Positions 1 to 55,140 of a stretch of 55,140 bases of DNA are shown piece after piece. This DNA is from a virus (lineage: Duplodnaviria; Caudoviricetes), in the IMG/VR virus record IMGVR_UViG_3300032281_000128, positions 1-55,140 of that record, one strand, 5' to 3'. Under the pieces are notes generated by a model that saw only the letters and a program-made list of their open reading frames with translations, searched no databases and was not told where the DNA came from. Made by a program: the position numbers and the translations under genes. Positions within the stretch are counted from its first letter, which is position 1. Every line of letters starts with the position of its first letter.

Positions 1-123
1 TGACTACGCGTACGACCCGGCTGACATGTACGGAGAAGATACGGGTGGGACGCTGATGTCAAGCACTGACAAAATAGCACAGCTCGCTACAGATTTAGGT
101 TACGACGCTGTGCGTATGCGGAA
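1..123 (+). repeat. Terminal direct repeat (copy 1), identical to 55018-55140; circular assembly overlap
   Basis: TGACTACGCG...GTATGCGGAA occurs at both ends; an ORF reads through the join in frame. Confidence 0.95.
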
Positions 124-799
124 CATTATAGATTACGGACCGGGAGCTGATGAAGCTGGTCGGTCACGTGTGGCTGACACTTACGCAGCGTTTGACCCTA
201 GTATTGTTATACCGATGGTCGGGCGGATGAACGAGCGTAAGACGAACCTTGATCGCTTCCTCAAAGAAAGCATCATGAAAGATGAAGCTGGTGACCCGGT
301 CGTTTTGTTCCACGGGACAAGCGATGACGTCACGGGTAACTTTAACCTTCACCATCCCAACCGGAAAGACCAAGGATGGTTGGGTCGCGGTGCTTATGTT
401 ACTGATGCGCCTGAATTGGCGAGCATGTATTCCAGTATGAAGGCGGGTAAAGCTGGCGCTAACGTCATGCCTCTCTACGGAGACATCCGCAATCCTTACA
501 ACATGACGCTTGAGGAAAAGAACAAGTTGCGCTTCTTGTCCCAAGGTGACATTGATGATTTCACATCCAAGCTGCGTGACGCCGGACATGACTCCGCAAT
601 TGTAACCTACCCAGACGGTGTGCGTGAGATTGCGGTGTTCAACCCAGAGCGCCAACTCAAATCAGCCTCGGGCAATAGGGGAACCTATGACCCCGACAAC
701 CCAGATTTGAAATTCGCTCAAGGGGGCTTGGTTTCCACATACGATGAGGCTATAGTTAACGATCTAGCCGACAAAATTCGCGAGGGTATTTATGGATGA
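2..799 (+). CDS. C-terminal part of the junction-spanning protein (starts at 53822): end of ART domain 1 plus a second ADP-ribosyltransferase (ART-PolyVal-like) domain
   Basis: Motifs VLFHGT...LGRGAYVT...NVMPLY...GHDSAIV...REIAVFNPERQLKSASGNRGTYDP, and GYDAVRMRNIIDYG...DTYAAFDP; in frame with ATG 53822 across the overlap. Confidence 0.75.
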   Translation, partial: DYAYDPADMYGEDTGGTLMSSTDKIAQLATDLGYDAVRMRNIIDYGPGADEAGRSRVADTYAAFDPSIVIPMVGRMNERKTNLDRFLKESIMKDEAGDPVVLFHGTSDDVTGNFNLHHPNRKDQGWLGRGAYVTDAPELASMYSSMKAGKAGANVMPLYGDIRNPYNMTLEEKNKLRFLSQGDIDDFTSKLRDAGHDSAIVTYPDGVREIAVFNPERQLKSASGNRGTYDPDNPDLKFAQGGLVSTYDEAIVNDLADKIREGIYG

Positions 800-3284
800 G
801 CAGCAACTCGAAGACGATTTACCAGAAGGTGAAAGCGTCGAGCTAGAGGATTCGGCTAATGAAGTCGAAGACACTGAAGATGGTGGCGCTATCATTCGCA
901 TGGAGAATGAAGAAGATGAAAAAGAACACCTTGCGCACTTTGCCAACATAGTTGACGAAGTAGACCAAAGTGAACTAGACGTCGCCGTTAATGACCTGCT
1001 TGACAAGATTGACAAAGACAAAGAAGCTCGTGAGAAGCGTGACAAGCAATACGAGGAAGGTCTGCGTCGCACCGGCTTAGGTGACGATGCGCCGGGCGGT
1101 GCTCAGTTCACCGGGGCTAACAAGGTCGTTCACCCGATGTTGGTGGAAGCCTGTGTTGACTTCTCTGCTCGCTTCATGAAGGAAGTCTTCCCACCTAACG
1201 GCCCAGTCAAGAGTAAGATCAACGGACAGCTGGACAAGCAGAAGGTTATGAAGGCGCAGCGTAAGGCTGACTTCATGAATTGGCAGCTCACCCAGCAGAT
1301 ACCTGAGTTCCGCTCGGAGCTTGAGCAGTTGAGCACCCAGCTCCCGCTCGGTGGTGGTCAATACCTCAAGTTCTTCTGGAACCCACAGTATCGTCGTCCG
1401 ACTTGCGAGTTCATCGCTATTGACGACGTTTACCTGCCGTTCGCTGCGACTAACTTCTATACTTCCGAGCGCAAGACGCACGTTCAGTACATCACTGAAA
1501 TGGAATACCGTAAACGTGTTAAGTCCGGTATGTACCGTGACGTAGACGTAGGTATGCCTGAAGATCCTGACTTCAGCAAGTCCAGCCAAGCTAACGACAA
1601 GATTGAAGGTCGTAAAGACACCAGCTACAACGAAGACGGTCTACGTACTATCTTTGAGATCTACACGTTCCTTGACTTTGGTGACGGCACCGAGCCATAC
1701 ATCCTCAGCATTGACAAGTCGTCAGGTCTTGCCCTGTCGCTTTACCGCAACTGGGACGTAGAAGACGACCTACGGCGTGAGCTTGATTGGATTGTTGAGT
1801 TCCCGTTTGTGCCTTGGCGTGGGGCTTACCCCATCGGCCTGACGCACATGATTGGTGGATTGAGTGGGGCCGCAACCGGCGCACTCCGTGCCTTGCTAGA
1901 CTCCGCCCACATTCAGAACATCCCGACGCTGCTCAAGCTCAAGGGTGGACCGGGCGGTCAAACAATCAACCTACAACCAACTGAGGTCGTTGAATTGGAA
2001 GGCGGGGCGTTGGTAGACGACGTGCGTAAGCTCGCGATGCCACTCCCGTTCAACGGCCCCAGCCCGACGCTCTTCCAGTTGCTTGGCTTCTTGGTGGACG
2101 CGGGTAAAGGGGTTGTGCAGACGTCGTTTGAAAAGCTGTCTGATGCAAATCCGAACCAACCCGTTGGTACCACGATGGCCCTTATCGAACAGGGGATGGT
2201 CGTATTCAGCAGCATACACTCACGTCTGCACAACTCAATGGACAAGTGCTTCAAGATCCTTCACCGGATCAACTCGGCGTATTTGACCGAGGAAGATATT
2301 GAAGCGCACGAATCTGGTGTTGACATCAATCCGGAAGATTTTGACGGACCTATGGACGTCATCCCGGTAAGTGACCCAGCTATCTTCAGTGAGACGCAGC
2401 GGTTCGCTCAGATACAAGCGATTATGCAACGAGCGGCTCAGATGCCGCAGTTGTATGATCCGCGTAAGGTGGAGGAAATGTTCCTCCGCGCTATGAAGGT
2501 GCCTGACGATGAAGTCTTGCAACCTGCCCCGGCGAGCGAAGACATGGATCCCGTCAGTGAGAACGTTGCAGCGGCTATGGGTCGACCTGTTTACGTTCTA
2601 CCTCAGCAAGATCACCTCGCCCACTTGAAGACGCACCTTGCGTTTCTCAGCTCGCCGTTGTTCGGTTCCAATCCGGCAATCACCAAGAGCTACTTGTACC
2701 CGATTGCTCAGCACTTGCGTGACCACCTGCTCAACTACTATCTGGTAGAAGCGCATAACGCAGTTGACGAAGCGCAGCGTGAAAAGCTGATTCCAGACGA
2801 AGCGTCAGATCAAGTCAACGTCATCCTGCAGGTTCAGCAACTGATTGAACAGCAGCTGGGTGGCTTTGCTGAACAGCTCGCTCAGATCACTGAGATGGCT
2901 CAGCAGTTTGCACCACAACCACCTATGCCGCCAGACAACAGCATGCAGATTGCTCAGCTTAATGCAGAGCTGCAAGGTCAAGTGCTACAACAACGCGCCC
3001 AGACCGATCAGGCTCGTATTGAGCTTGACCAGCAGAAGATGGCTACCGACTTGCAGCTTGAACAGCAGAAGATGTCCATCCAACAGCAGAAGGATATGTC
3101 TCAGCTACAGAACGAACAGTTCAAGCAACAGGCTGAGAACGAGCGCACTATTGCAGAGATTACGGCACGTGAGCGCATGAACACTGCTGACAACGAAACC
3201 GCTATGCTCCTAGCAGCGGCTGAGATGTCAACTGGTGAAAAGGTGGCGGTCAGCACCGGCACTGGTATTAACCCTAATCCTTAA
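792..3284 (+). CDS. Portal protein (podovirus type)
   Basis: 830 aa just downstream of the terminase region; HPMLVEAC, ADFMNWQLT and YPIGLTHMIG motifs; Q-rich C-terminal coiled coil. Confidence 0.85.
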   Translation: MDEQQLEDDLPEGESVELEDSANEVEDTEDGGAIIRMENEEDEKEHLAHFANIVDEVDQSELDVAVNDLLDKIDKDKEAREKRDKQYEEGLRRTGLGDDAPGGAQFTGANKVVHPMLVEACVDFSARFMKEVFPPNGPVKSKINGQLDKQKVMKAQRKADFMNWQLTQQIPEFRSELEQLSTQLPLGGGQYLKFFWNPQYRRPTCEFIAIDDVYLPFAATNFYTSERKTHVQYITEMEYRKRVKSGMYRDVDVGMPEDPDFSKSSQANDKIEGRKDTSYNEDGLRTIFEIYTFLDFGDGTEPYILSIDKSSGLALSLYRNWDVEDDLRRELDWIVEFPFVPWRGAYPIGLTHMIGGLSGAATGALRALLDSAHIQNIPTLLKLKGGPGGQTINLQPTEVVELEGGALVDDVRKLAMPLPFNGPSPTLFQLLGFLVDAGKGVVQTSFEKLSDANPNQPVGTTMALIEQGMVVFSSIHSRLHNSMDKCFKILHRINSAYLTEEDIEAHESGVDINPEDFDGPMDVIPVSDPAIFSETQRFAQIQAIMQRAAQMPQLYDPRKVEEMFLRAMKVPDDEVLQPAPASEDMDPVSENVAAAMGRPVYVLPQQDHLAHLKTHLAFLSSPLFGSNPAITKSYLYPIAQHLRDHLLNYYLVEAHNAVDEAQREKLIPDEASDQVNVILQVQQLIEQQLGGFAEQLAQITEMAQQFAPQPPMPPDNSMQIAQLNAELQGQVLQQRAQTDQARIELDQQKMATDLQLEQQKMSIQQQKDMSQLQNEQFKQQAENERTIAEITARERMNTADNETAMLLAAAEMSTGEKVAVSTGTGINPNP

Positions 3285-3300
3285 TTGAAAGGAAATTACT

Positions 3301-3438
3301 ATGAGCGATAAACCGACCCCCGGCACTGTCTCCATGAGCGGTCCGTATGTCAAGCAGAAGCACCGTATGGCCGCTGGTGAAAAAGTCACCGGTCAAACGC
3401 TACCTGCTGAGCCTAAGACTGATAAGAACCGGGCGTGA
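3301..3438 (+). CDS. Small hypothetical protein (45 aa, MSDKPTPG...)
   Basis: AAAGGA SD upstream; stop overlaps the GTG of the next gene; below ORF-track cutoff. Confidence 0.6.
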   Translation: MSDKPTPGTVSMSGPYVKQKHRMAAGEKVTGQTLPAEPKTDKNRA

Positions 3439-3632
3439 ATTTAGAAACCAGACTTCTGAACGCTCTCAAGGATGAACAGCAGCAGTTCGCTCTGCAAGCC
3501 TTGAAGCGTCCAGTTGAGCGCGATGCCTTTGAGTACGGGTATCGCGTTGGGACCATCGCTGGCTTAGAGTCGGCGATAAATGTACTCTTAAAACTTGTAG
3601 ACGAGGAGAAGCACGTTGACAACGATCTCTGA
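3435..3632 (+). CDS. Small head-region hypothetical protein
   Basis: Coupled ORF between portal and GroES; YGYRVGTIAGL motif. Confidence 0.7.
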   Translation: MNLETRLLNALKDEQQQFALQALKRPVERDAFEYGYRVGTIAGLESAINVLLKLVDEEKHVDNDL

Positions 3633-4023
3633 GGACGCATTGGCGGAGGCTTTCCCGGTTGTAGAACCGGAATATCGGCCTTACGGTAGCCGTGTCCTGG
3701 TACAGATCCGTACCCCAATCACTAAGACTAAGGGTGGTATCATCCTTACTTCTGACACCGTAGACACTGAAAAGTGGAATACTCAAGTGGCTAAGGTCAT
3801 TAGCTTGGGTCCGGTGGCATATAAGAACCGTAACACTCTTGAGCCATGGCCCGAAGGTTCGTGGTGTGAACCCGGCACATTCGTCCGCGTACCTAAGTAT
3901 GGTGGCGACCGTTGGGAAGTCACCGACAGCAACGGCAATACGGCAATGTTTGTAGTGTTCAACGATCTTGATATCGGCGGAGAGCATATGGGCAATCCAC
4001 TAAATGTTAAGGCATTCATCTGA
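3616..4023 (+). CDS. groES: GroES/Cpn10-like co-chaperonin
   Basis: PYGSRVLV...KTKGGIIL...AKVISLGP...VRVPKYGG pattern; GAGGAG SD before TTG. Confidence 0.85.
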   Translation: MTTISEDALAEAFPVVEPEYRPYGSRVLVQIRTPITKTKGGIILTSDTVDTEKWNTQVAKVISLGPVAYKNRNTLEPWPEGSWCEPGTFVRVPKYGGDRWEVTDSNGNTAMFVVFNDLDIGGEHMGNPLNVKAFI

Positions 4024-4037
4024 AAAGGAGATGACTA

Positions 4038-4994
4038 ATGGCAGACGTACTTAAAGAAGACGATGGTGATCAAGACGACATTATCATCGTAGAAGACCGC
4101 GCTGATCTTGAAGACAATAGCGCAGACGACAATGACGATAATGATGATGACGATCGTTTAAGTCGTGATGATGACGCCGACGATAACGATGATGAGCGTG
4201 AAGCCATCCGTGAACGTCGCCGGGTTGAAAAGCAAGAGCGTAAGCAGCGTCGTGATGAAGCTATCAAGCGCGATAAACTTGAGCTAGATTTTCTACGTAA
4301 GCAGAACGATGACCTTGAACGTCGTCTTTCCGGTGTTGAGCAGCGTACTCATCAAGCTGACTTGGGTCAGTTTGACAACGCTATTGCTCAGGCGGCTAAC
4401 GATATTGACATGGCTGAAAAGGTCATTGCTAAAGCGGTCGCTAATGGTAACGGTGAAGATGTAGCTAAAGCGATGCGTTATCGTGACGAAGCTGCAGCTC
4501 GCATTCAACAGCTACAGTTTCAAAAACAGCAGACTGCTCAGAATCGCCCGGCTCCTCAAGGTCTTGACGACCGTATCATGTATCATGCCCAAGAGTTCAT
4601 GCGTGACAACCCATGGTATGACGCTCAGGGTCGTGATGAAGACTCCGCTATCGTTTTGGCAATTGACCAAGCGTTGGCTAAGGATGGTTACGACCCGACT
4701 ACAGAAGATTACTGGGACGAGCTGCGTAATCGCGCCGGTCGTCGTCTACCTGAGCGTTTCGGTGACAACCGCTCTGCTCGTAAAGACCGCAACACTCGTG
4801 AAGAACGTGTTCCTCGTGGTGGCCCAGTTGTGGGCTCAGGTCGTGAACATGCTCCCGCTAACACCCGTAAAGGTGTATACATTAGCCCTGAACGTAAACA
4901 GGCGCTAATCGAAGCTGGCGTTTGGGATGACCCGGTACTACGTGCTAAGTACGCAAAACGGTATGCCGAATACGATAAATTGAATAAGGCGTGA
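4038..4994 (+). CDS. Putative scaffolding protein
   Basis: Acidic N-terminus, coiled coil, NPWY motif; lies between portal and capsid genes. Confidence 0.65.
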   Translation: MADVLKEDDGDQDDIIIVEDRADLEDNSADDNDDNDDDDRLSRDDDADDNDDEREAIRERRRVEKQERKQRRDEAIKRDKLELDFLRKQNDDLERRLSGVEQRTHQADLGQFDNAIAQAANDIDMAEKVIAKAVANGNGEDVAKAMRYRDEAAARIQQLQFQKQQTAQNRPAPQGLDDRIMYHAQEFMRDNPWYDAQGRDEDSAIVLAIDQALAKDGYDPTTEDYWDELRNRAGRRLPERFGDNRSARKDRNTREERVPRGGPVVGSGREHAPANTRKGVYISPERKQALIEAGVWDDPVLRAKYAKRYAEYDKLNKA

Positions 4995-5000
4995 ATTCAT

Positions 5001-5029
5001 TTGCCTTTTGATTTATTTTAAACTATAAT
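5001..5029 (+). promoter_or_regulatory. Sigma70-like promoter TTGCCT-N17-TATAAT
   Basis: Intergenic; upstream of the capsid operon. Confidence 0.7.
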
Positions 5030-5058
5030 TAATCTCAATCGCTGAAAGGAGCGATATT

Positions 5059-5589
5059 ATGACCGACGAACGACTAAAGAAATCTGCTGGAGAAGACCGC
5101 GAGAATCGCGCGATGGAAGATCGTGCAGTTACTGAGAATCGCGAAATTTCTGACGATCAGCGGGTAGAAATGTTCCGTCAACAATTTTTTCAGTCCTCTC
5201 TTCCGGACTTACCAAAAATCCCCGGCTGGCACATGTGCTGGCTGACTACGACTAACCCTCGTGATTCTATCCAGAGTAGGATTCGTCTTGGTTACGAACC
5301 CGTCAAGCCCGAAGATGTTCCGGGCTGGGAATACGCCACTCTCAAGACTGGCGACTGGAATGGCTTCATTGGGGTGAATGAGATGCTGGCTTTCAAGCTT
5401 CCCATTTCGCTGTATGAAAAATACATGCGTGAGGCACATCACGATGCGCCGATGCGGGAAGAAGAGAAACTCACGGATACCGCTGATTTTCTCGAAAACC
5501 AAGCCCGTGCATCTAAGTCTAGGCTTACTATGGGTGACGGTAATAAGGAGATTGGGCAGCAGCGCGATGCGGTCTTTGACCTATCGTAA
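5059..5589 (+). CDS. Conserved head-region protein
   Basis: AAGGAG SD; LPDLPKIPGWHMCW...RLGYEPV motif typical of the gene preceding capsid genes in such podoviruses. Confidence 0.7.
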   Translation: MTDERLKKSAGEDRENRAMEDRAVTENREISDDQRVEMFRQQFFQSSLPDLPKIPGWHMCWLTTTNPRDSIQSRIRLGYEPVKPEDVPGWEYATLKTGDWNGFIGVNEMLAFKLPISLYEKYMREAHHDAPMREEEKLTDTADFLENQARASKSRLTMGDGNKEIGQQRDAVFDLS

Positions 5590-5618
5590 CTTAACCAATC
5601 AAACCGATGGAGCTTACT

Positions 5619-6218
5619 ATGTCTTCGACTAGTGCACCTTTTGGTTTTCGTGCGTCCTACCACAACAGTGGACAGATGCGTCCGAAAGCCTATACGATTA
5701 CCTCGGGTTATGCGGCTAATATTTTTAGCGGTGACCCTGTTAAACTTACCGACAACGGCGTTATTCAGCTCGGCTCCAGCGATGGAACGCGCACAGGTAC
5801 CACCGATGGCGTAACTTTGCTCGGCATTTTCGCCGGTTGCCAGTATCTGGACGCCAGCGGTAAGCCGACAATCAGCCCCTTCTGGCCAGCCAGCACCTCA
5901 GGCACGGAAATCGTTGCTTGGGTTTATGACGACCCAGAAACGCTGTATGACGTGCAGTACAACAATCCGGGCACTGCCGGTACTGACTCAGTTCAGTCCG
6001 CAGTAGGTGAAGAGTGCGACTGGGTCGTAGCTTCGCCGGGTGGTTCGACCCGCACAGGTCTGAGCACTACGCTCCTCAGCGCAATTCAGGCGACTTCTGG
6101 TCAGTTCCAGATCACCGGCTTTGCATACAACATCAACGACTCTTTGACTGACGCTTATGTAACCGCTACCGTTCGCTTGAACGAAGCTGCTTACAAAGCT
6201 GCTGTCAATAGCATTTAA
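5619..6218 (+). CDS. Putative capsid decoration/minor capsid protein
   Basis: MSSTSAPFGFR...IFSGDPV...GIFAGCQY...VYDDP; immediately before the major capsid gene; GGAG SD favours start 5619. Confidence 0.6.
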   Translation: MSSTSAPFGFRASYHNSGQMRPKAYTITSGYAANIFSGDPVKLTDNGVIQLGSSDGTRTGTTDGVTLLGIFAGCQYLDASGKPTISPFWPASTSGTEIVAWVYDDPETLYDVQYNNPGTAGTDSVQSAVGEECDWVVASPGGSTRTGLSTTLLSAIQATSGQFQITGFAYNINDSLTDAYVTATVRLNEAAYKAAVNSI

Positions 6219-6232
6219 GGAGGGCTTGAACA

Positions 6233-7147
6233 ATGGCTACCCCAATGCGTAGTACTGACTTTCGGTCAGTAGTCGAGCCTATCCTCAACGAAGTCTTTGA
6301 CGGTGTTTACGAACAGCGTGCTGACGAGTGGAATATGGTTTTCCGTGAACAAAAGGGCATTCCCCGTAACTACCACGAAGAACCCGTCTTGTACGGTTTC
6401 GGCGCGGCTCCGGAACTCCCCGATGGTATGGCTGTTAGCTATCAGTCGGGTGGTGTGCTCTTCCTGCAGCGTTACCTCTACAAAGTCTATGGTCTGGCAT
6501 TCAGCCTTACCAAAGTTCTTGTTGAAGATGGTGACCACATTCGTATCGGTCAGACCTATGCTAAGCACTTGGCTCAGTCGCTTATCGAAACGAAAGAAAC
6601 GCTGTCGGCAAACGTGCTTAACCGCGCTTTCAACGCTGCATACAGCGGCGGTGACGGTGTTGCTCTTATCAGCACGGCTCACCCAATCGTTAACGGCACG
6701 TTCAGCAACCAGCTGACGACTCCTGCGAACCTTTCGCAGACGTCACTTGAGCAGTTGTTGATCCAAATCCGTAACGCGGTAGACAACAACGGCAAGCGTA
6801 TCCGCCTCACGCCGACTCAGATCGTTACCGGTCCGTCGAACGTGTTCCAAGCTGAAACTCTGCTCAAGTCTGTTCTGCGTAGCGGTACTGCTGACAACGA
6901 CATCAACCCTGTCAAATCGATGGGTCTGTTGGCTAAGGGTCAAGCTAACCTTTCGCGTATCACGTCGTCCACTGCTTGGTGGATTCAGACTGATGCTCCA
7001 GAAGGTCTCAAGCTGCTTATGCGTCGTGGTCTTGAAAAGAGCATGGAAGGTGACTTCGAAACCGACTCCATGCGCTACAAGGCAACCGAGCGTTACACTG
7101 TGGGTTGGACTGACCCACGTGGCCTCTACGGTACGGCTGGCGTATAA
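6233..7147 (+). CDS. Major capsid protein
   Basis: 304 aa; strong AAGGAGG SD; GDGVALISTAHP and DFETDSMRYKATERYTVGWTDPRG motifs; followed by a terminator. Confidence 0.85.
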   Translation: MATPMRSTDFRSVVEPILNEVFDGVYEQRADEWNMVFREQKGIPRNYHEEPVLYGFGAAPELPDGMAVSYQSGGVLFLQRYLYKVYGLAFSLTKVLVEDGDHIRIGQTYAKHLAQSLIETKETLSANVLNRAFNAAYSGGDGVALISTAHPIVNGTFSNQLTTPANLSQTSLEQLLIQIRNAVDNNGKRIRLTPTQIVTGPSNVFQAETLLKSVLRSGTADNDINPVKSMGLLAKGQANLSRITSSTAWWIQTDAPEGLKLLMRRGLEKSMEGDFETDSMRYKATERYTVGWTDPRGLYGTAGV

Positions 7148-7154
7148 TAAGTTC

Positions 7155-7189
7155 GGGGAGGGGTCTAAACAACTCCTCCCCATTCTTTT
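7155..7189 (+). terminator. Rho-independent terminator after the capsid gene
   Basis: GGGGAGGGGT/ACTCCTCCCC stem followed by ATTCTTTT. Confidence 0.7.
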
Positions 7190-7262
7190 CCGGGTTAATT
7201 TTAGTGTTGTGGACAGCCCCGGCTGACATCATGCAGACCACAGCACGACTTGCATGAAAGGA
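7190..7262 (+). ncRNA. Candidate structured cis-regulatory RNA (chained pseudoknots)
   Basis: Three interleaved complementary pairs: 7190-94/7218-22, 7204-12/7238-46 and 7229-35/7251-57; the last abuts the SD. Confidence 0.4.
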
Positions 7263-7269
7263 TTGAACC

Positions 7270-7677
7270 ATGGGTTCTACTACATTTTCGGGTCCAGTAA
7301 CATCTACTAACGGCTTTATTGGCGCAATTACCGGCAACGTAATCGGTAATGTTACCGGCAACGTAACCGGCGATTTGACCGGTCGCGTAATCGGCACTGT
7401 TGCCACCCGTTCAGGTGCTGGCGCTATTCCTATCACCGCTGCCACTGTTCGCTTGACCACCACCGGCGCTAACGCACTGACGCTGGCTAATGGCGTTGAT
7501 GGTCAAATCCTGACAATCGTAATGGTTGTTGATGGTGGCGACGGCACGTTGGCTCCGACCACAGAAACTGGCTTCACCACGATCACCTTCAATGATGTTG
7601 GTGACAGCGTAACGCTCCAGTATTTCACGACGCTTGGTTGGATGATCCTGAGCAATTACGGCTGCACGGTAGCTTAA
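7270..7677 (+). CDS. Virion structural protein (head fibre/decoration-like)
   Basis: MGSTTFSGPV start; GNVT repeats; G/T-rich beta composition. Confidence 0.65.
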   Translation: MGSTTFSGPVTSTNGFIGAITGNVIGNVTGNVTGDLTGRVIGTVATRSGAGAIPITAATVRLTTTGANALTLANGVDGQILTIVMVVDGGDGTLAPTTETGFTTITFNDVGDSVTLQYFTTLGWMILSNYGCTVA

Positions 7678-7731
7678 TTGTCATTTACGGGGAGGGGTTA
7701 ACACCTCTCCCTGCTTTGAAAGGAAACAACT

Positions 7732-8142
7732 ATGGCTGATGCAGTAGCAACGCAGACTCTGTTCGATGGCGAGCGTATGGCCATCATGAAATTTACGAAC
7801 ATCTCCGACGGCACCGGCGAGGTTAAGGTGACTAAGGTTGATGTATCGACACTCATTCCCAACTCTTTCAATTTGGCTTGCAACGGCGTTACTATCGTCA
7901 AGATGCACGTCTTTACGTACGGCCTAATTGTTGACATGTTCTGGGACGCCACCACAGACGTGCTTATCACGTCAGTCCCGCAGAACACCATGTACTCGAT
8001 GGACCTGACGCAGTTCGGCGGTCTGTGGAACAACGCAGGTGCAGGTAAGAATGGTGACATCCAATTCTCTACTCACGACGCCAGCGCCGGTGACAGGTAC
8101 ACTATCATCCTTGAGATGGTTAAGTCTTACGCGTCTGCGTGA
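7732..8142 (+). CDS. Virion structural protein
   Basis: AAAGGA SD; MADAVATQTLFDG...FTNISDGTGE motif; structural cluster. Confidence 0.65.
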   Translation: MADAVATQTLFDGERMAIMKFTNISDGTGEVKVTKVDVSTLIPNSFNLACNGVTIVKMHVFTYGLIVDMFWDATTDVLITSVPQNTMYSMDLTQFGGLWNNAGAGKNGDIQFSTHDASAGDRYTIILEMVKSYASA

Positions 8143-8151
8143 GTTTAGACT

Positions 8152-8403
8152 ATGGAGATGATGCTCTGGAACATGGTATTAAGCGGGGTTGTAGCCGTTA
8201 TGGGCTTCTTTCTCAAGAGTAAGTTCGATGAACTACAGCGGCTTAGCATTTTGCTCAACCGCACTCGTGAGGAAGTCGCTCGTGACCATATAACCCGCGC
8301 TGAGGTTAGAGCCGACCTTGATAAAATCCGTGAACACTTTGATGACGGATTCAAGCGGCTTGAAGGTAAAATTGATATGCTAGCTCAAAGGGGTGTGAAA
8401 TGA
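8152..8403 (+). CDS. Small membrane-anchored coiled-coil protein
   Basis: N-terminal hydrophobic segment then LLNRTREEVARD...RLEGKID. Confidence 0.6.
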   Translation: MEMMLWNMVLSGVVAVMGFFLKSKFDELQRLSILLNRTREEVARDHITRAEVRADLDKIREHFDDGFKRLEGKIDMLAQRGVK

Positions 8404-8981
8404 GTAAATCTTTCAAGTATGTTAAAGAATTCGTATTTCCTAGTGAAGCCGGTTATTCAGGTTCTGCAGGTAAGACCACTGTTAAAGGTTATTATCGCGG
8501 TGGAGACGTTGCCGGCACCAAGAAGGTAATCCGTAACGAACGTGAAGAGCTTAAGCGAGTTGAAGCCAAGCGTAAAGATGCCGGTCAGGAAATCAAGCGT
8601 GTCAAATCTGAGATGCGTTATGACAAAGCTGAACTCAAGCCAATGAAGAAAATGGCTGGTGGTATGATCAAGGACAACAGTAAGCTCGGTATTGTTGATA
8701 ACAAGAACCCCGGCGAAACCAAAAACCACACTGCTCCTAAGCTGCCCGGCAAGACCATGATGAAAAAGGGTGGTCAAGCTATGGCTAAGGTCGGTAAGGT
8801 TATGGGCGAATATAAAGCCGGTGACCTGCATTCTGGTAGCAAAACCGGTCCCAAGGTTACTAACCGTAAGCAAGCAGTCGCCATCGCTATGAGCGAAGCT
8901 CGTAAAGCTGGTGCTAAAATGCCTATGAAAAAGGCTGACGGTGGCTATATGCATGGCGGAATGCACCAAAAGAAAAAGTGA
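8400..8981 (+). CDS. Very basic K/M/G-rich putative internal head (DNA-binding) protein
   Basis: KVGKVMGEYKAGDLHSG...VTNRKQAVAIAMSEAR motif; several x-x-GG motifs. Confidence 0.6.
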   Translation: MSKSFKYVKEFVFPSEAGYSGSAGKTTVKGYYRGGDVAGTKKVIRNEREELKRVEAKRKDAGQEIKRVKSEMRYDKAELKPMKKMAGGMIKDNSKLGIVDNKNPGETKNHTAPKLPGKTMMKKGGQAMAKVGKVMGEYKAGDLHSGSKTGPKVTNRKQAVAIAMSEARKAGAKMPMKKADGGYMHGGMHQKKK

Positions 8982-8982
8982 C

Positions 8983-9011
8983 TTGCTCTTTGAGCAAATT
9001 TGAATTATAAG
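8983..9011 (+). promoter_or_regulatory. Sigma70-like promoter TTGCTC-N17-TATAAG
   Basis: Intergenic; upstream of the 9067 ORF. Confidence 0.55.
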
Positions 9012-9066
9012 GTAATGCGAGCGGCATGCTGTTATAGCAGCCATGTAAACACTAAATGGAGTTAAC

Positions 9067-10047
9067 ATGGCCTATTCCGGCTCAATCAGCGGGACGACAT
9101 TCAACGCTTTGAAAGTGGTAGATCACGCTTTCCGGCGTTGTCGTCTTCCTGCTCAGTCAATCACTGCAGAAATGCAAGAGTATGCTCTTGAGTCTCTGTA
9201 TGTGTTTTTGTCTGAGCTTGCTAATATCAAAACTCCAAGTTGGTGCATTGAGAAGCTGATACTTCCCATGTACCAGAACCAACCGATCGTCACGCTACCT
9301 GTAGGGACGGTAGAGGTGCTTAACCTCAATTACCGCGTCCTACAGGTTGTGTCGGGTGCGACGGTGACCACTTCCACGTCATATAGGGTTTACTTCACGA
9401 CCCAGACCGTAGTTGATACTGTTGGTATCAAATGGTCGGCGGCTGCTGTCCCTGTGACTTTCCAAGTCAGTAACGACGGCGCTGCTTGGACAACTGTAGG
9501 TAGCTCTTCTGCTACCGCCTCAGCTGGCGAGATAACGTGGACTGACATTTCGGGTGCTTTGCCCTACACATACTTCAGAATCACCTCTACGCAGCCTCTC
9601 TCTTACTCTGTGATCACTTTAGGTAACCTACCTCAAGAGATCCCGCTCGGCCAACTCAGCCGTGACAGCTACGTAAACCAGAGTAATAAGGTGTTCCCCG
9701 GTCGTCCGAGCAGTTATTACTTCCAGCGTGACCTACCTGAGCCTATCGTAAATATATGGCCAGCTCCGTTCGCTGCAAGTGAACAGGCTCAGTTAGTGTT
9801 GTGGCGTCATCGCCAGATAATGGACACTGAAAATCTGCAGCAGGAAGTAGAAGTCCCGCAGCGGTGGCTTGAGGCTATCATTGATGGTCTCGCTGCTCGT
9901 GTTGCGGCTGAGACTCCTCAAGTTGATCCTCAGATTATGGCTGTCCGCGAGCAGAAGGCCGCTATGAGCGTCCAACGAGCTTGGGATGGTGACAATGATG
10001 GTTCACCAATTCAGATTAACCCCGGTATAAGTGTTTATACCGCATGA
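9067..10047 (+). CDS. Head-tail adaptor/connector-like virion protein
   Basis: AFRRC...LSRDSYVNQSNK...GRPSSYYFQR...IWPAP...VPQRWLEAIIDGLA pattern. Confidence 0.6.
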   Translation: MAYSGSISGTTFNALKVVDHAFRRCRLPAQSITAEMQEYALESLYVFLSELANIKTPSWCIEKLILPMYQNQPIVTLPVGTVEVLNLNYRVLQVVSGATVTTSTSYRVYFTTQTVVDTVGIKWSAAAVPVTFQVSNDGAAWTTVGSSSATASAGEITWTDISGALPYTYFRITSTQPLSYSVITLGNLPQEIPLGQLSRDSYVNQSNKVFPGRPSSYYFQRDLPEPIVNIWPAPFAASEQAQLVLWRHRQIMDTENLQQEVEVPQRWLEAIIDGLAARVAAETPQVDPQIMAVREQKAAMSVQRAWDGDNDGSPIQINPGISVYTA

Positions 10048-10346
10048 GTGTTTTTCTTGATCCAACTGGTCAACCCACTTACGGCATCGCTATTTGCGGG
10101 CGTTGCTCGCGTAAAATGCTATTGTCTGAGTTACAGCCTGATCCAAACTATCCGGGGCTTATGGTCTGTGAGGCTGATCGTGATCAATATGATCCGTATC
10201 GCCTCGCTCCTCGTGGTCCTGATCAAATTGTTCTACCTTTTAATCGCCCTGACACCCCTATCAATACGCACCCGGCAGGGCTTATTCAAGAAGCGGGTAA
10301 TGAATTCATCATCACAGAAGATGGTGAAGGGTATTTGGAGATTTAA
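10044..10346 (+). CDS. Small Cys-motif (putative Zn-binding) morphogenesis protein
   Basis: ICGRC...GLMVC...D motif; translationally coupled to the previous gene. Confidence 0.6.
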   Translation: MSVFLDPTGQPTYGIAICGRCSRKMLLSELQPDPNYPGLMVCEADRDQYDPYRLAPRGPDQIVLPFNRPDTPINTHPAGLIQEAGNEFIITEDGEGYLEI

Positions 10347-10349
10347 CTG

Positions 10350-12479
10350 ATGTCCGAGGTGCCTAGTAATCTTATCCCTACGCGGATCACACAGCTACCT
10401 TATGCGCCTGTGGCGTCTGAGGAAAGCCTTCTGTTGATCGTGTATCAGGGTAACACCTACCAGATTATGGCGGGTGACTTACTGCAAGTAGCTGGCGTCC
10501 CCACTAGCCGTCAAGTTATTGCCGGCACAGGTATGACTGGTGGCGGTGCGCTTTCCAGCAACGTTACGCTGAGCATTGCGCCCGGCGGTGTTGGTTCTAC
10601 CCAACTGGCTAACTCCGGCGTAACCGGCGGCGTATACGGTTCATCTACGGAAGTCCCAGTATTCACTGTTGACGCTAAAGGGCGCGTAACCGCAGCCACC
10701 ACTACCCCGGTTACGGTCAGTGGTTATGTTCCTAACAACCGTCAGGTTATCGCCGGTGAAGGTTTGAACGGCGGCGGTGCGTTGAATAACAACGTAACGT
10801 TGAATGCTAACCTTTCCAACTCTACCCCGTTGGCGGGTAACCAGACTGGTGCCGCCGGTTCTTCAACTAATATTTCCCGCGCAGACCATACCCACCCAGC
10901 GGTTGATTTGTCTGATGACAATGAAGTCGACGGTATCCTCGGCTTGAGCAGTGGTGGTACGGCGCGTAGCTTGGTGATGCAACCGGGAGCGGTTATCTGG
11001 TCAGGTGCTGACGGATTATACGTTGGCCCCTCAGGTTCTCTAGGTCAGGTTCTAGTTTCCGGCGGTTCAAATGCTCCGAGCTGGGGTTCAGCTTTGATCG
11101 TTTCAGACCAGCCTGCAAATTACGTATACGCTGGTCCAGCAGCCGGTGGCTCTGCCCCGACAACTTTCCGCTTGCTAGTTAATGCTGACATACCGACCAC
11201 TTTGACCGGTAAGTCAATCTCAGGCGCTACGAATACGCTGAGCAATATCGGTAATGCGAGCCTGACGAACAGCTCTATCACGATCAATGGGTCTACGGTG
11301 AGCCTTGGTGGTTCAGTCACTGTAACGGCTACCGCGTCTAACGCTTTGACAATCGGTACTGGTTTGTCAGGTACATCGTATAACGGCTCTTCTGCGGTCA
11401 CAATCGCGATTGATTCCACTGTTGCTACGCTGACTGGCGCTCAGACGCTGACCAATAAAACGATTAGCGGCTCAAACAACACCCTGTCAAACATTGCCAA
11501 CGCAAGTCTGACAAACTCATCTGTGACTGTCGGAACTACCGCAATCGCACTAGGTGCTTCTAGTTTGACGCTAGGTGGTCTGACCTCGGTAGCGGTGACG
11601 CAAGACCCGACAACTAATCTTCAATTAGCAACTAAGCAATACGTTGACACTTTGGTGTCTTCCGGTATCACTTACCACACACCCGTCAAGTACGAAGTAC
11701 CATCAGGTAATTTGAACGCCACCTACAACAACGGCACTGCCGGTGTCGGCGCTACGTTGACTAATGCAGGTGCTTTAGTTGCTTTCACACCGGACGGCAC
11801 AGTCGCCTCGGTTAACGACCGTATCCTAATTTACAATCAGACCAACCAAGCTGAGAACGGCGTATACGTCGTTACGACTGTCGGTAGTGGCGCTGTAGCT
11901 TGGGTGTTGACCCGCGCTTCTGATGCCGATACGTATGCTTTGAAGAATCCTAACGGCTTAGGTAATGGTGATGCTTTCTTCATTACGTCTGGCGCTACGG
12001 GTGCAGGTGAGACTTACGTCTGTAATACCGTAGGTGTAATCACCTTCGGCACGACCGCAATCACTTTTGCTCAGATTTCAGCTACGCAAATCTACTCTGC
12101 AGGAACCGGGCTAACGCTGACTGGCACGCAGTTCAGCATCACGAATACCGCTGTTACTGCTGGATCATACGGCTCTGCGACGCAAGTCGGTACTTTCACG
12201 GTCAATGCGCAGGGTCAATTGACTCTAGCTGGTAACACGACAGTGACTCCTGCGCTCGGTTCTATCACCGGGCTGGGTACTGGGGTAGCTACGGCGCTCG
12301 CTATCAATACAGGATCCGCTGGCGCTGTTGTGCTTTTCAACGGGGCTCTCGGAACTCCATCGTCCGGCACACTGACTAACGCTACGGGTTTACCCTTGAC
12401 CACCGGCGTAACCGGTATTTTGCCGATCGCTAACGGCGGTACAGGTACAGCTTATGGTGCTGACGGAGGAACCTTCTGA
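10350..12479 (+). CDS. Tail fibre protein 1
   Basis: G/T/S-rich repeats (TLTNKTISG, ATKQYVD, NQAENGVY...LTRASDAD); ends DGGTF. Confidence 0.8.
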   Translation: MSEVPSNLIPTRITQLPYAPVASEESLLLIVYQGNTYQIMAGDLLQVAGVPTSRQVIAGTGMTGGGALSSNVTLSIAPGGVGSTQLANSGVTGGVYGSSTEVPVFTVDAKGRVTAATTTPVTVSGYVPNNRQVIAGEGLNGGGALNNNVTLNANLSNSTPLAGNQTGAAGSSTNISRADHTHPAVDLSDDNEVDGILGLSSGGTARSLVMQPGAVIWSGADGLYVGPSGSLGQVLVSGGSNAPSWGSALIVSDQPANYVYAGPAAGGSAPTTFRLLVNADIPTTLTGKSISGATNTLSNIGNASLTNSSITINGSTVSLGGSVTVTATASNALTIGTGLSGTSYNGSSAVTIAIDSTVATLTGAQTLTNKTISGSNNTLSNIANASLTNSSVTVGTTAIALGASSLTLGGLTSVAVTQDPTTNLQLATKQYVDTLVSSGITYHTPVKYEVPSGNLNATYNNGTAGVGATLTNAGALVAFTPDGTVASVNDRILIYNQTNQAENGVYVVTTVGSGAVAWVLTRASDADTYALKNPNGLGNGDAFFITSGATGAGETYVCNTVGVITFGTTAITFAQISATQIYSAGTGLTLTGTQFSITNTAVTAGSYGSATQVGTFTVNAQGQLTLAGNTTVTPALGSITGLGTGVATALAINTGSAGAVVLFNGALGTPSSGTLTNATGLPLTTGVTGILPIANGGTGTAYGADGGTF

Positions 12480-12823
12480 TGATAGAGAAACTAATTGAGA
12501 AGATGTTCTCTGCTCGTAACGCAGCGCATATTCAACACTGGAAAACTAAATCGTATTCCCAGCACCAAGCTCTGGGTGAATATTACGATGAGGTTATCGA
12601 CGGGATTGATAAGTTCGTTGAGGCTTATCAGGGAACCTTCGGAATCATAGGCGATGTCTCCGGTGAGGAAAAAGATGTTGCCAAAATGATAAATGATGAT
12701 ATAATATGGCTTAATAAAAACAGGTCGGAAATTTGTAAGGGTATTCCAGCTCTTGAAAATATCATCGACGAACTTACGAGCCTTCACATGAAAACCCTTT
12801 ATAAACTTGAGAATTTGAGGTAA
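12479..12823 (+). CDS. Ferritin/Dps-like four-helix protein (DUF5856-like)
   Basis: AHIQHWKTKSYSQHQALGEYYD...DKFVEAYQG...TLYKL. Confidence 0.65.
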   Translation: MIEKLIEKMFSARNAAHIQHWKTKSYSQHQALGEYYDEVIDGIDKFVEAYQGTFGIIGDVSGEEKDVAKMINDDIIWLNKNRSEICKGIPALENIIDELTSLHMKTLYKLENLR

Positions 12824-12828
12824 GCGCG

Positions 12829-14613
12829 ATGTCCCAATCTGGTTACACCCCTATTCAGCTTTATCGCACGACCACGGCGGCAGCTGCTCCTACAGCTGGC
12901 AACCTTGCTGCGGGTGAGCTTGCTATAAACCTGACTGACGAAAAGCTGTATTTTAAGAATACTGGTGGTACGGTTAAACTGCTGGCCAGCACTGACACGC
13001 TAGGTACGGTAACGTCAGTTGCGGCGTCAGGCGGCACTACCGGTTTGACGTTTAGCGGGTCTCCGATCACCACGTCTGGTACGCTGACGCTCGGCGGTAC
13101 ACTCGCTGTCGCTAATGGTGGTACCGGTGTTACCACATCAACCGGCACTGGCTCTGTCGTGCTGTCAAACAGCCCCACTCTTGTTACGCCTACCCTCGGC
13201 GCGGCTTCGGCCACCAGTATTGCCAATGGTCTCGGTGCAGTTGGCACGCCCTCCTACACCTTCACAGGTGACACGAACACGGGCATCTTCTCACCCGGAG
13301 CCGACACCCTTGCATTTGTAGAGGGCGGCGTCGAAGCTATGCGCATCGACAGCAGCGGCAACGTCGGGATTGGTACGAGTTCGCCCAGTTCGGCTTTGCA
13401 AGTTAACGGCAACATACGGGTGTCTAACGGCACAGGCTTCACTACTGCCAACTCGTTAATCCGCAGCATCCAATCAATGTCCGGTTCGTCGAACCAGTTC
13501 GTAAGTAACAGCATCGATTTCTACACTGCAGCCTTTACCGACAATGGCCAGATTGCGTTCAGCACTGGTGGTGTAGAAGCCATGCGGATCAACGGCAGCG
13601 GCAACGTCGGGATTGGTACGACAAGCCCTGCATACCGATTTGATGTTCGCTCCGGTGCTACAGCCACCGCAATTTATGCAAACTCTACGGCCACAACGGC
13701 CTACTCCGCCACCAGCTATAATGGCACTGGGGCGCGTATGTTTCTTGTTGGCGGCAACTCTTCAGGTGCGACAAACGGCATACAATTTACACAAGGCGGG
13801 TCATCAGAATTATTTTTTGGTGGTGTTCAAGAGGCTGGCGGTGCAGCTTCTTTTGTGTTCCAAGGGTATAGCGGCTCGGCTTACGCAGAACGTATGCGCA
13901 TCGACAGCAGCGGCAACTTGCTGGTGAACACAACAACGGCTATTGAGAAATTAACAATCGGAAGCACTACCGCAACATCTTCTGGTATAAACCAACGCAC
14001 AACGCAGACCGACTTTGCCATTAAACCAAGCAACACCGCCGCTGGTGGTGTAACTCTCGAAGTTGGATGGGTGGCTGGTGGACAAGGCCCGCTGATTTTC
14101 AATCTCGGTGGCGAGAAGGCCCGCATCGACAGCAGCGGCAACTTGCTGGTGGGGACGACTGCGACAATAAACCTTGCCAAGATGGTAGTGCAATTTACTA
14201 ACTCTAGTAACGGAATGTATTTGGATGAGACATCCGATTCCTCCGGCACTCAGTATATACGCTTTAGTCAAAGCGGAACAACTACTGGTTCCATTACTCG
14301 TGTCGCTCAAACTTCGGCGGTGAACTATAACACTACATCGGATGCTAGAGCAAAACACGACATCGTAGACGCGCCAGAAGCCTCTGCGCTTATAGACGCA
14401 ATCCAAGTTCGTAGCTTCAAGTGGAATACTGACAACAGCGAACAACGATACGGTATGATTGCTCAGGAACTTGTCGAAGTCGCACCAGAGGCAGTGCATC
14501 AGCCAGCGAACCCTGACGAAATGATGGGCGTTGACTACTCGAAACTGGTCCCAATGCTGGTTAAGGAAATTCAATCGCTCCGCGCCCGCGTGGCACAACT
14601 AGAAGGAAACTAA
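12829..14613 (+). CDS. Tail fibre/spike protein 2 with C-terminal intramolecular chaperone (peptidase S74)
   Basis: GELAINLTDEKLYFK N-terminal anchor; RIDSSGN repeats; TSDARAKHDI...YGMIAQEL...GVDYSKLVPMLVKEIQ. Confidence 0.85.
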   Translation: MSQSGYTPIQLYRTTTAAAAPTAGNLAAGELAINLTDEKLYFKNTGGTVKLLASTDTLGTVTSVAASGGTTGLTFSGSPITTSGTLTLGGTLAVANGGTGVTTSTGTGSVVLSNSPTLVTPTLGAASATSIANGLGAVGTPSYTFTGDTNTGIFSPGADTLAFVEGGVEAMRIDSSGNVGIGTSSPSSALQVNGNIRVSNGTGFTTANSLIRSIQSMSGSSNQFVSNSIDFYTAAFTDNGQIAFSTGGVEAMRINGSGNVGIGTTSPAYRFDVRSGATATAIYANSTATTAYSATSYNGTGARMFLVGGNSSGATNGIQFTQGGSSELFFGGVQEAGGAASFVFQGYSGSAYAERMRIDSSGNLLVNTTTAIEKLTIGSTTATSSGINQRTTQTDFAIKPSNTAAGGVTLEVGWVAGGQGPLIFNLGGEKARIDSSGNLLVGTTATINLAKMVVQFTNSSNGMYLDETSDSSGTQYIRFSQSGTTTGSITRVAQTSAVNYNTTSDARAKHDIVDAPEASALIDAIQVRSFKWNTDNSEQRYGMIAQELVEVAPEAVHQPANPDEMMGVDYSKLVPMLVKEIQSLRARVAQLEGN

Positions 14614-14616
14614 GAC

Positions 14617-14946
14617 ATGACTATTACGAACACTTGGTCCGTAGTTCAGATGGACGCCTACCCAGAATATGAAGGCGAAACCGACGTAGTATTCACCGTG
14701 CACTGGACCCTTAATGGCACAGACGGCACCTACAACGGCTCAGTATACGGCTCGGTTGGCGTCACGCTCGATCCTGATGCACCCTTCGTACCCTATGCTT
14801 CGCTCACGCAAGCGCAGGTCGTTGGCTGGGTTCAAGACGCACTTGGCGAAGAGCAAGTTTTGAGCTATGAGGCGAATGTGGCCCAGCAGATTGACAACCA
14901 AATCAATCCACCTGTCGTCACTCCACCATTACCTTGGAGCGAATAA
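14617..14946 (+). CDS. Tail-fibre-associated protein
   Basis: DVVFTVHW...FVPYASLT...VVGWV...PPLPW pattern commonly found after fibre genes. Confidence 0.6.
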   Translation: MTITNTWSVVQMDAYPEYEGETDVVFTVHWTLNGTDGTYNGSVYGSVGVTLDPDAPFVPYASLTQAQVVGWVQDALGEEQVLSYEANVAQQIDNQINPPVVTPPLPWSE

Positions 14947-14948
14947 TA

Positions 14949-15113
14949 ATGGATATCACAATCAAGCTACACGTCGATGAGATCAACGCAGTCCTACAAA
15001 CGCTTGGTAATCTACCAACGTCTTCGGGCGCGTGGCCTCTCGTTGTGAAAATCAAAAAACAAGCCGAGGCGCAGATTCCTGCAGCTACGCAAGAAGTAGT
15101 CGAACAGGACTAA
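14949..15113 (+). CDS. Small hypothetical protein (54 aa, MDITIKLHVDEINAVL...)
   Basis: Fills the gap in the operon; LGNLP...LVVKIKKQA. Confidence 0.6.
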   Translation: MDITIKLHVDEINAVLQTLGNLPTSSGAWPLVVKIKKQAEAQIPAATQEVVEQD

Positions 15114-15116
15114 GCC

Positions 15117-15305
15117 GTGCGGGTGGTTGCTTTAGCATTGGTCTTGGTAGCCCTCACAGGTTGCCAAGACCGCTACCGTTACGACTGTCAAGACCCAGCA
15201 AACTGGGAAGATGAACTCTGCAAGAAACCTCGGTGCGTTGCTATGGGCTACTGCACCGAATGGTTGATTGATACAGGTGAAGAGAAAGAACATGAAACCC
15301 ACTAG
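15117..15305 (+). CDS. Cys-rich lipoprotein
   Basis: Signal peptide with lipobox LTG|C; four further cysteines. Confidence 0.65.
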   Translation: MRVVALALVLVALTGCQDRYRYDCQDPANWEDELCKKPRCVAMGYCTEWLIDTGEEKEHETH

Positions 15306-15570
15306 TGAGTGGTCGCCAGAAGAACTGTTGCGATTCATTGTAGGTATTGTGCTATCGCTGACGCTTACGTTCATCGTGGCAACTGTGTTATATTCATTGG
15401 TGTTCGTGTCGCAGCCGATGGAGGGGCAGTCCCCTAACGACGCTGAGTTTTTCAAGCTAATTAACCCAATCGCGACGTTTATCGTAGGAGCATTAGCAGG
15501 ACTTATGGCTGGGCAGGGTAGCGGCGCTATGCAAAAGAAGAAGGACGAAGAAGATGAGCTTCCTGAATAG
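15292..15570 (+). CDS. Two-TM membrane protein (holin/antiholin candidate)
   Basis: Two hydrophobic segments and a charged C-terminus; in the lysis region. Confidence 0.55.
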   Translation: MKPTSEWSPEELLRFIVGIVLSLTLTFIVATVLYSLVFVSQPMEGQSPNDAEFFKLINPIATFIVGALAGLMAGQGSGAMQKKKDEEDELPE

Positions 15571-16057
15571 TTTTGAAAGCAGGCAAGATGGTGTTAATGA
15601 CACCGTCGAGTTTGTTATTCGTGTGGCAATTGTCACGCTGTCTGCAGTTATCCTTGTCGTCGTAGTGGCGCTTGTCTCCGGCCTGTTCATGCCGAACGAC
15701 GTCGTTGACAGCACTGCCATCCTTGAGATGATCAACCCCGCATTTCAGACAATCATCGGTGCGCTTGTCGGTCTGCTGGGTGGTCTGAGCCTTAACGCTA
15801 ATGCGCGGGACAAGGAGCCAGAAGAACCGCCACCACTGCCACCAGCGCACGAACCAGATGACCTTTACCGGCCAGACCCAAGCACAATTAAAGTTTACGA
15901 CGACCCGCAGGGCACCGTCTTTATCGACGAACCAGAAGATGACGACGATGACATGGCACCATGGGAGAAGTACCGCAACGACTTGCGCTATGACGCCAAT
16001 GGCGACGGCGTGGTTGACGAAGATGACTTCCCTGATTGGCGCTCGGCGGGTCGGTAA
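15554..16057 (+). CDS. Two-TM membrane protein with an acidic tail and EF-hand-like loop
   Basis: Two TM segments; C-terminal YDANGDGVVDEDD. Confidence 0.6.
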   Translation: MSFLNSFESRQDGVNDTVEFVIRVAIVTLSAVILVVVVALVSGLFMPNDVVDSTAILEMINPAFQTIIGALVGLLGGLSLNANARDKEPEEPPPLPPAHEPDDLYRPDPSTIKVYDDPQGTVFIDEPEDDDDDMAPWEKYRNDLRYDANGDGVVDEDDFPDWRSAGR

Positions 16058-16224
16058 TGGCGGGGGATCTCTCCACCGTAGAGCTGATAGGTCAACTTTG
16101 GCCTATCGTTCTAGCGTTTATTACGCTTACGATCATCCTCGCCAAGATGGATGTGCGCCTCGCTGTGGTTGAGGAGAAGATCAAAACGCTGTTTGAACTT
16201 TGGAACAAGGATAAAGACAAGTGA
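16057..16224 (+). CDS. Single-TM protein, holin candidate
   Basis: TM helix plus short coiled coil immediately upstream of the endolysin. Confidence 0.5.
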   Translation: MAGDLSTVELIGQLWPIVLAFITLTIILAKMDVRLAVVEEKIKTLFELWNKDKDK

Positions 16225-16832
16225 GCCTCGTAAAACTACAAGAGAAGATCGGCGTAACGGCTGACGGGGCGTTTGGCCCCGGCACTCTCAAGGCTGCAGC
16301 AGCGCACTACAAGCTGAACAAGAACCGTGCTGCACATTTCTTTGCGCAGTGTGCTCATGAAAGCGGTAACTGGAAAGCCACTAGCGAGAACTTGAACTAC
16401 GGCGCAAAGGGCTTGCGTGGTATCTTCGGGAAGTACTTTCCGACCGATGCGCTGGCCAAGGCTTACGAGCGTCAACCGCAGAAGATTGCCAACCGCGTCT
16501 ATGGTAACCGTATGGGTAATGGTCCTGAAAGCAGCGGTGACGGATGGAAATTCCGTGGACGTGGCTTCCTCCAACTCACCGGGCATGACAACTACGAGGC
16601 GCTTTCGCGGTATATAGACCGCCCTGATATCATGGACAACCCTGACCTCGTTGCTGGAGAACTAGCAATTGAAAGTGCGCTTTGGTTTTTCGACCGAAAT
16701 AAGCTATGGTCAATTTGCGACCAAGGTATTAATGACGCCGCTATTCTGGCGTTAACTAAGCGGATCAACGGGGGTACACATGGCCTTGATGACCGTAAAT
16801 TGAAGACGAAGAAGTATGCATCATGGCTTTAA
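16221..16832 (+). CDS. Endolysin, glycoside hydrolase family 19
   Basis: AHFFAQCAHES...ENLNY...GDGWKFRGRGFLQLTG...NY...TKRINGG; short N-terminal PG-binding-like segment (IGVTADGAFGPGT). Confidence 0.9.
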   Translation: MSLVKLQEKIGVTADGAFGPGTLKAAAAHYKLNKNRAAHFFAQCAHESGNWKATSENLNYGAKGLRGIFGKYFPTDALAKAYERQPQKIANRVYGNRMGNGPESSGDGWKFRGRGFLQLTGHDNYEALSRYIDRPDIMDNPDLVAGELAIESALWFFDRNKLWSICDQGINDAAILALTKRINGGTHGLDDRKLKTKKYASWL

Positions 16833-17200
16833 TCAACCCTGTAATGATATATGGATTGGTGGGCGCTCTCATTATAGGTGCGGCTTCCGGTTACAAAGTC
16901 CGTGATTGGCAATGCGACGCTGCATACGCAAAGGCGCTGGAGAAGGCTGAAAAGCTACGGGTCAAAAAACAAGAGGTAGTAGACAATGTTTCGCAAACCT
17001 ATGAATCTGAACGAGATCAAGCCAATGTGGTGGCAACCGAACGCACCAACACAATTCGTGAGATATACAAGACGGTTCCTGCCGCTCCTGTTGATTGCGC
17101 TGCTCCTGATGATTTGCGCGGGGTGCTCGAAAGCAGTGTCCGTGACGCCAATGCCGCTGCCTCCGGCGAACCTAGCGTCAAAGTGTCCGACTCTGAGTAA
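16823..17200 (+). CDS. i-spanin (Rz-like)
   Basis: N-terminal TM, coiled coil, Cys; follows the endolysin. Confidence 0.75.
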   Translation: MALINPVMIYGLVGALIIGAASGYKVRDWQCDAAYAKALEKAEKLRVKKQEVVDNVSQTYESERDQANVVATERTNTIREIYKTVPAAPVDCAAPDDLRGVLESSVRDANAAASGEPSVKVSDSE

Positions 17201-17330
17201 TCCACCACAGGTAATGATCGACCCTGAACGGGCGCTTTGGGAAGCCGACATTATTGCAAAGTATACGGATTGTAGTACAAAACATCGCTTGACAGTTCAA
17301 GCATGGGTTGACGCATTAACCATAAAGTGA
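17025..17330 (+). CDS. o-spanin (Rz1-like lipoprotein) overlapping Rz in another frame; start uncertain
   Basis: RRFLPLLLIALLLMICAG|C lipobox; Pro-rich (PMPLPPANLASKCP). Confidence 0.7.
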   Translation: MWWQPNAPTQFVRYTRRFLPLLLIALLLMICAGCSKAVSVTPMPLPPANLASKCPTLSNPPQVMIDPERALWEADIIAKYTDCSTKHRLTVQAWVDALTIK

Positions 17331-17342
17331 AGGTCGAGGAGA

Positions 17343-17531
17343 TTGAATATGGACTTGAAAAGCACATTGAAGAAGGAAGCCGAGAAGGCAATCCTCAAGA
17401 AAGCCGTAGGTAAAATATTACCTATGGATGAAGCACCAAAACTTAAGTTGGGTAGGAATGCTAAGATAGCCGGGATTCTTGGTGTAATCGCTGCTATCGC
17501 CGCTGCCGGTGCGCAGTATTTTGGTGGTTGA
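17343..17531 (+). CDS. Small protein with C-terminal hydrophobic segment
   Basis: GAGGAG SD; IAGILGVIAAIAAAG. Confidence 0.55.
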   Translation: MNMDLKSTLKKEAEKAILKKAVGKILPMDEAPKLKLGRNAKIAGILGVIAAIAAAGAQYFGG

Positions 17532-17573
17532 CACCATAGAAAAATGTTTCGTTGAATAACGATTTTTATTCAG

Positions 17574-17603
17574 TTGCCTTGACACACCATTCAAGGCTAT
17601 AAC
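17574..17603 (+). promoter_or_regulatory. Sigma70-like promoter TTGCCT-N18-TATAAC
   Basis: Intergenic; upstream of the tail operon. Confidence 0.5.
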
Positions 17604-17651
17604 GGGTCAGGTGCATGCTGTAGCAGCTTGCTAAATACCTTGGGAGTATTT

Positions 17652-18287
17652 ATGAGCGGCTACATCATGACCTATGATAGTTTGTTGGAAGACGTCCGAC
17701 GCTATCTTGAACGTGGTTTTACAGAACAGAGCGACCAGATCGTTTACGACCAGTTACCGCGCCTAGTAACCCTAGGTGAGCGACGTATTGCTCGTGAACT
17801 GAAGATTGAAGGTTTCATCCGCGCAGTAACAACTCCGCTACAAGCAGGTGTGCCGGTATATATGAAGCCAGACCGCTGGCGCGACACCGTCAGCATGTCT
17901 GTTGACAACAAACCGATCTTTGCTCGTTCTTATGAGTACTGCCGTAACTATTGGCCTGATGAAGCTGAAACCGCTACACCGGGTTACTACGCAGATTATG
18001 ATTATCAGCATTGGCTTCTGGTGCCTACTCCGGCAACCGCCCAAACGCTTGAAATCTTATATTACGAACAACCACGGTTCTTGGGTCCTGAATTTCAAAC
18101 CAACTGGCTTACTGAGTATGCGCCGGATACGCTCCTTTACGCCACGCTGCTGGAAGCTACCCCGTTCTTAAAGAACGACGAACGTATTCAGACTTGGCAG
18201 GGTCTTTACGACCGGGCAGCGCAAGCGTTGAACGGAGAAGACTTGAAGCGTATCCTTGACCGCTCGGCCAACAGGAGTGAGGCATAA
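17652..18287 (+). CDS. Tail tubular A/adaptor-like protein
   Basis: MTYDSL...ERRIAREL...LVPTP...NWLTEYAPDTLLYATLLEA. Confidence 0.7.
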   Translation: MSGYIMTYDSLLEDVRRYLERGFTEQSDQIVYDQLPRLVTLGERRIARELKIEGFIRAVTTPLQAGVPVYMKPDRWRDTVSMSVDNKPIFARSYEYCRNYWPDEAETATPGYYADYDYQHWLLVPTPATAQTLEILYYEQPRFLGPEFQTNWLTEYAPDTLLYATLLEATPFLKNDERIQTWQGLYDRAAQALNGEDLKRILDRSANRSEA

Positions 18288-19486
18288 TGACGACGTATAC
18301 TAGCGTCTTTGGCGGGGCTAACATTTACCCGTCTGAAATCAGCTATAGCGCAACCACGCTTGCTACAGACATAACTCTCAGCTGGCCAGAGGAAACCTCT
18401 GCCGATGATAATCTGGCTACCAAAATTATAGACGCCAGTCCGAGTACTGCGGGGCGTATTATAACGCTGCCTGATGCGAATAAAGCCGGTACGGGTGAGA
18501 CTATCCTATTCAACAACCTCGGCGCACAAACATTCATTGTGAATAACGCTAGTGGTGTTCAGGTTGTGAGTATTGCTCCCGGGACGTTGTGGCAGGTTTA
18601 CCTCAGCAACAACACCACTGTAGGTGGTACATGGCGTGCCCTACAGTATGGAGCAGCTGTTTCTCAGGCCAACGCTGCGTCTTTAGCTGGCACGGGTATC
18701 GTTGCGGTCAGTACGCTCCTCAGCCAGTCTGTTCCCATCACCTCGTTCAACAGTAACTACACCAGCGGTGCTTCTGACCGCGCCAAGATGTTCAATTGGA
18801 CCGGCGCGGGTGGAACTATAACATTACCTGACCCGACGACGGTGGGTAATAATTGGTTTATCTATCTACGTAACTCGGGTAGCGGAGCAATTTCTGCTGA
18901 CGCTCCGGGCGTCAGTTTGATTGACGGTAACTCGTTCCTCAGCTTCCAACCGGGCGAATCTGCAATTATTGCGAGCGACGGTATTGGTTTTTACACTATC
19001 GGCTTCGGACAATCTGCGACCTTTGCGTTTGACTACACGGTTATCAACGTACCCGGAACCGGAAATTACACGTTGACCGGTACAGAGTTAAACCGTATCG
19101 CTTATCGTTTTACGGGTGTTTTGACCGGAAACCGAGTCATTATCGTTCCTGCTACGGTTCAGCAGTATTGGGTTGATAACCAAACAACTGGTTCATATAC
19201 GTTCACAGTCCGAACTCCTGCGGGGACCGGGGTTACCATTTCAAGCGGCGAGCGAGCTATTTTGTATTCAGACGGTACTAATGTTCTGGATGCTGATACC
19301 GCCGGTGTGTCTTACCCTATCGCTGTTAACCAAGGCGGTACTGGGGCAACCACTGCCGGTTCCGCACTGATTAACCTCGGTGGAACCTCTGTAGGTATTT
19401 CACTTTTCACTGCTGTAGATCAGGCTGCTGCTTGGGGCGCACTAGGTGTTGCCCAAGCTGGTAATGTTAATGGTGGAACCTTCTAA
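18287..19486 (+). CDS. Tail structural protein
   Basis: Beta-rich; ITLPDA/ITLPDP duplicated modules; ends NGGTF. Confidence 0.65.
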   Translation: MTTYTSVFGGANIYPSEISYSATTLATDITLSWPEETSADDNLATKIIDASPSTAGRIITLPDANKAGTGETILFNNLGAQTFIVNNASGVQVVSIAPGTLWQVYLSNNTTVGGTWRALQYGAAVSQANAASLAGTGIVAVSTLLSQSVPITSFNSNYTSGASDRAKMFNWTGAGGTITLPDPTTVGNNWFIYLRNSGSGAISADAPGVSLIDGNSFLSFQPGESAIIASDGIGFYTIGFGQSATFAFDYTVINVPGTGNYTLTGTELNRIAYRFTGVLTGNRVIIVPATVQQYWVDNQTTGSYTFTVRTPAGTGVTISSGERAILYSDGTNVLDADTAGVSYPIAVNQGGTGATTAGSALINLGGTSVGISLFTAVDQAAAWGALGVAQAGNVNGGTF

Positions 19487-21318
19487 TGGCTGAAACAACC
19501 ATCATCTTGAAATCTGACCCCGGTATAAAACGGGACGGAACCAAGTTTGAAGGTAACGCTTATGTTGACGGGCAATGGGTTCGTTGGCAGCGCGGCTTGC
19601 CGCGTAAGATGGGTGGTTATCGCTCATCACAGAAATACCTGACTGAAATCAGTCGGGGGTTTTCTAACTTTACCCAAATGAATTTTGTGTATTGCCACTC
19701 CGGTGGTCAGAACTTAGTTGAGCGGTTCACTATTGACGCTACCTTTAATAGTTCAATCGTAACCAACCGCACTCCGGTTGCAGCTGCGGCTACGGGTTCA
19801 GTTACGCTGACTGGCGGTGCTGCGGGTTCTGTAAATGATATAACGGTCGATGACGTTTCCATCATGTCAGCTCCGGTTTCGTTCACTACCAACTTGTCAA
19901 CCACAGCTACGGCTGTTGCGGCAAACATCACGGCTGCTGGGCTCGGTTATACGGCTGTCGCTGTCGGCGCTGTTATCAATATAACGGCAGCGGTCAACGG
20001 CTCTCAATTCAACGGTAACGTCGTCGTCACCGCTACAACCATTACCACGACCAAAACCAACATGACCGGTGGAACCACCACCGTAATCAGCAATCCCGCA
20101 AACTTGTGGATGTTTGATTACCAGTATGATTCCTCTACCAGTCAGAATTACATAATCGCTCATGTTTCTCCTAATATGAATTGCACTTGTAACGACGCTG
20201 GTGGTCAAATATATTACGGTGACGTGCGCGGTACTGACCGTCTAGAGTCAATCAAACTACCTGTTGGTGCCAATGCCACTGGTGGTATCGTGTCACTCCA
20301 TCCGTATTTATTTTACTACGGTACAGACGGTATTGTAGGTTGGTCAAAACCGGGTGAACCCACAAACATGACTGACTTTGACAACGGCTCAGGCGTCGCC
20401 CGAGTTTGGGGTCAAAAGATAATCAAGGGTCTGCCGCTCCGTGCAGGTTCGGGTAGTGCCCCTGCCGGTATATTTTGGGCATATGACGCAGTTATACGTG
20501 CGACGTTTGTCGGCGGTGCTACGTTGTTTCAGTTTGACGTAATTGCAACTGACACATCAATCATTTCTGAGAATTGCGTCGTTGACTTTGACGGTGTTTA
20601 TTTTTGGGCTGGTACTGATCGGTTCATGATGTTCAATGGTGTGGTGCGAGAAGTACCCAACCAGATGAACCTGAACTACTTCTTTGACGGTATAAACAAA
20701 AGCCAAAGTGCCAAGGTGTTCGCTTACAAGGTTACACGCTACGGTGAAGTCTGGTGGTGTTACCCACGGGGTGACGCTGAAGAGTGCACCCATGCTGTAG
20801 TTTATAATGTCCGCGAAAACACATGGTATGATACCGAACTGCCGAACAATGGTCGCTCTGCCGGTTCGTTCAACAACTCGTTTGCTGCGCCAATCCTCAC
20901 CGGCGTAGAGGGCACAGGTGGAGACTACCGTATCTGGATACACGAGCAGGGTGTTGACGAAATTAACGGCCCGGTTATAAACCCGATACTTTCCTTCTTT
21001 GAAATGGGTGATCTTTCCAACGCTGCTCAAGGTAACAACCAATACGTGCGTATCAGCCGTATTGAGCCTGACTTTGTGCAGAGCGGCGACATGACGGTTC
21101 AGATTGTGGGTCGGGCTAACGCTCGTTCACAAGAAGTCTACGGCACTATATTTACGTTCCCAGATCAAGCAACCCAACCTTACGAGCAGATCGTCATGCT
21201 TAAAGAGCAACGGCGTGAACTCCGTGTCCGGTTTGAAAGCAATGCTGTTTACGGTGACTACCAGATGGGTCAAGTCATCGGTCACATCAGCAATGGCGAT
21301 GATACGGTGCTCGGCTGA
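19486..21318 (+). CDS. Tail tubular B/nozzle-like protein
   Basis: PGIKRDGT...DGQWVRW...PRKMGG; GEVWWCYP...VVYNVRENTW; RIEPDF. Confidence 0.65.
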   Translation: MAETTIILKSDPGIKRDGTKFEGNAYVDGQWVRWQRGLPRKMGGYRSSQKYLTEISRGFSNFTQMNFVYCHSGGQNLVERFTIDATFNSSIVTNRTPVAAAATGSVTLTGGAAGSVNDITVDDVSIMSAPVSFTTNLSTTATAVAANITAAGLGYTAVAVGAVINITAAVNGSQFNGNVVVTATTITTTKTNMTGGTTTVISNPANLWMFDYQYDSSTSQNYIIAHVSPNMNCTCNDAGGQIYYGDVRGTDRLESIKLPVGANATGGIVSLHPYLFYYGTDGIVGWSKPGEPTNMTDFDNGSGVARVWGQKIIKGLPLRAGSGSAPAGIFWAYDAVIRATFVGGATLFQFDVIATDTSIISENCVVDFDGVYFWAGTDRFMMFNGVVREVPNQMNLNYFFDGINKSQSAKVFAYKVTRYGEVWWCYPRGDAEECTHAVVYNVRENTWYDTELPNNGRSAGSFNNSFAAPILTGVEGTGGDYRIWIHEQGVDEINGPVINPILSFFEMGDLSNAAQGNNQYVRISRIEPDFVQSGDMTVQIVGRANARSQEVYGTIFTFPDQATQPYEQIVMLKEQRRELRVRFESNAVYGDYQMGQVIGHISNGDDTVLG

Positions 21319-21548
21319 TGTTGAGAGTTACCATCCCGACAGGAATGTCTCTGCGAGATTGGGCAGACCAGATTACTCTGGACCTAGACCCGTATGGTGC
21401 TTTCGGTCGGTTAGACATTGAAACTAACTGGCAAAATTGGGCCATGCAATTCTTAAATAACATGACCTTAAAAGAGAATATTCCCAACCCTTATAATTTT
21501 ACAGACTGGCGCGAATGGGCTGAACGTTTCTGCCAAACTGTTGAATAA
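21318..21548 (+). CDS. Small Trp-rich hypothetical virion-region protein
   Basis: Coupled ORF; WQNWA...PNPYNFTDWREWAERF. Confidence 0.6.
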   Translation: MLRVTIPTGMSLRDWADQITLDLDPYGAFGRLDIETNWQNWAMQFLNNMTLKENIPNPYNFTDWREWAERFCQTVE

Positions 21549-21630
21549 GAATTATCGCTTTGGTTTCTTGAAAAAACCAATTATAAATGCACAGGTGACG
21601 AGCGAACCACGGCTCAATAAAGAGGTTAAA

Positions 21631-23463
21631 ATGAATAGAGAAGATCTCATTCAGATGGCGCGAAGCGACCCGCAGTTCGCTCAAGTTATCGAAATGATCC
21701 GGTCACAGATCGGCGATATTGACATTACAGCTGAAGATTTGGATGAAGCTATCCAGATGTTTGAGCTGATGCTCAATCAGCCGGAGGCTTACCCGCAGAT
21801 TCGCGAAGCTGCTATTTCTGACGGTGTGGTTGACGGGGAAGACCTTCCTGAACAGTTTGACCCTATCATTGTCATTTCGTTCCTCGTCGTTCTTTACGGC
21901 TTGCAGGATGAAATGCGTGCTCAGCCGCAAATGGCGATGGCTAGAGGTGGTTTGGCTATGGCGGCTAACGCCGCTCGTTCAGCCGGTCGTTACGGCGACA
22001 ACCAACTCGTCCACATGAACCGCAGTGAGCTGAACGAACTCAGCCAAAATTGGGGTAAGCCGACTATCAACCCGCAGACCGGGATGCCTGAATTCTTTCT
22101 TAAGAAAATCTTCAAGGCTATCGGTAAAGTTCTCAAGATTGCCGCGCCGATCATCCTGAGCGTAGTTGCTCCGGGTCTAGGTACGGCTATCGGCACCGCT
22201 ATTGGTTTCGGTGGAACAGCTGCGGCTATTGCTGGGGGAGCTATTCTAGGTGGTGCTACTTCCGGTCTAACCGGCGGTAACGTGCTTAAAGGCGCTCTAA
22301 TGGGCGGCTTGGGCGGTGGTTTAGGTAAGGTTGCTGGTGGGTTCGCTAACAAGAGTTTAGGTCTGGGTCTGGGAGCCGGTGCTCAGAACGTTCTGGGTGG
22401 CGCTCTTATAGGTGGAGCTTCTGGCGCGGCTACGGGTCAAGGCTTCCTCAAGGGCGCTGGTCAAGGTGCCCTCGGCGGGGTGATCGGTAATCTAGCCGGT
22501 GGTGTCAACGCGCCTAACGCATTCCAACAGGGTGTTCAGTCTGCCGGAAGAACTTTCGGTCAGGCGCTCACAGCGGGTTATAATCCTAAAGAAGCAGCTA
22601 TGGCTGGCGCAACGGCTGGTCTGATGCGCGGTGTAACATACAAGCCGTTACCATCACCATCCGCGCAAGTTGTTGACTCCCTTAAAACCGGGCAACCCCT
22701 TACACCTACCGACGTATCACAGACGTCGCTTGATTTTGTAAATGACCCGAACCTAGTTTCCTCTAACGGTGCTATCGGATCGAGCACCAATCTTACTGGC
22801 GGCGCACCTATGTCGCCTAGTGAGTTTAGCGCACTTACAACTAACGCCCCTGATATGGCTGTTAGCGCTGGTGCTCCGACAGCAGCCCCGAAGGGTGGAG
22901 CTCTCGGTAACGTAGCGAAATACGTAGGCTTGGCTAGCGCGGCTGGCTCATTGCTTTCATCAGCCCCTAAAGAAATTCAAGATGCTGTCGTTCAATTGAG
23001 TCCTCAACAACAAGAGTATTTCAACCGCCCTAGCGTTTCTTTTGACTGGGCTAAGCTCCAGCGTGACGCAGCTATGAGCGGTATGGGATTGAGCCAATAT
23101 ATGGCTAACAATTGGAACGCATTGTCAAGCGGCGCTTACAACGTGCAGAACCCAGTCCCTCCTCTTCCTGGAACTCAAACTACAGGAATGTATAAAGGTG
23201 GTGCGCTCGGCGCAGTATCACGCTTTGCTCGCGGAGCCGGTTCTGGTCGTGATGACGTGATTGATGCTAAATTGTCTGACGGTGAATACGTTATTGACGC
23301 TGAAACAGTGGCGTTGTTAGGTGATGGTTCAAGTAAAGAAGGCGCTCGCCGTCTTGAGAAAATGCGTAAGGAAATCCGCCAACATAAAGGTAAAACGTTG
23401 GCCAAAGGCAAGTTCAGCCCTAACGCTAAATCTCCTCTCGTATATATTAAGGGAGCCCGATAA
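21631..23463 (+). CDS. Internal virion/ejection protein with Gly-zipper region
   Basis: AGRYGDNQLVHMN...TINPQTGMPEFF; long Gly/Ala hydrophobic region; GSGRDDVIDAKLSDGEYVID domain; GAGG SD favours start 21631. Confidence 0.65.
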   Translation: MNREDLIQMARSDPQFAQVIEMIRSQIGDIDITAEDLDEAIQMFELMLNQPEAYPQIREAAISDGVVDGEDLPEQFDPIIVISFLVVLYGLQDEMRAQPQMAMARGGLAMAANAARSAGRYGDNQLVHMNRSELNELSQNWGKPTINPQTGMPEFFLKKIFKAIGKVLKIAAPIILSVVAPGLGTAIGTAIGFGGTAAAIAGGAILGGATSGLTGGNVLKGALMGGLGGGLGKVAGGFANKSLGLGLGAGAQNVLGGALIGGASGAATGQGFLKGAGQGALGGVIGNLAGGVNAPNAFQQGVQSAGRTFGQALTAGYNPKEAAMAGATAGLMRGVTYKPLPSPSAQVVDSLKTGQPLTPTDVSQTSLDFVNDPNLVSSNGAIGSSTNLTGGAPMSPSEFSALTTNAPDMAVSAGAPTAAPKGGALGNVAKYVGLASAAGSLLSSAPKEIQDAVVQLSPQQQEYFNRPSVSFDWAKLQRDAAMSGMGLSQYMANNWNALSSGAYNVQNPVPPLPGTQTTGMYKGGALGAVSRFARGAGSGRDDVIDAKLSDGEYVIDAETVALLGDGSSKEGARRLEKMRKEIRQHKGKTLAKGKFSPNAKSPLVYIKGAR

Positions 23464-25109
23464 TGGCTAGTTTGTTCCAAGGTTCTCCGCAAACCGCGAC
23501 GTCTTACACTACCCAAGCTAATGAGACTCCGCGCTGGATGCAGGACGCAATTTATAATCAAATCCAGTTAGCGCAGAACGTAGCTGGTATGCCATATCAG
23601 CCATATCAGCTGCCGACAGTTGCAGAGCTTTCACCTCTGCAGCAACGGGCTTATCAGGACGTCGTATCTAACCAAGGTGCTTGGCGCGGTATGTCAGATG
23701 CGGCACAAGCCGGTATGCTGGGGATGTCAACGGCGGGTACCGCACAAGGTTTGCGAGCTGATCAAGGCGCTTATATGAGCCGTCCAGATCTTGTTCAAAG
23801 TGACCTTGCTGCTGGTCGGAATGCTTTCGGTACTGCGGGTTCTTTGGATATTTTGGCGTCAGCCCAACCAGCCCTCACCCGCGCTGCGGGAGTTGACTCT
23901 GTAGCGGCGGCTCAACCATACTTATCTCAGGCCGGAAACCAAAACGTCATAGGAGCTGCGCAACCGTATCTGGCGGGTGCTGCTTCTCAAAACATTACCG
24001 GCGCTGCCCAACCAATGTTCAATCGCGCAGCGGAAACTACGGCTCAAGCTATCGGTGAGAGATCTTTATCAGTTGCTAATCCCTATCTTGAGGCTTCTTC
24101 TGCTAGCGCGGCCTCCAAGGTTGGCGAATATATGAACCCTTACCAGCAGGGTGTGCTTGATTTGATTGCGCGTCAAGGTGCTCGTAACCTGACTGAAAAC
24201 ATCATGCCCGGCGTGTCTGACGCTTTTATTAAAGCTGGTCAGTTTGGTTCTAGCCGTATGGGTGAAATGGGTTCGCGAGCTATTCGTGACACGCAACAAG
24301 CTATCATTGATGCTCAGTCTCAGGCGGCTCAGCAAGGTTACAGTCAAGCCATGGGTGCAGCTCAGACTGATCTATCTCGTCAAGGTCAGCTGGCCAGCAC
24401 TGTTGGTAACCTTAGCCAAGCCGACCTTTCCCGTATTCTTCAGGGTGGGTCTCAGTTTGCCAACATCGGCCAAACGCAAGGTCAGCTCACTGCTCAACAG
24501 GCGCAGATGCTCGCTAATCTGGGTCAGACTCAAGGTCAGCTAACGGGTCAACAAGCTCAGATCTTTGCGAACCTAGGGCAGACTCAAGGTCAGCTTTCGG
24601 CTCAACAGATGCAAAACCTTGCCAATCTCGGTCAGACGCAGGGTCAGCTCACTGCTCAGCAGATGGGTCAGCTCACCAATATTGGTCAAGCTCAGACTCA
24701 GGCGGGTCAGGTTCAGCAGCAGTTTGGCTTGAATGCCGCTCAAGCAGCTCAACAAGCACAAGCAGCCGATTATCAACGCCAGATGGGTGCGCTCACTCAG
24801 ATGTCCAATATGGCTCAGCAGGGTCAAGCGATGCGGGCTACAGACGTCGCGGCGCTTGAAGCAGCCGGTGCTGCCCAGCAGTCACAAATGCAGCGTGAAC
24901 TCACTGCCGCACAACAGCAGAATGAGGCCGAGCGTCTTTACCCGATGCAGCAGCTTGACTGGCTTAACACGCAGATTCGCGGTATGGCTCCAATCACCCC
25001 GCAAATCACCAGTAGGTCTTCAAGTGAAACAGGTGGAACCTATTCAGCTTCTCCATTGTCTCAACTTGCTAGCGGTCTCGCAGTTTCTCGGGGTCTGCAG
25101 AACATTTAA
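23463..25109 (+). CDS. Q/A-rich internal virion (ejection/pilot-like) protein
   Basis: YMNPYQQGV...GQFGSSR motif; 18-aa repeats ANLGQTQGQLTAQQ. Confidence 0.65.
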   Translation: MASLFQGSPQTATSYTTQANETPRWMQDAIYNQIQLAQNVAGMPYQPYQLPTVAELSPLQQRAYQDVVSNQGAWRGMSDAAQAGMLGMSTAGTAQGLRADQGAYMSRPDLVQSDLAAGRNAFGTAGSLDILASAQPALTRAAGVDSVAAAQPYLSQAGNQNVIGAAQPYLAGAASQNITGAAQPMFNRAAETTAQAIGERSLSVANPYLEASSASAASKVGEYMNPYQQGVLDLIARQGARNLTENIMPGVSDAFIKAGQFGSSRMGEMGSRAIRDTQQAIIDAQSQAAQQGYSQAMGAAQTDLSRQGQLASTVGNLSQADLSRILQGGSQFANIGQTQGQLTAQQAQMLANLGQTQGQLTGQQAQIFANLGQTQGQLSAQQMQNLANLGQTQGQLTAQQMGQLTNIGQAQTQAGQVQQQFGLNAAQAAQQAQAADYQRQMGALTQMSNMAQQGQAMRATDVAALEAAGAAQQSQMQRELTAAQQQNEAERLYPMQQLDWLNTQIRGMAPITPQITSRSSSETGGTYSASPLSQLASGLAVSRGLQNI

Positions 25110-25121
25110 GGATTACGAGCC

Positions 25122-27605
25122 ATGGGTTACGAACTTAACAAGATTATGCGTCAGTATGGGGTGTCTAGTCCAACCCTACCGACATACGCGGGGTCTACGG
25201 ACCAAGACCGCGCCAACTACGACGCCTACGCTAAAGAGTATGGTAACCGCTTGGCTACGACTTCCATGTATAGTCAGCCGCAGTATCAAACGTCCCTTTC
25301 TCCAGCTCTCCCTGCCCAGCGGGAAGCTCTTAGGTCGTTAGTACAACAAACTACACCAGCTCCGGCGCTTCCAAGTGTTCCGACGTTTCCGAGTGTTCCA
25401 GCGTTTCCAACTTTCCCATCAGGTGGTGGGTCTGCTGGACCCGGCGGACCTGATCGCGGTGCGGAACGACCATTTTTGTATAACCCTGATATGAATATCA
25501 TGGATAATGTGCCGACGTACGTTCCACCGCCTTTTAGCGAACTACCCGCATATAACCCTGATCTTAATATCATGTCTAACCCTACACCTTTCAGTGAACC
25601 TGTTAGGTATACTGCCCCATACTTAAATGAACAGTCTTACGATTTAGATCGCGGCGCTGGGTCTATGCGGGGTATAGAGCAAGAATTTCCGAATTATTTT
25701 GATATGAATACTACGTATACTCCCCCATCTGTCAGTGAACCTATGGTTTATACGCCTCCAGCAGTCAGTGAATATTCACAGCCGCCGGTAAGCATTCCGT
25801 CATATTTCGATCAGCCTGTGGAATACAACCAACTGCCGGTCTACACTGCTCCGTCTTTCAATGAACCGGCGGCGTATGATTTTAATATGAATGATACATA
25901 TACGGCTCCGTCTTTTGACCAACCAACGTACACACCTTCATACGAATCACCGTATGCTGTGGACGGTAGTGATTATGGTAACTTTATGAACAATGATTTC
26001 AATTCTTACCCCGGTTATTTCAACTTTTCTGAGCAAGACCAGTTTTATAAACACGGTGGTCCGGTTAAAAATTTCGCTGTCGGCGGTTTGAACGACATGG
26101 CTGATAGCTACGGTATCAACATGCTGCCCGGTAATGAAGACTTTCAATATGGCCCACGCCCAACTAAGGGTCCTCTAGGTTCTTGGATCCAACAGGTCGG
26201 CACGGAAACAGTGCCCGGCGTCACTATAGCCGGTCGTGCGCGTACTCCTGAACGCAACCGAGAAGTCGGCGGTGTTAAAAACAGCTTACATATAACAGAC
26301 AATGCTGTTGATTTCCGTCCTCCTCCGAACATGACGCAGAGTGAATTGTTGTCCAAATTCAAGAGTGAGTTTGGCGCAGACTTTGACGTTCTACCTTCTA
26401 AGGGTCGTAGCGTACATGTTGAACCGGGTCCCAGTATACTTAAGGGTGCACCTGCAGCTGTTGCCGCACAAGTTGCCCCAGCCGCCGAACTCGGCTCTAT
26501 GACTCCACCACCTTCAGGAGAAGCTGCTCCCACCAGCCGTGCGGCTGAGCTTCAAATGCTGCTTCAAGGATACGAGGGTGAGAGCGTTTATGCCGATGAA
26601 CTTGCTGCTGCCCGTAAAAAGGCAACCGACGAAGCTGACGCATTCAAGAAAATGCTTGAAGCCTCACTTGATAGCCCAGAAGACGCTAAAGCGTCTAAAG
26701 CTGAAATGTATTTCCGCCTTGCAGCGGCTTTCGGTTCTCCGACTAAGACCGGTGGGTTCGGTGAGAACCTTGGTCTGGCGAGCAAAGAGCTGGCTGATTA
26801 CTCTAAGGGTAAGCGCGAGTCGGCCCAAAGCAAGTTGGCTACCCGTATGAAGCTGCAAGAAATGCGTATGGGTGCAGCTAAAGAAGATCTGAACACTCTT
26901 CGCACTCTGTCAGCTGAAGAAATGAAAGATCAGCGAGCACTCAAGCAGTCCCTCATCAAGGAATATATTGAGTCCGGTAAACCGCAGTCCGCTGCTGGTA
27001 AACAGGCTCTTGATGAGGGTTACAAGGCTGGCACACCTGAGTTTCAGGCTCGTGTGCGTGAGGTTTCGGCGCTTAACATTGCGCGTGAAACGGCGCAGCT
27101 CGACGTTCTTCTTGCTAATCTTAAAATTAATCAAGATCGCAACCTACGTGAACAGGCTAAGGGTGAAAAGCTCACACCTCAAGAATTGACTATGAAGCGT
27201 GAGACCGAAGATTCTTTGGCGTCTTTGAAATCAGCCATGGACATGATTAGCAAAGCATACACTTTGAACCCGAATACTTTCGACACGTCACTGGTCGACA
27301 AAACTCGCCGAACTGCTCTTGAAATTGCGGGTGCTAAAGATCCTAAACTGATCAACACCCGCACCCTTGAAAAACTTCTAAGGAGTCAAGTTATCGCATC
27401 TGCGGCAGAAAAGATGAAAGGTGTTCTCACTGACAGGGACATCACATTGCTTGAAGAAATTGAAGGTATCGGTGCTAAGAGTGTTGAAGAGCGAGCTTCA
27501 ATTTTACGCGAGAGCTACACCATGCTGAAAAATGCTCAAACTCGTATGCAACAGCGTCTACAGGACGTTTCTTCCGGCGCATATCGCCAAATTTCTGGGG
27601 AGTAA
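25122..27605 (+). CDS. Large internal virion protein with a peptidase M15A-like peptidoglycan hydrolase domain
   Basis: RTPERNREVGGVKNSLH...AVDF...VHVE; P/Y/S-rich N-terminal third; helical C-terminus. Confidence 0.65.
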   Translation: MGYELNKIMRQYGVSSPTLPTYAGSTDQDRANYDAYAKEYGNRLATTSMYSQPQYQTSLSPALPAQREALRSLVQQTTPAPALPSVPTFPSVPAFPTFPSGGGSAGPGGPDRGAERPFLYNPDMNIMDNVPTYVPPPFSELPAYNPDLNIMSNPTPFSEPVRYTAPYLNEQSYDLDRGAGSMRGIEQEFPNYFDMNTTYTPPSVSEPMVYTPPAVSEYSQPPVSIPSYFDQPVEYNQLPVYTAPSFNEPAAYDFNMNDTYTAPSFDQPTYTPSYESPYAVDGSDYGNFMNNDFNSYPGYFNFSEQDQFYKHGGPVKNFAVGGLNDMADSYGINMLPGNEDFQYGPRPTKGPLGSWIQQVGTETVPGVTIAGRARTPERNREVGGVKNSLHITDNAVDFRPPPNMTQSELLSKFKSEFGADFDVLPSKGRSVHVEPGPSILKGAPAAVAAQVAPAAELGSMTPPPSGEAAPTSRAAELQMLLQGYEGESVYADELAAARKKATDEADAFKKMLEASLDSPEDAKASKAEMYFRLAAAFGSPTKTGGFGENLGLASKELADYSKGKRESAQSKLATRMKLQEMRMGAAKEDLNTLRTLSAEEMKDQRALKQSLIKEYIESGKPQSAAGKQALDEGYKAGTPEFQARVREVSALNIARETAQLDVLLANLKINQDRNLREQAKGEKLTPQELTMKRETEDSLASLKSAMDMISKAYTLNPNTFDTSLVDKTRRTALEIAGAKDPKLINTRTLEKLLRSQVIASAAEKMKGVLTDRDITLLEEIEGIGAKSVEERASILRESYTMLKNAQTRMQQRLQDVSSGAYRQISGE

Positions 27606-27607
27606 AC

Positions 27608-29743
27608 ATGTCTAAACCTAAACAAGATGTAGGTGTCGTACGTAACACGACCCGCGCTCTCCTAGGTCAAGGTCTGGGGATGGGTTGGGGTGACGAAGCC
27701 GAAGCATGGCTTCGTTCCAAGCTACCCGGCGGAAAAACCTACAAGCAAGAAAAAGCTAAGATTGACCAAGACTACGCACGTTATGCGCGTAAACATAGCG
27801 TGTTGGCTCCGGTTGCTGAATTCACTGGTGGTGTCTTACCGACCGTAGCTGCCGTTATTGGTACTGGGTTTACTGGGGGTGCGGGTGCTCCCGCTGCCGC
27901 AGCTACTGGTGCGCGCACATTGGGTGCTCTGAGTCGACTGGCGACTAACCCTTATGTTCGCGGCGCAGTTACTGGCGCTGTCACTGGGGGTATTAGTGGA
28001 GCAGGTGCTGCTAAAGAAGGTGAACGCGTACAAGGTGGGACAACAGGCGCTATAATCGGAACAGGCGCGGGTGTAGGACTTCCTGTAGTCATGCGTACGG
28101 GTCGTGCCGGTAGCCAATGGTTGCGGAGTCGACTCGCTTCGGGTGAAGGAGCAGTAGACTCTCAAGCGGCTCAAAAGGTTAATCGCGCCCTACAGCAACA
28201 AAATATGACACCACAGCAAGCAGCCCAAAAGGTAGCTGAAGATAAAGCGATGGGTGTCCCTTCAACACTAGCTAACACCGGTAAGCGCACAGTAGCACTG
28301 ACTGAGGTTCTTGCTCAGCGCCCCGGTACAGCTCCAGAGATCGTCGAGAATGCCTTGGAGGGTCAACGTCTAGGCGCTCGTGAGCGAACTTACGGTCAAG
28401 TGCGTCAGGCCATCTCTCCGGGAGATTTCTACGGCGAAGAGACCAAGCTGGTTGAACAGTTGCGTCGTCAGGCAGACACCCTATACGATAAGGCTTATGA
28501 ATTCGGCGCGGTTAACGACGGTCGTATTCAAGATGTTCTCCAGCATCCACGCTTCCAAGGCTTTTATAACAAGGCTCGTGAGATCGCGGATACCGAAGCG
28601 ATGTCAGCTCGTCTGCGCGGTGAAGACCCTAGTAAGTTCCAGCTGGCAGAGATCTATACTGTTGACCCCAACGGCGTAGCTACGCTCACTAAGGTGCCGG
28701 ATGTCCGCACCCTTGACTACATCAAGCGTGGTATTGACGCTACGATTGATGCAGGTTTCCGTGGACAAGGTATGAGCACGGCTGAGGCCAACGCTCTCAA
28801 GGATCTGCGCAAGGTGTTCGTCAACACGATTGATGAAGCTACCGGCGGCGTAGACTCCCCTTATTTCAAAGCTCGTCAGGTTTACTCTGGCGACATGGAA
28901 GTCCTTGATGCGATGCGTAAGGGTATGGATGACTTTAACAAGCTCGATCATGAAGAAATCATCAAGCTCGTCAAGGACATGACGCCGACTGAGAAGGAAG
29001 CATTCCGCACTGGTGCGGTTCGCAATATCTACGGTCGCATTATGTCTCCGTCACAGAACATCAATGCTGCCCAACGGGTGATCGGTGCTCCAGAAATGCA
29101 AGCTAAGTTGCAGCCGTTGTTTGACAGCCCTGAGAAATTTGATCTGTTTAAGGCGGCGCTTGAACGTGAGAGCCAGTTGTTCCAACAGTCCAACCAGATC
29201 TTGGGTAACTCAGCTACTTTCCGTCGTCAAGCGGCTAATGCTGAGTTTAACGAAAACGACACCGGGGCTTTTGTTGGTGACATGATCAGCGGTGGCGGGT
29301 TCTTCAACTCAATCACCAACGCGGCTGCTCGCCTTGCACGCAGTGCTCAGATGAGCGATGAAGTCGCCGGCAAGACTGCTAAGTTGCTCATGTCTAGCGA
29401 CCCGGCTGATGTCGCAGCGGCTGTCAAGCTGCTTGAAGATGAAGCAGCTAAAGCTATTCCGCGTGAAGTCAATTTCTTAGCTGGGGAGCTGGGTGCAATC
29501 ACGGGAACCTCGGCCGCATTCCCATCACCACCGATGGATGAAAGCGCACCAGTTGCTAATATCGAGCAGGACCTTTCGGCTGAAAACGCTGCGGGTTCTA
29601 ACATGTCTGGCCCGAGTATCGAAGCAGACATACAAGCGATGTCTAAGAATGTTCCGGGACCAACTATGTCTTCACCAGCACCGGCGGAAGAAGAACCAGA
29701 GATGTCTCAAATTGAAAAAGACATCATGGCGATGGGTATGTAA
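27608..29743 (+). CDS. Large internal virion/ejection protein
   Basis: GQGLGMGWGDEAEA N-terminal motif; Gly zipper; LYDKAY and LDYIKRGID motifs; last gene of the structural arm. Confidence 0.65.
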   Translation: MSKPKQDVGVVRNTTRALLGQGLGMGWGDEAEAWLRSKLPGGKTYKQEKAKIDQDYARYARKHSVLAPVAEFTGGVLPTVAAVIGTGFTGGAGAPAAAATGARTLGALSRLATNPYVRGAVTGAVTGGISGAGAAKEGERVQGGTTGAIIGTGAGVGLPVVMRTGRAGSQWLRSRLASGEGAVDSQAAQKVNRALQQQNMTPQQAAQKVAEDKAMGVPSTLANTGKRTVALTEVLAQRPGTAPEIVENALEGQRLGARERTYGQVRQAISPGDFYGEETKLVEQLRRQADTLYDKAYEFGAVNDGRIQDVLQHPRFQGFYNKAREIADTEAMSARLRGEDPSKFQLAEIYTVDPNGVATLTKVPDVRTLDYIKRGIDATIDAGFRGQGMSTAEANALKDLRKVFVNTIDEATGGVDSPYFKARQVYSGDMEVLDAMRKGMDDFNKLDHEEIIKLVKDMTPTEKEAFRTGAVRNIYGRIMSPSQNINAAQRVIGAPEMQAKLQPLFDSPEKFDLFKAALERESQLFQQSNQILGNSATFRRQAANAEFNENDTGAFVGDMISGGGFFNSITNAAARLARSAQMSDEVAGKTAKLLMSSDPADVAAAVKLLEDEAAKAIPREVNFLAGELGAITGTSAAFPSPPMDESAPVANIEQDLSAENAAGSNMSGPSIEADIQAMSKNVPGPTMSSPAPAEEEPEMSQIEKDIMAMGM

Positions 29744-29750
29744 TAAATCA

Positions 29751-29776
29751 ACACCCCGGCCTACTGGTCGGGGTGT
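29751..29776. terminator. Hairpin at the convergence of the two transcription arms (likely bidirectional terminator)
   Basis: ACACCCCGGCC-TACT-GGTCGGGGTGT. Confidence 0.6.
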
Positions 29777-29976
29777 TCTGGTTTCTCCATCATTACAAGG
29801 TTACGACGCTTGAGCATTATACGTAAATGTCCGGCGGCGTCGTTGTCACCTTCTTTTTCAGCCTGAGCTATGGCCCGGTAAAAGACCGATTGCGGTTTTG
29901 ACCATTGCAATCCCGGACCCAGAAGCTCGTACACACGTTGCCAGCAGTTATCAGTTCTACGGGGCTTAAGCCCCAC
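29761..29976 (-). CDS. Hypothetical protein
   Basis: Last of a chain of translationally coupled - strand ORFs. Confidence 0.5.
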   Translation of the reverse strand: MGLKPRRTDNCWQRVYELLGPGLQWSKPQSVFYRAIAQAEKEGDNDAAGHLRIMLKRRNLVMMEKPEHPDQ

Positions 29977-30158
29977 TAACGGGCCTCGTCGTAAAACTGC
30001 TGCAACACCTCAGCCAGTTGGTCAGTAGGGAACTCCGCACCCTGACCGCTTTCTACTTCACCAATCCAAACTGTTCCTTGGTTCGGCACTTGACCGGGCG
30101 CAATAAACAAACCGCCGATCTGTATGTGCCAAGGGCACATAGGTTTAAATTTCTCCAT
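29976..30158 (-). CDS. Hypothetical protein
   Basis: Stop/start coupled with its neighbours. Confidence 0.55.
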   Translation of the reverse strand: MEKFKPMCPWHIQIGGLFIAPGQVPNQGTVWIGEVESGQGAEFPTDQLAEVLQQFYDEAR

Positions 30159-30412
30159 CAGTAATCCTCCGGGTCTAAGTCTTCAACTATTAGATCTAAT
30201 AGTTCTGAATGGTCTTTAGGCTTCATCTTATTCTCAAGCCACTTTGCGCGATAACCGCGACGATCATACAATTCGTATTCTATGTCGTCCCAGTAACCAT
30301 AGTAATCCAAGTCACTTGAGCAGTCGTAAGGGTTACTGCTCTGCGGTTTATAATATCTAGCGCGAGTTACCTCCACCTGACAAGGTATACCGCACACCCT
30401 AGCGTCAATCAT
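30158..30412 (-). CDS. Conserved phage hypothetical protein
   Basis: RVCGIPC...SDLDYYGY...YDRRGYRAKWLENK. Confidence 0.65.
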   Translation of the reverse strand: MIDARVCGIPCQVEVTRARYYKPQSSNPYDCSSDLDYYGYWDDIEYELYDRRGYRAKWLENKMKPKDHSELLDLIVEDLDPEDY

Positions 30413-30413
30413 A

Positions 30414-30890
30414 TTACCCTCCCTTCGTTTCGTGTAACCACCGGGCCATCAGTAAAGCCTCTGCCCGGTCAGAATGTTTCTTCAAGTTGAGCGGCGCATC
30501 CGGAAACATGCGGATAGCTAGAGCACGGCTCATCTCTTTATCACTGGTCAGCTTGAAATGCTTCTTCCACTGAGTTGGAGCGATGTAAGTCATTTCAAAC
30601 CGGCAAGCGGCGATTGCTGAACGAGCACACCCAAAGCTGTCACCCAGACTAAACACAGATGACACACCCTGACCGGGCATAGCATTCACCCGCTCAAGCA
30701 CAACCATAACGTATTCATCCGCAGGAGCATAGTTACGCAGTATCTTGATCAACCCCGACGGGTCGACCTCGTTCTTAACGCTGCCCGACCCTTTAGAAAC
30801 AACCGGCATGTCAACAACGTCAACATACCGACCTTCGTTCAAGATACCAATAGCCCCAGACAGGCCGGGGTCAACTCCGATGGTGATCAT
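30414..30890 (-). CDS. ruvC: RuvC-like Holliday junction resolvase
   Basis: IGVDPGLSGAI...VVLERV...PTQWKK...DRAEALL catalytic pattern. Confidence 0.85.
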   Translation of the reverse strand: MITIGVDPGLSGAIGILNEGRYVDVVDMPVVSKGSGSVKNEVDPSGLIKILRNYAPADEYVMVVLERVNAMPGQGVSSVFSLGDSFGCARSAIAACRFEMTYIAPTQWKKHFKLTSDKEMSRALAIRMFPDAPLNLKKHSDRAEALLMARWLHETKGG

Positions 30891-31081
30891 ACGCCTTTAA
30901 GCTCCAACACCTTAACGTTCGGATTACTGGTGAGCCATTGGTTATCCCATTCCCCGGCCAATCGCAAAAACCCTTTACCGTATGGAATGTATTTATGCTC
31001 GGCACGAGAATAAACATCTACTTCACGGTATACACCGTTACGAGCACGTAGAAACGCTTTAGCTCCATCAATCTTAATCAT
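30887..31081 (-). CDS. Hypothetical protein (start uncertain)
   Basis: Fills the gap between the exonuclease and ruvC. Confidence 0.5.
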   Translation of the reverse strand: MIKIDGAKAFLRARNGVYREVDVYSRAEHKYIPYGKGFLRLAGEWDNQWLTSNPNVKVLELKGV

Positions 31082-31917
31082 AAAGGGCTCCAATGTTTGC
31101 AGCCGAGCTTCTGCTCAGCCATGCTTAGGGTCATCTTGCTCAAGTCGCAAAGCCACATACCGTCTTCAACCGGTATACACATTTCACACGTGCGGCAATG
31201 TTTAAGCGGCTGCACCTCGCGGACGCATACCGACCTCATGTCGCACCACTTACAACCGAAGCTACCACCATCGTCGCTGATACCGGCTGGACGCAGTCGC
31301 GCCTCTACCAGACTCTTGATTTTGGCGAACAACTTGTTCTGCTCAGTCTTGTCTTCTTTGATACGTACGACCTCTAGCTGCTCGTCGTTCTTGTTGAGAG
31401 CAACATAAATAGTCCGACGTAACTTAGACAGCGCCATCGTGATCTGAACCTGAGCATAGTGAAGAGGCTTCGACTCACGAACACCCTTCTTTAATAGGGC
31501 TTTGAAGCTGTCGTTATTATGCGTCTTGATTTCAAGCGCATGACCCTGAGACTCACGAGCAGGTACACCCTTAATAACACCATCCATCTTGGTTATGAAG
31601 TGACCAGTCTCGTCAGTGAACTCAAACTGTTTACCGTCGTCACGCTCGCTCCAAACACTGAACCCGGCGTCCCGCAGGTCTTTGACGACACGCTCTTCCT
31701 GCCAGTGACCGGTGCCAAACAGTCTCAACATGCGACCACTGAACTTACCGCGAGCGAACCCACGCCAGTCAAGCCATATCCTCCGAGTGCACTCTTCACC
31801 GATGAACGATGACCCAAGCCGACCCAAGTATATATCTGACTTCTCATCATTCTTCTCATAGGCCCGATAAATACGGTCTACGATCTCTTGTTCAATAGGT
31901 GGTGGTATAGCGACCAT
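31078..31917 (-). CDS. Cas4-like PD-(D/E)xK exonuclease with Cys cluster
   Basis: LGSSFIGEECTRRIW...GHWQE...MDG...LEIKT...HYAQVQ; C-terminal CKWC...C and CRTC; GGAG SD before 31917. Confidence 0.8.
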   Translation of the reverse strand: MVAIPPPIEQEIVDRIYRAYEKNDEKSDIYLGRLGSSFIGEECTRRIWLDWRGFARGKFSGRMLRLFGTGHWQEERVVKDLRDAGFSVWSERDDGKQFEFTDETGHFITKMDGVIKGVPARESQGHALEIKTHNNDSFKALLKKGVRESKPLHYAQVQITMALSKLRRTIYVALNKNDEQLEVVRIKEDKTEQNKLFAKIKSLVEARLRPAGISDDGGSFGCKWCDMRSVCVREVQPLKHCRTCEMCIPVEDGMWLCDLSKMTLSMAEQKLGCKHWSPL

Positions 31918-31930
31918 AAATATCTCCAGT

Positions 31931-31963
31931 AAAAGGGGGAGTGAGCCCAACCCCACTCCCTCC
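31931..31963 (-). terminator. Terminator after the SSB gene
   Basis: - strand GGGAGTGGG/CTCACTCCC stem followed by CCTTTT. Confidence 0.55.
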
Positions 31964-31970
31964 AATCATC

Positions 31971-32456
31971 TTAGTCCCAAGGGTTAGAACCAGATGACGC
32001 TGCGGGCTTTTCAGCCGGAGCAGCTTTACTTTCTTTCGGAGACGCTGAGGGAGATGGCACGTCACCGAAAAGAAACTGCTTGATAGTGTTACTATCTTTG
32101 TAACCACCAGTACCCTTCTGGATGCCGACGATTGCGTTGAACCGCTTGTCGAGGAGCTTGTCAGTGTCGTTAGCGTCAGGCTTACCACAAGCCGTTGCCC
32201 AAGCTACGAGCTGTTGGCGACCAATACGCTGAGCAGCCTCGCTCTTATTGACGATGTTAAAGTTCATCCAAACCCAACGACCGTCGTGCTTACCACCAAT
32301 GACCTCAAACTTAGCGACAATCATCTCACCGCCGGTAGAAGTCTCTTTCTCTTCGGCGTCAATCGCCTTCATAGTATACTCACCTTCCGGCAGCAACTCG
32401 TACGACGGACCGTCATTAACGTCGACTTCCGACGTGTCAAAACCAAACTTAGCCAT
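31971..32456 (-). CDS. Single-stranded DNA-binding protein (DUF669-like)
   Basis: LLPEGEY...GRWVWMNFNI...C-terminal NPWD; adjacent to Sak4. Confidence 0.75.
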   Translation of the reverse strand: MAKFGFDTSEVDVNDGPSYELLPEGEYTMKAIDAEEKETSTGGEMIVAKFEVIGGKHDGRWVWMNFNIVNKSEAAQRIGRQQLVAWATACGKPDANDTDKLLDKRFNAIVGIQKGTGGYKDSNTIKQFLFGDVPSPSASPKESKAAPAEKPAASSGSNPWD

Positions 32457-32467
32457 ATTATTTCTCC

Positions 32468-33208
32468 TTACTTAGCGATGGGAATGAGTTTTTCGAGATT
32501 CTCTATAGTCATCTCGATTTCTTCTGGGCAGCTGTAGCGGTTTTTAGCCGCGTATGCTGGGTTCTCAACAAAGTGAAGCAGACGCTCACCCGTAGTAACA
32601 CCACGAGTCTTGTCCTTATTGAAGCCAGCATCAGACTTCTTGATGATGACCTTAAACGCAGCGAACGCAAGCACATCAGCCCACTCTTGCAGCAATGCGT
32701 TACAGCGGTTAGGCAGCTTGGGCTGATAGCGGTCATACGGTTCAGTGCGAGGGTCTTCAAACTTGACCACAGCAGCGTGAGCGATAAGGATAACGTTCAT
32801 ACCACGCTTGGTACGCAGCACGTCCAAACCCTGCAAGATCTCACGGAACTCTTCCGCGACCATCATCTGACCTTTACCATACGCCAAGTCCTTAGCGTCG
32901 TGGTTTGCTTCAACATTACCGACGATCAACGGCTCTACCAACCAGTCAACAGAGTCAATGACTACGGTCTTGAAGTCGTGATCTTCTTTGATCAACGTTT
33001 TAATGCTACCCACAACGTCGTTGAGGTGCATTGCGCGGGGGAAGCTAGTTACGTCAAGCGAGTCCAGACCATCTTCAGTACTGATGAAAATAGGGTTAGG
33101 GAACTTACTCGCAAGCGTTGACTTGCCGATACCGTGCCCACCATAAATGACGAGCCGAGGTGGAACCTCCTGCTTACCGCGACGCAATGTATTTTGCCAA
33201 TCTGACAT
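32468..33208 (-). CDS. Sak4-like AAA ATPase (single-strand annealing recombinase)
   Basis: YGGHGIGKST, TEDG, VIDSVDW, YGKG, ILIAH and AKNR motifs. Confidence 0.85.
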   Translation of the reverse strand: MSDWQNTLRRGKQEVPPRLVIYGGHGIGKSTLASKFPNPIFISTEDGLDSLDVTSFPRAMHLNDVVGSIKTLIKEDHDFKTVVIDSVDWLVEPLIVGNVEANHDAKDLAYGKGQMMVAEEFREILQGLDVLRTKRGMNVILIAHAAVVKFEDPRTEPYDRYQPKLPNRCNALLQEWADVLAFAAFKVIIKKSDAGFNKDKTRGVTTGERLLHFVENPAYAAKNRYSCPEEIEMTIENLEKLIPIAK

Positions 33209-33228
33209 TATATTTCCTTTCTAAGTTA

Positions 33229-33579
33229 TCAATCTTCATAATCAACACTGTCAAACAATTCCATTTGACCGAAGTCCCACCTCTGCGGTGCGTACTGGAA
33301 GCTATCACGATCCCAGCTTAGAATGTTGACCACTTCTTCTTGCTCACTGACTACAGACATGCAGACAGCGCACAATGCCGGATCACCGATCATCAAAAGG
33401 TGATCTCCGGGTTTCCAATCAGACAACACGCGTCGAGCACGGGAAAGCATACTGCCCGTGTCATACGGCCTACGCGGTCGACTGAACACAGCTTGTAGTG
33501 ACCCGTAACGCTTGGCGTCTGACAAGTCTTTGGTGTTGTCGACTTGAACAACGAACACCGTGTTATCTTCATTTTCCAT
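33229..33579 (-). CDS. Conserved phage hypothetical protein (alpha/beta)
   Basis: DLSDAKRYG...DHLLMIGDPAL...LSWDR. Confidence 0.65.
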   Translation of the reverse strand: MENEDNTVFVVQVDNTKDLSDAKRYGSLQAVFSRPRRPYDTGSMLSRARRVLSDWKPGDHLLMIGDPALCAVCMSVVSEQEEVVNILSWDRDSFQYAPQRWDFGQMELFDSVDYED

Positions 33580-35407
33580 TTTTACTCTTCCTTGTTTTCT
33601 TTGGCGGTGGGGCTATTAATGCTAACTCCTCCTCAGTTAAATATTTTGAACAACCCACAGATACCGCAATCTTAATAGCCTCTTTACGATACCAGTCATA
33701 GTCTAAATCCGGCGGATGTTTCACTTTATCGGGTAGTGTCATGCATGCACGAGCACCATCCGTCTTGGGAACCTTGTTTCCGTTCTTGACGTAAAGGATA
33801 GGTTCAAGCGCAGAGTCGTTTGACTGATACCACCTTACAACCTTACCCAGATACTCACCCATCTGCTGCCCACCACCCGTCACGTTACGGGCAGAGATGA
33901 AATCACAGAACGGAGCGGCGCTGATAGTCTGCTGGAAGGGAACACCATTAGCTAACCACTGACCCACCGCATCGGCACAAACCTGAGCTGTCGGGTTCTT
34001 ACGTAACGACAGCGGTGAGTATATACCTTTAGCCTTCAACTTGCGGTCAGGCTTGATCGCCATGTAGTTATTGACATCCTTCATAGCTAACACCCGATAA
34101 GGGGTGAACTCAAACACGAACCGCGAAACCTCGCTGAACTTGCTAACAACCTTCTGAACAGTCTCCTCAAGGCTCTTAGGATACTTTATCGCTATACCGT
34201 CGGTGTTGGCACTAAGCGTCACAGCCCCAGCTCGCTCAAGCCACTCTATGAGCATGAGAAGCGTAAACTGCCCGGTCAGTGTCACCGCCAACATAAGGTC
34301 AGGTGAGTAGAGGACAGAATACTTGCTCGCCAACTTACCGAATGTACCATTGAGCGAGATCTTGAGGGTAGCGTCAGTGATCTTATCTCCGCTACGCTTT
34401 GCCTCAAGGCGTCGTTCATAGATCTTTCGATACTCTTCAACAAACTGCAACCCAAGAGCTTGGGGGACGAACCCGCACTCAAGGATGATGCTTGGGTAGA
34501 AGCTGGCTGCGTCAATGTCGCAGATGACTTCGTCCCCGGCGGTGTGGCAAACCTTCTTGTCATGCGTACTGTGGATACCTCCAACACCTAACTGATATTC
34601 ACCAGTACCGAACTTAACAGTCTGAGCACCTAAAAAGTCAGGCAACACTACGTGACCCGTATACGGGTTCATACTGAACGTATGGTTACGAACACGGTCA
34701 AGTAAGCCTTGTAGGTCAGCATCCATGAACTTGAGGAAGCTGGGCGCATCATACCTGACCGTCTGCGGGATAATGTTATCCTTACGCTTGAGACCCATGC
34801 TACTGATGTATGCCTGTTCAGCCATCTGAGAGTCTGACTTGCTGCGCATGTCAACTCCGTAACGACGGCTCATTTCAACCCGCAGCAACAACTCGCCTTC
34901 TAGCTGATTAAGAAGTTCTTCAGTTGTGTCTACGTCGTTGTGGCAATACTCCAGTAGCATGGGCTCTTGCTCGACTGAAATAACAGCGTCATGAGCGATG
35001 GGCATATCCTGCAGCTTCGGCATGTGCATGCGTGCGCCGTAGGCTTTAAGCCCAACGAATGACGGTGTCACCTCAATCAAATCAATATGGTCAGGTATCA
35101 CCTGATTGAGCCGATACTTCTTCATAGCGGCCCAAGGTGACAGTCGATTATCAATCAAGTCATTAGCGATGCGCTTGATCTCAGCTTCCGTACGACCAGC
35201 GCAGAAAGCTGACACCACTAAAGCGTCAAAGTAATTGCTGTTGAAGCCTACGAACGTAGTATCCCCTTGCGTTATAAAACGCTTGAGCTTACCCGCAGCG
35301 TCGTCTTCATGACGCCACAAGTCGAACCATTCGCCGGTGTCTACGTTTTTAGCGCAGAACAACGTGCGATTTGGCATCGTTTCAGTATCGTAAACCCAAG
35401 TTGACAT
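33569..35407 (-). CDS. DNA polymerase, family B-like, with 3'-5' exonuclease
   Basis: Exo motifs YDTE, GFNSNYFD, YCHND; Pol motifs DAASFYPS, KISLNGTFGK, NTDG. Confidence 0.9.
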   Translation of the reverse strand: MSTWVYDTETMPNRTLFCAKNVDTGEWFDLWRHEDDAAGKLKRFITQGDTTFVGFNSNYFDALVVSAFCAGRTEAEIKRIANDLIDNRLSPWAAMKKYRLNQVIPDHIDLIEVTPSFVGLKAYGARMHMPKLQDMPIAHDAVISVEQEPMLLEYCHNDVDTTEELLNQLEGELLLRVEMSRRYGVDMRSKSDSQMAEQAYISSMGLKRKDNIIPQTVRYDAPSFLKFMDADLQGLLDRVRNHTFSMNPYTGHVVLPDFLGAQTVKFGTGEYQLGVGGIHSTHDKKVCHTAGDEVICDIDAASFYPSIILECGFVPQALGLQFVEEYRKIYERRLEAKRSGDKITDATLKISLNGTFGKLASKYSVLYSPDLMLAVTLTGQFTLLMLIEWLERAGAVTLSANTDGIAIKYPKSLEETVQKVVSKFSEVSRFVFEFTPYRVLAMKDVNNYMAIKPDRKLKAKGIYSPLSLRKNPTAQVCADAVGQWLANGVPFQQTISAAPFCDFISARNVTGGGQQMGEYLGKVVRWYQSNDSALEPILYVKNGNKVPKTDGARACMTLPDKVKHPPDLDYDWYRKEAIKIAVSVGCSKYLTEEELALIAPPPKKTRKSKNGK

Positions 35408-35676
35408 TACGTGTTAACCGCGTATCCTGTAAAACTCGCACTCTTAGGAACCTCAAGGTATTGACCTTGAGCAGACTCAAGCTCTATAAGCTTATCAAGG
35501 AAGTGCTTGGCCTTCTCAAGATCTTGAAGACCGTTCTTCTCGTGGTAACGCTCAACATACTTAGTGATGCAACCTACAAAGTAACCACGACCATAGAGCC
35601 GCCACTGACGGTCCCAATGTTCCTCGCCACCTTTCTTGTAGTGGTCACCACCAATCTGACGGTCATTAGCGCTCAT
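35407..35676 (-). CDS. DUF3310 (SaV-like) protein
   Basis: QIGGDHYK...KYVERYHEKNGLQDLEKAKHFL. Confidence 0.8.
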   Translation of the reverse strand: MSANDRQIGGDHYKKGGEEHWDRQWRLYGRGYFVGCITKYVERYHEKNGLQDLEKAKHFLDKLIELESAQGQYLEVPKSASFTGYAVNT

Positions 35677-36160
35677 TTGCGATCTCCCTGATAGCGTTGA
35701 AAAGATGTTCTTCACGACCTTCAAGACCTTTTTCCGAAGCATAAATAATATACCGCGTAAAAACCGGGATGAGGCGTTTGTTACCTAATTGAATTTCACG
35801 AGCGCAGAATAACGCACCCTGAGCAATGTCAGCGAGCTTGAGTATACGTGCTTCTTCATCAGTGAGTTTCGGATTCTCAATACCGGCGTCTTCAATTATA
35901 GCTAGTTCAAGTTTATCAAGATGCTTACCTAAGCCGGACTGACGTTTAGTCGGTGAAGGTATATCACCCACAACCTGCTCTGCTAAGTCATGATACAACG
36001 CAGCTTTAAGCAGAGAAGCGGAAGCGTCAGGCTTCATCATGAGAACCATCATAGCAACACCGTGCGAATGGTGTCCCACAGTCTCGTTGTTGAAGGTGAA
36101 CACCGTATGGTAGCGAATTACCTCGGCACCAGTGGCTATAAATTGTATAGTGTCTTTCAT
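35666..36160 (-). CDS. HD-domain deoxynucleotide phosphohydrolase (YfbR/DatZ fold)
   Basis: RYH...ETVGHHS...ALYHDLAE...GDIPSPTK...KLAD. Confidence 0.85.
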   Translation of the reverse strand: MKDTIQFIATGAEVIRYHTVFTFNNETVGHHSHGVAMMVLMMKPDASASLLKAALYHDLAEQVVGDIPSPTKRQSGLGKHLDKLELAIIEDAGIENPKLTDEEARILKLADIAQGALFCAREIQLGNKRLIPVFTRYIIYASEKGLEGREEHLFNAIREIANER

Positions 36161-36193
36161 AATTCAAATCTCCAGTTAGCAGTTATACCTGAT

Positions 36194-36222
36194 ACTATAG
36201 GCGTGTATTTTTGAACAGGCAA
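36194..36222 (-). promoter_or_regulatory. Sigma70-like promoter TTGCCT-N17-TATAGT for the HD/polymerase operon
   Basis: Intergenic; followed by the TAACTGGAG leader. Confidence 0.6.
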
Positions 36223-36230
36223 CCCCCATT

Positions 36231-37226
36231 TTAACCCCCGCGTTTCATTTTGTTGATCTCACGCTGCTCGACCCAGGTATTCGTAGCTACGCACCAATCT
36301 GCCGCAGCGATTTGAGCAACCCAGTCAAAACCATCGCTCAGCTTGTTACGACGTGAGTGTATCACGTTAGCCATAGGTACAGCGACCTCGTTAAAGAACG
36401 AATGGTGGTAGCTCAATGGGGTGAACGGGTTCTCACAGAACCGACAGCAATCGTACAAGAATGTCTCCCAGTCACCGTCTTCCATAATCGGGTAAGGTTC
36501 AACACCACGAGCACCATATTCATAACCGTCACTATAAGCCGGTGGGTTGGTCAGGTAATCACCCACATCGTACAAATCAGTATATAGGTGGAGATTGTGA
36601 CTGACTTGGCGATAGTGACCGAGCGGAGCACCCAGAGCACTGGCTACGAACTCCTGCAAGAAACTGAAATGCACCGCGTTAGCGCCGTAAGCACCCCACC
36701 AGATATCGTTGCTCCTGTTATAAACAGTCATGTTCAGCTTACCATGGCGCAAGTCAAAGATGATCTGCGTATTGCAAGCCTTGTCCTTGGTGTTCTTCTT
36801 TAGGTCAGCCGAGTCCCATATCTGCACCACGGCCTGACGACTAGACGGGTCAGCTTGCAGGGTCTTGATGACAGCGCGGATCTGATCAAAGCCGAAATGA
36901 TGCCGCCAGCGATACCCGTATGCCGCATTGAACGTAACACCATCATCACTAAAGTTCACCATGTTCTTGTTGAACTGAGTGAGGAAGGCGACGTCGTTAC
37001 GACCGGCCATCATCCAAATAGACTCCATCAAGTGGAACACAGGGTTGCAGTCACGCTTGCGATTGAACAGGACACGCTCATTAGGGTGGGTGTAAATAGT
37101 CGTCACCGGCTCAGGCATCACATACGCTGGGCCATTACGGGTCTGCTCAGGCTCAAGGTTCATAGCCTTCATATTCCAGAAGATGTCGCTAAATGCCTCA
37201 TTAACGTTGCGAACTTTAATTTCCAT
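36231..37226 (-). CDS. Thymidylate synthase homologue, probable dUMP hydroxymethylase
   Basis: TRNG, YGYRW, SRQAV, catalytic C (ACNT), RSNDIWWGAYGAN (Asn indicates dUMP specificity) and NLHLY; context of hypermodification genes. Confidence 0.85.
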   Translation of the reverse strand: MEIKVRNVNEAFSDIFWNMKAMNLEPEQTRNGPAYVMPEPVTTIYTHPNERVLFNRKRDCNPVFHLMESIWMMAGRNDVAFLTQFNKNMVNFSDDGVTFNAAYGYRWRHHFGFDQIRAVIKTLQADPSSRQAVVQIWDSADLKKNTKDKACNTQIIFDLRHGKLNMTVYNRSNDIWWGAYGANAVHFSFLQEFVASALGAPLGHYRQVSHNLHLYTDLYDVGDYLTNPPAYSDGYEYGARGVEPYPIMEDGDWETFLYDCCRFCENPFTPLSYHHSFFNEVAVPMANVIHSRRNKLSDGFDWVAQIAAADWCVATNTWVEQREINKMKRGG

Positions 37227-37229
37227 GTC

Positions 37230-38156
37230 TCAAAACTCCGTTTCTGGTATGTAGGTGCTCTTGGGTTTACCATCGCCCAAGACCGTTCGGCAATATTTGC
37301 TGTATTCACACATGATGTTTTGAACGTCATGTAGCGTCAGGGTGCAAATACCCAGCTCTTCGTAAATCGCATTATGTATATTGACAAGCTCAATATTGAA
37401 TTGCTCTTGCGTCCATCCTGCGGTTGGTGCACGCTCAAGCAGGTAATTCAAACCACGACTGCTGCCCGGCCCAATAGGTGCCCAAGAGAATATATCATGA
37501 GCATCACAAAGCTGCCCCTTAGAAGCATACGTCAAATCAGCTGCCACTTGCCCAGCCATGAACGTGCTTATACCGAAGCAGCGTGACATGACCGTAACAA
37601 ATTCAGCAATGCTCGTCAGGCGATCGGTTCGGGTGATCTCATACTGAATGTCCTCCCACTTTTCAATAGCCGCACCGATTATATGCGTAGCTATCGCCTG
37701 AGACTTGTTACCGCCGGGGTCCATCTTTGTAGGGTATACCATGTATGCACCTGAGTAAACCTTTTCTTGATTTTCTTTACAGGACTCAACCACCTGCACA
37801 AACAGCTCAGGGTCGAACTCAGTCGGGTGGCACGGTATAACGTAATTATCAATCAATGCGTGCAAGGTGGGTGGCCAGTTGATAAGCCGGGCGATTAGTA
37901 GTGTGAACCATAAGTCATCACGATCTTCGTAAGGGTCAATCAAGTTATTTACAAACCACTTGGATACGCGGTCATCAATCCGGTGAATGTTGGTGAATTT
38001 ATATTTATCAAGAACCGGGTCGTTTGTCCACGGACGCTGGTGACCATTTTCACGAGCCATGCGGATAGCTTCACGCTCCCAAACAAAATATAACAATCCC
38101 TCCATAGTGCAAACTGTTTCTGGTCGTGGTATGTTGAACGGACATTCATCAATCAT
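37230..38156 (-). CDS. 5-hmdU DNA kinase (aGPT-Pplase1 family)
   Basis: ERE..R...PWTNDPVLDKYKFTNIHRIDDRVS...ARLINW...GAYM...FMAGQVAADL...GPGSSRGL...QNIMCEYSKY. Confidence 0.85.
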   Translation of the reverse strand: MIDECPFNIPRPETVCTMEGLLYFVWEREAIRMARENGHQRPWTNDPVLDKYKFTNIHRIDDRVSKWFVNNLIDPYEDRDDLWFTLLIARLINWPPTLHALIDNYVIPCHPTEFDPELFVQVVESCKENQEKVYSGAYMVYPTKMDPGGNKSQAIATHIIGAAIEKWEDIQYEITRTDRLTSIAEFVTVMSRCFGISTFMAGQVAADLTYASKGQLCDAHDIFSWAPIGPGSSRGLNYLLERAPTAGWTQEQFNIELVNIHNAIYEELGICTLTLHDVQNIMCEYSKYCRTVLGDGKPKSTYIPETEF

Positions 38157-38734
38157 TTCTCAGCACTCCTTAAATAGTTTACCACCCCGGTAATGGGGTC
38201 TTGCCAATCAAGCCAACGTACTGCGTATCCACCGGCTTCGGTTAACAACTCATAACTGCGGTGACATTGGTCATAAGCCGACCGCATCGTCTTGTCAGGG
38301 TCAAACGGCTTGTCATTACCCGCAGCCTCACGGCGAGCTAAAACCCGTTCAAGACACACATCCCAAGGCGTATCAAGGAATGCGAATATCGCGCCATGCT
38401 CTTTGAGAATAGGAGCCACGTGACCTTTATCAGAGCTTTTGGACATCAGTAGACCTTCTACCAACACATGACCATGACCGACAGCTTTGACAACCCGCTC
38501 GGCAATCTCTTCTTGAGTGTTGATGCCGTCAGCACCACCACACGTGTTCTCGTAACTGCCGATGACGAACACCGGAATATTGATACCCCATGGTGAGGCG
38601 TCAACCTTGTATCCTGCAGGACGACCGGGCTTACCCCCGAGCGGCTCGTTAGACAACTTATCAAGGAAGCGACGGACAATCGTCGTCTTACCGCTTCCGT
38701 TACAACCGCGAATATTAACAATCTGTTTCTTCAT
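38153..38734 (-). CDS. P-loop nucleotide kinase of the thymine-modification cluster
   Basis: IRGCNGSGKTT, GSY...GGAD, LVEG and LDTP...CLERV..RR motifs. Confidence 0.8.
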   Translation of the reverse strand: MKKQIVNIRGCNGSGKTTIVRRFLDKLSNEPLGGKPGRPAGYKVDASPWGINIPVFVIGSYENTCGGADGINTQEEIAERVVKAVGHGHVLVEGLLMSKSSDKGHVAPILKEHGAIFAFLDTPWDVCLERVLARREAAGNDKPFDPDKTMRSAYDQCHRSYELLTEAGGYAVRWLDWQDPITGVVNYLRSAEK

Positions 38735-39732
38735 AGAAAATGCTCCGCACGATAAGGTTTACCGGTCTCAGGAAAGACCACTGCTCGTTCTTTAATCGTC
38801 ATGTTGTCCTTAGTCAACTCACAAAGCAACCAGTCAGGTAGATACTCCTTACGGATATCTTTGAAAGGTGCTGTGTGTTCGCGATGACCATGCTCGTCAG
38901 CCCAAAGGATACGCTCCCAAGCCATATCAGCATACACACCGGGATAGCGGCGAGCGTAGAAATGGTTCTTGAACGTGCAGAGGTTAGACTCCATGGTAAA
39001 GTTACCCGCGTATATCAAGCTCTTGTTGTTGACCTTGAAGCTACCGAGGAACGTTTCAGCCTTACCATTCAACCACGAGCACATCTTATCAAAGTTATCG
39101 TAGTTACCATCAAAGCCGTTATCAGCTCGCTTGTCCCACACCAGTGCGTCCTGCCCGGTGAGCAGGAGCATACCGTTGCGATGAGACTTACTACCTGACT
39201 TGTCACTGAACATAAGGTCATCACAGTCAGCGCCGAACCCATTCAGGTAGACATACTCAAGGTAGCTGAAGCAGGACAGTCGACCGAACGACACGTACTG
39301 CGACACTATCTTCCACAACTCTTGGTAGGTCTTACCGGTCAGCATCATTTCCTGCGTCCCGTGCTGCTCAACCAGCTCGGCATACTTCTTGATAGCTGCG
39401 ACGGTCTCCTTCTTTTGATAACGGCGGTCCGTATCAAACTGGAGCACATCCCAAGACTCATTGAACCACTCGTCAAACTTAACCAGTTGGGCACCCGCCG
39501 GGGGGCACATAGGTAGCTGCTCAAACATGATGAGCGACGTGATTGGGTTCTGCGTCATACCATTGAGGAAAGCGAACCACAACCGCTGCTCGTTGTCCCA
39601 CTTATACTTAGCTGCCAGCGACGGCATGTAAAGATAGACCAGACCCGGCATAACACCGTACATCAGGTTCATCTGATACAGCTTGCTGAAATACTCAAGC
39701 CTGTTTTCAGGGAGACGGAAGTCACGCATCAA
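38731..39732 (-). CDS. Amino acid:DNA transferase (aGPT-Pplase2 family)
   Basis: DFRLPENR...EQRLWFAFLNG.TQN...FDTDRRYQK...FGRLSCFSYLEY...SHRNG...ESNLCTFK...RYPGVY. Confidence 0.75.
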   Translation of the reverse strand: MMRDFRLPENRLEYFSKLYQMNLMYGVMPGLVYLYMPSLAAKYKWDNEQRLWFAFLNGMTQNPITSLIMFEQLPMCPPAGAQLVKFDEWFNESWDVLQFDTDRRYQKKETVAAIKKYAELVEQHGTQEMMLTGKTYQELWKIVSQYVSFGRLSCFSYLEYVYLNGFGADCDDLMFSDKSGSKSHRNGMLLLTGQDALVWDKRADNGFDGNYDNFDKMCSWLNGKAETFLGSFKVNNKSLIYAGNFTMESNLCTFKNHFYARRYPGVYADMAWERILWADEHGHREHTAPFKDIRKEYLPDWLLCELTKDNMTIKERAVVFPETGKPYRAEHFL

Positions 39733-40694
39733 TGTTCTCCGTAAGTGTAGAATGGTTCAATGACCTTGACGCTAGGAGCTGAACCAACAATCCAGAACCC
39801 AGTCTTGTTGTCGCAACTGATGTAATCGTTCTGCCTGAGCCAACGCCACATCTTCGCCTCGTAGGTCGGGTGGAAATTGATACCGTCAAAGCTCTCACCA
39901 GTGAAGTGGTCACTGTACTTGCTGAACCCGTTGTCGTGCAGAGAGTAGTGCTGCCATTCAAAGTCAAACTTGCTAGCGTCAACACCCATGTAACGCAACC
40001 GCTCATGCGTCCACTCAGCCTTGTCAGGTCCGATACCGATAGTGAAGATGCGCTTGATGTTGTGTGAGTCACGGCTCAACCCAAGCAAGATGCTCGTGAG
40101 TGAGTTACAAGAACCCGCAGGGATGATCAGCTCTTCAACGTCGTCCGGAATGTTCTTGGTCTGATTAGCACCGACCTCATGGAACTTACGCACATCTTCT
40201 GGGCTGTACTTGCTGATGGGGAGCGTGATACCATACTCAACAACGAGCGAGCTGTCCTGAGTTAGGTCGGCAACCTTACGTTGAATGATCGGGTTATACG
40301 GCCCGGTAGCATATTCAAACACTGCACCAAAGCCATGCGACACAGCTGGGTTAGGGTGCTTGAGCACGGTATGGGGTTTGCTGTATACGACCTGACGACA
40401 CTTGAGACCGTAGTGGGCACCCACAATCGCACTCATGCTCAGCTGAGGCGACTGGACACTAGCACCCGTAACGATGTGCGTCTTGTTACCACGGAACCTG
40501 TTCATGAACCAGATGAGCTGCCGCATCTTAGAGCCGTTAGGTCCGCTATAACCGAGCGGAGCGAAGTAGTCCTCCCGCTTGAACCAGATACCCTGATGGT
40601 TCTCCCAAGGGGTCAGGTCACCAAGGTGGTCTTCCCAGCGAACGTCAGCACGTTTCATTGACAATGTGGGGAAAATACTCTTACTCATGTTCAC
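39729..40694 (-). CDS. PLP-dependent enzyme (fold type II), probable DNA-linked amino acid decarboxylase
   Basis: LTPW...WFKREDYFAP...NGSKMRQ (PLP lysine), SPQ, IPAGSCNS, HPTYEAK; coupled to the transferase gene. Confidence 0.75.
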   Translation of the reverse strand: MNMSKSIFPTLSMKRADVRWEDHLGDLTPWENHQGIWFKREDYFAPLGYSGPNGSKMRQLIWFMNRFRGNKTHIVTGASVQSPQLSMSAIVGAHYGLKCRQVVYSKPHTVLKHPNPAVSHGFGAVFEYATGPYNPIIQRKVADLTQDSSLVVEYGITLPISKYSPEDVRKFHEVGANQTKNIPDDVEELIIPAGSCNSLTSILLGLSRDSHNIKRIFTIGIGPDKAEWTHERLRYMGVDASKFDFEWQHYSLHDNGFSKYSDHFTGESFDGINFHPTYEAKMWRWLRQNDYISCDNKTGFWIVGSAPSVKVIEPFYTYGEH

Positions 40695-41113
40695 ACCTCA
40701 GATACGTTAAGAAGCTGGAAGCTGATATCGTTGACAGTCACGACAATCTGCTCACCGCGTTTAGCGGCCTTATATAATTGAGCCGTGAGCCGGTCTTGCT
40801 GGCTACTCGTCATCCAATCAGGGTTCTCAACCCACATGGTGTGAGCATTCTTCCAAACTTGCTCGCTGTCAATGCGAATGATCTGGCGGTCCAGCTTGAG
40901 CGACGTCTTCATCAGGGGTCGCTCTTTGCCGGTAGGTTCAGGCTGTTCAACAGTTTCCACTTTGGGTTCCTTAAGTGTTGCGTACATTAGTTCAACACAA
41001 CGCTTCTCCGCCGTAGCACGGTCACGGAACTTCTTAACAGGTCTGTCAGTGTGCTCGTTATAGAATTTGACAAGCTGGCTGAGCGTCATGCTCGTAAAGT
41101 TTACTTCGGTCAT
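40691..41113 (-). CDS. Hypothetical protein leading the modification operon
   Basis: LVKFYNEH...PVKKFRDRATAEKR; GGAG SD. Confidence 0.65.
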   Translation of the reverse strand: MTEVNFTSMTLSQLVKFYNEHTDRPVKKFRDRATAEKRCVELMYATLKEPKVETVEQPEPTGKERPLMKTSLKLDRQIIRIDSEQVWKNAHTMWVENPDWMTSSQQDRLTAQLYKAAKRGEQIVVTVNDISFQLLNVSEV

Positions 41114-41138
41114 CGGTAATCTCCAAATGAAATCTGTA

Positions 41139-41873
41139 TTATGAATTGCGAACGTCCTGAATGATTGACCCTAAGTCACTAATACCACCATTGCAATGAC
41201 GCATGTTGGGGGTGTTACGATACTTAGCGTAAACTGAATGATTGATGAACTTGGTCATCATGATAGTCCATTCAGCTTCACAAGGAACGCGGCCCGCAGC
41301 ATCATCAACATCTAAGAACGTGAAGTCTATGTCTTGATACTTCTGCTTGATCACTGACATCTGTTGCCCCCTCAAGCCGATAATTGTAATACGCTTACGG
41401 CGAGGCTTAGTGGTCTGTGGCCACCCACCCGGCGCAGTTTGATTGACGATGATCGGCCGAGGATCCTGATGCGTCTTCTGCAGAGCAGAGAGCTGCTCAG
41501 AGATACCTGACATGACTTCTGTAGCCACACGCTTAGCCAACTGGTCAAACAGCTTCTCAAGCAACTCTGAGACGCCAAGCTCAACTGGTTGCGGAGCAAG
41601 TGCTTCAACCTTAGCGGCTAAAGCGGCCACAGTCAGCTTACGGTCACGAGCCCGACTATAAGACTCTGCTTTGGCTCTTTCCATCCAGTCCTTTAGGTTA
41701 GACAGCATCGCAGGGTAAACCTTACGGCGACGACCGATCGGGAGATCATACTGCGACTTGATTAATATGTTTTCTCTGCTGCTGGACCTACCCTCAGCAT
41801 ACACCTCAACCATGCGATTGAAAACTATGTTACGCTCTTCGTCAGTCCAGTGAATACGTGTTTTTGTAACCAT
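41139..41873 (-). CDS. Hypothetical protein with possible DUF2325-like C-terminal domain
   Basis: HWTDEER N-terminus; ITIIGL...IMMTKFINHS...GGISDL; TAACTGGAG leader. Confidence 0.6.
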   Translation of the reverse strand: MVTKTRIHWTDEERNIVFNRMVEVYAEGRSSSRENILIKSQYDLPIGRRRKVYPAMLSNLKDWMERAKAESYSRARDRKLTVAALAAKVEALAPQPVELGVSELLEKLFDQLAKRVATEVMSGISEQLSALQKTHQDPRPIIVNQTAPGGWPQTTKPRRKRITIIGLRGQQMSVIKQKYQDIDFTFLDVDDAAGRVPCEAEWTIMMTKFINHSVYAKYRNTPNMRHCNGGISDLGSIIQDVRNS

Positions 41874-41893
41874 GATCATTCTCCAGTTATCAG

Positions 41894-42064
41894 TTAAAAG
41901 TTCCAAGGTTTGGCGGCGTATTGGGCGGCTACATGGCGAGCGGCTATCTTACCGTCAACCCGGTGCTCAGCTATAATGTGACGGCGACCAGCCTCAAGCA
42001 CGCTAATTCTTAGGTAGCCATCTTGGCGTTTAGTAGGGGCGGTGTAATCAGCAATACGTTGCAT
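41894..42064 (-). CDS. Small early protein (56 aa, MQRIADYTAP...)
   Basis: TAACTGGAGAATTGAAATG leader; below ORF-track cutoff. Confidence 0.6.
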   Translation of the reverse strand: MQRIADYTAPTKRQDGYLRISVLEAGRRHIIAEHRVDGKIAARHVAAQYAAKPWNF

Positions 42065-42133
42065 TTCAATTCTCCAGTTATCAAGTTATCTGTGTATCTA
42101 TAGGGGTGTAATTCTGGTTTGAAAAGGGGAAAG

Positions 42134-42505
42134 TTACTTCCCCTTAGTAAAGTCACGAATGCGACACATAACCAACTCAGCAAGAGCCACAGCAGTGTCT
42201 AACGGAGCCGCTAAGATAGCATCCTCAAGCTCCATACGGTCTTGTATCTTCTGTGGTGATGAGCGTGTAACCTCAGATGGCTTGACAAAGACCGGCGTCC
42301 TGACTATCACGAAAGGTTCGTCATCTACCGGGCTATTTGCAGCCGGTGTAGCGCCGACCTTAAAACCATTCAGGAATGCGAGCAGACCTGCTTTGTCGTA
42401 AGGCACATCATACTGCTCGTAAGTGGTGTCGTGCACCTTAGCGATGGTGATTGCTTCGTCCTTAGTGCCAGCCCAATGACCGGTCGGTGTGCGATATAGC
42501 TTCAT
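42134..42505 (-). CDS. Early hypothetical protein
   Basis: MKLYRTPTGHWAGT...DVPYDKAGLLAFLN; GGAGG SD. Confidence 0.65.
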   Translation of the reverse strand: MKLYRTPTGHWAGTKDEAITIAKVHDTTYEQYDVPYDKAGLLAFLNGFKVGATPAANSPVDDEPFVIVRTPVFVKPSEVTRSSPQKIQDRMELEDAILAAPLDTAVALAELVMCRIRDFTKGK

Positions 42506-42506
42506 G

Positions 42507-42617
42507 TTACTTCCCTCCGTTCTTATTTTCGCCCCAGCACACAACAGCGCCGAGGATGAATATGCAGATCATTACGAATGCTTCGAATGGTAGATATGGT
42601 TCAAGGTCAAACAACAT
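42507..42617 (-). CDS. Small membrane peptide (36 aa)
   Basis: AAGGAGG SD; FVMICIFILGAVVC. Confidence 0.45.
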   Translation of the reverse strand: MLFDLEPYLPFEAFVMICIFILGAVVCWGENKNGGK

Positions 42618-42628
42618 TTCAAGCCTCC

Positions 42629-42859
42629 TTACTGAGCTGCGAATTCAGAGCTGGTGATGACTTCCTCAAGGTTGCAACATGCTTCCTCAAGCTGGTTGTA
42701 GGCTTCTTCAGTCTGCTGCCCACGTTCACTGTTCTGCAGGTTCTCAGGCATGTTTTCAAAAGTGTAACCCTCTTCATCACGAGCGGTCTCAAGTATGCTG
42801 AGAGCCTCTTGCAGTAGCCCGATAGCCTTGTTGATTTCTTTACGACGATCATTATTCAT
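42629..42859 (-). CDS. Acidic helical early protein
   Basis: MNNDRRKEI...DEE..FENMPENLQNSERG; conserved leader. Confidence 0.7.
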   Translation of the reverse strand: MNNDRRKEINKAIGLLQEALSILETARDEEGYTFENMPENLQNSERGQQTEEAYNQLEEACCNLEEVITSSEFAAQ

Positions 42860-42913
42860 TTCAGTTCTCCAGTTATAAGATTTGTGGGGGCCGAAACCCC
42901 CACCGGTTTAAGC

Positions 42914-43240
42914 TCAGATTTTGTTACCATGTGCTTGATAAGCGTCTGTGTCAAAAATCAGTTTGCTGATATCCTCACCCCTAAGGTCGCGGCACAACTG
43001 ACGCATACCATTTTGCGGTGGATAATTTCTTAGATCGCGTCGATACACATAACCCTTAACAGCCATGTCATTGCGAATTTCATCACTCAGTGTCATTTCA
43101 ATGTTATCCCAAAAAGATCTATAGCCGTCGACAAAATCGGCTGTGCGGTACGATGGAAAGGTGTGACGCTTAACGTTACTTTCAACCTTATCTCGCTCTG
43201 CGGCGGTCCAACCATTTAGAAATTCTTGTGTCTGTGTCAT
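42914..43240 (-). CDS. Early hypothetical protein
   Basis: Conserved 20-nt leader. Confidence 0.65.
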   Translation of the reverse strand: MTQTQEFLNGWTAAERDKVESNVKRHTFPSYRTADFVDGYRSFWDNIEMTLSDEIRNDMAVKGYVYRRDLRNYPPQNGMRQLCRDLRGEDISKLIFDTDAYQAHGNKI

Positions 43241-43261
43241 TTCAGTTCTCCAGTTATAAAA

Positions 43262-43558
43262 TTAACGGCTTAGGTTCTTTACACCACCGCGTGAGCCGAT
43301 TTGAACGTGGCGCTCAAGACGTCCGAAGATCGAGGCCATGGTGCCCTCGTCGTTTGGCAGACCGCTCTCGACATACAGCGTGACATGCTTACTGTTATCG
43401 AAACGCGTAACCGACAGCTTCTTGATTTCGTAGTCCAGAAAAGTTATCGAGCTAATCATACGGTCGGCTACACGGCGCTGGGCTGGGTTAAGATCGTCAA
43501 GCGAGATCTCAACAGTCAGTGCTTTGAATTCGGCGAGCAATTCGTCTAGGTCAGTCAT
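43262..43558 (-). CDS. Early hypothetical protein
   Basis: Leader plus promoter module; C-terminal QIGSRGGV. Confidence 0.65.
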   Translation of the reverse strand: MTDLDELLAEFKALTVEISLDDLNPAQRRVADRMISSITFLDYEIKKLSVTRFDNSKHVTLYVESGLPNDEGTMASIFGRLERHVQIGSRGGVKNLSR

Positions 43559-43651
43559 TTCAAGTCTCCAGTTATCAAGTTATGAAACCCTCTCTAGTTT
43601 CATTCCACGTGGAAGTAAAGTGAAAAAACGCTTGCACCCAAAAATAATTTC
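43556..43651 (-). promoter_or_regulatory. Promoter/leader module with palindrome TTCCACGTGGAA (inverted copy at 46480-46576)
   Basis: Aligns by eye with 46480-46576 in reverse complement. Confidence 0.6.
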
Positions 43652-43657
43652 GCCCAA

Positions 43658-44014
43658 CTAACGAACAGCTAGGATTCTCTTAGCTTCAAAGAACATGTTG
43701 GTACCCGGTGGAAGTGGGTCATCTAGCTCTCCGTACAACTTGTCCACCCTCTTGGCGATAACTCGCAGCACGACGAGGCGCACATCCGGTTCGCTATCCA
43801 ACAACCACCGCAGACCTGACAGCCGGGAGATGAAGTCACGCTCTGCTGCTGGGGGCATATCCTTGATGTAACGCAACATACGCATCATCTCGTCGGGACG
43901 GACACACTCGTCAACTGTGGACTTGAACCACTCTTTACGTTTGACCTTGTACCGTGCCAGCAGCCGGTCACTTTCTTCATAACGCTTCTTTTCAGCGTCG
44001 CTGATCTTCCTCAT
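43658..44014 (-). CDS. Hypothetical basic protein
   Basis: 118-aa ORF coupled to the upstream small ORF; LDDPLPP motif. Confidence 0.6.
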   Translation of the reverse strand: MRKISDAEKKRYEESDRLLARYKVKRKEWFKSTVDECVRPDEMMRMLRYIKDMPPAAERDFISRLSGLRWLLDSEPDVRLVVLRVIAKRVDKLYGELDDPLPPGTNMFFEAKRILAVR

Positions 44015-44160
44015 TTGCGTCTAGACCAGATTCGTATCAAGCGGTTCCAATTGATACGGAAGGGATAGCGGGACTGCTGCCAGTCGCGCAGAAGCTCTAC
44101 CTTACCTTCGGCAGTCGGCTCTTGTCTGAAAATGACGTAAAGGTCTTCAAGTCTATACAC
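44011..44160 (-). CDS. Small hypothetical protein (49 aa, GTG start)
   Basis: GGAG SD; ATGA overlap with the 44014 start. Confidence 0.45.
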   Translation of the reverse strand: MYRLEDLYVIFRQEPTAEGKVELLRDWQQSRYPFRINWNRLIRIWSRRK

Positions 44161-44205
44161 GGGGTTCTCCCAAGTTATCAGTTATTGCGAAATGATCGCT
44201 TACGC

Positions 44206-44294
44206 ATTCTGGGTCATTTCAATCCAGAAGGCAAGTGGGGTGGAAAAATATTTTTACGCGGGGGCTTGCCTTTTCAAAACAATAGCCCGATAAT
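44206..44294. promoter_or_regulatory. Divergent promoter pair: - strand TTGCCT-N17-CAGAAT (44234-44206); + strand TTGCCT-N17-GATAAT (44266-44294)
   Basis: At the strand switch; same TTGCCT -35 as other promoters. Confidence 0.55.
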
Positions 44295-44360
44295 GCCGAC
44301 CCACATAACGTATAACCGGAGACAGCTGATGCTGGCAAAAACCTATAAATCGGAGGAGTC

Positions 44361-46481
44361 GTGACCACAGGTGGTAAACATGTTTGGGCTGTAGATAAAG
44401 CTCCGACCACTCTTGATTACGCGCTCGCTTACGCAAAGATGGGGTGGCATGTGCTGCCCGTTTGGTCTGTTGATGAACACGGCCAGTGTCGTTGTGGCCG
44501 ACCTAATAACGAAAAAGGTCACAAACCCGGTAAGCACCCACAAGCCGACCTTGCACCCCATGGGCATCAAGATGCGACGGTAGATGAGAAGCTCATCAAA
44601 GATTGGTGGGCTGTTGACCCTGACGCGGGTATCGGTATAAGTCTTGCGGACTCAGGTCTGCTGGCTCTGGACATTGACCCGCAGAATGGCGGTGATGACT
44701 CCCTAGCCGCACTTGAAGCTGAACACGGTGTGCTCCACTCAGACTGCACAGCTATAACTCAAGGTGGGGGCGAACACCGCTTGTTCAAAGCCGACCCAGA
44801 CATGACATACCCCGGCACGTTAGGGAAGGGTCTGGACTTAAAGCACCATGGTTACATCTGCGTAGCACCAACATTAGGCTCAACCGGGGTATACAGATGG
44901 GAGTCAGGCCGCTCACCGCTATCAATTAGTAAACCGGCTCAACCTAGTCCGCTACCTTCTTTAATCGCGAGCAAGGCTCGTGCGCCTGTTAACTACAGCC
45001 TGACTGAGCGCGGTGGGGTTCCGGTAGCCACAGCTCAAACATTTGATGACCTGCGCTCTGCTCTCAAGTTCGTTGATGCTGACGACTACACCACATGGGT
45101 CAACGTCGGTATGGTGCTCAAACCTTATGGTGAGAACGGCTACAAGATATGGACGGAGTGGTCGGCCAACAGCGATAAGTTTGATGCCGCTGCTCAGCGC
45201 CGTAAGTGGGAACGCGACATTGATACCCCCCACTCAATCACATACCGATCGATATTCCGTATGGCGATTGACAACGGGTGGTCAGGTAACGGGAACGATG
45301 TAACCCGCAGCCCGGTAGAGAACCCTGACGAGCATCCTCTCAGCCTCAAGAAGTCTTTACGGAGTGGGGCGGGTGAGGTTACAGTCTTTGAATACATATT
45401 TGATGACTTCATGTCCACTGGGGTCAACGTGGTTGCGGGTGCACCGGGCGTCGGTAAGACCACCCTCATCGTGCCGATGGCTCTAGCTACGGCCCACCTC
45501 TGCCCGGTCGATTATGAGCTGAAGCCTTCTGTCCGCCGCAACGTGATCATCATCACCGAGTCTGTGGTGCAGGTTCAACGGGTCATCTACTCGTTACACT
45601 CTTGGGGCTTCACCGGGATGCGAGCCAGCGACTTTGATGAACGTGTCCGCGTCATCAGTGCTCACCGGCTAGACCCAAAGGTCGTGTCTCAGGTTGCTGA
45701 CGAATATAAGGATTGGACGGTTGAAAATGAAAAAGCAGATGGTACAATATATAACGCGCTTCCTCTGGTGGTTTTTGATACAGCGAACGCAGTGTTCGAT
45801 CTTGAAAACGAAAACGACAACGCGGAAGTAGGTCGGGCTATGGCTTACGTTAAGCAGTCCTTCTCCGCCTTCCCGATCATCATCGTGAGCCACACGGCTA
45901 AGATGTTGGGGTCAGGTGACTCCGAGTATCTGGGTCCTCGTGGTGCTTCGGCTTGGACTGGCGACGCCCAAGGTGTCTACACCGTGTTCAAGGATGGTGA
46001 GGAGCACGACGCACCTCGCATTCTAAAGGCGACAAAGGTTCGCTTCCCGACCGAATTCCCAGAGATGGTGTTCGAGCTTATCAACAATAAAGAGACACAC
46101 AAAGACGTTCTGGGTTACGACAAAGACATCTGGTTCAATCACGCTGTGGCTCGTCCGCTCAAGCATGGTGAACGTGCTCAGTTCAAAGAAGAGCAGAAGG
46201 AACAACGCGAAAACGATAATTGGGAGCGCATATGTCGTGACCTTATTGAGTTGGTGCGCACTCAACCGCGCAAGAGCCGTTCTCATTATGAGCGTCTGCC
46301 GGTTGCTCAGGGTGGGGTAAAGGCCAGCCAAGAGCGTAAGGAGAGAGCAATGTCGTCAATGATTGATGATGGCGTGCTTGAGGTGATCCATCTTGAGAAG
46401 GCGGTGGGCCGCGCAACCCATTATGTTCAGGTTGACGAGGCTGTTTTGAGCTCCGCAAGTGGAGGAAAGTATAGCGTTTGA
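44361..46481 (+). CDS. Bifunctional primase-polymerase (Prim-Pol) fused to PriCT-2 and a RepA/AAA_25-type helicase
   Basis: ALAYAKMGWHVLP...GKHP...LDIDP...GGEH...YICVAPT; DDYTTWVNVGM...WTEWS; GAPGVGKTT, VVFDT, IIVSH, RGASA. Confidence 0.85.
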   Translation: MTTGGKHVWAVDKAPTTLDYALAYAKMGWHVLPVWSVDEHGQCRCGRPNNEKGHKPGKHPQADLAPHGHQDATVDEKLIKDWWAVDPDAGIGISLADSGLLALDIDPQNGGDDSLAALEAEHGVLHSDCTAITQGGGEHRLFKADPDMTYPGTLGKGLDLKHHGYICVAPTLGSTGVYRWESGRSPLSISKPAQPSPLPSLIASKARAPVNYSLTERGGVPVATAQTFDDLRSALKFVDADDYTTWVNVGMVLKPYGENGYKIWTEWSANSDKFDAAAQRRKWERDIDTPHSITYRSIFRMAIDNGWSGNGNDVTRSPVENPDEHPLSLKKSLRSGAGEVTVFEYIFDDFMSTGVNVVAGAPGVGKTTLIVPMALATAHLCPVDYELKPSVRRNVIIITESVVQVQRVIYSLHSWGFTGMRASDFDERVRVISAHRLDPKVVSQVADEYKDWTVENEKADGTIYNALPLVVFDTANAVFDLENENDNAEVGRAMAYVKQSFSAFPIIIVSHTAKMLGSGDSEYLGPRGASAWTGDAQGVYTVFKDGEEHDAPRILKATKVRFPTEFPEMVFELINNKETHKDVLGYDKDIWFNHAVARPLKHGERAQFKEEQKEQRENDNWERICRDLIELVRTQPRKSRSHYERLPVAQGGVKASQERKERAMSSMIDDGVLEVIHLEKAVGRATHYVQVDEAVLSSASGGKYSV

Positions 46482-46576
46482 AAATTATTTTTAGGTTAAA
46501 GCGTTTTTAGGCTTTTCTTTCCACGTGGAATGAGCCTATAAGGGTTTCATAACGTAGAACTGGAGATTTGAAAATG
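46480..46576 (+). promoter_or_regulatory. Promoter/leader module with palindrome TTCCACGTGGAA
   Basis: Inverted copy of 43556-43651. Confidence 0.6.
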
Positions 46577-47305
46577 ACACGTACACCTTACTATCCCACC
46601 ATCGACGTTCCTGATCATGTAGAGAACGAAGACGCGTACATCAACGCAGCCCACACCCGTATCGATATAAATCGCCGCAAGGGTGCCCGGAAACGTTGGA
46701 TGGAAAATCATGAAGATGCTAAGAATCTACATGACTGGCTTTTCAGCGAAGGTGACTACGCTCAAGCGTGGGATCTTGATCCCCGCTGTAGCCAGTGGGA
46801 AGACCAGTATCCGGAACATTGCTGCGTAGTGGATGGTAAAGACTACCAATGCTCATGTAAACGTGTGTCTCACCCGTTGTCATTCTACGCCACCGGCGAC
46901 TTTATGGATAACATGCGTGAATCCATTAATGAATGGGGTGCTTTGACTGACAACCAGACCAACGCTGTCCGTAAGAGCTTCCAACGTGCTCAAGAGAAAC
47001 TGCACGAACGTGCCGTGCGCCGTCTTAATAAAATAGAAGACGAGCGTAACAACAGTAAACACGTCGGTATAATCAACACCCGGCGTGAGTTCACTTTGAT
47101 TTGCGAGAAGCAATTGAGCTTCGACGGCATGTACGGCACCACCTACATCAACATCTGTAAAGATGAAAAAGGTAATGTTGTTATTTATAAAGGTAGCAAC
47201 GCTTTCACAGAGAACGTTACTATAACCGTAGTGGCTACAGTCAAGGCTCATGAGGAGCGTGACGGTGTAGCTCAAACCATAATCGCTCGCCCTAAGGTCA
47301 AGTGA
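46574..47305 (+). CDS. Early protein with possible C-terminal OB-fold
   Basis: WGALTDNQ; HVG...GTTYINICKDEKGNVVIYK...ATVKAHEERDGVAQTIIARPK. Confidence 0.65.
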   Translation: MTRTPYYPTIDVPDHVENEDAYINAAHTRIDINRRKGARKRWMENHEDAKNLHDWLFSEGDYAQAWDLDPRCSQWEDQYPEHCCVVDGKDYQCSCKRVSHPLSFYATGDFMDNMRESINEWGALTDNQTNAVRKSFQRAQEKLHERAVRRLNKIEDERNNSKHVGIINTRREFTLICEKQLSFDGMYGTTYINICKDEKGNVVIYKGSNAFTENVTITVVATVKAHEERDGVAQTIIARPKVK

Positions 47306-47323
47306 GATAACTGGAGAACTGAA

Positions 47324-47488
47324 ATGGAAAAAGCAAAGAACATTATCGACCTCAACATACGCACAGCTGCGCCGATGGGTCGTAACCATCGTGTGTCGCC
47401 TCAATCGGCTTGGCCGCTGCGAGGTGTTGACGGTAAGACGTTTGCTGAGCGCCGGGCAGAAGGGGGCAAAGCAAATGACAGACATTGA
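47324..47488 (+). CDS. Small hypothetical protein (54 aa)
   Basis: Conserved ATAACTGGAGAACTGAAATG leader. Confidence 0.55.
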   Translation: MEKAKNIIDLNIRTAAPMGRNHRVSPQSAWPLRGVDGKTFAERRAEGGKANDRH

Positions 47489-47885
47489 AGAAAAAGCCTT
47501 GGAGCTGCTGAATGAGGTGGAGATTGAAAGGGAGGGCCATCCAATCCACGAAACCATCAAACGTCATTATAGCGCGCAAGAAGCACTATGCCGCGCCATC
47601 GAACAGCACGAAGCCTTTAAGCAAGAGGTGAGCGATGCGGTTGAGAAAGTCATTGAGAGTTGCGCAGTTACCAGTTGGGGTGCTGCAATGCTTGACCCGC
47701 TCATCATCCCCAAGCCCAAGCCTGATACGCTTAAAGCGGCTGCGGAATATTATATGTCTCAGTTCGGGCAGGCATTAGAAGCGCACGGCATACCTTACGA
47801 GGCAGCACAAATCGAAGCTGACACGAGACTGCGTGCAGCACTGGAAGCGTATGGGCTGGAGATACGGGAGAAGAAAAATGACTGA
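47475..47885 (+). CDS. Hypothetical protein
   Basis: Start MTDIEEKAL after GGGGCAAAGCAAATG. Confidence 0.6.
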   Translation: MTDIEEKALELLNEVEIEREGHPIHETIKRHYSAQEALCRAIEQHEAFKQEVSDAVEKVIESCAVTSWGAAMLDPLIIPKPKPDTLKAAAEYYMSQFGQALEAHGIPYEAAQIEADTRLRAALEAYGLEIREKKND

Positions 47886-48240
47886 CGATGACAAGACACT
47901 GGTGAAGCGGCTGCGGATCAGGCCACTTAATATGCTGGTCAATCCAGCATCCATGTGCAGTGAAGCCGCAGACCGCATCGAAGCCCAAGCGGCAGAGATT
48001 GGGCGCATCAGCAGCCAGCGGGATGCGTATCTGGATGGCTATAAGAAAGCTTTTGCCGATGTTGTGAAGCTGCATGATGCTTTGCAGGAGGCGCGTGGTT
48101 CGCTTTATCAGTGCTTTCGCTCGTCACGCGATGACGCGTTAGAAAGCCACCCAGATTGGGCGGAGCATATTGCCGACATCCATTTCGAAGCCGCAACAGC
48201 ATTGGCTAAGATAGAAGCAGCATTGGAGCAAAGCAGATGA
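47878..48240 (+). CDS. Hypothetical coiled-coil protein
   Basis: LVKRLR...EAADRIE motif common in phage accessory proteins. Confidence 0.6.
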   Translation: MTDDDKTLVKRLRIRPLNMLVNPASMCSEAADRIEAQAAEIGRISSQRDAYLDGYKKAFADVVKLHDALQEARGSLYQCFRSSRDDALESHPDWAEHIADIHFEAATALAKIEAALEQSR

Positions 48241-48326
48241 CCTTGCGCCAATTCCTGTTCGATAATTTCGGCTGGGATATTTACGACTGGGCCGACGATG
48301 AGATTAGATTTTAAGGAGCAAAGCAA

Positions 48327-48488
48327 ATGGAACAAGATATAAGAGATAGGCTCGATGAATTTTGCGCCGAGTTCGACATACCAGAAAAACACCACAGCAG
48401 TTTAAGGCTGCTTGGTGGCATGGCCTATGTTCTGGGGCTTGAACTTGAAGTGCTGGTATCGCCACGCGAAAAGGAGCAAAGCGAATGA
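48327..48488 (+). CDS. Small hypothetical protein (53 aa)
   Basis: AAGGAG SD; ATGA overlap with the next gene. Confidence 0.5.
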   Translation: MEQDIRDRLDEFCAEFDIPEKHHSSLRLLGGMAYVLGLELEVLVSPREKEQSE

Positions 48489-48694
48489 GCGAACAACAAA
48501 ACCCATACGGTGACTACCGCTTAAACTTTATCACCACCTTCGAATATTCAGAGTGGCGGTGCTACCTGTTCGGCAACAAGCCGGGTGTTAATGGTATTAT
48601 ATGGCGTCCTCTCAAGGGCAAAGAACCAAACTGGTTCTGGCGTAAAATGCAGTATCTTATTCTTGGTAATCTTTGGGTGAAAGACGATGACTAA
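48485..48694 (+). CDS. Hypothetical protein
   Basis: SEWRCYLFG...PNWFWRKMQYLILG. Confidence 0.6.
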   Translation: MSEQQNPYGDYRLNFITTFEYSEWRCYLFGNKPGVNGIIWRPLKGKEPNWFWRKMQYLILGNLWVKDDD

Positions 48695-48857
48695 AGACAC
48701 ACGACCACGTAGGTTCTTCGGGTTGCTGTGCGCCCACCATTGGGAGCATTGGGGAAGCATGCAAACAAAGTTTGTAAGCGGAACCATCAAGGAGCGCATG
48801 GTCCTGCAGTGCAAGCACTGCGGCGACATTAAATACGCAAGGAAACCAAACGTATGA
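48687..48857 (+). CDS. Small Zn-ribbon-like protein (56 aa)
   Basis: CAHHW...CKHCG; overlaps both neighbours. Confidence 0.5.
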   Translation: MTKDTRPRRFFGLLCAHHWEHWGSMQTKFVSGTIKERMVLQCKHCGDIKYARKPNV

Positions 48858-49147
48858 CCGAGTATATTAAGTTCGTCAAACATGGTGAGCCAATTATGAC
48901 CATCTATGCCGATGGCCGGATAACTTTACGTGAAGACGCGCAACCAACAGAAGCCGCCGCAGCGTGTATTGAGGCCATGAGCGACATGATACAGAACCTG
49001 ACCAGCAATGCGGTGCAGGCGGAGCGTGACGCGACCGTCGCATGGCTGCGGAGCGACCGCATTGTCATCACTATGGACGGAAGCGCGGAAAACTTTATCG
49101 CCACTGCCATCGAAGTGGGTGAACACTTAAAGGAATACGGCAAATGA
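48854..49147 (+). CDS. Hypothetical protein
   Basis: Coupled ORF; ERDATVAWLR. Confidence 0.55.
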   Translation: MTEYIKFVKHGEPIMTIYADGRITLREDAQPTEAAAACIEAMSDMIQNLTSNAVQAERDATVAWLRSDRIVITMDGSAENFIATAIEVGEHLKEYGK

Positions 49148-49689
49148 GTAGCCAGAACCTTCCCCATCATCTTTATGTTTACGTTGACCGCGCATTCATA
49201 CGCAAAGACGGTAAAGGCTTTGAACCCGCAGTGTGGTTCGCTTTACGCTCTGAGCCCAACCGGGCTTGGGGCTGTCATGTTATGTTGGAGTGTGGTGCGG
49301 TGTATCGCAACGTGCCTCCTCATGCGATAGCGTTTAGCAATCGCCCTACGCCTTTCTGGACGTTACCACAGGCGCAGGTATGGGACTGCTATGGTCGTGA
49401 CTTCAGGGTCATCAAATATGATTACCTAGCAGACCTGCAAGCTCGGTATGACGGTAAGGATGACAAAGCGCAATACTTGTTTACTGCGTGTCCGCAGGGT
49501 GATGGGTTCAGCGCAGCTCCCGAGCAGAGCAAAGAGTTCATGTTCATGCGGACGGAGGGCGACCGGTTGCTCATCAGGCCGACCAACATGCTGTTGTTCA
49601 GTGAGCGCAGCTTTACGGAAGACACCGGCTGGCCAACTGACATACGCACATCATCACAAGTATGGGAATGTGAAAGAGAGATATTATGA
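49144..49689 (+). CDS. Conserved phage hypothetical protein
   Basis: NLPHHLYVYV...LECGAVYRNVP...QVWDC...YLFT...PEQSK. Confidence 0.65.
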   Translation: MSSQNLPHHLYVYVDRAFIRKDGKGFEPAVWFALRSEPNRAWGCHVMLECGAVYRNVPPHAIAFSNRPTPFWTLPQAQVWDCYGRDFRVIKYDYLADLQARYDGKDDKAQYLFTACPQGDGFSAAPEQSKEFMFMRTEGDRLLIRPTNMLLFSERSFTEDTGWPTDIRTSSQVWECEREIL

Positions 49690-50132
49690 CTAACTGGCCA
49701 AGTCGACATCTTAAATTAGCTGAGTTCATTTCAACATGGAGCAAAGACCCAAGCACTAAAGTGGGTGCGGTATTGTTCCGTGAAGACGGCTCAATCATCA
49801 GCATGGGTTATAACGGCTTCCCTCGTGGATTCAAAGACGACCCTAAACTAATGTCTGACCGGGGTATACGGCTTAAAATGACGCTACATGCTGAGGTCAA
49901 TGCTATACTTGCCGCTGGACGCAACGGGACTAGCCTCAGCTGGGCGCAATTAGCTGTGACTAGGCACCCTTGTAGTCAGTGTGCTGCCCAGCTCTCTCAG
50001 GCTGGTATTAAGTATGTTCGTTACATTAGTGACCCAGACTTTGAAGAGCGATGGGCTAGTGACATAGCAATAGCCAGAACCATCTTTAAACAAATGGGTG
50101 TTAAGCTGGTTAAAGTTGAACCGGAGGGGTAA
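49686..50132 (+). CDS. dCMP deaminase
   Basis: SKDPSTKVGAV, GYNG, HAEVNA and PCSQC zinc-binding motifs. Confidence 0.9.
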   Translation: MTNWPSRHLKLAEFISTWSKDPSTKVGAVLFREDGSIISMGYNGFPRGFKDDPKLMSDRGIRLKMTLHAEVNAILAAGRNGTSLSWAQLAVTRHPCSQCAAQLSQAGIKYVRYISDPDFEERWASDIAIARTIFKQMGVKLVKVEPEG

Positions 50133-50469
50133 TCGTTCGGTTTAATCGTTCGGGTAATCGTTCGAACGATTAGGCCGAACGAACGATTACTTTTGCGTCT
50201 CTGTTCTCCATCGTTCGATCGTCGGAGGAGTGGCGCTAAAGGCCACCTCCAGAGCACGATCAGACGGTGTGTGGCACGATTAAATTCTTGTTAGGGTCAC
50301 CTCACTTACGTGTGTTTTGGTGGGTGGTTTTGGGTTAATCGTTCGGGTAATCGTTCGGTTAATCGTTCGGTGGTTTTTCGGTGGTCTCTGTACGGCTAGG
50401 AAATGTCGGTGTTTTAATCGTTCGTTCGGTACCCTCTCTCGAAGAGACGAACGATTAACCCGAACGATT
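50130..50469. repeat. Array of 11 AATCGTTCG nonamers (7 direct, 4 inverted) in two clusters; putative origin or packaging site
   Basis: Direct at 50131, 50144, 50156, 50337, 50349, 50361, 50416; inverted at 50163, 50180, 50448, 50461. Confidence 0.85.
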
Positions 50470-50482
50470 GGTTTTATGGGGC

Positions 50483-50510
50483 TTGCCTTTTACGGGTGAA
50501 AGGGTATAAT
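50483..50510 (+). promoter_or_regulatory. Sigma70-like promoter TTGCCT-N16-TATAAT for terS
   Basis: Directly upstream of terS. Confidence 0.55.
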
Positions 50511-50517
50511 GGAGATT

Positions 50518-51108
50518 ATGGGTAACTTAATTCAGAAGCCGAAAGCCAGACCAGCGGTTCGTAAATACGATCGTGATGTTGTGTCTGAGCATATTATAAC
50601 TGAGCTGACCAAGGGTCGCTCTTTGGCGAACATCTGTTCTGTTGATGAAGGTATGCCGAACGAGGCAACCTTTCTTGAGTGGGTCGAGAATGATGACCCT
50701 GCCGGGCTGGCCAAGCGTTACGCGCATGCGCGCGAACTTGGTTACAAGCTGATGGCTGATGAGATTGTTGAGCTAAGCAACAAGAAGGGGGAATGGGTTC
50801 CCGTTCAGGATTTGGACTTGGACGGTCGTCCCCTGCTCGATGCCGACGGCTTGCCGATCCTCAAGCAAGTGTTCATGCCGCTCAACAGCGACGTCATCGC
50901 TCACACTCGATTGCAGATTGACACGCGTAAGTGGCTGCTCAGCAAGATGCTGCCTAAGGTATACGGTGACAAGGTTCAACAGGAACACACCGGAAAGGAT
51001 GGCGGTCCTATTCAGATGGCAGCAGTCAATTTCAAAAACCTCAGCGATGAGGAGCTGGATAAAATGCAACAGCTGTTAAGCAAAGCGGAGGGTAATAACG
51101 GAAACTGA
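50518..51108 (+). CDS. terS: Terminase small subunit (start 50509 or 50518)
   Basis: GRSLANIC...MP...TFLEW...RYAHAR...MADEI...RLQIDTRKWLLSKMLPKVYGDK...HTGKDGGPI. Confidence 0.85.
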   Translation: MGNLIQKPKARPAVRKYDRDVVSEHIITELTKGRSLANICSVDEGMPNEATFLEWVENDDPAGLAKRYAHARELGYKLMADEIVELSNKKGEWVPVQDLDLDGRPLLDADGLPILKQVFMPLNSDVIAHTRLQIDTRKWLLSKMLPKVYGDKVQQEHTGKDGGPIQMAAVNFKNLSDEELDKMQQLLSKAEGNNGN

Positions 51109-51184
51109 TTTCTACGAGCTGAGAGGCTTGATTGAAGAGTGGGTTAATGATATCTGATGGCACGTTCGTGAAGGAGTGAGTGAT

Positions 51185-51349
51185 ATGGATTTCGTTATTG
51201 GTTTGATGGGTCTGGCCGGTGTGTTTTGTTTAGTGGTGCTCATTAAGAATCATTTTCTGATTAGCGATTTGAAACGTGAGAACGAAGAACTGAACGGACA
51301 GCTCAAGCGACTGACTGATCGTGACTCACGTGGTCGGTTCAAGAAGTGA
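51185..51349 (+). CDS. Small TM plus coiled-coil protein (54 aa)
   Basis: AAGGAG SD; C-terminal RDSRGRF. Confidence 0.5.
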   Translation: MDFVIGLMGLAGVFCLVVLIKNHFLISDLKRENEELNGQLKRLTDRDSRGRFKK

Positions 51350-51525
51350 ACCCGTGCATTCCACTAGGGGAGTCCCATATTGTTCCCCGTGACGACTTGA
51401 AGCGACACACCCCTAGCAAAGATTGTTGGTGTCGCCCCGAGCAGGACGATGAGTATTTGGGTCTCTGGGTTCATCGTTCTGCTGATGGTCGTGAGTCTTA
51501 TGAATTCGGTAGGAAGATGCATTGA
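51346..51525 (+). CDS. Small His/Cys protein (59 aa)
   Basis: HIVPRDD...H...CWCRP...VHRSADGRE; overlaps both neighbours. Confidence 0.55.
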   Translation: MNPCIPLGESHIVPRDDLKRHTPSKDCWCRPEQDDEYLGLWVHRSADGRESYEFGRKMH

Positions 51526-53090
51526 ACGACATGTCCCCAGCCTTGATGCTTGACATGATCAAGCGTGAGCGAGACCGGCGCAGTGCGTCTGCCTCGCTTT
51601 ACGAGTTTGTCAAGCAGAGCTGGGGCGTAGTTGAGCCGGGTGTGCCGTTCGTTGGCTCATGGCATATTGAGACGATCTGTGAGCACCTTGAAGCGGTGTC
51701 TGCTGGTGAAGTACAGCGACTGCTGATCAACATACCTCCTCGCCATTCCAAGTCGACCATCGTCAGTGTGATGTGGCCGATGTGGGAATGGCTCACCGAC
51801 CCTGCCCAGAAGTTCCTGTGCTCGTCTTACTCCGGCAACCTGAGTATCCGTGATAACCTCAAGGCTCGACGCCTCGTGCAGTCGCCTTGGTATCAGGAGC
51901 GATGGGGGCACATGTTCAAGCTGGCTGGTGACCAGAACGCTAAGCAGCGATTTGAGAATGACCAGACTGGCTACCGCATCGCTACGTCAGTCGGCGGGAC
52001 AGCGACGGGTGAAGGTGGTTCACGCCTGATACTTGACGACCCGCACGGAGCACAGGCAGCGCAGTCCGACACCATCCGTGAGTCTGATCTTGAGTGGTTT
52101 GACGTCGTGTGGTCAACCCGATTGAACAACCCGAAGACTGATGCGATGGTCACGGTCATGCAGCGTCTGCACGAGCGGGACATCAGCGGACACATCCTTG
52201 AGGACATTGGCGGCTGGGAGCACATCAAGATCCCGGCTGAGTGGGATGGTGTCAAGCGCACCACCGTGCTCGGCAACTACGACCCGCGAACCCGTGAGGG
52301 AGAGCTGATCTGCCCAGACCGCTTTGGCGCAGAGGAAATCACCCGGCTCAAGCAACTACTGGGCACGTATGGTGCGTCTGGTCAGCTACAGCAAGACCCG
52401 ACTCCGGTTGAGGGTGGTATCCTCAAGACCAAGTTCTTCCAGTTGTGGCCTCATGACAAGGCACTACCTCAGTTTGAGTACATACTGCAGAGCTATGACT
52501 GCGCCTTCACTGAGAAGACGACGGGTGACCCCACTGCCTGCACGGTGTGGGCCATCTTCAGTTATGACAACCAGCGCAACGTAATGTTGATTGACGCATG
52601 GGATGAGCACCTGAGCTACCCCGACCTGCGCAGTCGGGCAATAACCGACTGGCAAACTGAATACGGAGGCACCAGCGTAAAGGACGGATTACGTCGCGCT
52701 CGTAGGCCTGACCGTGTGCTCGTGGAAGCAAAAGCAAGCGGACAATCCCTAATACAAGATTTGCGCTTGGCGAAAGTGCCTGTTGTGAGCTATAACCCCG
52801 GTATGGCCGACAAGGTGAGTCGTGCGCACCAAGCTGCACCAACACTGGAACTCGGTCTGTTGTGGGTACCGGAAAGTGGTAAGAATAAGGGGCATCCTGT
52901 CAGTTGGGCTAGCAGCTTCATGAAGCAAGTTGGTAAGTTCCCAGTAGCTGAGCATGATGACTATGTGGATACGATGACACAAGCTGTTATATACTTCAAG
53001 AATGATGGCTGGTTTGAGTTACCCACTGCCCGTGATATTGACGAGCCACGACAACGTGACAAGGAGCGGATTAATCCGTACGCAGTATGA
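51522..53090 (+). CDS. terL: Terminase large subunit
   Basis: LLINIPPRHSKS, ILDDPH, MQRLHERD, QSYDCAF, VEAKASG and HDDYVD motifs. Confidence 0.95.
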   Translation: MNDMSPALMLDMIKRERDRRSASASLYEFVKQSWGVVEPGVPFVGSWHIETICEHLEAVSAGEVQRLLINIPPRHSKSTIVSVMWPMWEWLTDPAQKFLCSSYSGNLSIRDNLKARRLVQSPWYQERWGHMFKLAGDQNAKQRFENDQTGYRIATSVGGTATGEGGSRLILDDPHGAQAAQSDTIRESDLEWFDVVWSTRLNNPKTDAMVTVMQRLHERDISGHILEDIGGWEHIKIPAEWDGVKRTTVLGNYDPRTREGELICPDRFGAEEITRLKQLLGTYGASGQLQQDPTPVEGGILKTKFFQLWPHDKALPQFEYILQSYDCAFTEKTTGDPTACTVWAIFSYDNQRNVMLIDAWDEHLSYPDLRSRAITDWQTEYGGTSVKDGLRRARRPDRVLVEAKASGQSLIQDLRLAKVPVVSYNPGMADKVSRAHQAAPTLELGLLWVPESGKNKGHPVSWASSFMKQVGKFPVAEHDDYVDTMTQAVIYFKNDGWFELPTARDIDEPRQRDKERINPYAV

Positions 53091-53659
53091 ATTATCAGCA
53101 CCATTATAACCTGTTGATTGAACGCGCTCGCAACCGCACTCTTTCCGGTGTTTACTTGGAAAAACACCACGTGGTGCCTTCTTGTTTGGGTGGGTCTGAC
53201 GAAGACGACAACCTCGTTAACCTTCTACCTGAAGAACATTTTCTAGCCCACCAATTGTTGATTAAAATCAATCCTAAAGAATCTAAACTTTATTACGCCG
53301 CTCTAATGATGACGGTTGGTACCGATCGCGTTTGTAGAAATAACAAAGCGTACTCTTGGATACGCCGTAGAGTTTCAGAAGATCGAAAGGTGCGGCAGAC
53401 AGGTTTGAAGCATAGTGAAATCTCTAAGCAGTTGCGCTCGGATAAATTGAAAGGTAAGCCTCTTTCTGATTCTACGAAACAGAAGCTTAAAGACGCTTGG
53501 GTGCGGCGTAGGTCTGAAAAACCAATGACCGAAGAGACGAAACAAAAACTCAGAATGGTTTCTACCGGAAAAACACATAGCGTTGAAACTAAGATGAAGT
53601 TATCAGAATACAGGAAAATGAACCCTGTCAAACGAAAGGTCCACATCAATGCCGTCTAA
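53087..53659 (+). CDS. HNH homing endonuclease with NUMOD3-like repeats
   Basis: EKHHVVP..LGGSD...NLV.L..EEHFLAH; KHSEISK, PLSDSTKQKL, THSVETKMKLS. Confidence 0.85.
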   Translation: MNYQHHYNLLIERARNRTLSGVYLEKHHVVPSCLGGSDEDDNLVNLLPEEHFLAHQLLIKINPKESKLYYAALMMTVGTDRVCRNNKAYSWIRRRVSEDRKVRQTGLKHSEISKQLRSDKLKGKPLSDSTKQKLKDAWVRRRSEKPMTEETKQKLRMVSTGKTHSVETKMKLSEYRKMNPVKRKVHINAV

Positions 53660-53825
53660 GAAACCAGCAAAGCCCGTTTGGGACAAAGCCAGACCCAAGA
53701 GCGCCGGTAAGCCGAAAGAGCTGACCAGCAGCCAGAAGGCGAGCGCCAAGAGCGCAGCCAAAGCAGCGGGTCGTCCTTACCCCAACCTTGTTGACAACAT
53801 GCGAGCCGCACGGAAAAAGAAATGA
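53649..53825 (+). CDS. Small basic protein (58 aa, MPSKKPAKPVWDK...)
   Basis: AKAAGRPYPNLVDNMRAA; ATGA overlap with the 53822 start. Confidence 0.6.
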   Translation: MPSKKPAKPVWDKARPKSAGKPKELTSSQKASAKSAAKAAGRPYPNLVDNMRAARKKK

Positions 53826-55140
53826 GCAACCGCGTAGACAAAGACAGCCTACAGCTTGACAAGCCTCGGCGCACACCGGGCCACCCCACCAAGTCTCACA
53901 TCGTGAAGACGAAGGTAGACGGTAAGGAGCGTATTATCCGCTTTGGTGAGCAGGGAGCTAGCACAGCGGGTAAGCCCAAGGTGGGTGAGAGCGAACGCAT
54001 GACCAAGAAGCGAGCGAGCTTCAAGGCGCGACACGCAAAGAACATTGCCAAGGGTAAGTCTAGCCCTGCGTATTGGGCTGACAAGGTCAAGTGGAACACC
54101 GGCGGGTCAGTTGAGCTGAAGAACATGCTCGACGATTACGAGTCCATTGATGACGTCACCCACCTCGTACAGAAATTCAAGAATGGTGGTCAGCCCAAGA
54201 AGGCCAAAGAGCCGAGCTTACTGGATTACCTTGAGAGCGCCGCTAACACGGTCACGTCTCTGCCCGACTTACCTAGCACTATCTACCAAGCTGGTAAACG
54301 TGCGGTACAATCCATTCCCGCTAACGTGCGCTCAGGTGTTAACTACATTCAACGCAGCACCCCGCAGCAAGTGATGCGAGATGCTCAGCAGACCGCTGGT
54401 GAGATCAAGGGTGGGTTGAACCGCATCGTCCGCCATGTTAAAGAGAACCCGGTGGAGACTATCATTGATGTAATCCCGGTAGTAGGTGATATCAAAGCCT
54501 ATGGCGAAGACGTTGGCCGCGCTGCTCGTTTGCGGGCACAAGGTGATGAGCGAGGCGCAGCGAACATTGAACAGTACGCGTTACCGCTCGCTGTAGCTTC
54601 AATCATTCCCGGCGTAGGTGAAGCGCGTAAGGCGGGTAAGGTGGCTAACTTAGTTGATGCGGCTGATGACTTGTCTGACGTTAAGCAGCTCACCCGTAAG
54701 CTGATCACCAAGCCAGAGCGTGGTCCAGTGTTACCCGGCCCCGGTGAGACTGACATCCTGTATCGTGGTGCTGCTCCGAGCGAAGGTAGGCCGCAATTTA
54801 TACCTGAGCGTCAACGTCGCGGTGTTACTTGGTTCAGTAACGACCCCAGAGTCGCTTCTGAATATGCGCACACCACCAACTACGACCCTGAGCTAGATGG
54901 TCCGACCGTAACCCCTGTTCGGTTGAAAACTAACTCTATGATGGACGTAGACGCTCAAGGTAACACTTACGCCGCTATTCCCCTGCCAGATGAATATTAC
55001 GACACCCGTGACGTTGATGACTACGCGTACGACCCGGCTGACATGTACGGAGAAGATACGGGTGGGACGCTGATGTCAAGCACTGACAAAATAGCACAGC
55101 TCGCTACAGATTTAGGTTACGACGCTGTGCGTATGCGGAA
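53822..55140 (+). CDS. N-terminal part of a ~664-aa junction-spanning protein: basic N-domain, PT-TG-like linker and first ADP-ribosyltransferase domain (continues to 799)
   Basis: Manually translated with no stop; RFGEQG...FKARH...SPAYWADKVKW; IIDVIPVVGDIK...IIPGVG; LYRG...TWFSNDPRVASEYA...VTPVRL. Confidence 0.75.
   Translation, partial: MSNRVDKDSLQLDKPRRTPGHPTKSHIVKTKVDGKERIIRFGEQGASTAGKPKVGESERMTKKRASFKARHAKNIAKGKSSPAYWADKVKWNTGGSVELKNMLDDYESIDDVTHLVQKFKNGGQPKKAKEPSLLDYLESAANTVTSLPDLPSTIYQAGKRAVQSIPANVRSGVNYIQRSTPQQVMRDAQQTAGEIKGGLNRIVRHVKENPVETIIDVIPVVGDIKAYGEDVGRAARLRAQGDERGAANIEQYALPLAVASIIPGVGEARKAGKVANLVDAADDLSDVKQLTRKLITKPERGPVLPGPGETDILYRGAAPSEGRPQFIPERQRRGVTWFSNDPRVASEYAHTTNYDPELDGPTVTPVRLKTNSMMDVDAQGNTYAAIPLPDEYYDTRDVDDYAYDPADMYGEDTGGTLMSSTDKIAQLATDLGYDAVRMR
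55018..55140 (+). repeat. Terminal direct repeat (copy 2)
   Basis: Identical to 1-123. Confidence 0.95.

What the first reader, a model, noticed from the sequence alone, without database searches (positions are those of the whole stretch)
36231..40694. Complete thymidine hypermodification operon in a podovirus-like phage, with a PLP enzyme but no radical SAM isomerase
Seen: five tightly coupled - strand genes encoding a PLP enzyme, an aGPT-Pplase2-like amino acid:DNA transferase, a P-loop kinase, an aGPT-Pplase1-like 5hmdU DNA kinase and a TS homologue with the dUMP-specifying Asn. No CxxxCxxC radical SAM, flavin lyase or acetyltransferase ORF was recognised. Established: such genes replace T with 5hmU and hypermodify it after replication. 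Phage ViI adds serine and decarboxylates it with a PLP enzyme (5-NeOmdU); M6 uses glycine, radical SAM and PLP (5-NedU); PaMx11 uses a flavin lyase and acetyltransferase. Those phages are myo- or siphoviruses. Inference: this 55-kb podovirus-like phage has hmU DNA with an amine-bearing modification. Gene content best fits the ViI route, but a different amino acid donor, and so a new base, is possible.
Basis: partly seen in the sequence, partly recalled or inferred. Interest (0 to 1): 0.85.

Follow-up and report, generated by a model that had tools for sequence, protein, structure and literature searches.

The report
ViI-type thymine hypermodification operon, uncultured phage
A complete 55-kb genome of an uncultured phage carries, in one tight operon, the known enzyme kit that replaces part of the thymine in phage DNA with an amino-acid-derived base. 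The kit is most like that of Salmonella phage ViI and is common in metagenomes, and only the chemical group added here is still open.

Summary
Five translationally coupled minus-strand genes at 36231-40694 encode a fold-type II PLP enzyme, an ADDT/aGPT-Pplase2 transferase, a P-loop kinase, an aGPT-Pplase1 (HMUDK_hel) protein and a TS-family enzyme. An HD nucleotidase and a DUF3310 protein follow them, and a conserved 140-aa ORF precedes them.

This is the same enzyme set as in Salmonella phage ViI (5-NeOmdU), packed into one operon. The parts are mosaic:
- The kinase, Pplase1, TS and HD proteins are closest to Pseudomonas phages M6 and PaMx11 (31-44% identity).
- The PLP enzyme is closest to ViI gp226 (35%, Schiff-base lysine aligned).
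- The transferase is only 25% identical to ViI gp247 and carries different residues at the known donor-specifying positions.

No radical SAM, flavin, acetyltransferase, dUTPase or MazG gene was found in six frames.

The cassette is not rare. 351 IMG/VR stretches encode a transferase relative, and the 80 best (55-68% identity) keep the same gene order. This scan has already flagged look-alikes in 25 other genomes.

The best reading is hmU incorporation, then phosphorylation on DNA, then addition of a side-chain-linked amino acid, then PLP decarboxylation. Serine, giving 5-NeOmdU, is the likeliest donor (about 45%); a different donor and a new base has about 35%. It is a new member of a known kind, of moderate interest, with no chemical evidence so far.

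The parts
39729..40694 (-). Fold-type II PLP enzyme, homologue of ViI gp226 (the O-SerT decarboxylase). The predicted Schiff-base lysine is K56.
   Evidence: 35% identity to ViI gp226 (E 5e-64; 1.1e-62 against the small reference set). K56 aligns with ViI K92, the residue named in PMC8989533 section 19. K56 is invariant in 28 of 28 aligned sequences. AF2 model pLDDT 91.0. Best PDB folds are D-cysteine desulfhydrase 4d9e (9.2e-11) and the ACC deaminase homologue 1j0a. No hit to M6 gp52, no Pfam hit, and no PDB sequence hit at E<=0.01.
38731..39732 (-). Amino acid:DNA transferase (ADDT / aGPT-Pplase2). Catalytic C252, with E248 and S249 at the positions of the metal ligands of the solved relatives. 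The likely start is the ATG at 39729.
   Evidence: PF18724 at 8.9e-18. 25% identity to ViI gp247 (E 7e-29), 38% to Montesquieu MONT_42 and 36% to Bane1 gp3. AF2 pLDDT 93.1. The only real PDB fold matches are PaMx11 gp46 entries 8z2n/8z2m (prob 1.00, TM 0.52-0.62, 12-13% identity). E248, S249 and C252 are invariant in 39 of 39 sequences. The tree places it with ViI and the actinophage transferases, apart from M6, PaMx11 and 15599, with 100/100 support.
38153..38734 (-). P-loop 5-hmdU DNA kinase (5-HMUDK) candidate. Walker A region G10-T18.
   Evidence: 32% identity to PaMx11 gp49 (2.7e-21), 31% to M6 gp54 (2.5e-11) and 22% to ViI gp67 (5.8e-4). phrog_800 at 2e-15. Pfam HMUDK_HMUD1 scores only 16.7 bits against a cut-off of 27. 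G10, G13, S14, G15 and K16 are invariant in 35 of 35 sequences.
37230..38156 (-). aGPT-Pplase1 / HMUDK_hel protein (HhH glycosylase-like). Its role in the pathway is not known.
   Evidence: PF18723 at 1e-42. 33% identity to M6 gp55, 27% to PaMx11 gp50 and 21% to ViI gp160 (E 2.4e-8). It lies directly after the kinase in 74 of 80 relatives.
36231..37226 (-). TS-family enzyme, read as a dUMP hydroxymethylase. Key residues: C151, R171, S172, D174, N183.
   Evidence: 44% identity to PaMx11 gp51, 42% to M6 gp58, 33% to ViI orf66 and 33% to the 15599 gene annotated deoxyuridylate hydroxymethyltransferase. The best PDB sequence match is the CMP 5-hydroxymethylase MilA 5b6d at 1.7e-23, against about 1e-12 for thymidylate synthases. 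It falls below all seven NCBIfam ThyA cut-offs, for example 74.9 against 174.55 bits. C151, N152, R171, S172, D174 and N183 are invariant in 39 of 39 relatives.
35666..36160 (-). HD-domain YfbR-like 5'-deoxynucleotidase, a candidate enzyme for shaping the dNMP (dTMP) pool.
   Evidence: PF12917 at 9.3e-12. 34% identity to PaMx11 gp52 and M6 gp59, which hold the same place after the TS homologue in those phages. Present in 69 of 80 relatives.
35407..35742 (-). DUF3310 protein. PHROGs name the family 'nucleotide kinase'. It is a candidate hmdUMP kinase, which is a weak inference.
   Evidence: PF11753 at 7.7e-8. phrog_5839 at 3.2e-20 and phrog_236 'nucleotide kinase' at 7.3e-16. Present in 70 of 80 relatives.
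40691..41113 (-). Conserved 140-aa ORF of unknown function. Its stop overlaps the start of the PLP gene.
   Evidence: GTGA overlap. Relatives occur in 60 of 80 loci (median identity 49%). In five of the nine loci printed they lie upstream of the PLP gene with gaps of about 230-370 nt, and in the PLP-less loci L040 and L077 just upstream of the ADDT. No Pfam hit; phrog_4730 (function unknown) at 4.2e-8. The Atlas search gave nothing.
33569..35407 (-). DNA polymerase, directly downstream. Context only.
   Evidence: phrog_1252 at 3.4e-161. The best cultured-phage match is 39% identical. Present in 63 of 80 relatives at a median identity of 75%.

Best explanation
This is a thymidine hypermodification operon of the kinase/ADDT kind, with the enzyme set of Salmonella phage ViI.

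Proposed steps:
1. The TS-family enzyme makes 5-hydroxymethyl-dUMP from dUMP. The HD nucleotidase and perhaps the DUF3310 protein shape the nucleotide pool. The phage polymerase then puts hmU in place of part of the T.
2. On the DNA, the P-loop kinase phosphorylates the hydroxymethyl group to give 5-PmdU.
3. The ADDT displaces the phosphate with a free amino acid, joined through its side chain so that its alpha-amine stays free.
4. The gp226-like PLP enzyme decarboxylates the appended amino acid and leaves a primary-amine tether that blocks restriction enzymes.

Serine as donor, giving O-SerT and then 5-NeOmdU, is the single most likely chemistry (about 45%). Another side-chain-linked donor has about 35%. 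The role of the Pplase1 protein is unknown.

What is shown: the genes, their families, their coupling and their conservation. What is inferred: every catalytic step, taken from homologues characterised in ViI, M6 and PaMx11.
For: Families and coupling.

The enzyme set equals the ViI set of kinase, Pplase1 (gp160), Pplase2 (gp247), PLP (gp226) and TS homologue (Table 3 of PMC5889632; Table 1 and sections 16 and 19 of PMC8989533).

PLP enzyme: 35% identical to ViI gp226, lysine aligned, fold type II, and no similarity to M6 gp52.

ADDT: it falls in the ViI-containing deep clade, separated with 100/100 support from the glycine and diamine enzymes. It keeps the E-S/T-x-L-C catalytic and metal motif. 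Its model matches only PaMx11 gp46 in the PDB.

TS homologue: closest to the TS homologues of phages M6 and PaMx11, whose DNA holds hmU-derived bases, and to the solved hydroxymethylase MilA. It has the uracil-type Asn and fails the ThyA equivalog cut-offs.

No rSAM, FAD, acetyltransferase or CxxxCxxC was found in the complete genome, nor in 80 related loci (0 of 80).

Operon order is conserved across the 80 relatives: ADDT 80, kinase 76, Pplase1 74, TS 72, DUF3310 70, HD 69, PLP 62.

Relatives without the PLP gene keep the same ADDT pocket motif. Two complete relatives lack the PLP gene altogether. This fits a PLP step that acts after the transfer and is optional.
Against: There is no chemical or sequencing-signal evidence of any modified base; the public runs that hold the stretch are kept only as contigs.

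The ADDT is only 25% identical to ViI gp247, which sits on a very long branch. It has no PDB sequence match at E<=1.

At the residue after the catalytic Cys, which PMC13458397 shows to help set the donor, the window has Thr. ViI has Trp, M6 and PaMx11 have Lys, and 15599 has Gly. Serine therefore cannot be carried over by homology.

The kinase misses the Pfam 5-hmdU kinase cut-off (16.7 against 27 bits). The PLP enzyme has no Pfam hit.

No dUTPase, dTTPase or MazG was found that would exclude T, so replacement may be partial or small.

The PLP gene is missing from 2 of 4 complete related genomes tested among the loci where it was not adjacent, so it is not essential to the system.
Confidence: 0.72

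Rival explanations
1. The pathway logic is the same but the donor differs. The ADDT attaches a side-chain nucleophile other than serine, such as threonine, homoserine, cysteine, ornithine or lysine. After PLP decarboxylation this gives a thymine derivative not yet described.
For: The ADDT is 25% identical to ViI gp247 and 36-38% identical to actinophage enzymes for which I found no reported chemistry. The residue after the catalytic Cys is Thr in the window and in 77 of 80 relatives, and Gln in the other 3. It is Trp in ViI, Lys in the glycine enzymes and Gly in the diamine enzyme. PMC13458397 (sections 33 and 38) shows that two pocket residues can switch the donor, and that enzymes 35% identical use different donors.
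Against: The PLP enzyme is a clear gp226 homologue (35%), so a very similar substrate is the simplest expectation. Serine is abundant. The equivalence of pocket positions rests on a weak profile alignment (probability 0.19, E 0.32) anchored on one short motif.
Confidence: 0.35
2. The PLP enzyme does not act on DNA. It makes or converts the free donor molecule that the ADDT then attaches, for example by decarboxylating or beta-replacing a free amino acid.
For: Most fold-type II PLP enzymes act on free amino acids, and the nearest solved folds are D-cysteine desulfhydrase and ACC deaminase. In phages PhiW-14 and 15599 the transferases use free amines (PMC13458397, abstract and section 33).
Against: The only characterised homologue, ViI gp226, acts on the DNA-bound conjugate (PMC8989533, section 19). 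Relatives that lack the PLP gene keep the same ADDT pocket motif. That is hard to explain if the PLP enzyme supplied the donor.
Confidence: 0.08
3. The cassette does not yield a hypermodified base in this phage. The TS homologue is a plain thymidylate synthase, or the DNA stops at hmU or 5-PmdU, or the genes serve another end such as nucleotide supply.
For: No dTTP- or dUTP-destroying enzyme was found. The kinase is below the Pfam family cut-off. No chemical data exist.
Against: All five genes are intact and translationally coupled. They are conserved in order in 62-80 of 80 relatives. Catalytic residues are invariant. The TS homologue fails all ThyA equivalog cut-offs and is closer to hydroxymethylases.
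Confidence: 0.05

Closest known systems
Salmonella phage ViI (Ackermannviridae) 5-NeOmdU pathway: TS homologue orf66, 5-HMUDK gp67/gp243, aG/PT-PPlase1 gp160, serine:DNA transferase gp247, PLP decarboxylase gp226
   Same: The five enzyme families are the same and there is no rSAM, flavin or acetyltransferase step. The PLP enzyme is 35% identical with the lysine aligned. The ADDT lies in the same deep clade.
   Different: In ViI the genes are scattered over a 157-kb myovirus genome and there are two kinases; here there is one operon and one kinase. The ADDT is only 25% identical, with Thr instead of Trp after the catalytic Cys. The kinase, Pplase1 and TS proteins are much closer to M6 and PaMx11 than to ViI (22%, 21% and 33% to ViI). 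ViI gp226 carries an insert of about 50 residues that is absent here.
Pseudomonas phages M6 (5-NedU, gp51-gp59) and PaMx11 (5-AcNmdU, gp46-gp52), Mesyanzhinovviridae
   Same: The order kinase, Pplase1, TS homologue, HD hydrolase is the same, and these four proteins are the closest cultured-phage relatives: 31-32%, 27-33%, 42-44% and 34% identity.
   Different: Their ADDTs are glycine transferases with no BLAST similarity to the one here. M6 needs a radical SAM isomerase and has an unrelated-looking PLP enzyme (gp52). PaMx11 uses a flavin lyase and an acetyltransferase. None of these is present here.
Glutamicibacter phage Montesquieu (cultured actinophage; genes MONT_38-42, 51, 52), chemistry not reported
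   Same: It holds an ADDT (38% identical), an adjacent PLP enzyme (32%), P-loop proteins, a Pplase1 and a TS/hydroxymethylase. The combination of ADDT and PLP without rSAM therefore already exists in a cultured phage.
   Different: The gene order and host phylum differ, and the TS homologue is a longer protein of 516 aa. The paper that describes the phage (PMC9331655) does not contain the words thymine, thymidine, hypermodif, pyrophosphorylase or restriction.
Diamine:DNA transferases of Delftia phage PhiW-14 and Acinetobacter phage SH-Ab 15599 (alpha-putrescinylthymine, alpha-dapT)
   Same: They use the same kinase-then-transferase logic on hmU DNA and share the E-S/T-x-L-C motif (PMC13458397, sections 37 and 38).
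   Different: They use free diamines and need no PLP step. They lie in the other deep clade of the tree. The pocket residues are Gly and Asp instead of Thr and Arg/Tyr.

Membership tests
Pfam PF18724 ADDT (aGPT-Pplase2) | Profile match above the gathering score | tested here: met
   65.3 bits against a cut-off of 26.2, E 8.9e-18. It was the only Pfam family at E<=0.01.
Pfam PF18724 ADDT (aGPT-Pplase2) | Catalytic cysteine with the preceding Glu and Ser/Thr metal ligands (15599 E222, T223 and the conserved Cys; PMC13458397, section 37) | tested here: met
   E248, S249 and C252 align with the E-T-x-L-C of M6, PaMx11 and 15599 and are invariant in 39 of 39 clade members.
Pfam PF18724 ADDT (aGPT-Pplase2) | Fold of the solved 5-PmdU glycinyltransferase | tested here: met
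   The AF2 model (pLDDT 93.1) matches only PaMx11 gp46 entries 8z2n/8z2m, with prob 1.00 and TM 0.52-0.62. The Foldseek E-value is only 0.03-0.08.
ViI-type serine:DNA transferase (gp247 orthologue) | Same donor-pocket residues as gp247, with serine as donor and an O-C linkage | tested here: not met
   The residue after the catalytic Cys is Thr here and Trp in gp247, and overall identity is 25%. The donor itself cannot be tested with these tools.
Pfam PF18723 HMUDK_hel (aGPT-Pplase1) | Profile match above the gathering score | tested here: met
   146.9 bits against 25, covering profile positions 6-275 of 281. 33% identity to M6 gp55.
5-hmdU DNA kinase (5-HMUDK, P-loop) | Homology to experimentally shown kinases (M6 gp54, ViI gp67; PaMx11 gp49 is listed as one) and an intact Walker A motif | tested here: met
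   BLASTP gives 2.7e-21 to PaMx11 gp49, 2.5e-11 to M6 gp54 and 5.8e-4 to ViI gp67. The G-x-x-G-S-G-K residues are invariant in 35 of 35 sequences.
5-hmdU DNA kinase (5-HMUDK, P-loop) | Pfam PF18748 HMUDK_HMUD1 above the gathering score | tested here: not met
   16.7 bits against 27, E 0.0052.
dUMP hydroxymethylase (TS superfamily) | TS fold with catalytic Cys, the Arg-Ser-x-Asp motif and the uracil-specifying Asn; grouping with the TS homologues of phages whose DNA holds hmU-derived bases rather than with ThyA | tested here: met
   C151, R171, S172, D174 and N183 are invariant. 42-44% identity to M6 gp58 and PaMx11 gp51. The MilA hydroxymethylase scores 1.7e-23 against about 1e-12 for TS.
dUMP hydroxymethylase (TS superfamily) | Product is 5-hm-dUMP and not dTMP | not testable with these tools
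   I know of no sequence rule that separates the two, and this rests on recall. An enzyme assay is needed.
Thymidylate synthase ThyA (NCBIfam equivalogs) | Score above the equivalog cut-off | tested here: not met
   The best is TIGR03283 at 74.9 bits against 174.55. All seven models fall far below their cut-offs.
gp226-type PLP-dependent decarboxylase of DNA-bound amino acids | Full-length homology to ViI gp226, the Schiff-base lysine and a fold-type II structure | tested here: met
   35% identity over residues 5-313 (E 5e-64), with K56 aligned to K92. K56 is invariant in 28 of 28 sequences. The fold matches 4d9e and 1j0a.
gp226-type PLP-dependent decarboxylase of DNA-bound amino acids | Decarboxylase activity on the DNA conjugate | not testable with these tools
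   It needs the assay of PMC8989533, section 19.
M6-type (rSAM) or PaMx11-type (flavin lyase plus acetyltransferase) tailoring | Presence of a radical SAM isomerase, or of an FAD lyase and an acetyltransferase | tested here: not met
   PF04055, PF01266 and PF00583 gave no match at E<=1 in six frames. M6 gp53, PaMx11 gp47 and gp48 hit 0 of 80 related loci.
Podovirus-type virion | Adaptor/nozzle tail genes, and no tape measure, sheath or tube | tested here: inconclusive
   PF24175 SU10_adaptor scores 90 bits against a cut-off of 27 at 17628-18287, and a large protein carries a peptidase M15 domain. No tail-tube, sheath or tape-measure family appeared, but several large proteins had no hit at all. 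That SU10 is a podovirus is recalled.

The most novel reading that the evidence does not exclude
The transferase belongs to a large subclade whose chemistry I found reported nowhere. The subclade covers the 80 best-matching of 351 IMG/VR stretches that encode a transferase relative, plus more distant actinophage relatives. Its donor pocket (Thr after the catalytic Cys, then Arg-Arg-Tyr) matches no characterised enzyme. This widespread group of aquatic and gut phages may therefore attach a donor other than serine, glycine or a diamine, and carry a thymine derivative that has not been described. In that case natural PLP-plus and PLP-minus lineages would carry its decarboxylated and carboxylated forms.
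Probability: 0.35. Interest if true: 0.7.

Novelty: new member of a known kind. Interest (0 to 1): 0.42.

Why it matters
Hypermodified thymines shield phage DNA from restriction enzymes, and the enzymes that make them are used as tools for labelling hmU. This operon adds no new enzyme class. It does show a compact, self-contained version of the ViI-type route: five coupled genes, plus pool enzymes, directly upstream of the polymerase gene. It sits in an abundant uncultured phage lineage with no cultured relative. The small size makes it a convenient cassette for reconstitution. Relatives with and without the PLP gene offer a ready comparison of the finished and unfinished base. The transferase clade has an unassigned donor pocket, so it is a reasonable place to look for a new donor. 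If the product is simply 5-NeOmdU, the result only extends that base beyond Ackermannviridae.

Tried and rejected
1. A megablast of the operon against 50,697 phage records found no match, so there is no close cultured relative. One large structural protein gave only 2 weak tblastn hits, so the lineage could not be named.

2. The kinase and Pplase1 might act as a two-subunit kinase, since they are fused in SP10 gp186 according to Table 3 of PMC5889632. Complex prediction returned no verdict (score 0.09, mark 0.32), which counts neither for nor against binding.

3. The Protein Atlas search for the 140-aa ORF gave no usable hit.

4. The promoter and terminator scan of 30000-44500 found 16 promoter-like sites against 16.2 expected, and 8 terminator-like sites against 12.3 expected. 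It says nothing about operon limits.

5. PDB sequence searches with the ADDT (E<=1) and the PLP enzyme (E<=0.01) found nothing. Only fold comparison linked them to solved structures.

6. The profile-profile alignment of the ADDT clade with M6, PaMx11 and 15599 was weak (probability 0.19, E 0.32). The mapping of YuA Y257 to R262 or Y263 therefore stays ambiguous. Only the Cys+1 position is firm.

7. I looked for a modification signal in reads. All 20 listed runs are kept as contigs, not raw reads, so miscalls at T could not be examined. The differences seen are strain-like transitions. Bins without cover in X7, X9 and X19 mean nothing.

8. The Pfam scan at E<=0.01 lists only PF18724, and the tree puts the protein with ViI gp247. 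Rejected.

9. A PLP enzyme like M6 gp52 was rejected: no BLAST hit at 1e-2.

10. I found no paper on this phage group or on the chemistry of its transferase clade. Figure 2 and the supplements of PMC8989533, which list metagenomic contigs with such clusters, could not be seen. They may already show members of this group.

Full report
**What is there.** The window is a complete virus record of 55,140 bases with direct terminal repeats. On the minus strand, 36231-40694 holds five ORFs of 321, 333, 193, 308 and 331 aa. Their junctions are GTGA, TGATG, ATGA and ATGA overlaps plus a 3-nt spacer.

Pfam, PHROGs and NCBIfam give these assignments:
- 38731-39732 is ADDT/aGPT-Pplase2 (PF18724, 65.3 bits against 26.2).
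- 37230-38156 is HMUDK_hel/aGPT-Pplase1 (PF18723, 146.9 bits against 25).
- 36231-37226 is a TS-family protein (PF00303 at 1.5e-23; phrog_5131 at 2.8e-109).
- 38153-38734 is a P-loop protein (phrog_800 at 2e-15). The Pfam 5-hmdU kinase model reaches only 16.7 bits against 27.
- 39729-40694 has no Pfam hit. It matches phrog_3650 at 4.2e-83 and has weak ACC-deaminase-type NCBIfam hits.

Three conserved neighbours belong with these five. Directly downstream lie an HD YfbR-like 5'-deoxynucleotidase (35666-36160), a DUF3310 protein (35407-35742) and the DNA polymerase. Directly upstream, overlapping the start of the PLP gene, lies a 140-aa ORF of unknown function.

**Comparison with the characterised systems.** I took the reference proteins from the public records of ViI, M6, PaMx11, SH-Ab 15599, Bane1 and Montesquieu and ran BLASTP.
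- TS homologue: 44% identical to PaMx11 gp51, 42% to M6 gp58, 33% to ViI orf66.
- Pplase1: 33% to M6 gp55, 27% to PaMx11 gp50, 21% to ViI gp160 (E 2.4e-8).
- Kinase: 32% to PaMx11 gp49, 31% to M6 gp54, 22% to ViI gp67.
- HD protein: 34% to PaMx11 gp52 and M6 gp59.
- PLP enzyme: 35% to ViI gp226 (1.1e-62), 32% to Montesquieu MONT_41, and no hit to M6 gp52.
- ADDT: 38% to Montesquieu MONT_42, 36% to Bane1 gp3, 25% to ViI gp247, and no hit to the M6, PaMx11 or 15599 transferases.

Table 3 of PMC5889632 (passages read) lists ViI gp160 as aG/PT-PPlase1. The ViI set is therefore a TS homologue, kinases, Pplase1, Pplase2 and a PLP enzyme, which is exactly the set found here. The order kinase, Pplase1, TS, HD matches M6 and PaMx11. 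The operon is thus a mosaic: an M6/PaMx11-like front end joined to a transferase and PLP pair of the ViI and actinophage type.

**Individual proteins.**

*TS homologue.* It keeps C151, R171, S172, D174 and N183, all invariant in 39 of 39 relatives. N183 stands where the CMP hydroxymethylase MilA has Asp. MilA is the best PDB sequence match at 1.7e-23, against about 1e-12 for thymidylate synthases. All seven NCBIfam ThyA models fall far below their cut-offs. This fits a dUMP hydroxymethylase, but the product is not shown.

*PLP enzyme.* K56 aligns with K92 of ViI gp226, the lysine proposed for the internal aldimine in PMC8989533 section 19. K56 is invariant in 28 of 28 sequences. The AF2 model (pLDDT 91.0) matches fold-type II enzymes. 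Among them is 1j0a, the template named for gp226 in that paper.

*ADDT.* The model (pLDDT 93.1) matches only PaMx11 gp46 in the PDB, with prob 1.00 and TM 0.52-0.62 at 12-13% identity. There is no PDB sequence match. E248, S249 and C252 align with the metal ligands and the catalytic Cys described for 15599 in PMC13458397 section 37.

**The donor question.** PMC13458397 (section 38) shows that 15599 G227 and D238, equivalent to YuA K248 and Y257, set the donor, and that changing both switches the enzyme from diamine to glycine. In my alignments the numbering checks out for 15599 and for M6.

At the Cys+1 position the window has T253. The 80 relatives have Thr in 77 and Gln in 3. ViI has Trp, M6 and PaMx11 have Lys, and 15599 has Gly. 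The second position maps to R262 or Y263. That mapping is weak, because hhalign gives only probability 0.19.

In a maximum-likelihood tree the window's clade, the actinophage pair and ViI gp247 form one deep group. It is split with 100/100 support from 15599, M6 and PaMx11. Relations inside the group are unresolved, and ViI sits on a very long branch.

The transferase is therefore of the ViI superclade, but serine cannot be inferred. A gp226-like enzyme needs a free alpha-amine (PMC8989533, section 19). This argues for an amino acid joined through its side chain.

**Absence of other tailoring steps.** Six-frame searches of the whole genome found no Radical_SAM, DAO, Acetyltransf_1, dUTPase or MazG at E<=1, while the control genomes rang. 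No CxxxCxxC motif exists in any frame of 80 aa or more. Pfam and PHROG scans of the other larger ORFs showed replication, recombination, packaging, lysis and virion genes only.

**How common it is.** In IMG/VR, 351 of 385 candidate stretches encode a relative of the ADDT. The 80 best, at 55-68% identity, were fetched; many come from contigs of 50-64 kb.
- With tblastn, all 80 have the ADDT, 76 the kinase, 74 Pplase1, 72 the TS homologue, 70 DUF3310, 69 HD and 62 the PLP enzyme. The order was the same in nearly every row. Some misses are loci cut by contig ends.
- None of the 80 has a match to M6 gp53, PaMx11 gp47 or gp48.
- Twelve loci with more than 1.5 kb of upstream sequence lack an adjacent PLP gene, and 6 are undetermined. 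The pocket motif is the same in both groups.
- I searched five such records whole. Two hold the PLP gene elsewhere, two complete records (60,781 and 57,497 bases) lack it, and one has a 29-residue remnant with a stop.
- Two loci, L086 and L087, join the same ADDT clade to a Tet_JBP dioxygenase instead of the kinase and TS genes. Some relatives carry a DHH/DHHA1 protein or a dCTP deaminase between the PLP gene and the ADDT.
- Contigs 90-99% alike to the operon occur in four runs of four studies. Their labels are insect gut metagenome (30 of 30 bins covered), no label, freshwater metagenome, and an aquatic metatranscriptome library (27 of 30 bins). DNA carry-over in the last cannot be excluded.
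- No cultured phage is close. There is no megablast match, and the best protein identities are 36-46%.
- This scan has already noted look-alike transferases in 26 windows of 25 genomes, with the same cassette described repeatedly.

**Virion type.** A 219-aa protein matches the SU10 adaptor family at 90 bits against a cut-off of 27, and an 827-aa protein holds a peptidase M15 domain. No tape-measure, sheath or tube family was seen. 'Podovirus-like' is plausible but not proven.

**Literature.**
- PMC8989533: I read the outline, section 14 part 1, sections 19 and 21, and passages. It establishes the kinase, transferase and tailoring steps, and reports combinatorial permutations of these genes in metaviromes. 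I could not see its Figure 2 or its supplements.
- PMC13458397: outline, sections 33, 37 and 38, and passages. It gives the pocket rules.
- PMC13229309: passages. PMC11955845: first of two parts of the text, the article body included. These describe the ParB/TET-JBP route that goes with the actinophage relatives.
- bioRxiv 10.64898/2026.05.19.726188: passages. It reports 5-NeOmdU again in an Ackermannviridae phage.
- In the searches I found no report of 5-NeOmdU outside that family, and no report on this phage group.
- PMC9331655, on Montesquieu, has none of the five modification terms I searched for.
- For PMC11472151 I saw only the search listing.

**Verdict.** This is a new, compact and widespread member of the known kinase/ADDT thymidine hypermodification systems, with the ViI enzyme set. 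I put about 0.9 on its being such a system and about 0.72 on the full step order given. Serine and 5-NeOmdU have about 0.45, and a different donor with a new base about 0.35. Interest is moderate, because the kind is known and common. The open point is the identity of the donor, and a simple reconstitution would settle it.

Noticed in passing
L013-L092, kinase column: Identity of the relatives' kinases to the window's kinase falls into two groups, about 37-49% and about 70-85%. The flanking ADDT (55-68%) and Pplase1 (42-77%) show no such split. This suggests that two kinase alleles are exchanged within the lineage.
   Followed up: no
L086:4943-6244 and L087: The same ADDT clade (60% identical) sits next to a Tet_JBP dioxygenase (PF12851, 2.6e-21) with no kinase or TS hit in the locus. 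It lies beside RecA-like and DnaB-like genes. One transferase clade therefore serves both the pre-replicative hmU route and the T-dioxygenase route.
   Followed up: partly
L048:6054-6992, L059:4032-4853, L092:5445-5990: In some relatives a DHH/DHHA1 phosphoesterase-like gene (weak Pfam hits) or a dCTP deaminase (PF22769, 1.6e-36) is inserted between the PLP gene and the ADDT. These may be extra nucleotide-pool enzymes.
   Followed up: partly
window 17628-18287, 9067-10047, 25122-27605: There is an SU10-adaptor family protein (90 bits), a second weak adaptor-like match (24.5 bits, below the cut-off), and an 827-aa protein with a peptidase M15 domain. Together they hint at a podovirus-type tail with a cell-wall-cutting ejection protein.
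   Followed up: partly
L008 (Mycobacterium phage Bane1) 806-3483: Bane1 gp1-gp4 are annotated ParB-like, 'queuine tRNA-ribosyltransferase', hypothetical (this is the ADDT relative) and 'terminase small subunit'. The layout looks like the ParB/TET-JBP/ADDT/kinase set described for Rhodococcus phage Tonitrus (PMC11955845). Bane1 gp2 hit 3 of the 80 IMG/VR loci. The annotations may be wrong.
   Followed up: no
window 40691-41113: This 140-aa ORF is translationally coupled to the PLP gene and has relatives in 60 of 80 loci, including upstream of the ADDT in loci without the PLP gene. It has no family assignment or Atlas hit and may be a sixth component or a regulator.
   Followed up: partly
window 53087-53659: This 190-aa ORF after the large terminase gene has a NUMOD3 motif (PF07460, 24.3 bits) and may be a homing-endonuclease-like gene.
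   Followed up: no
window 35400-41200, runs X2, X7, X9, X19: Contigs 90-99% alike to the operon occur in four runs from four studies, including one RNA library. Differences are mostly transitions, and there is one 3-nt deletion at 38727, near the ADDT/kinase junction, in two of the runs.
   Followed up: partly
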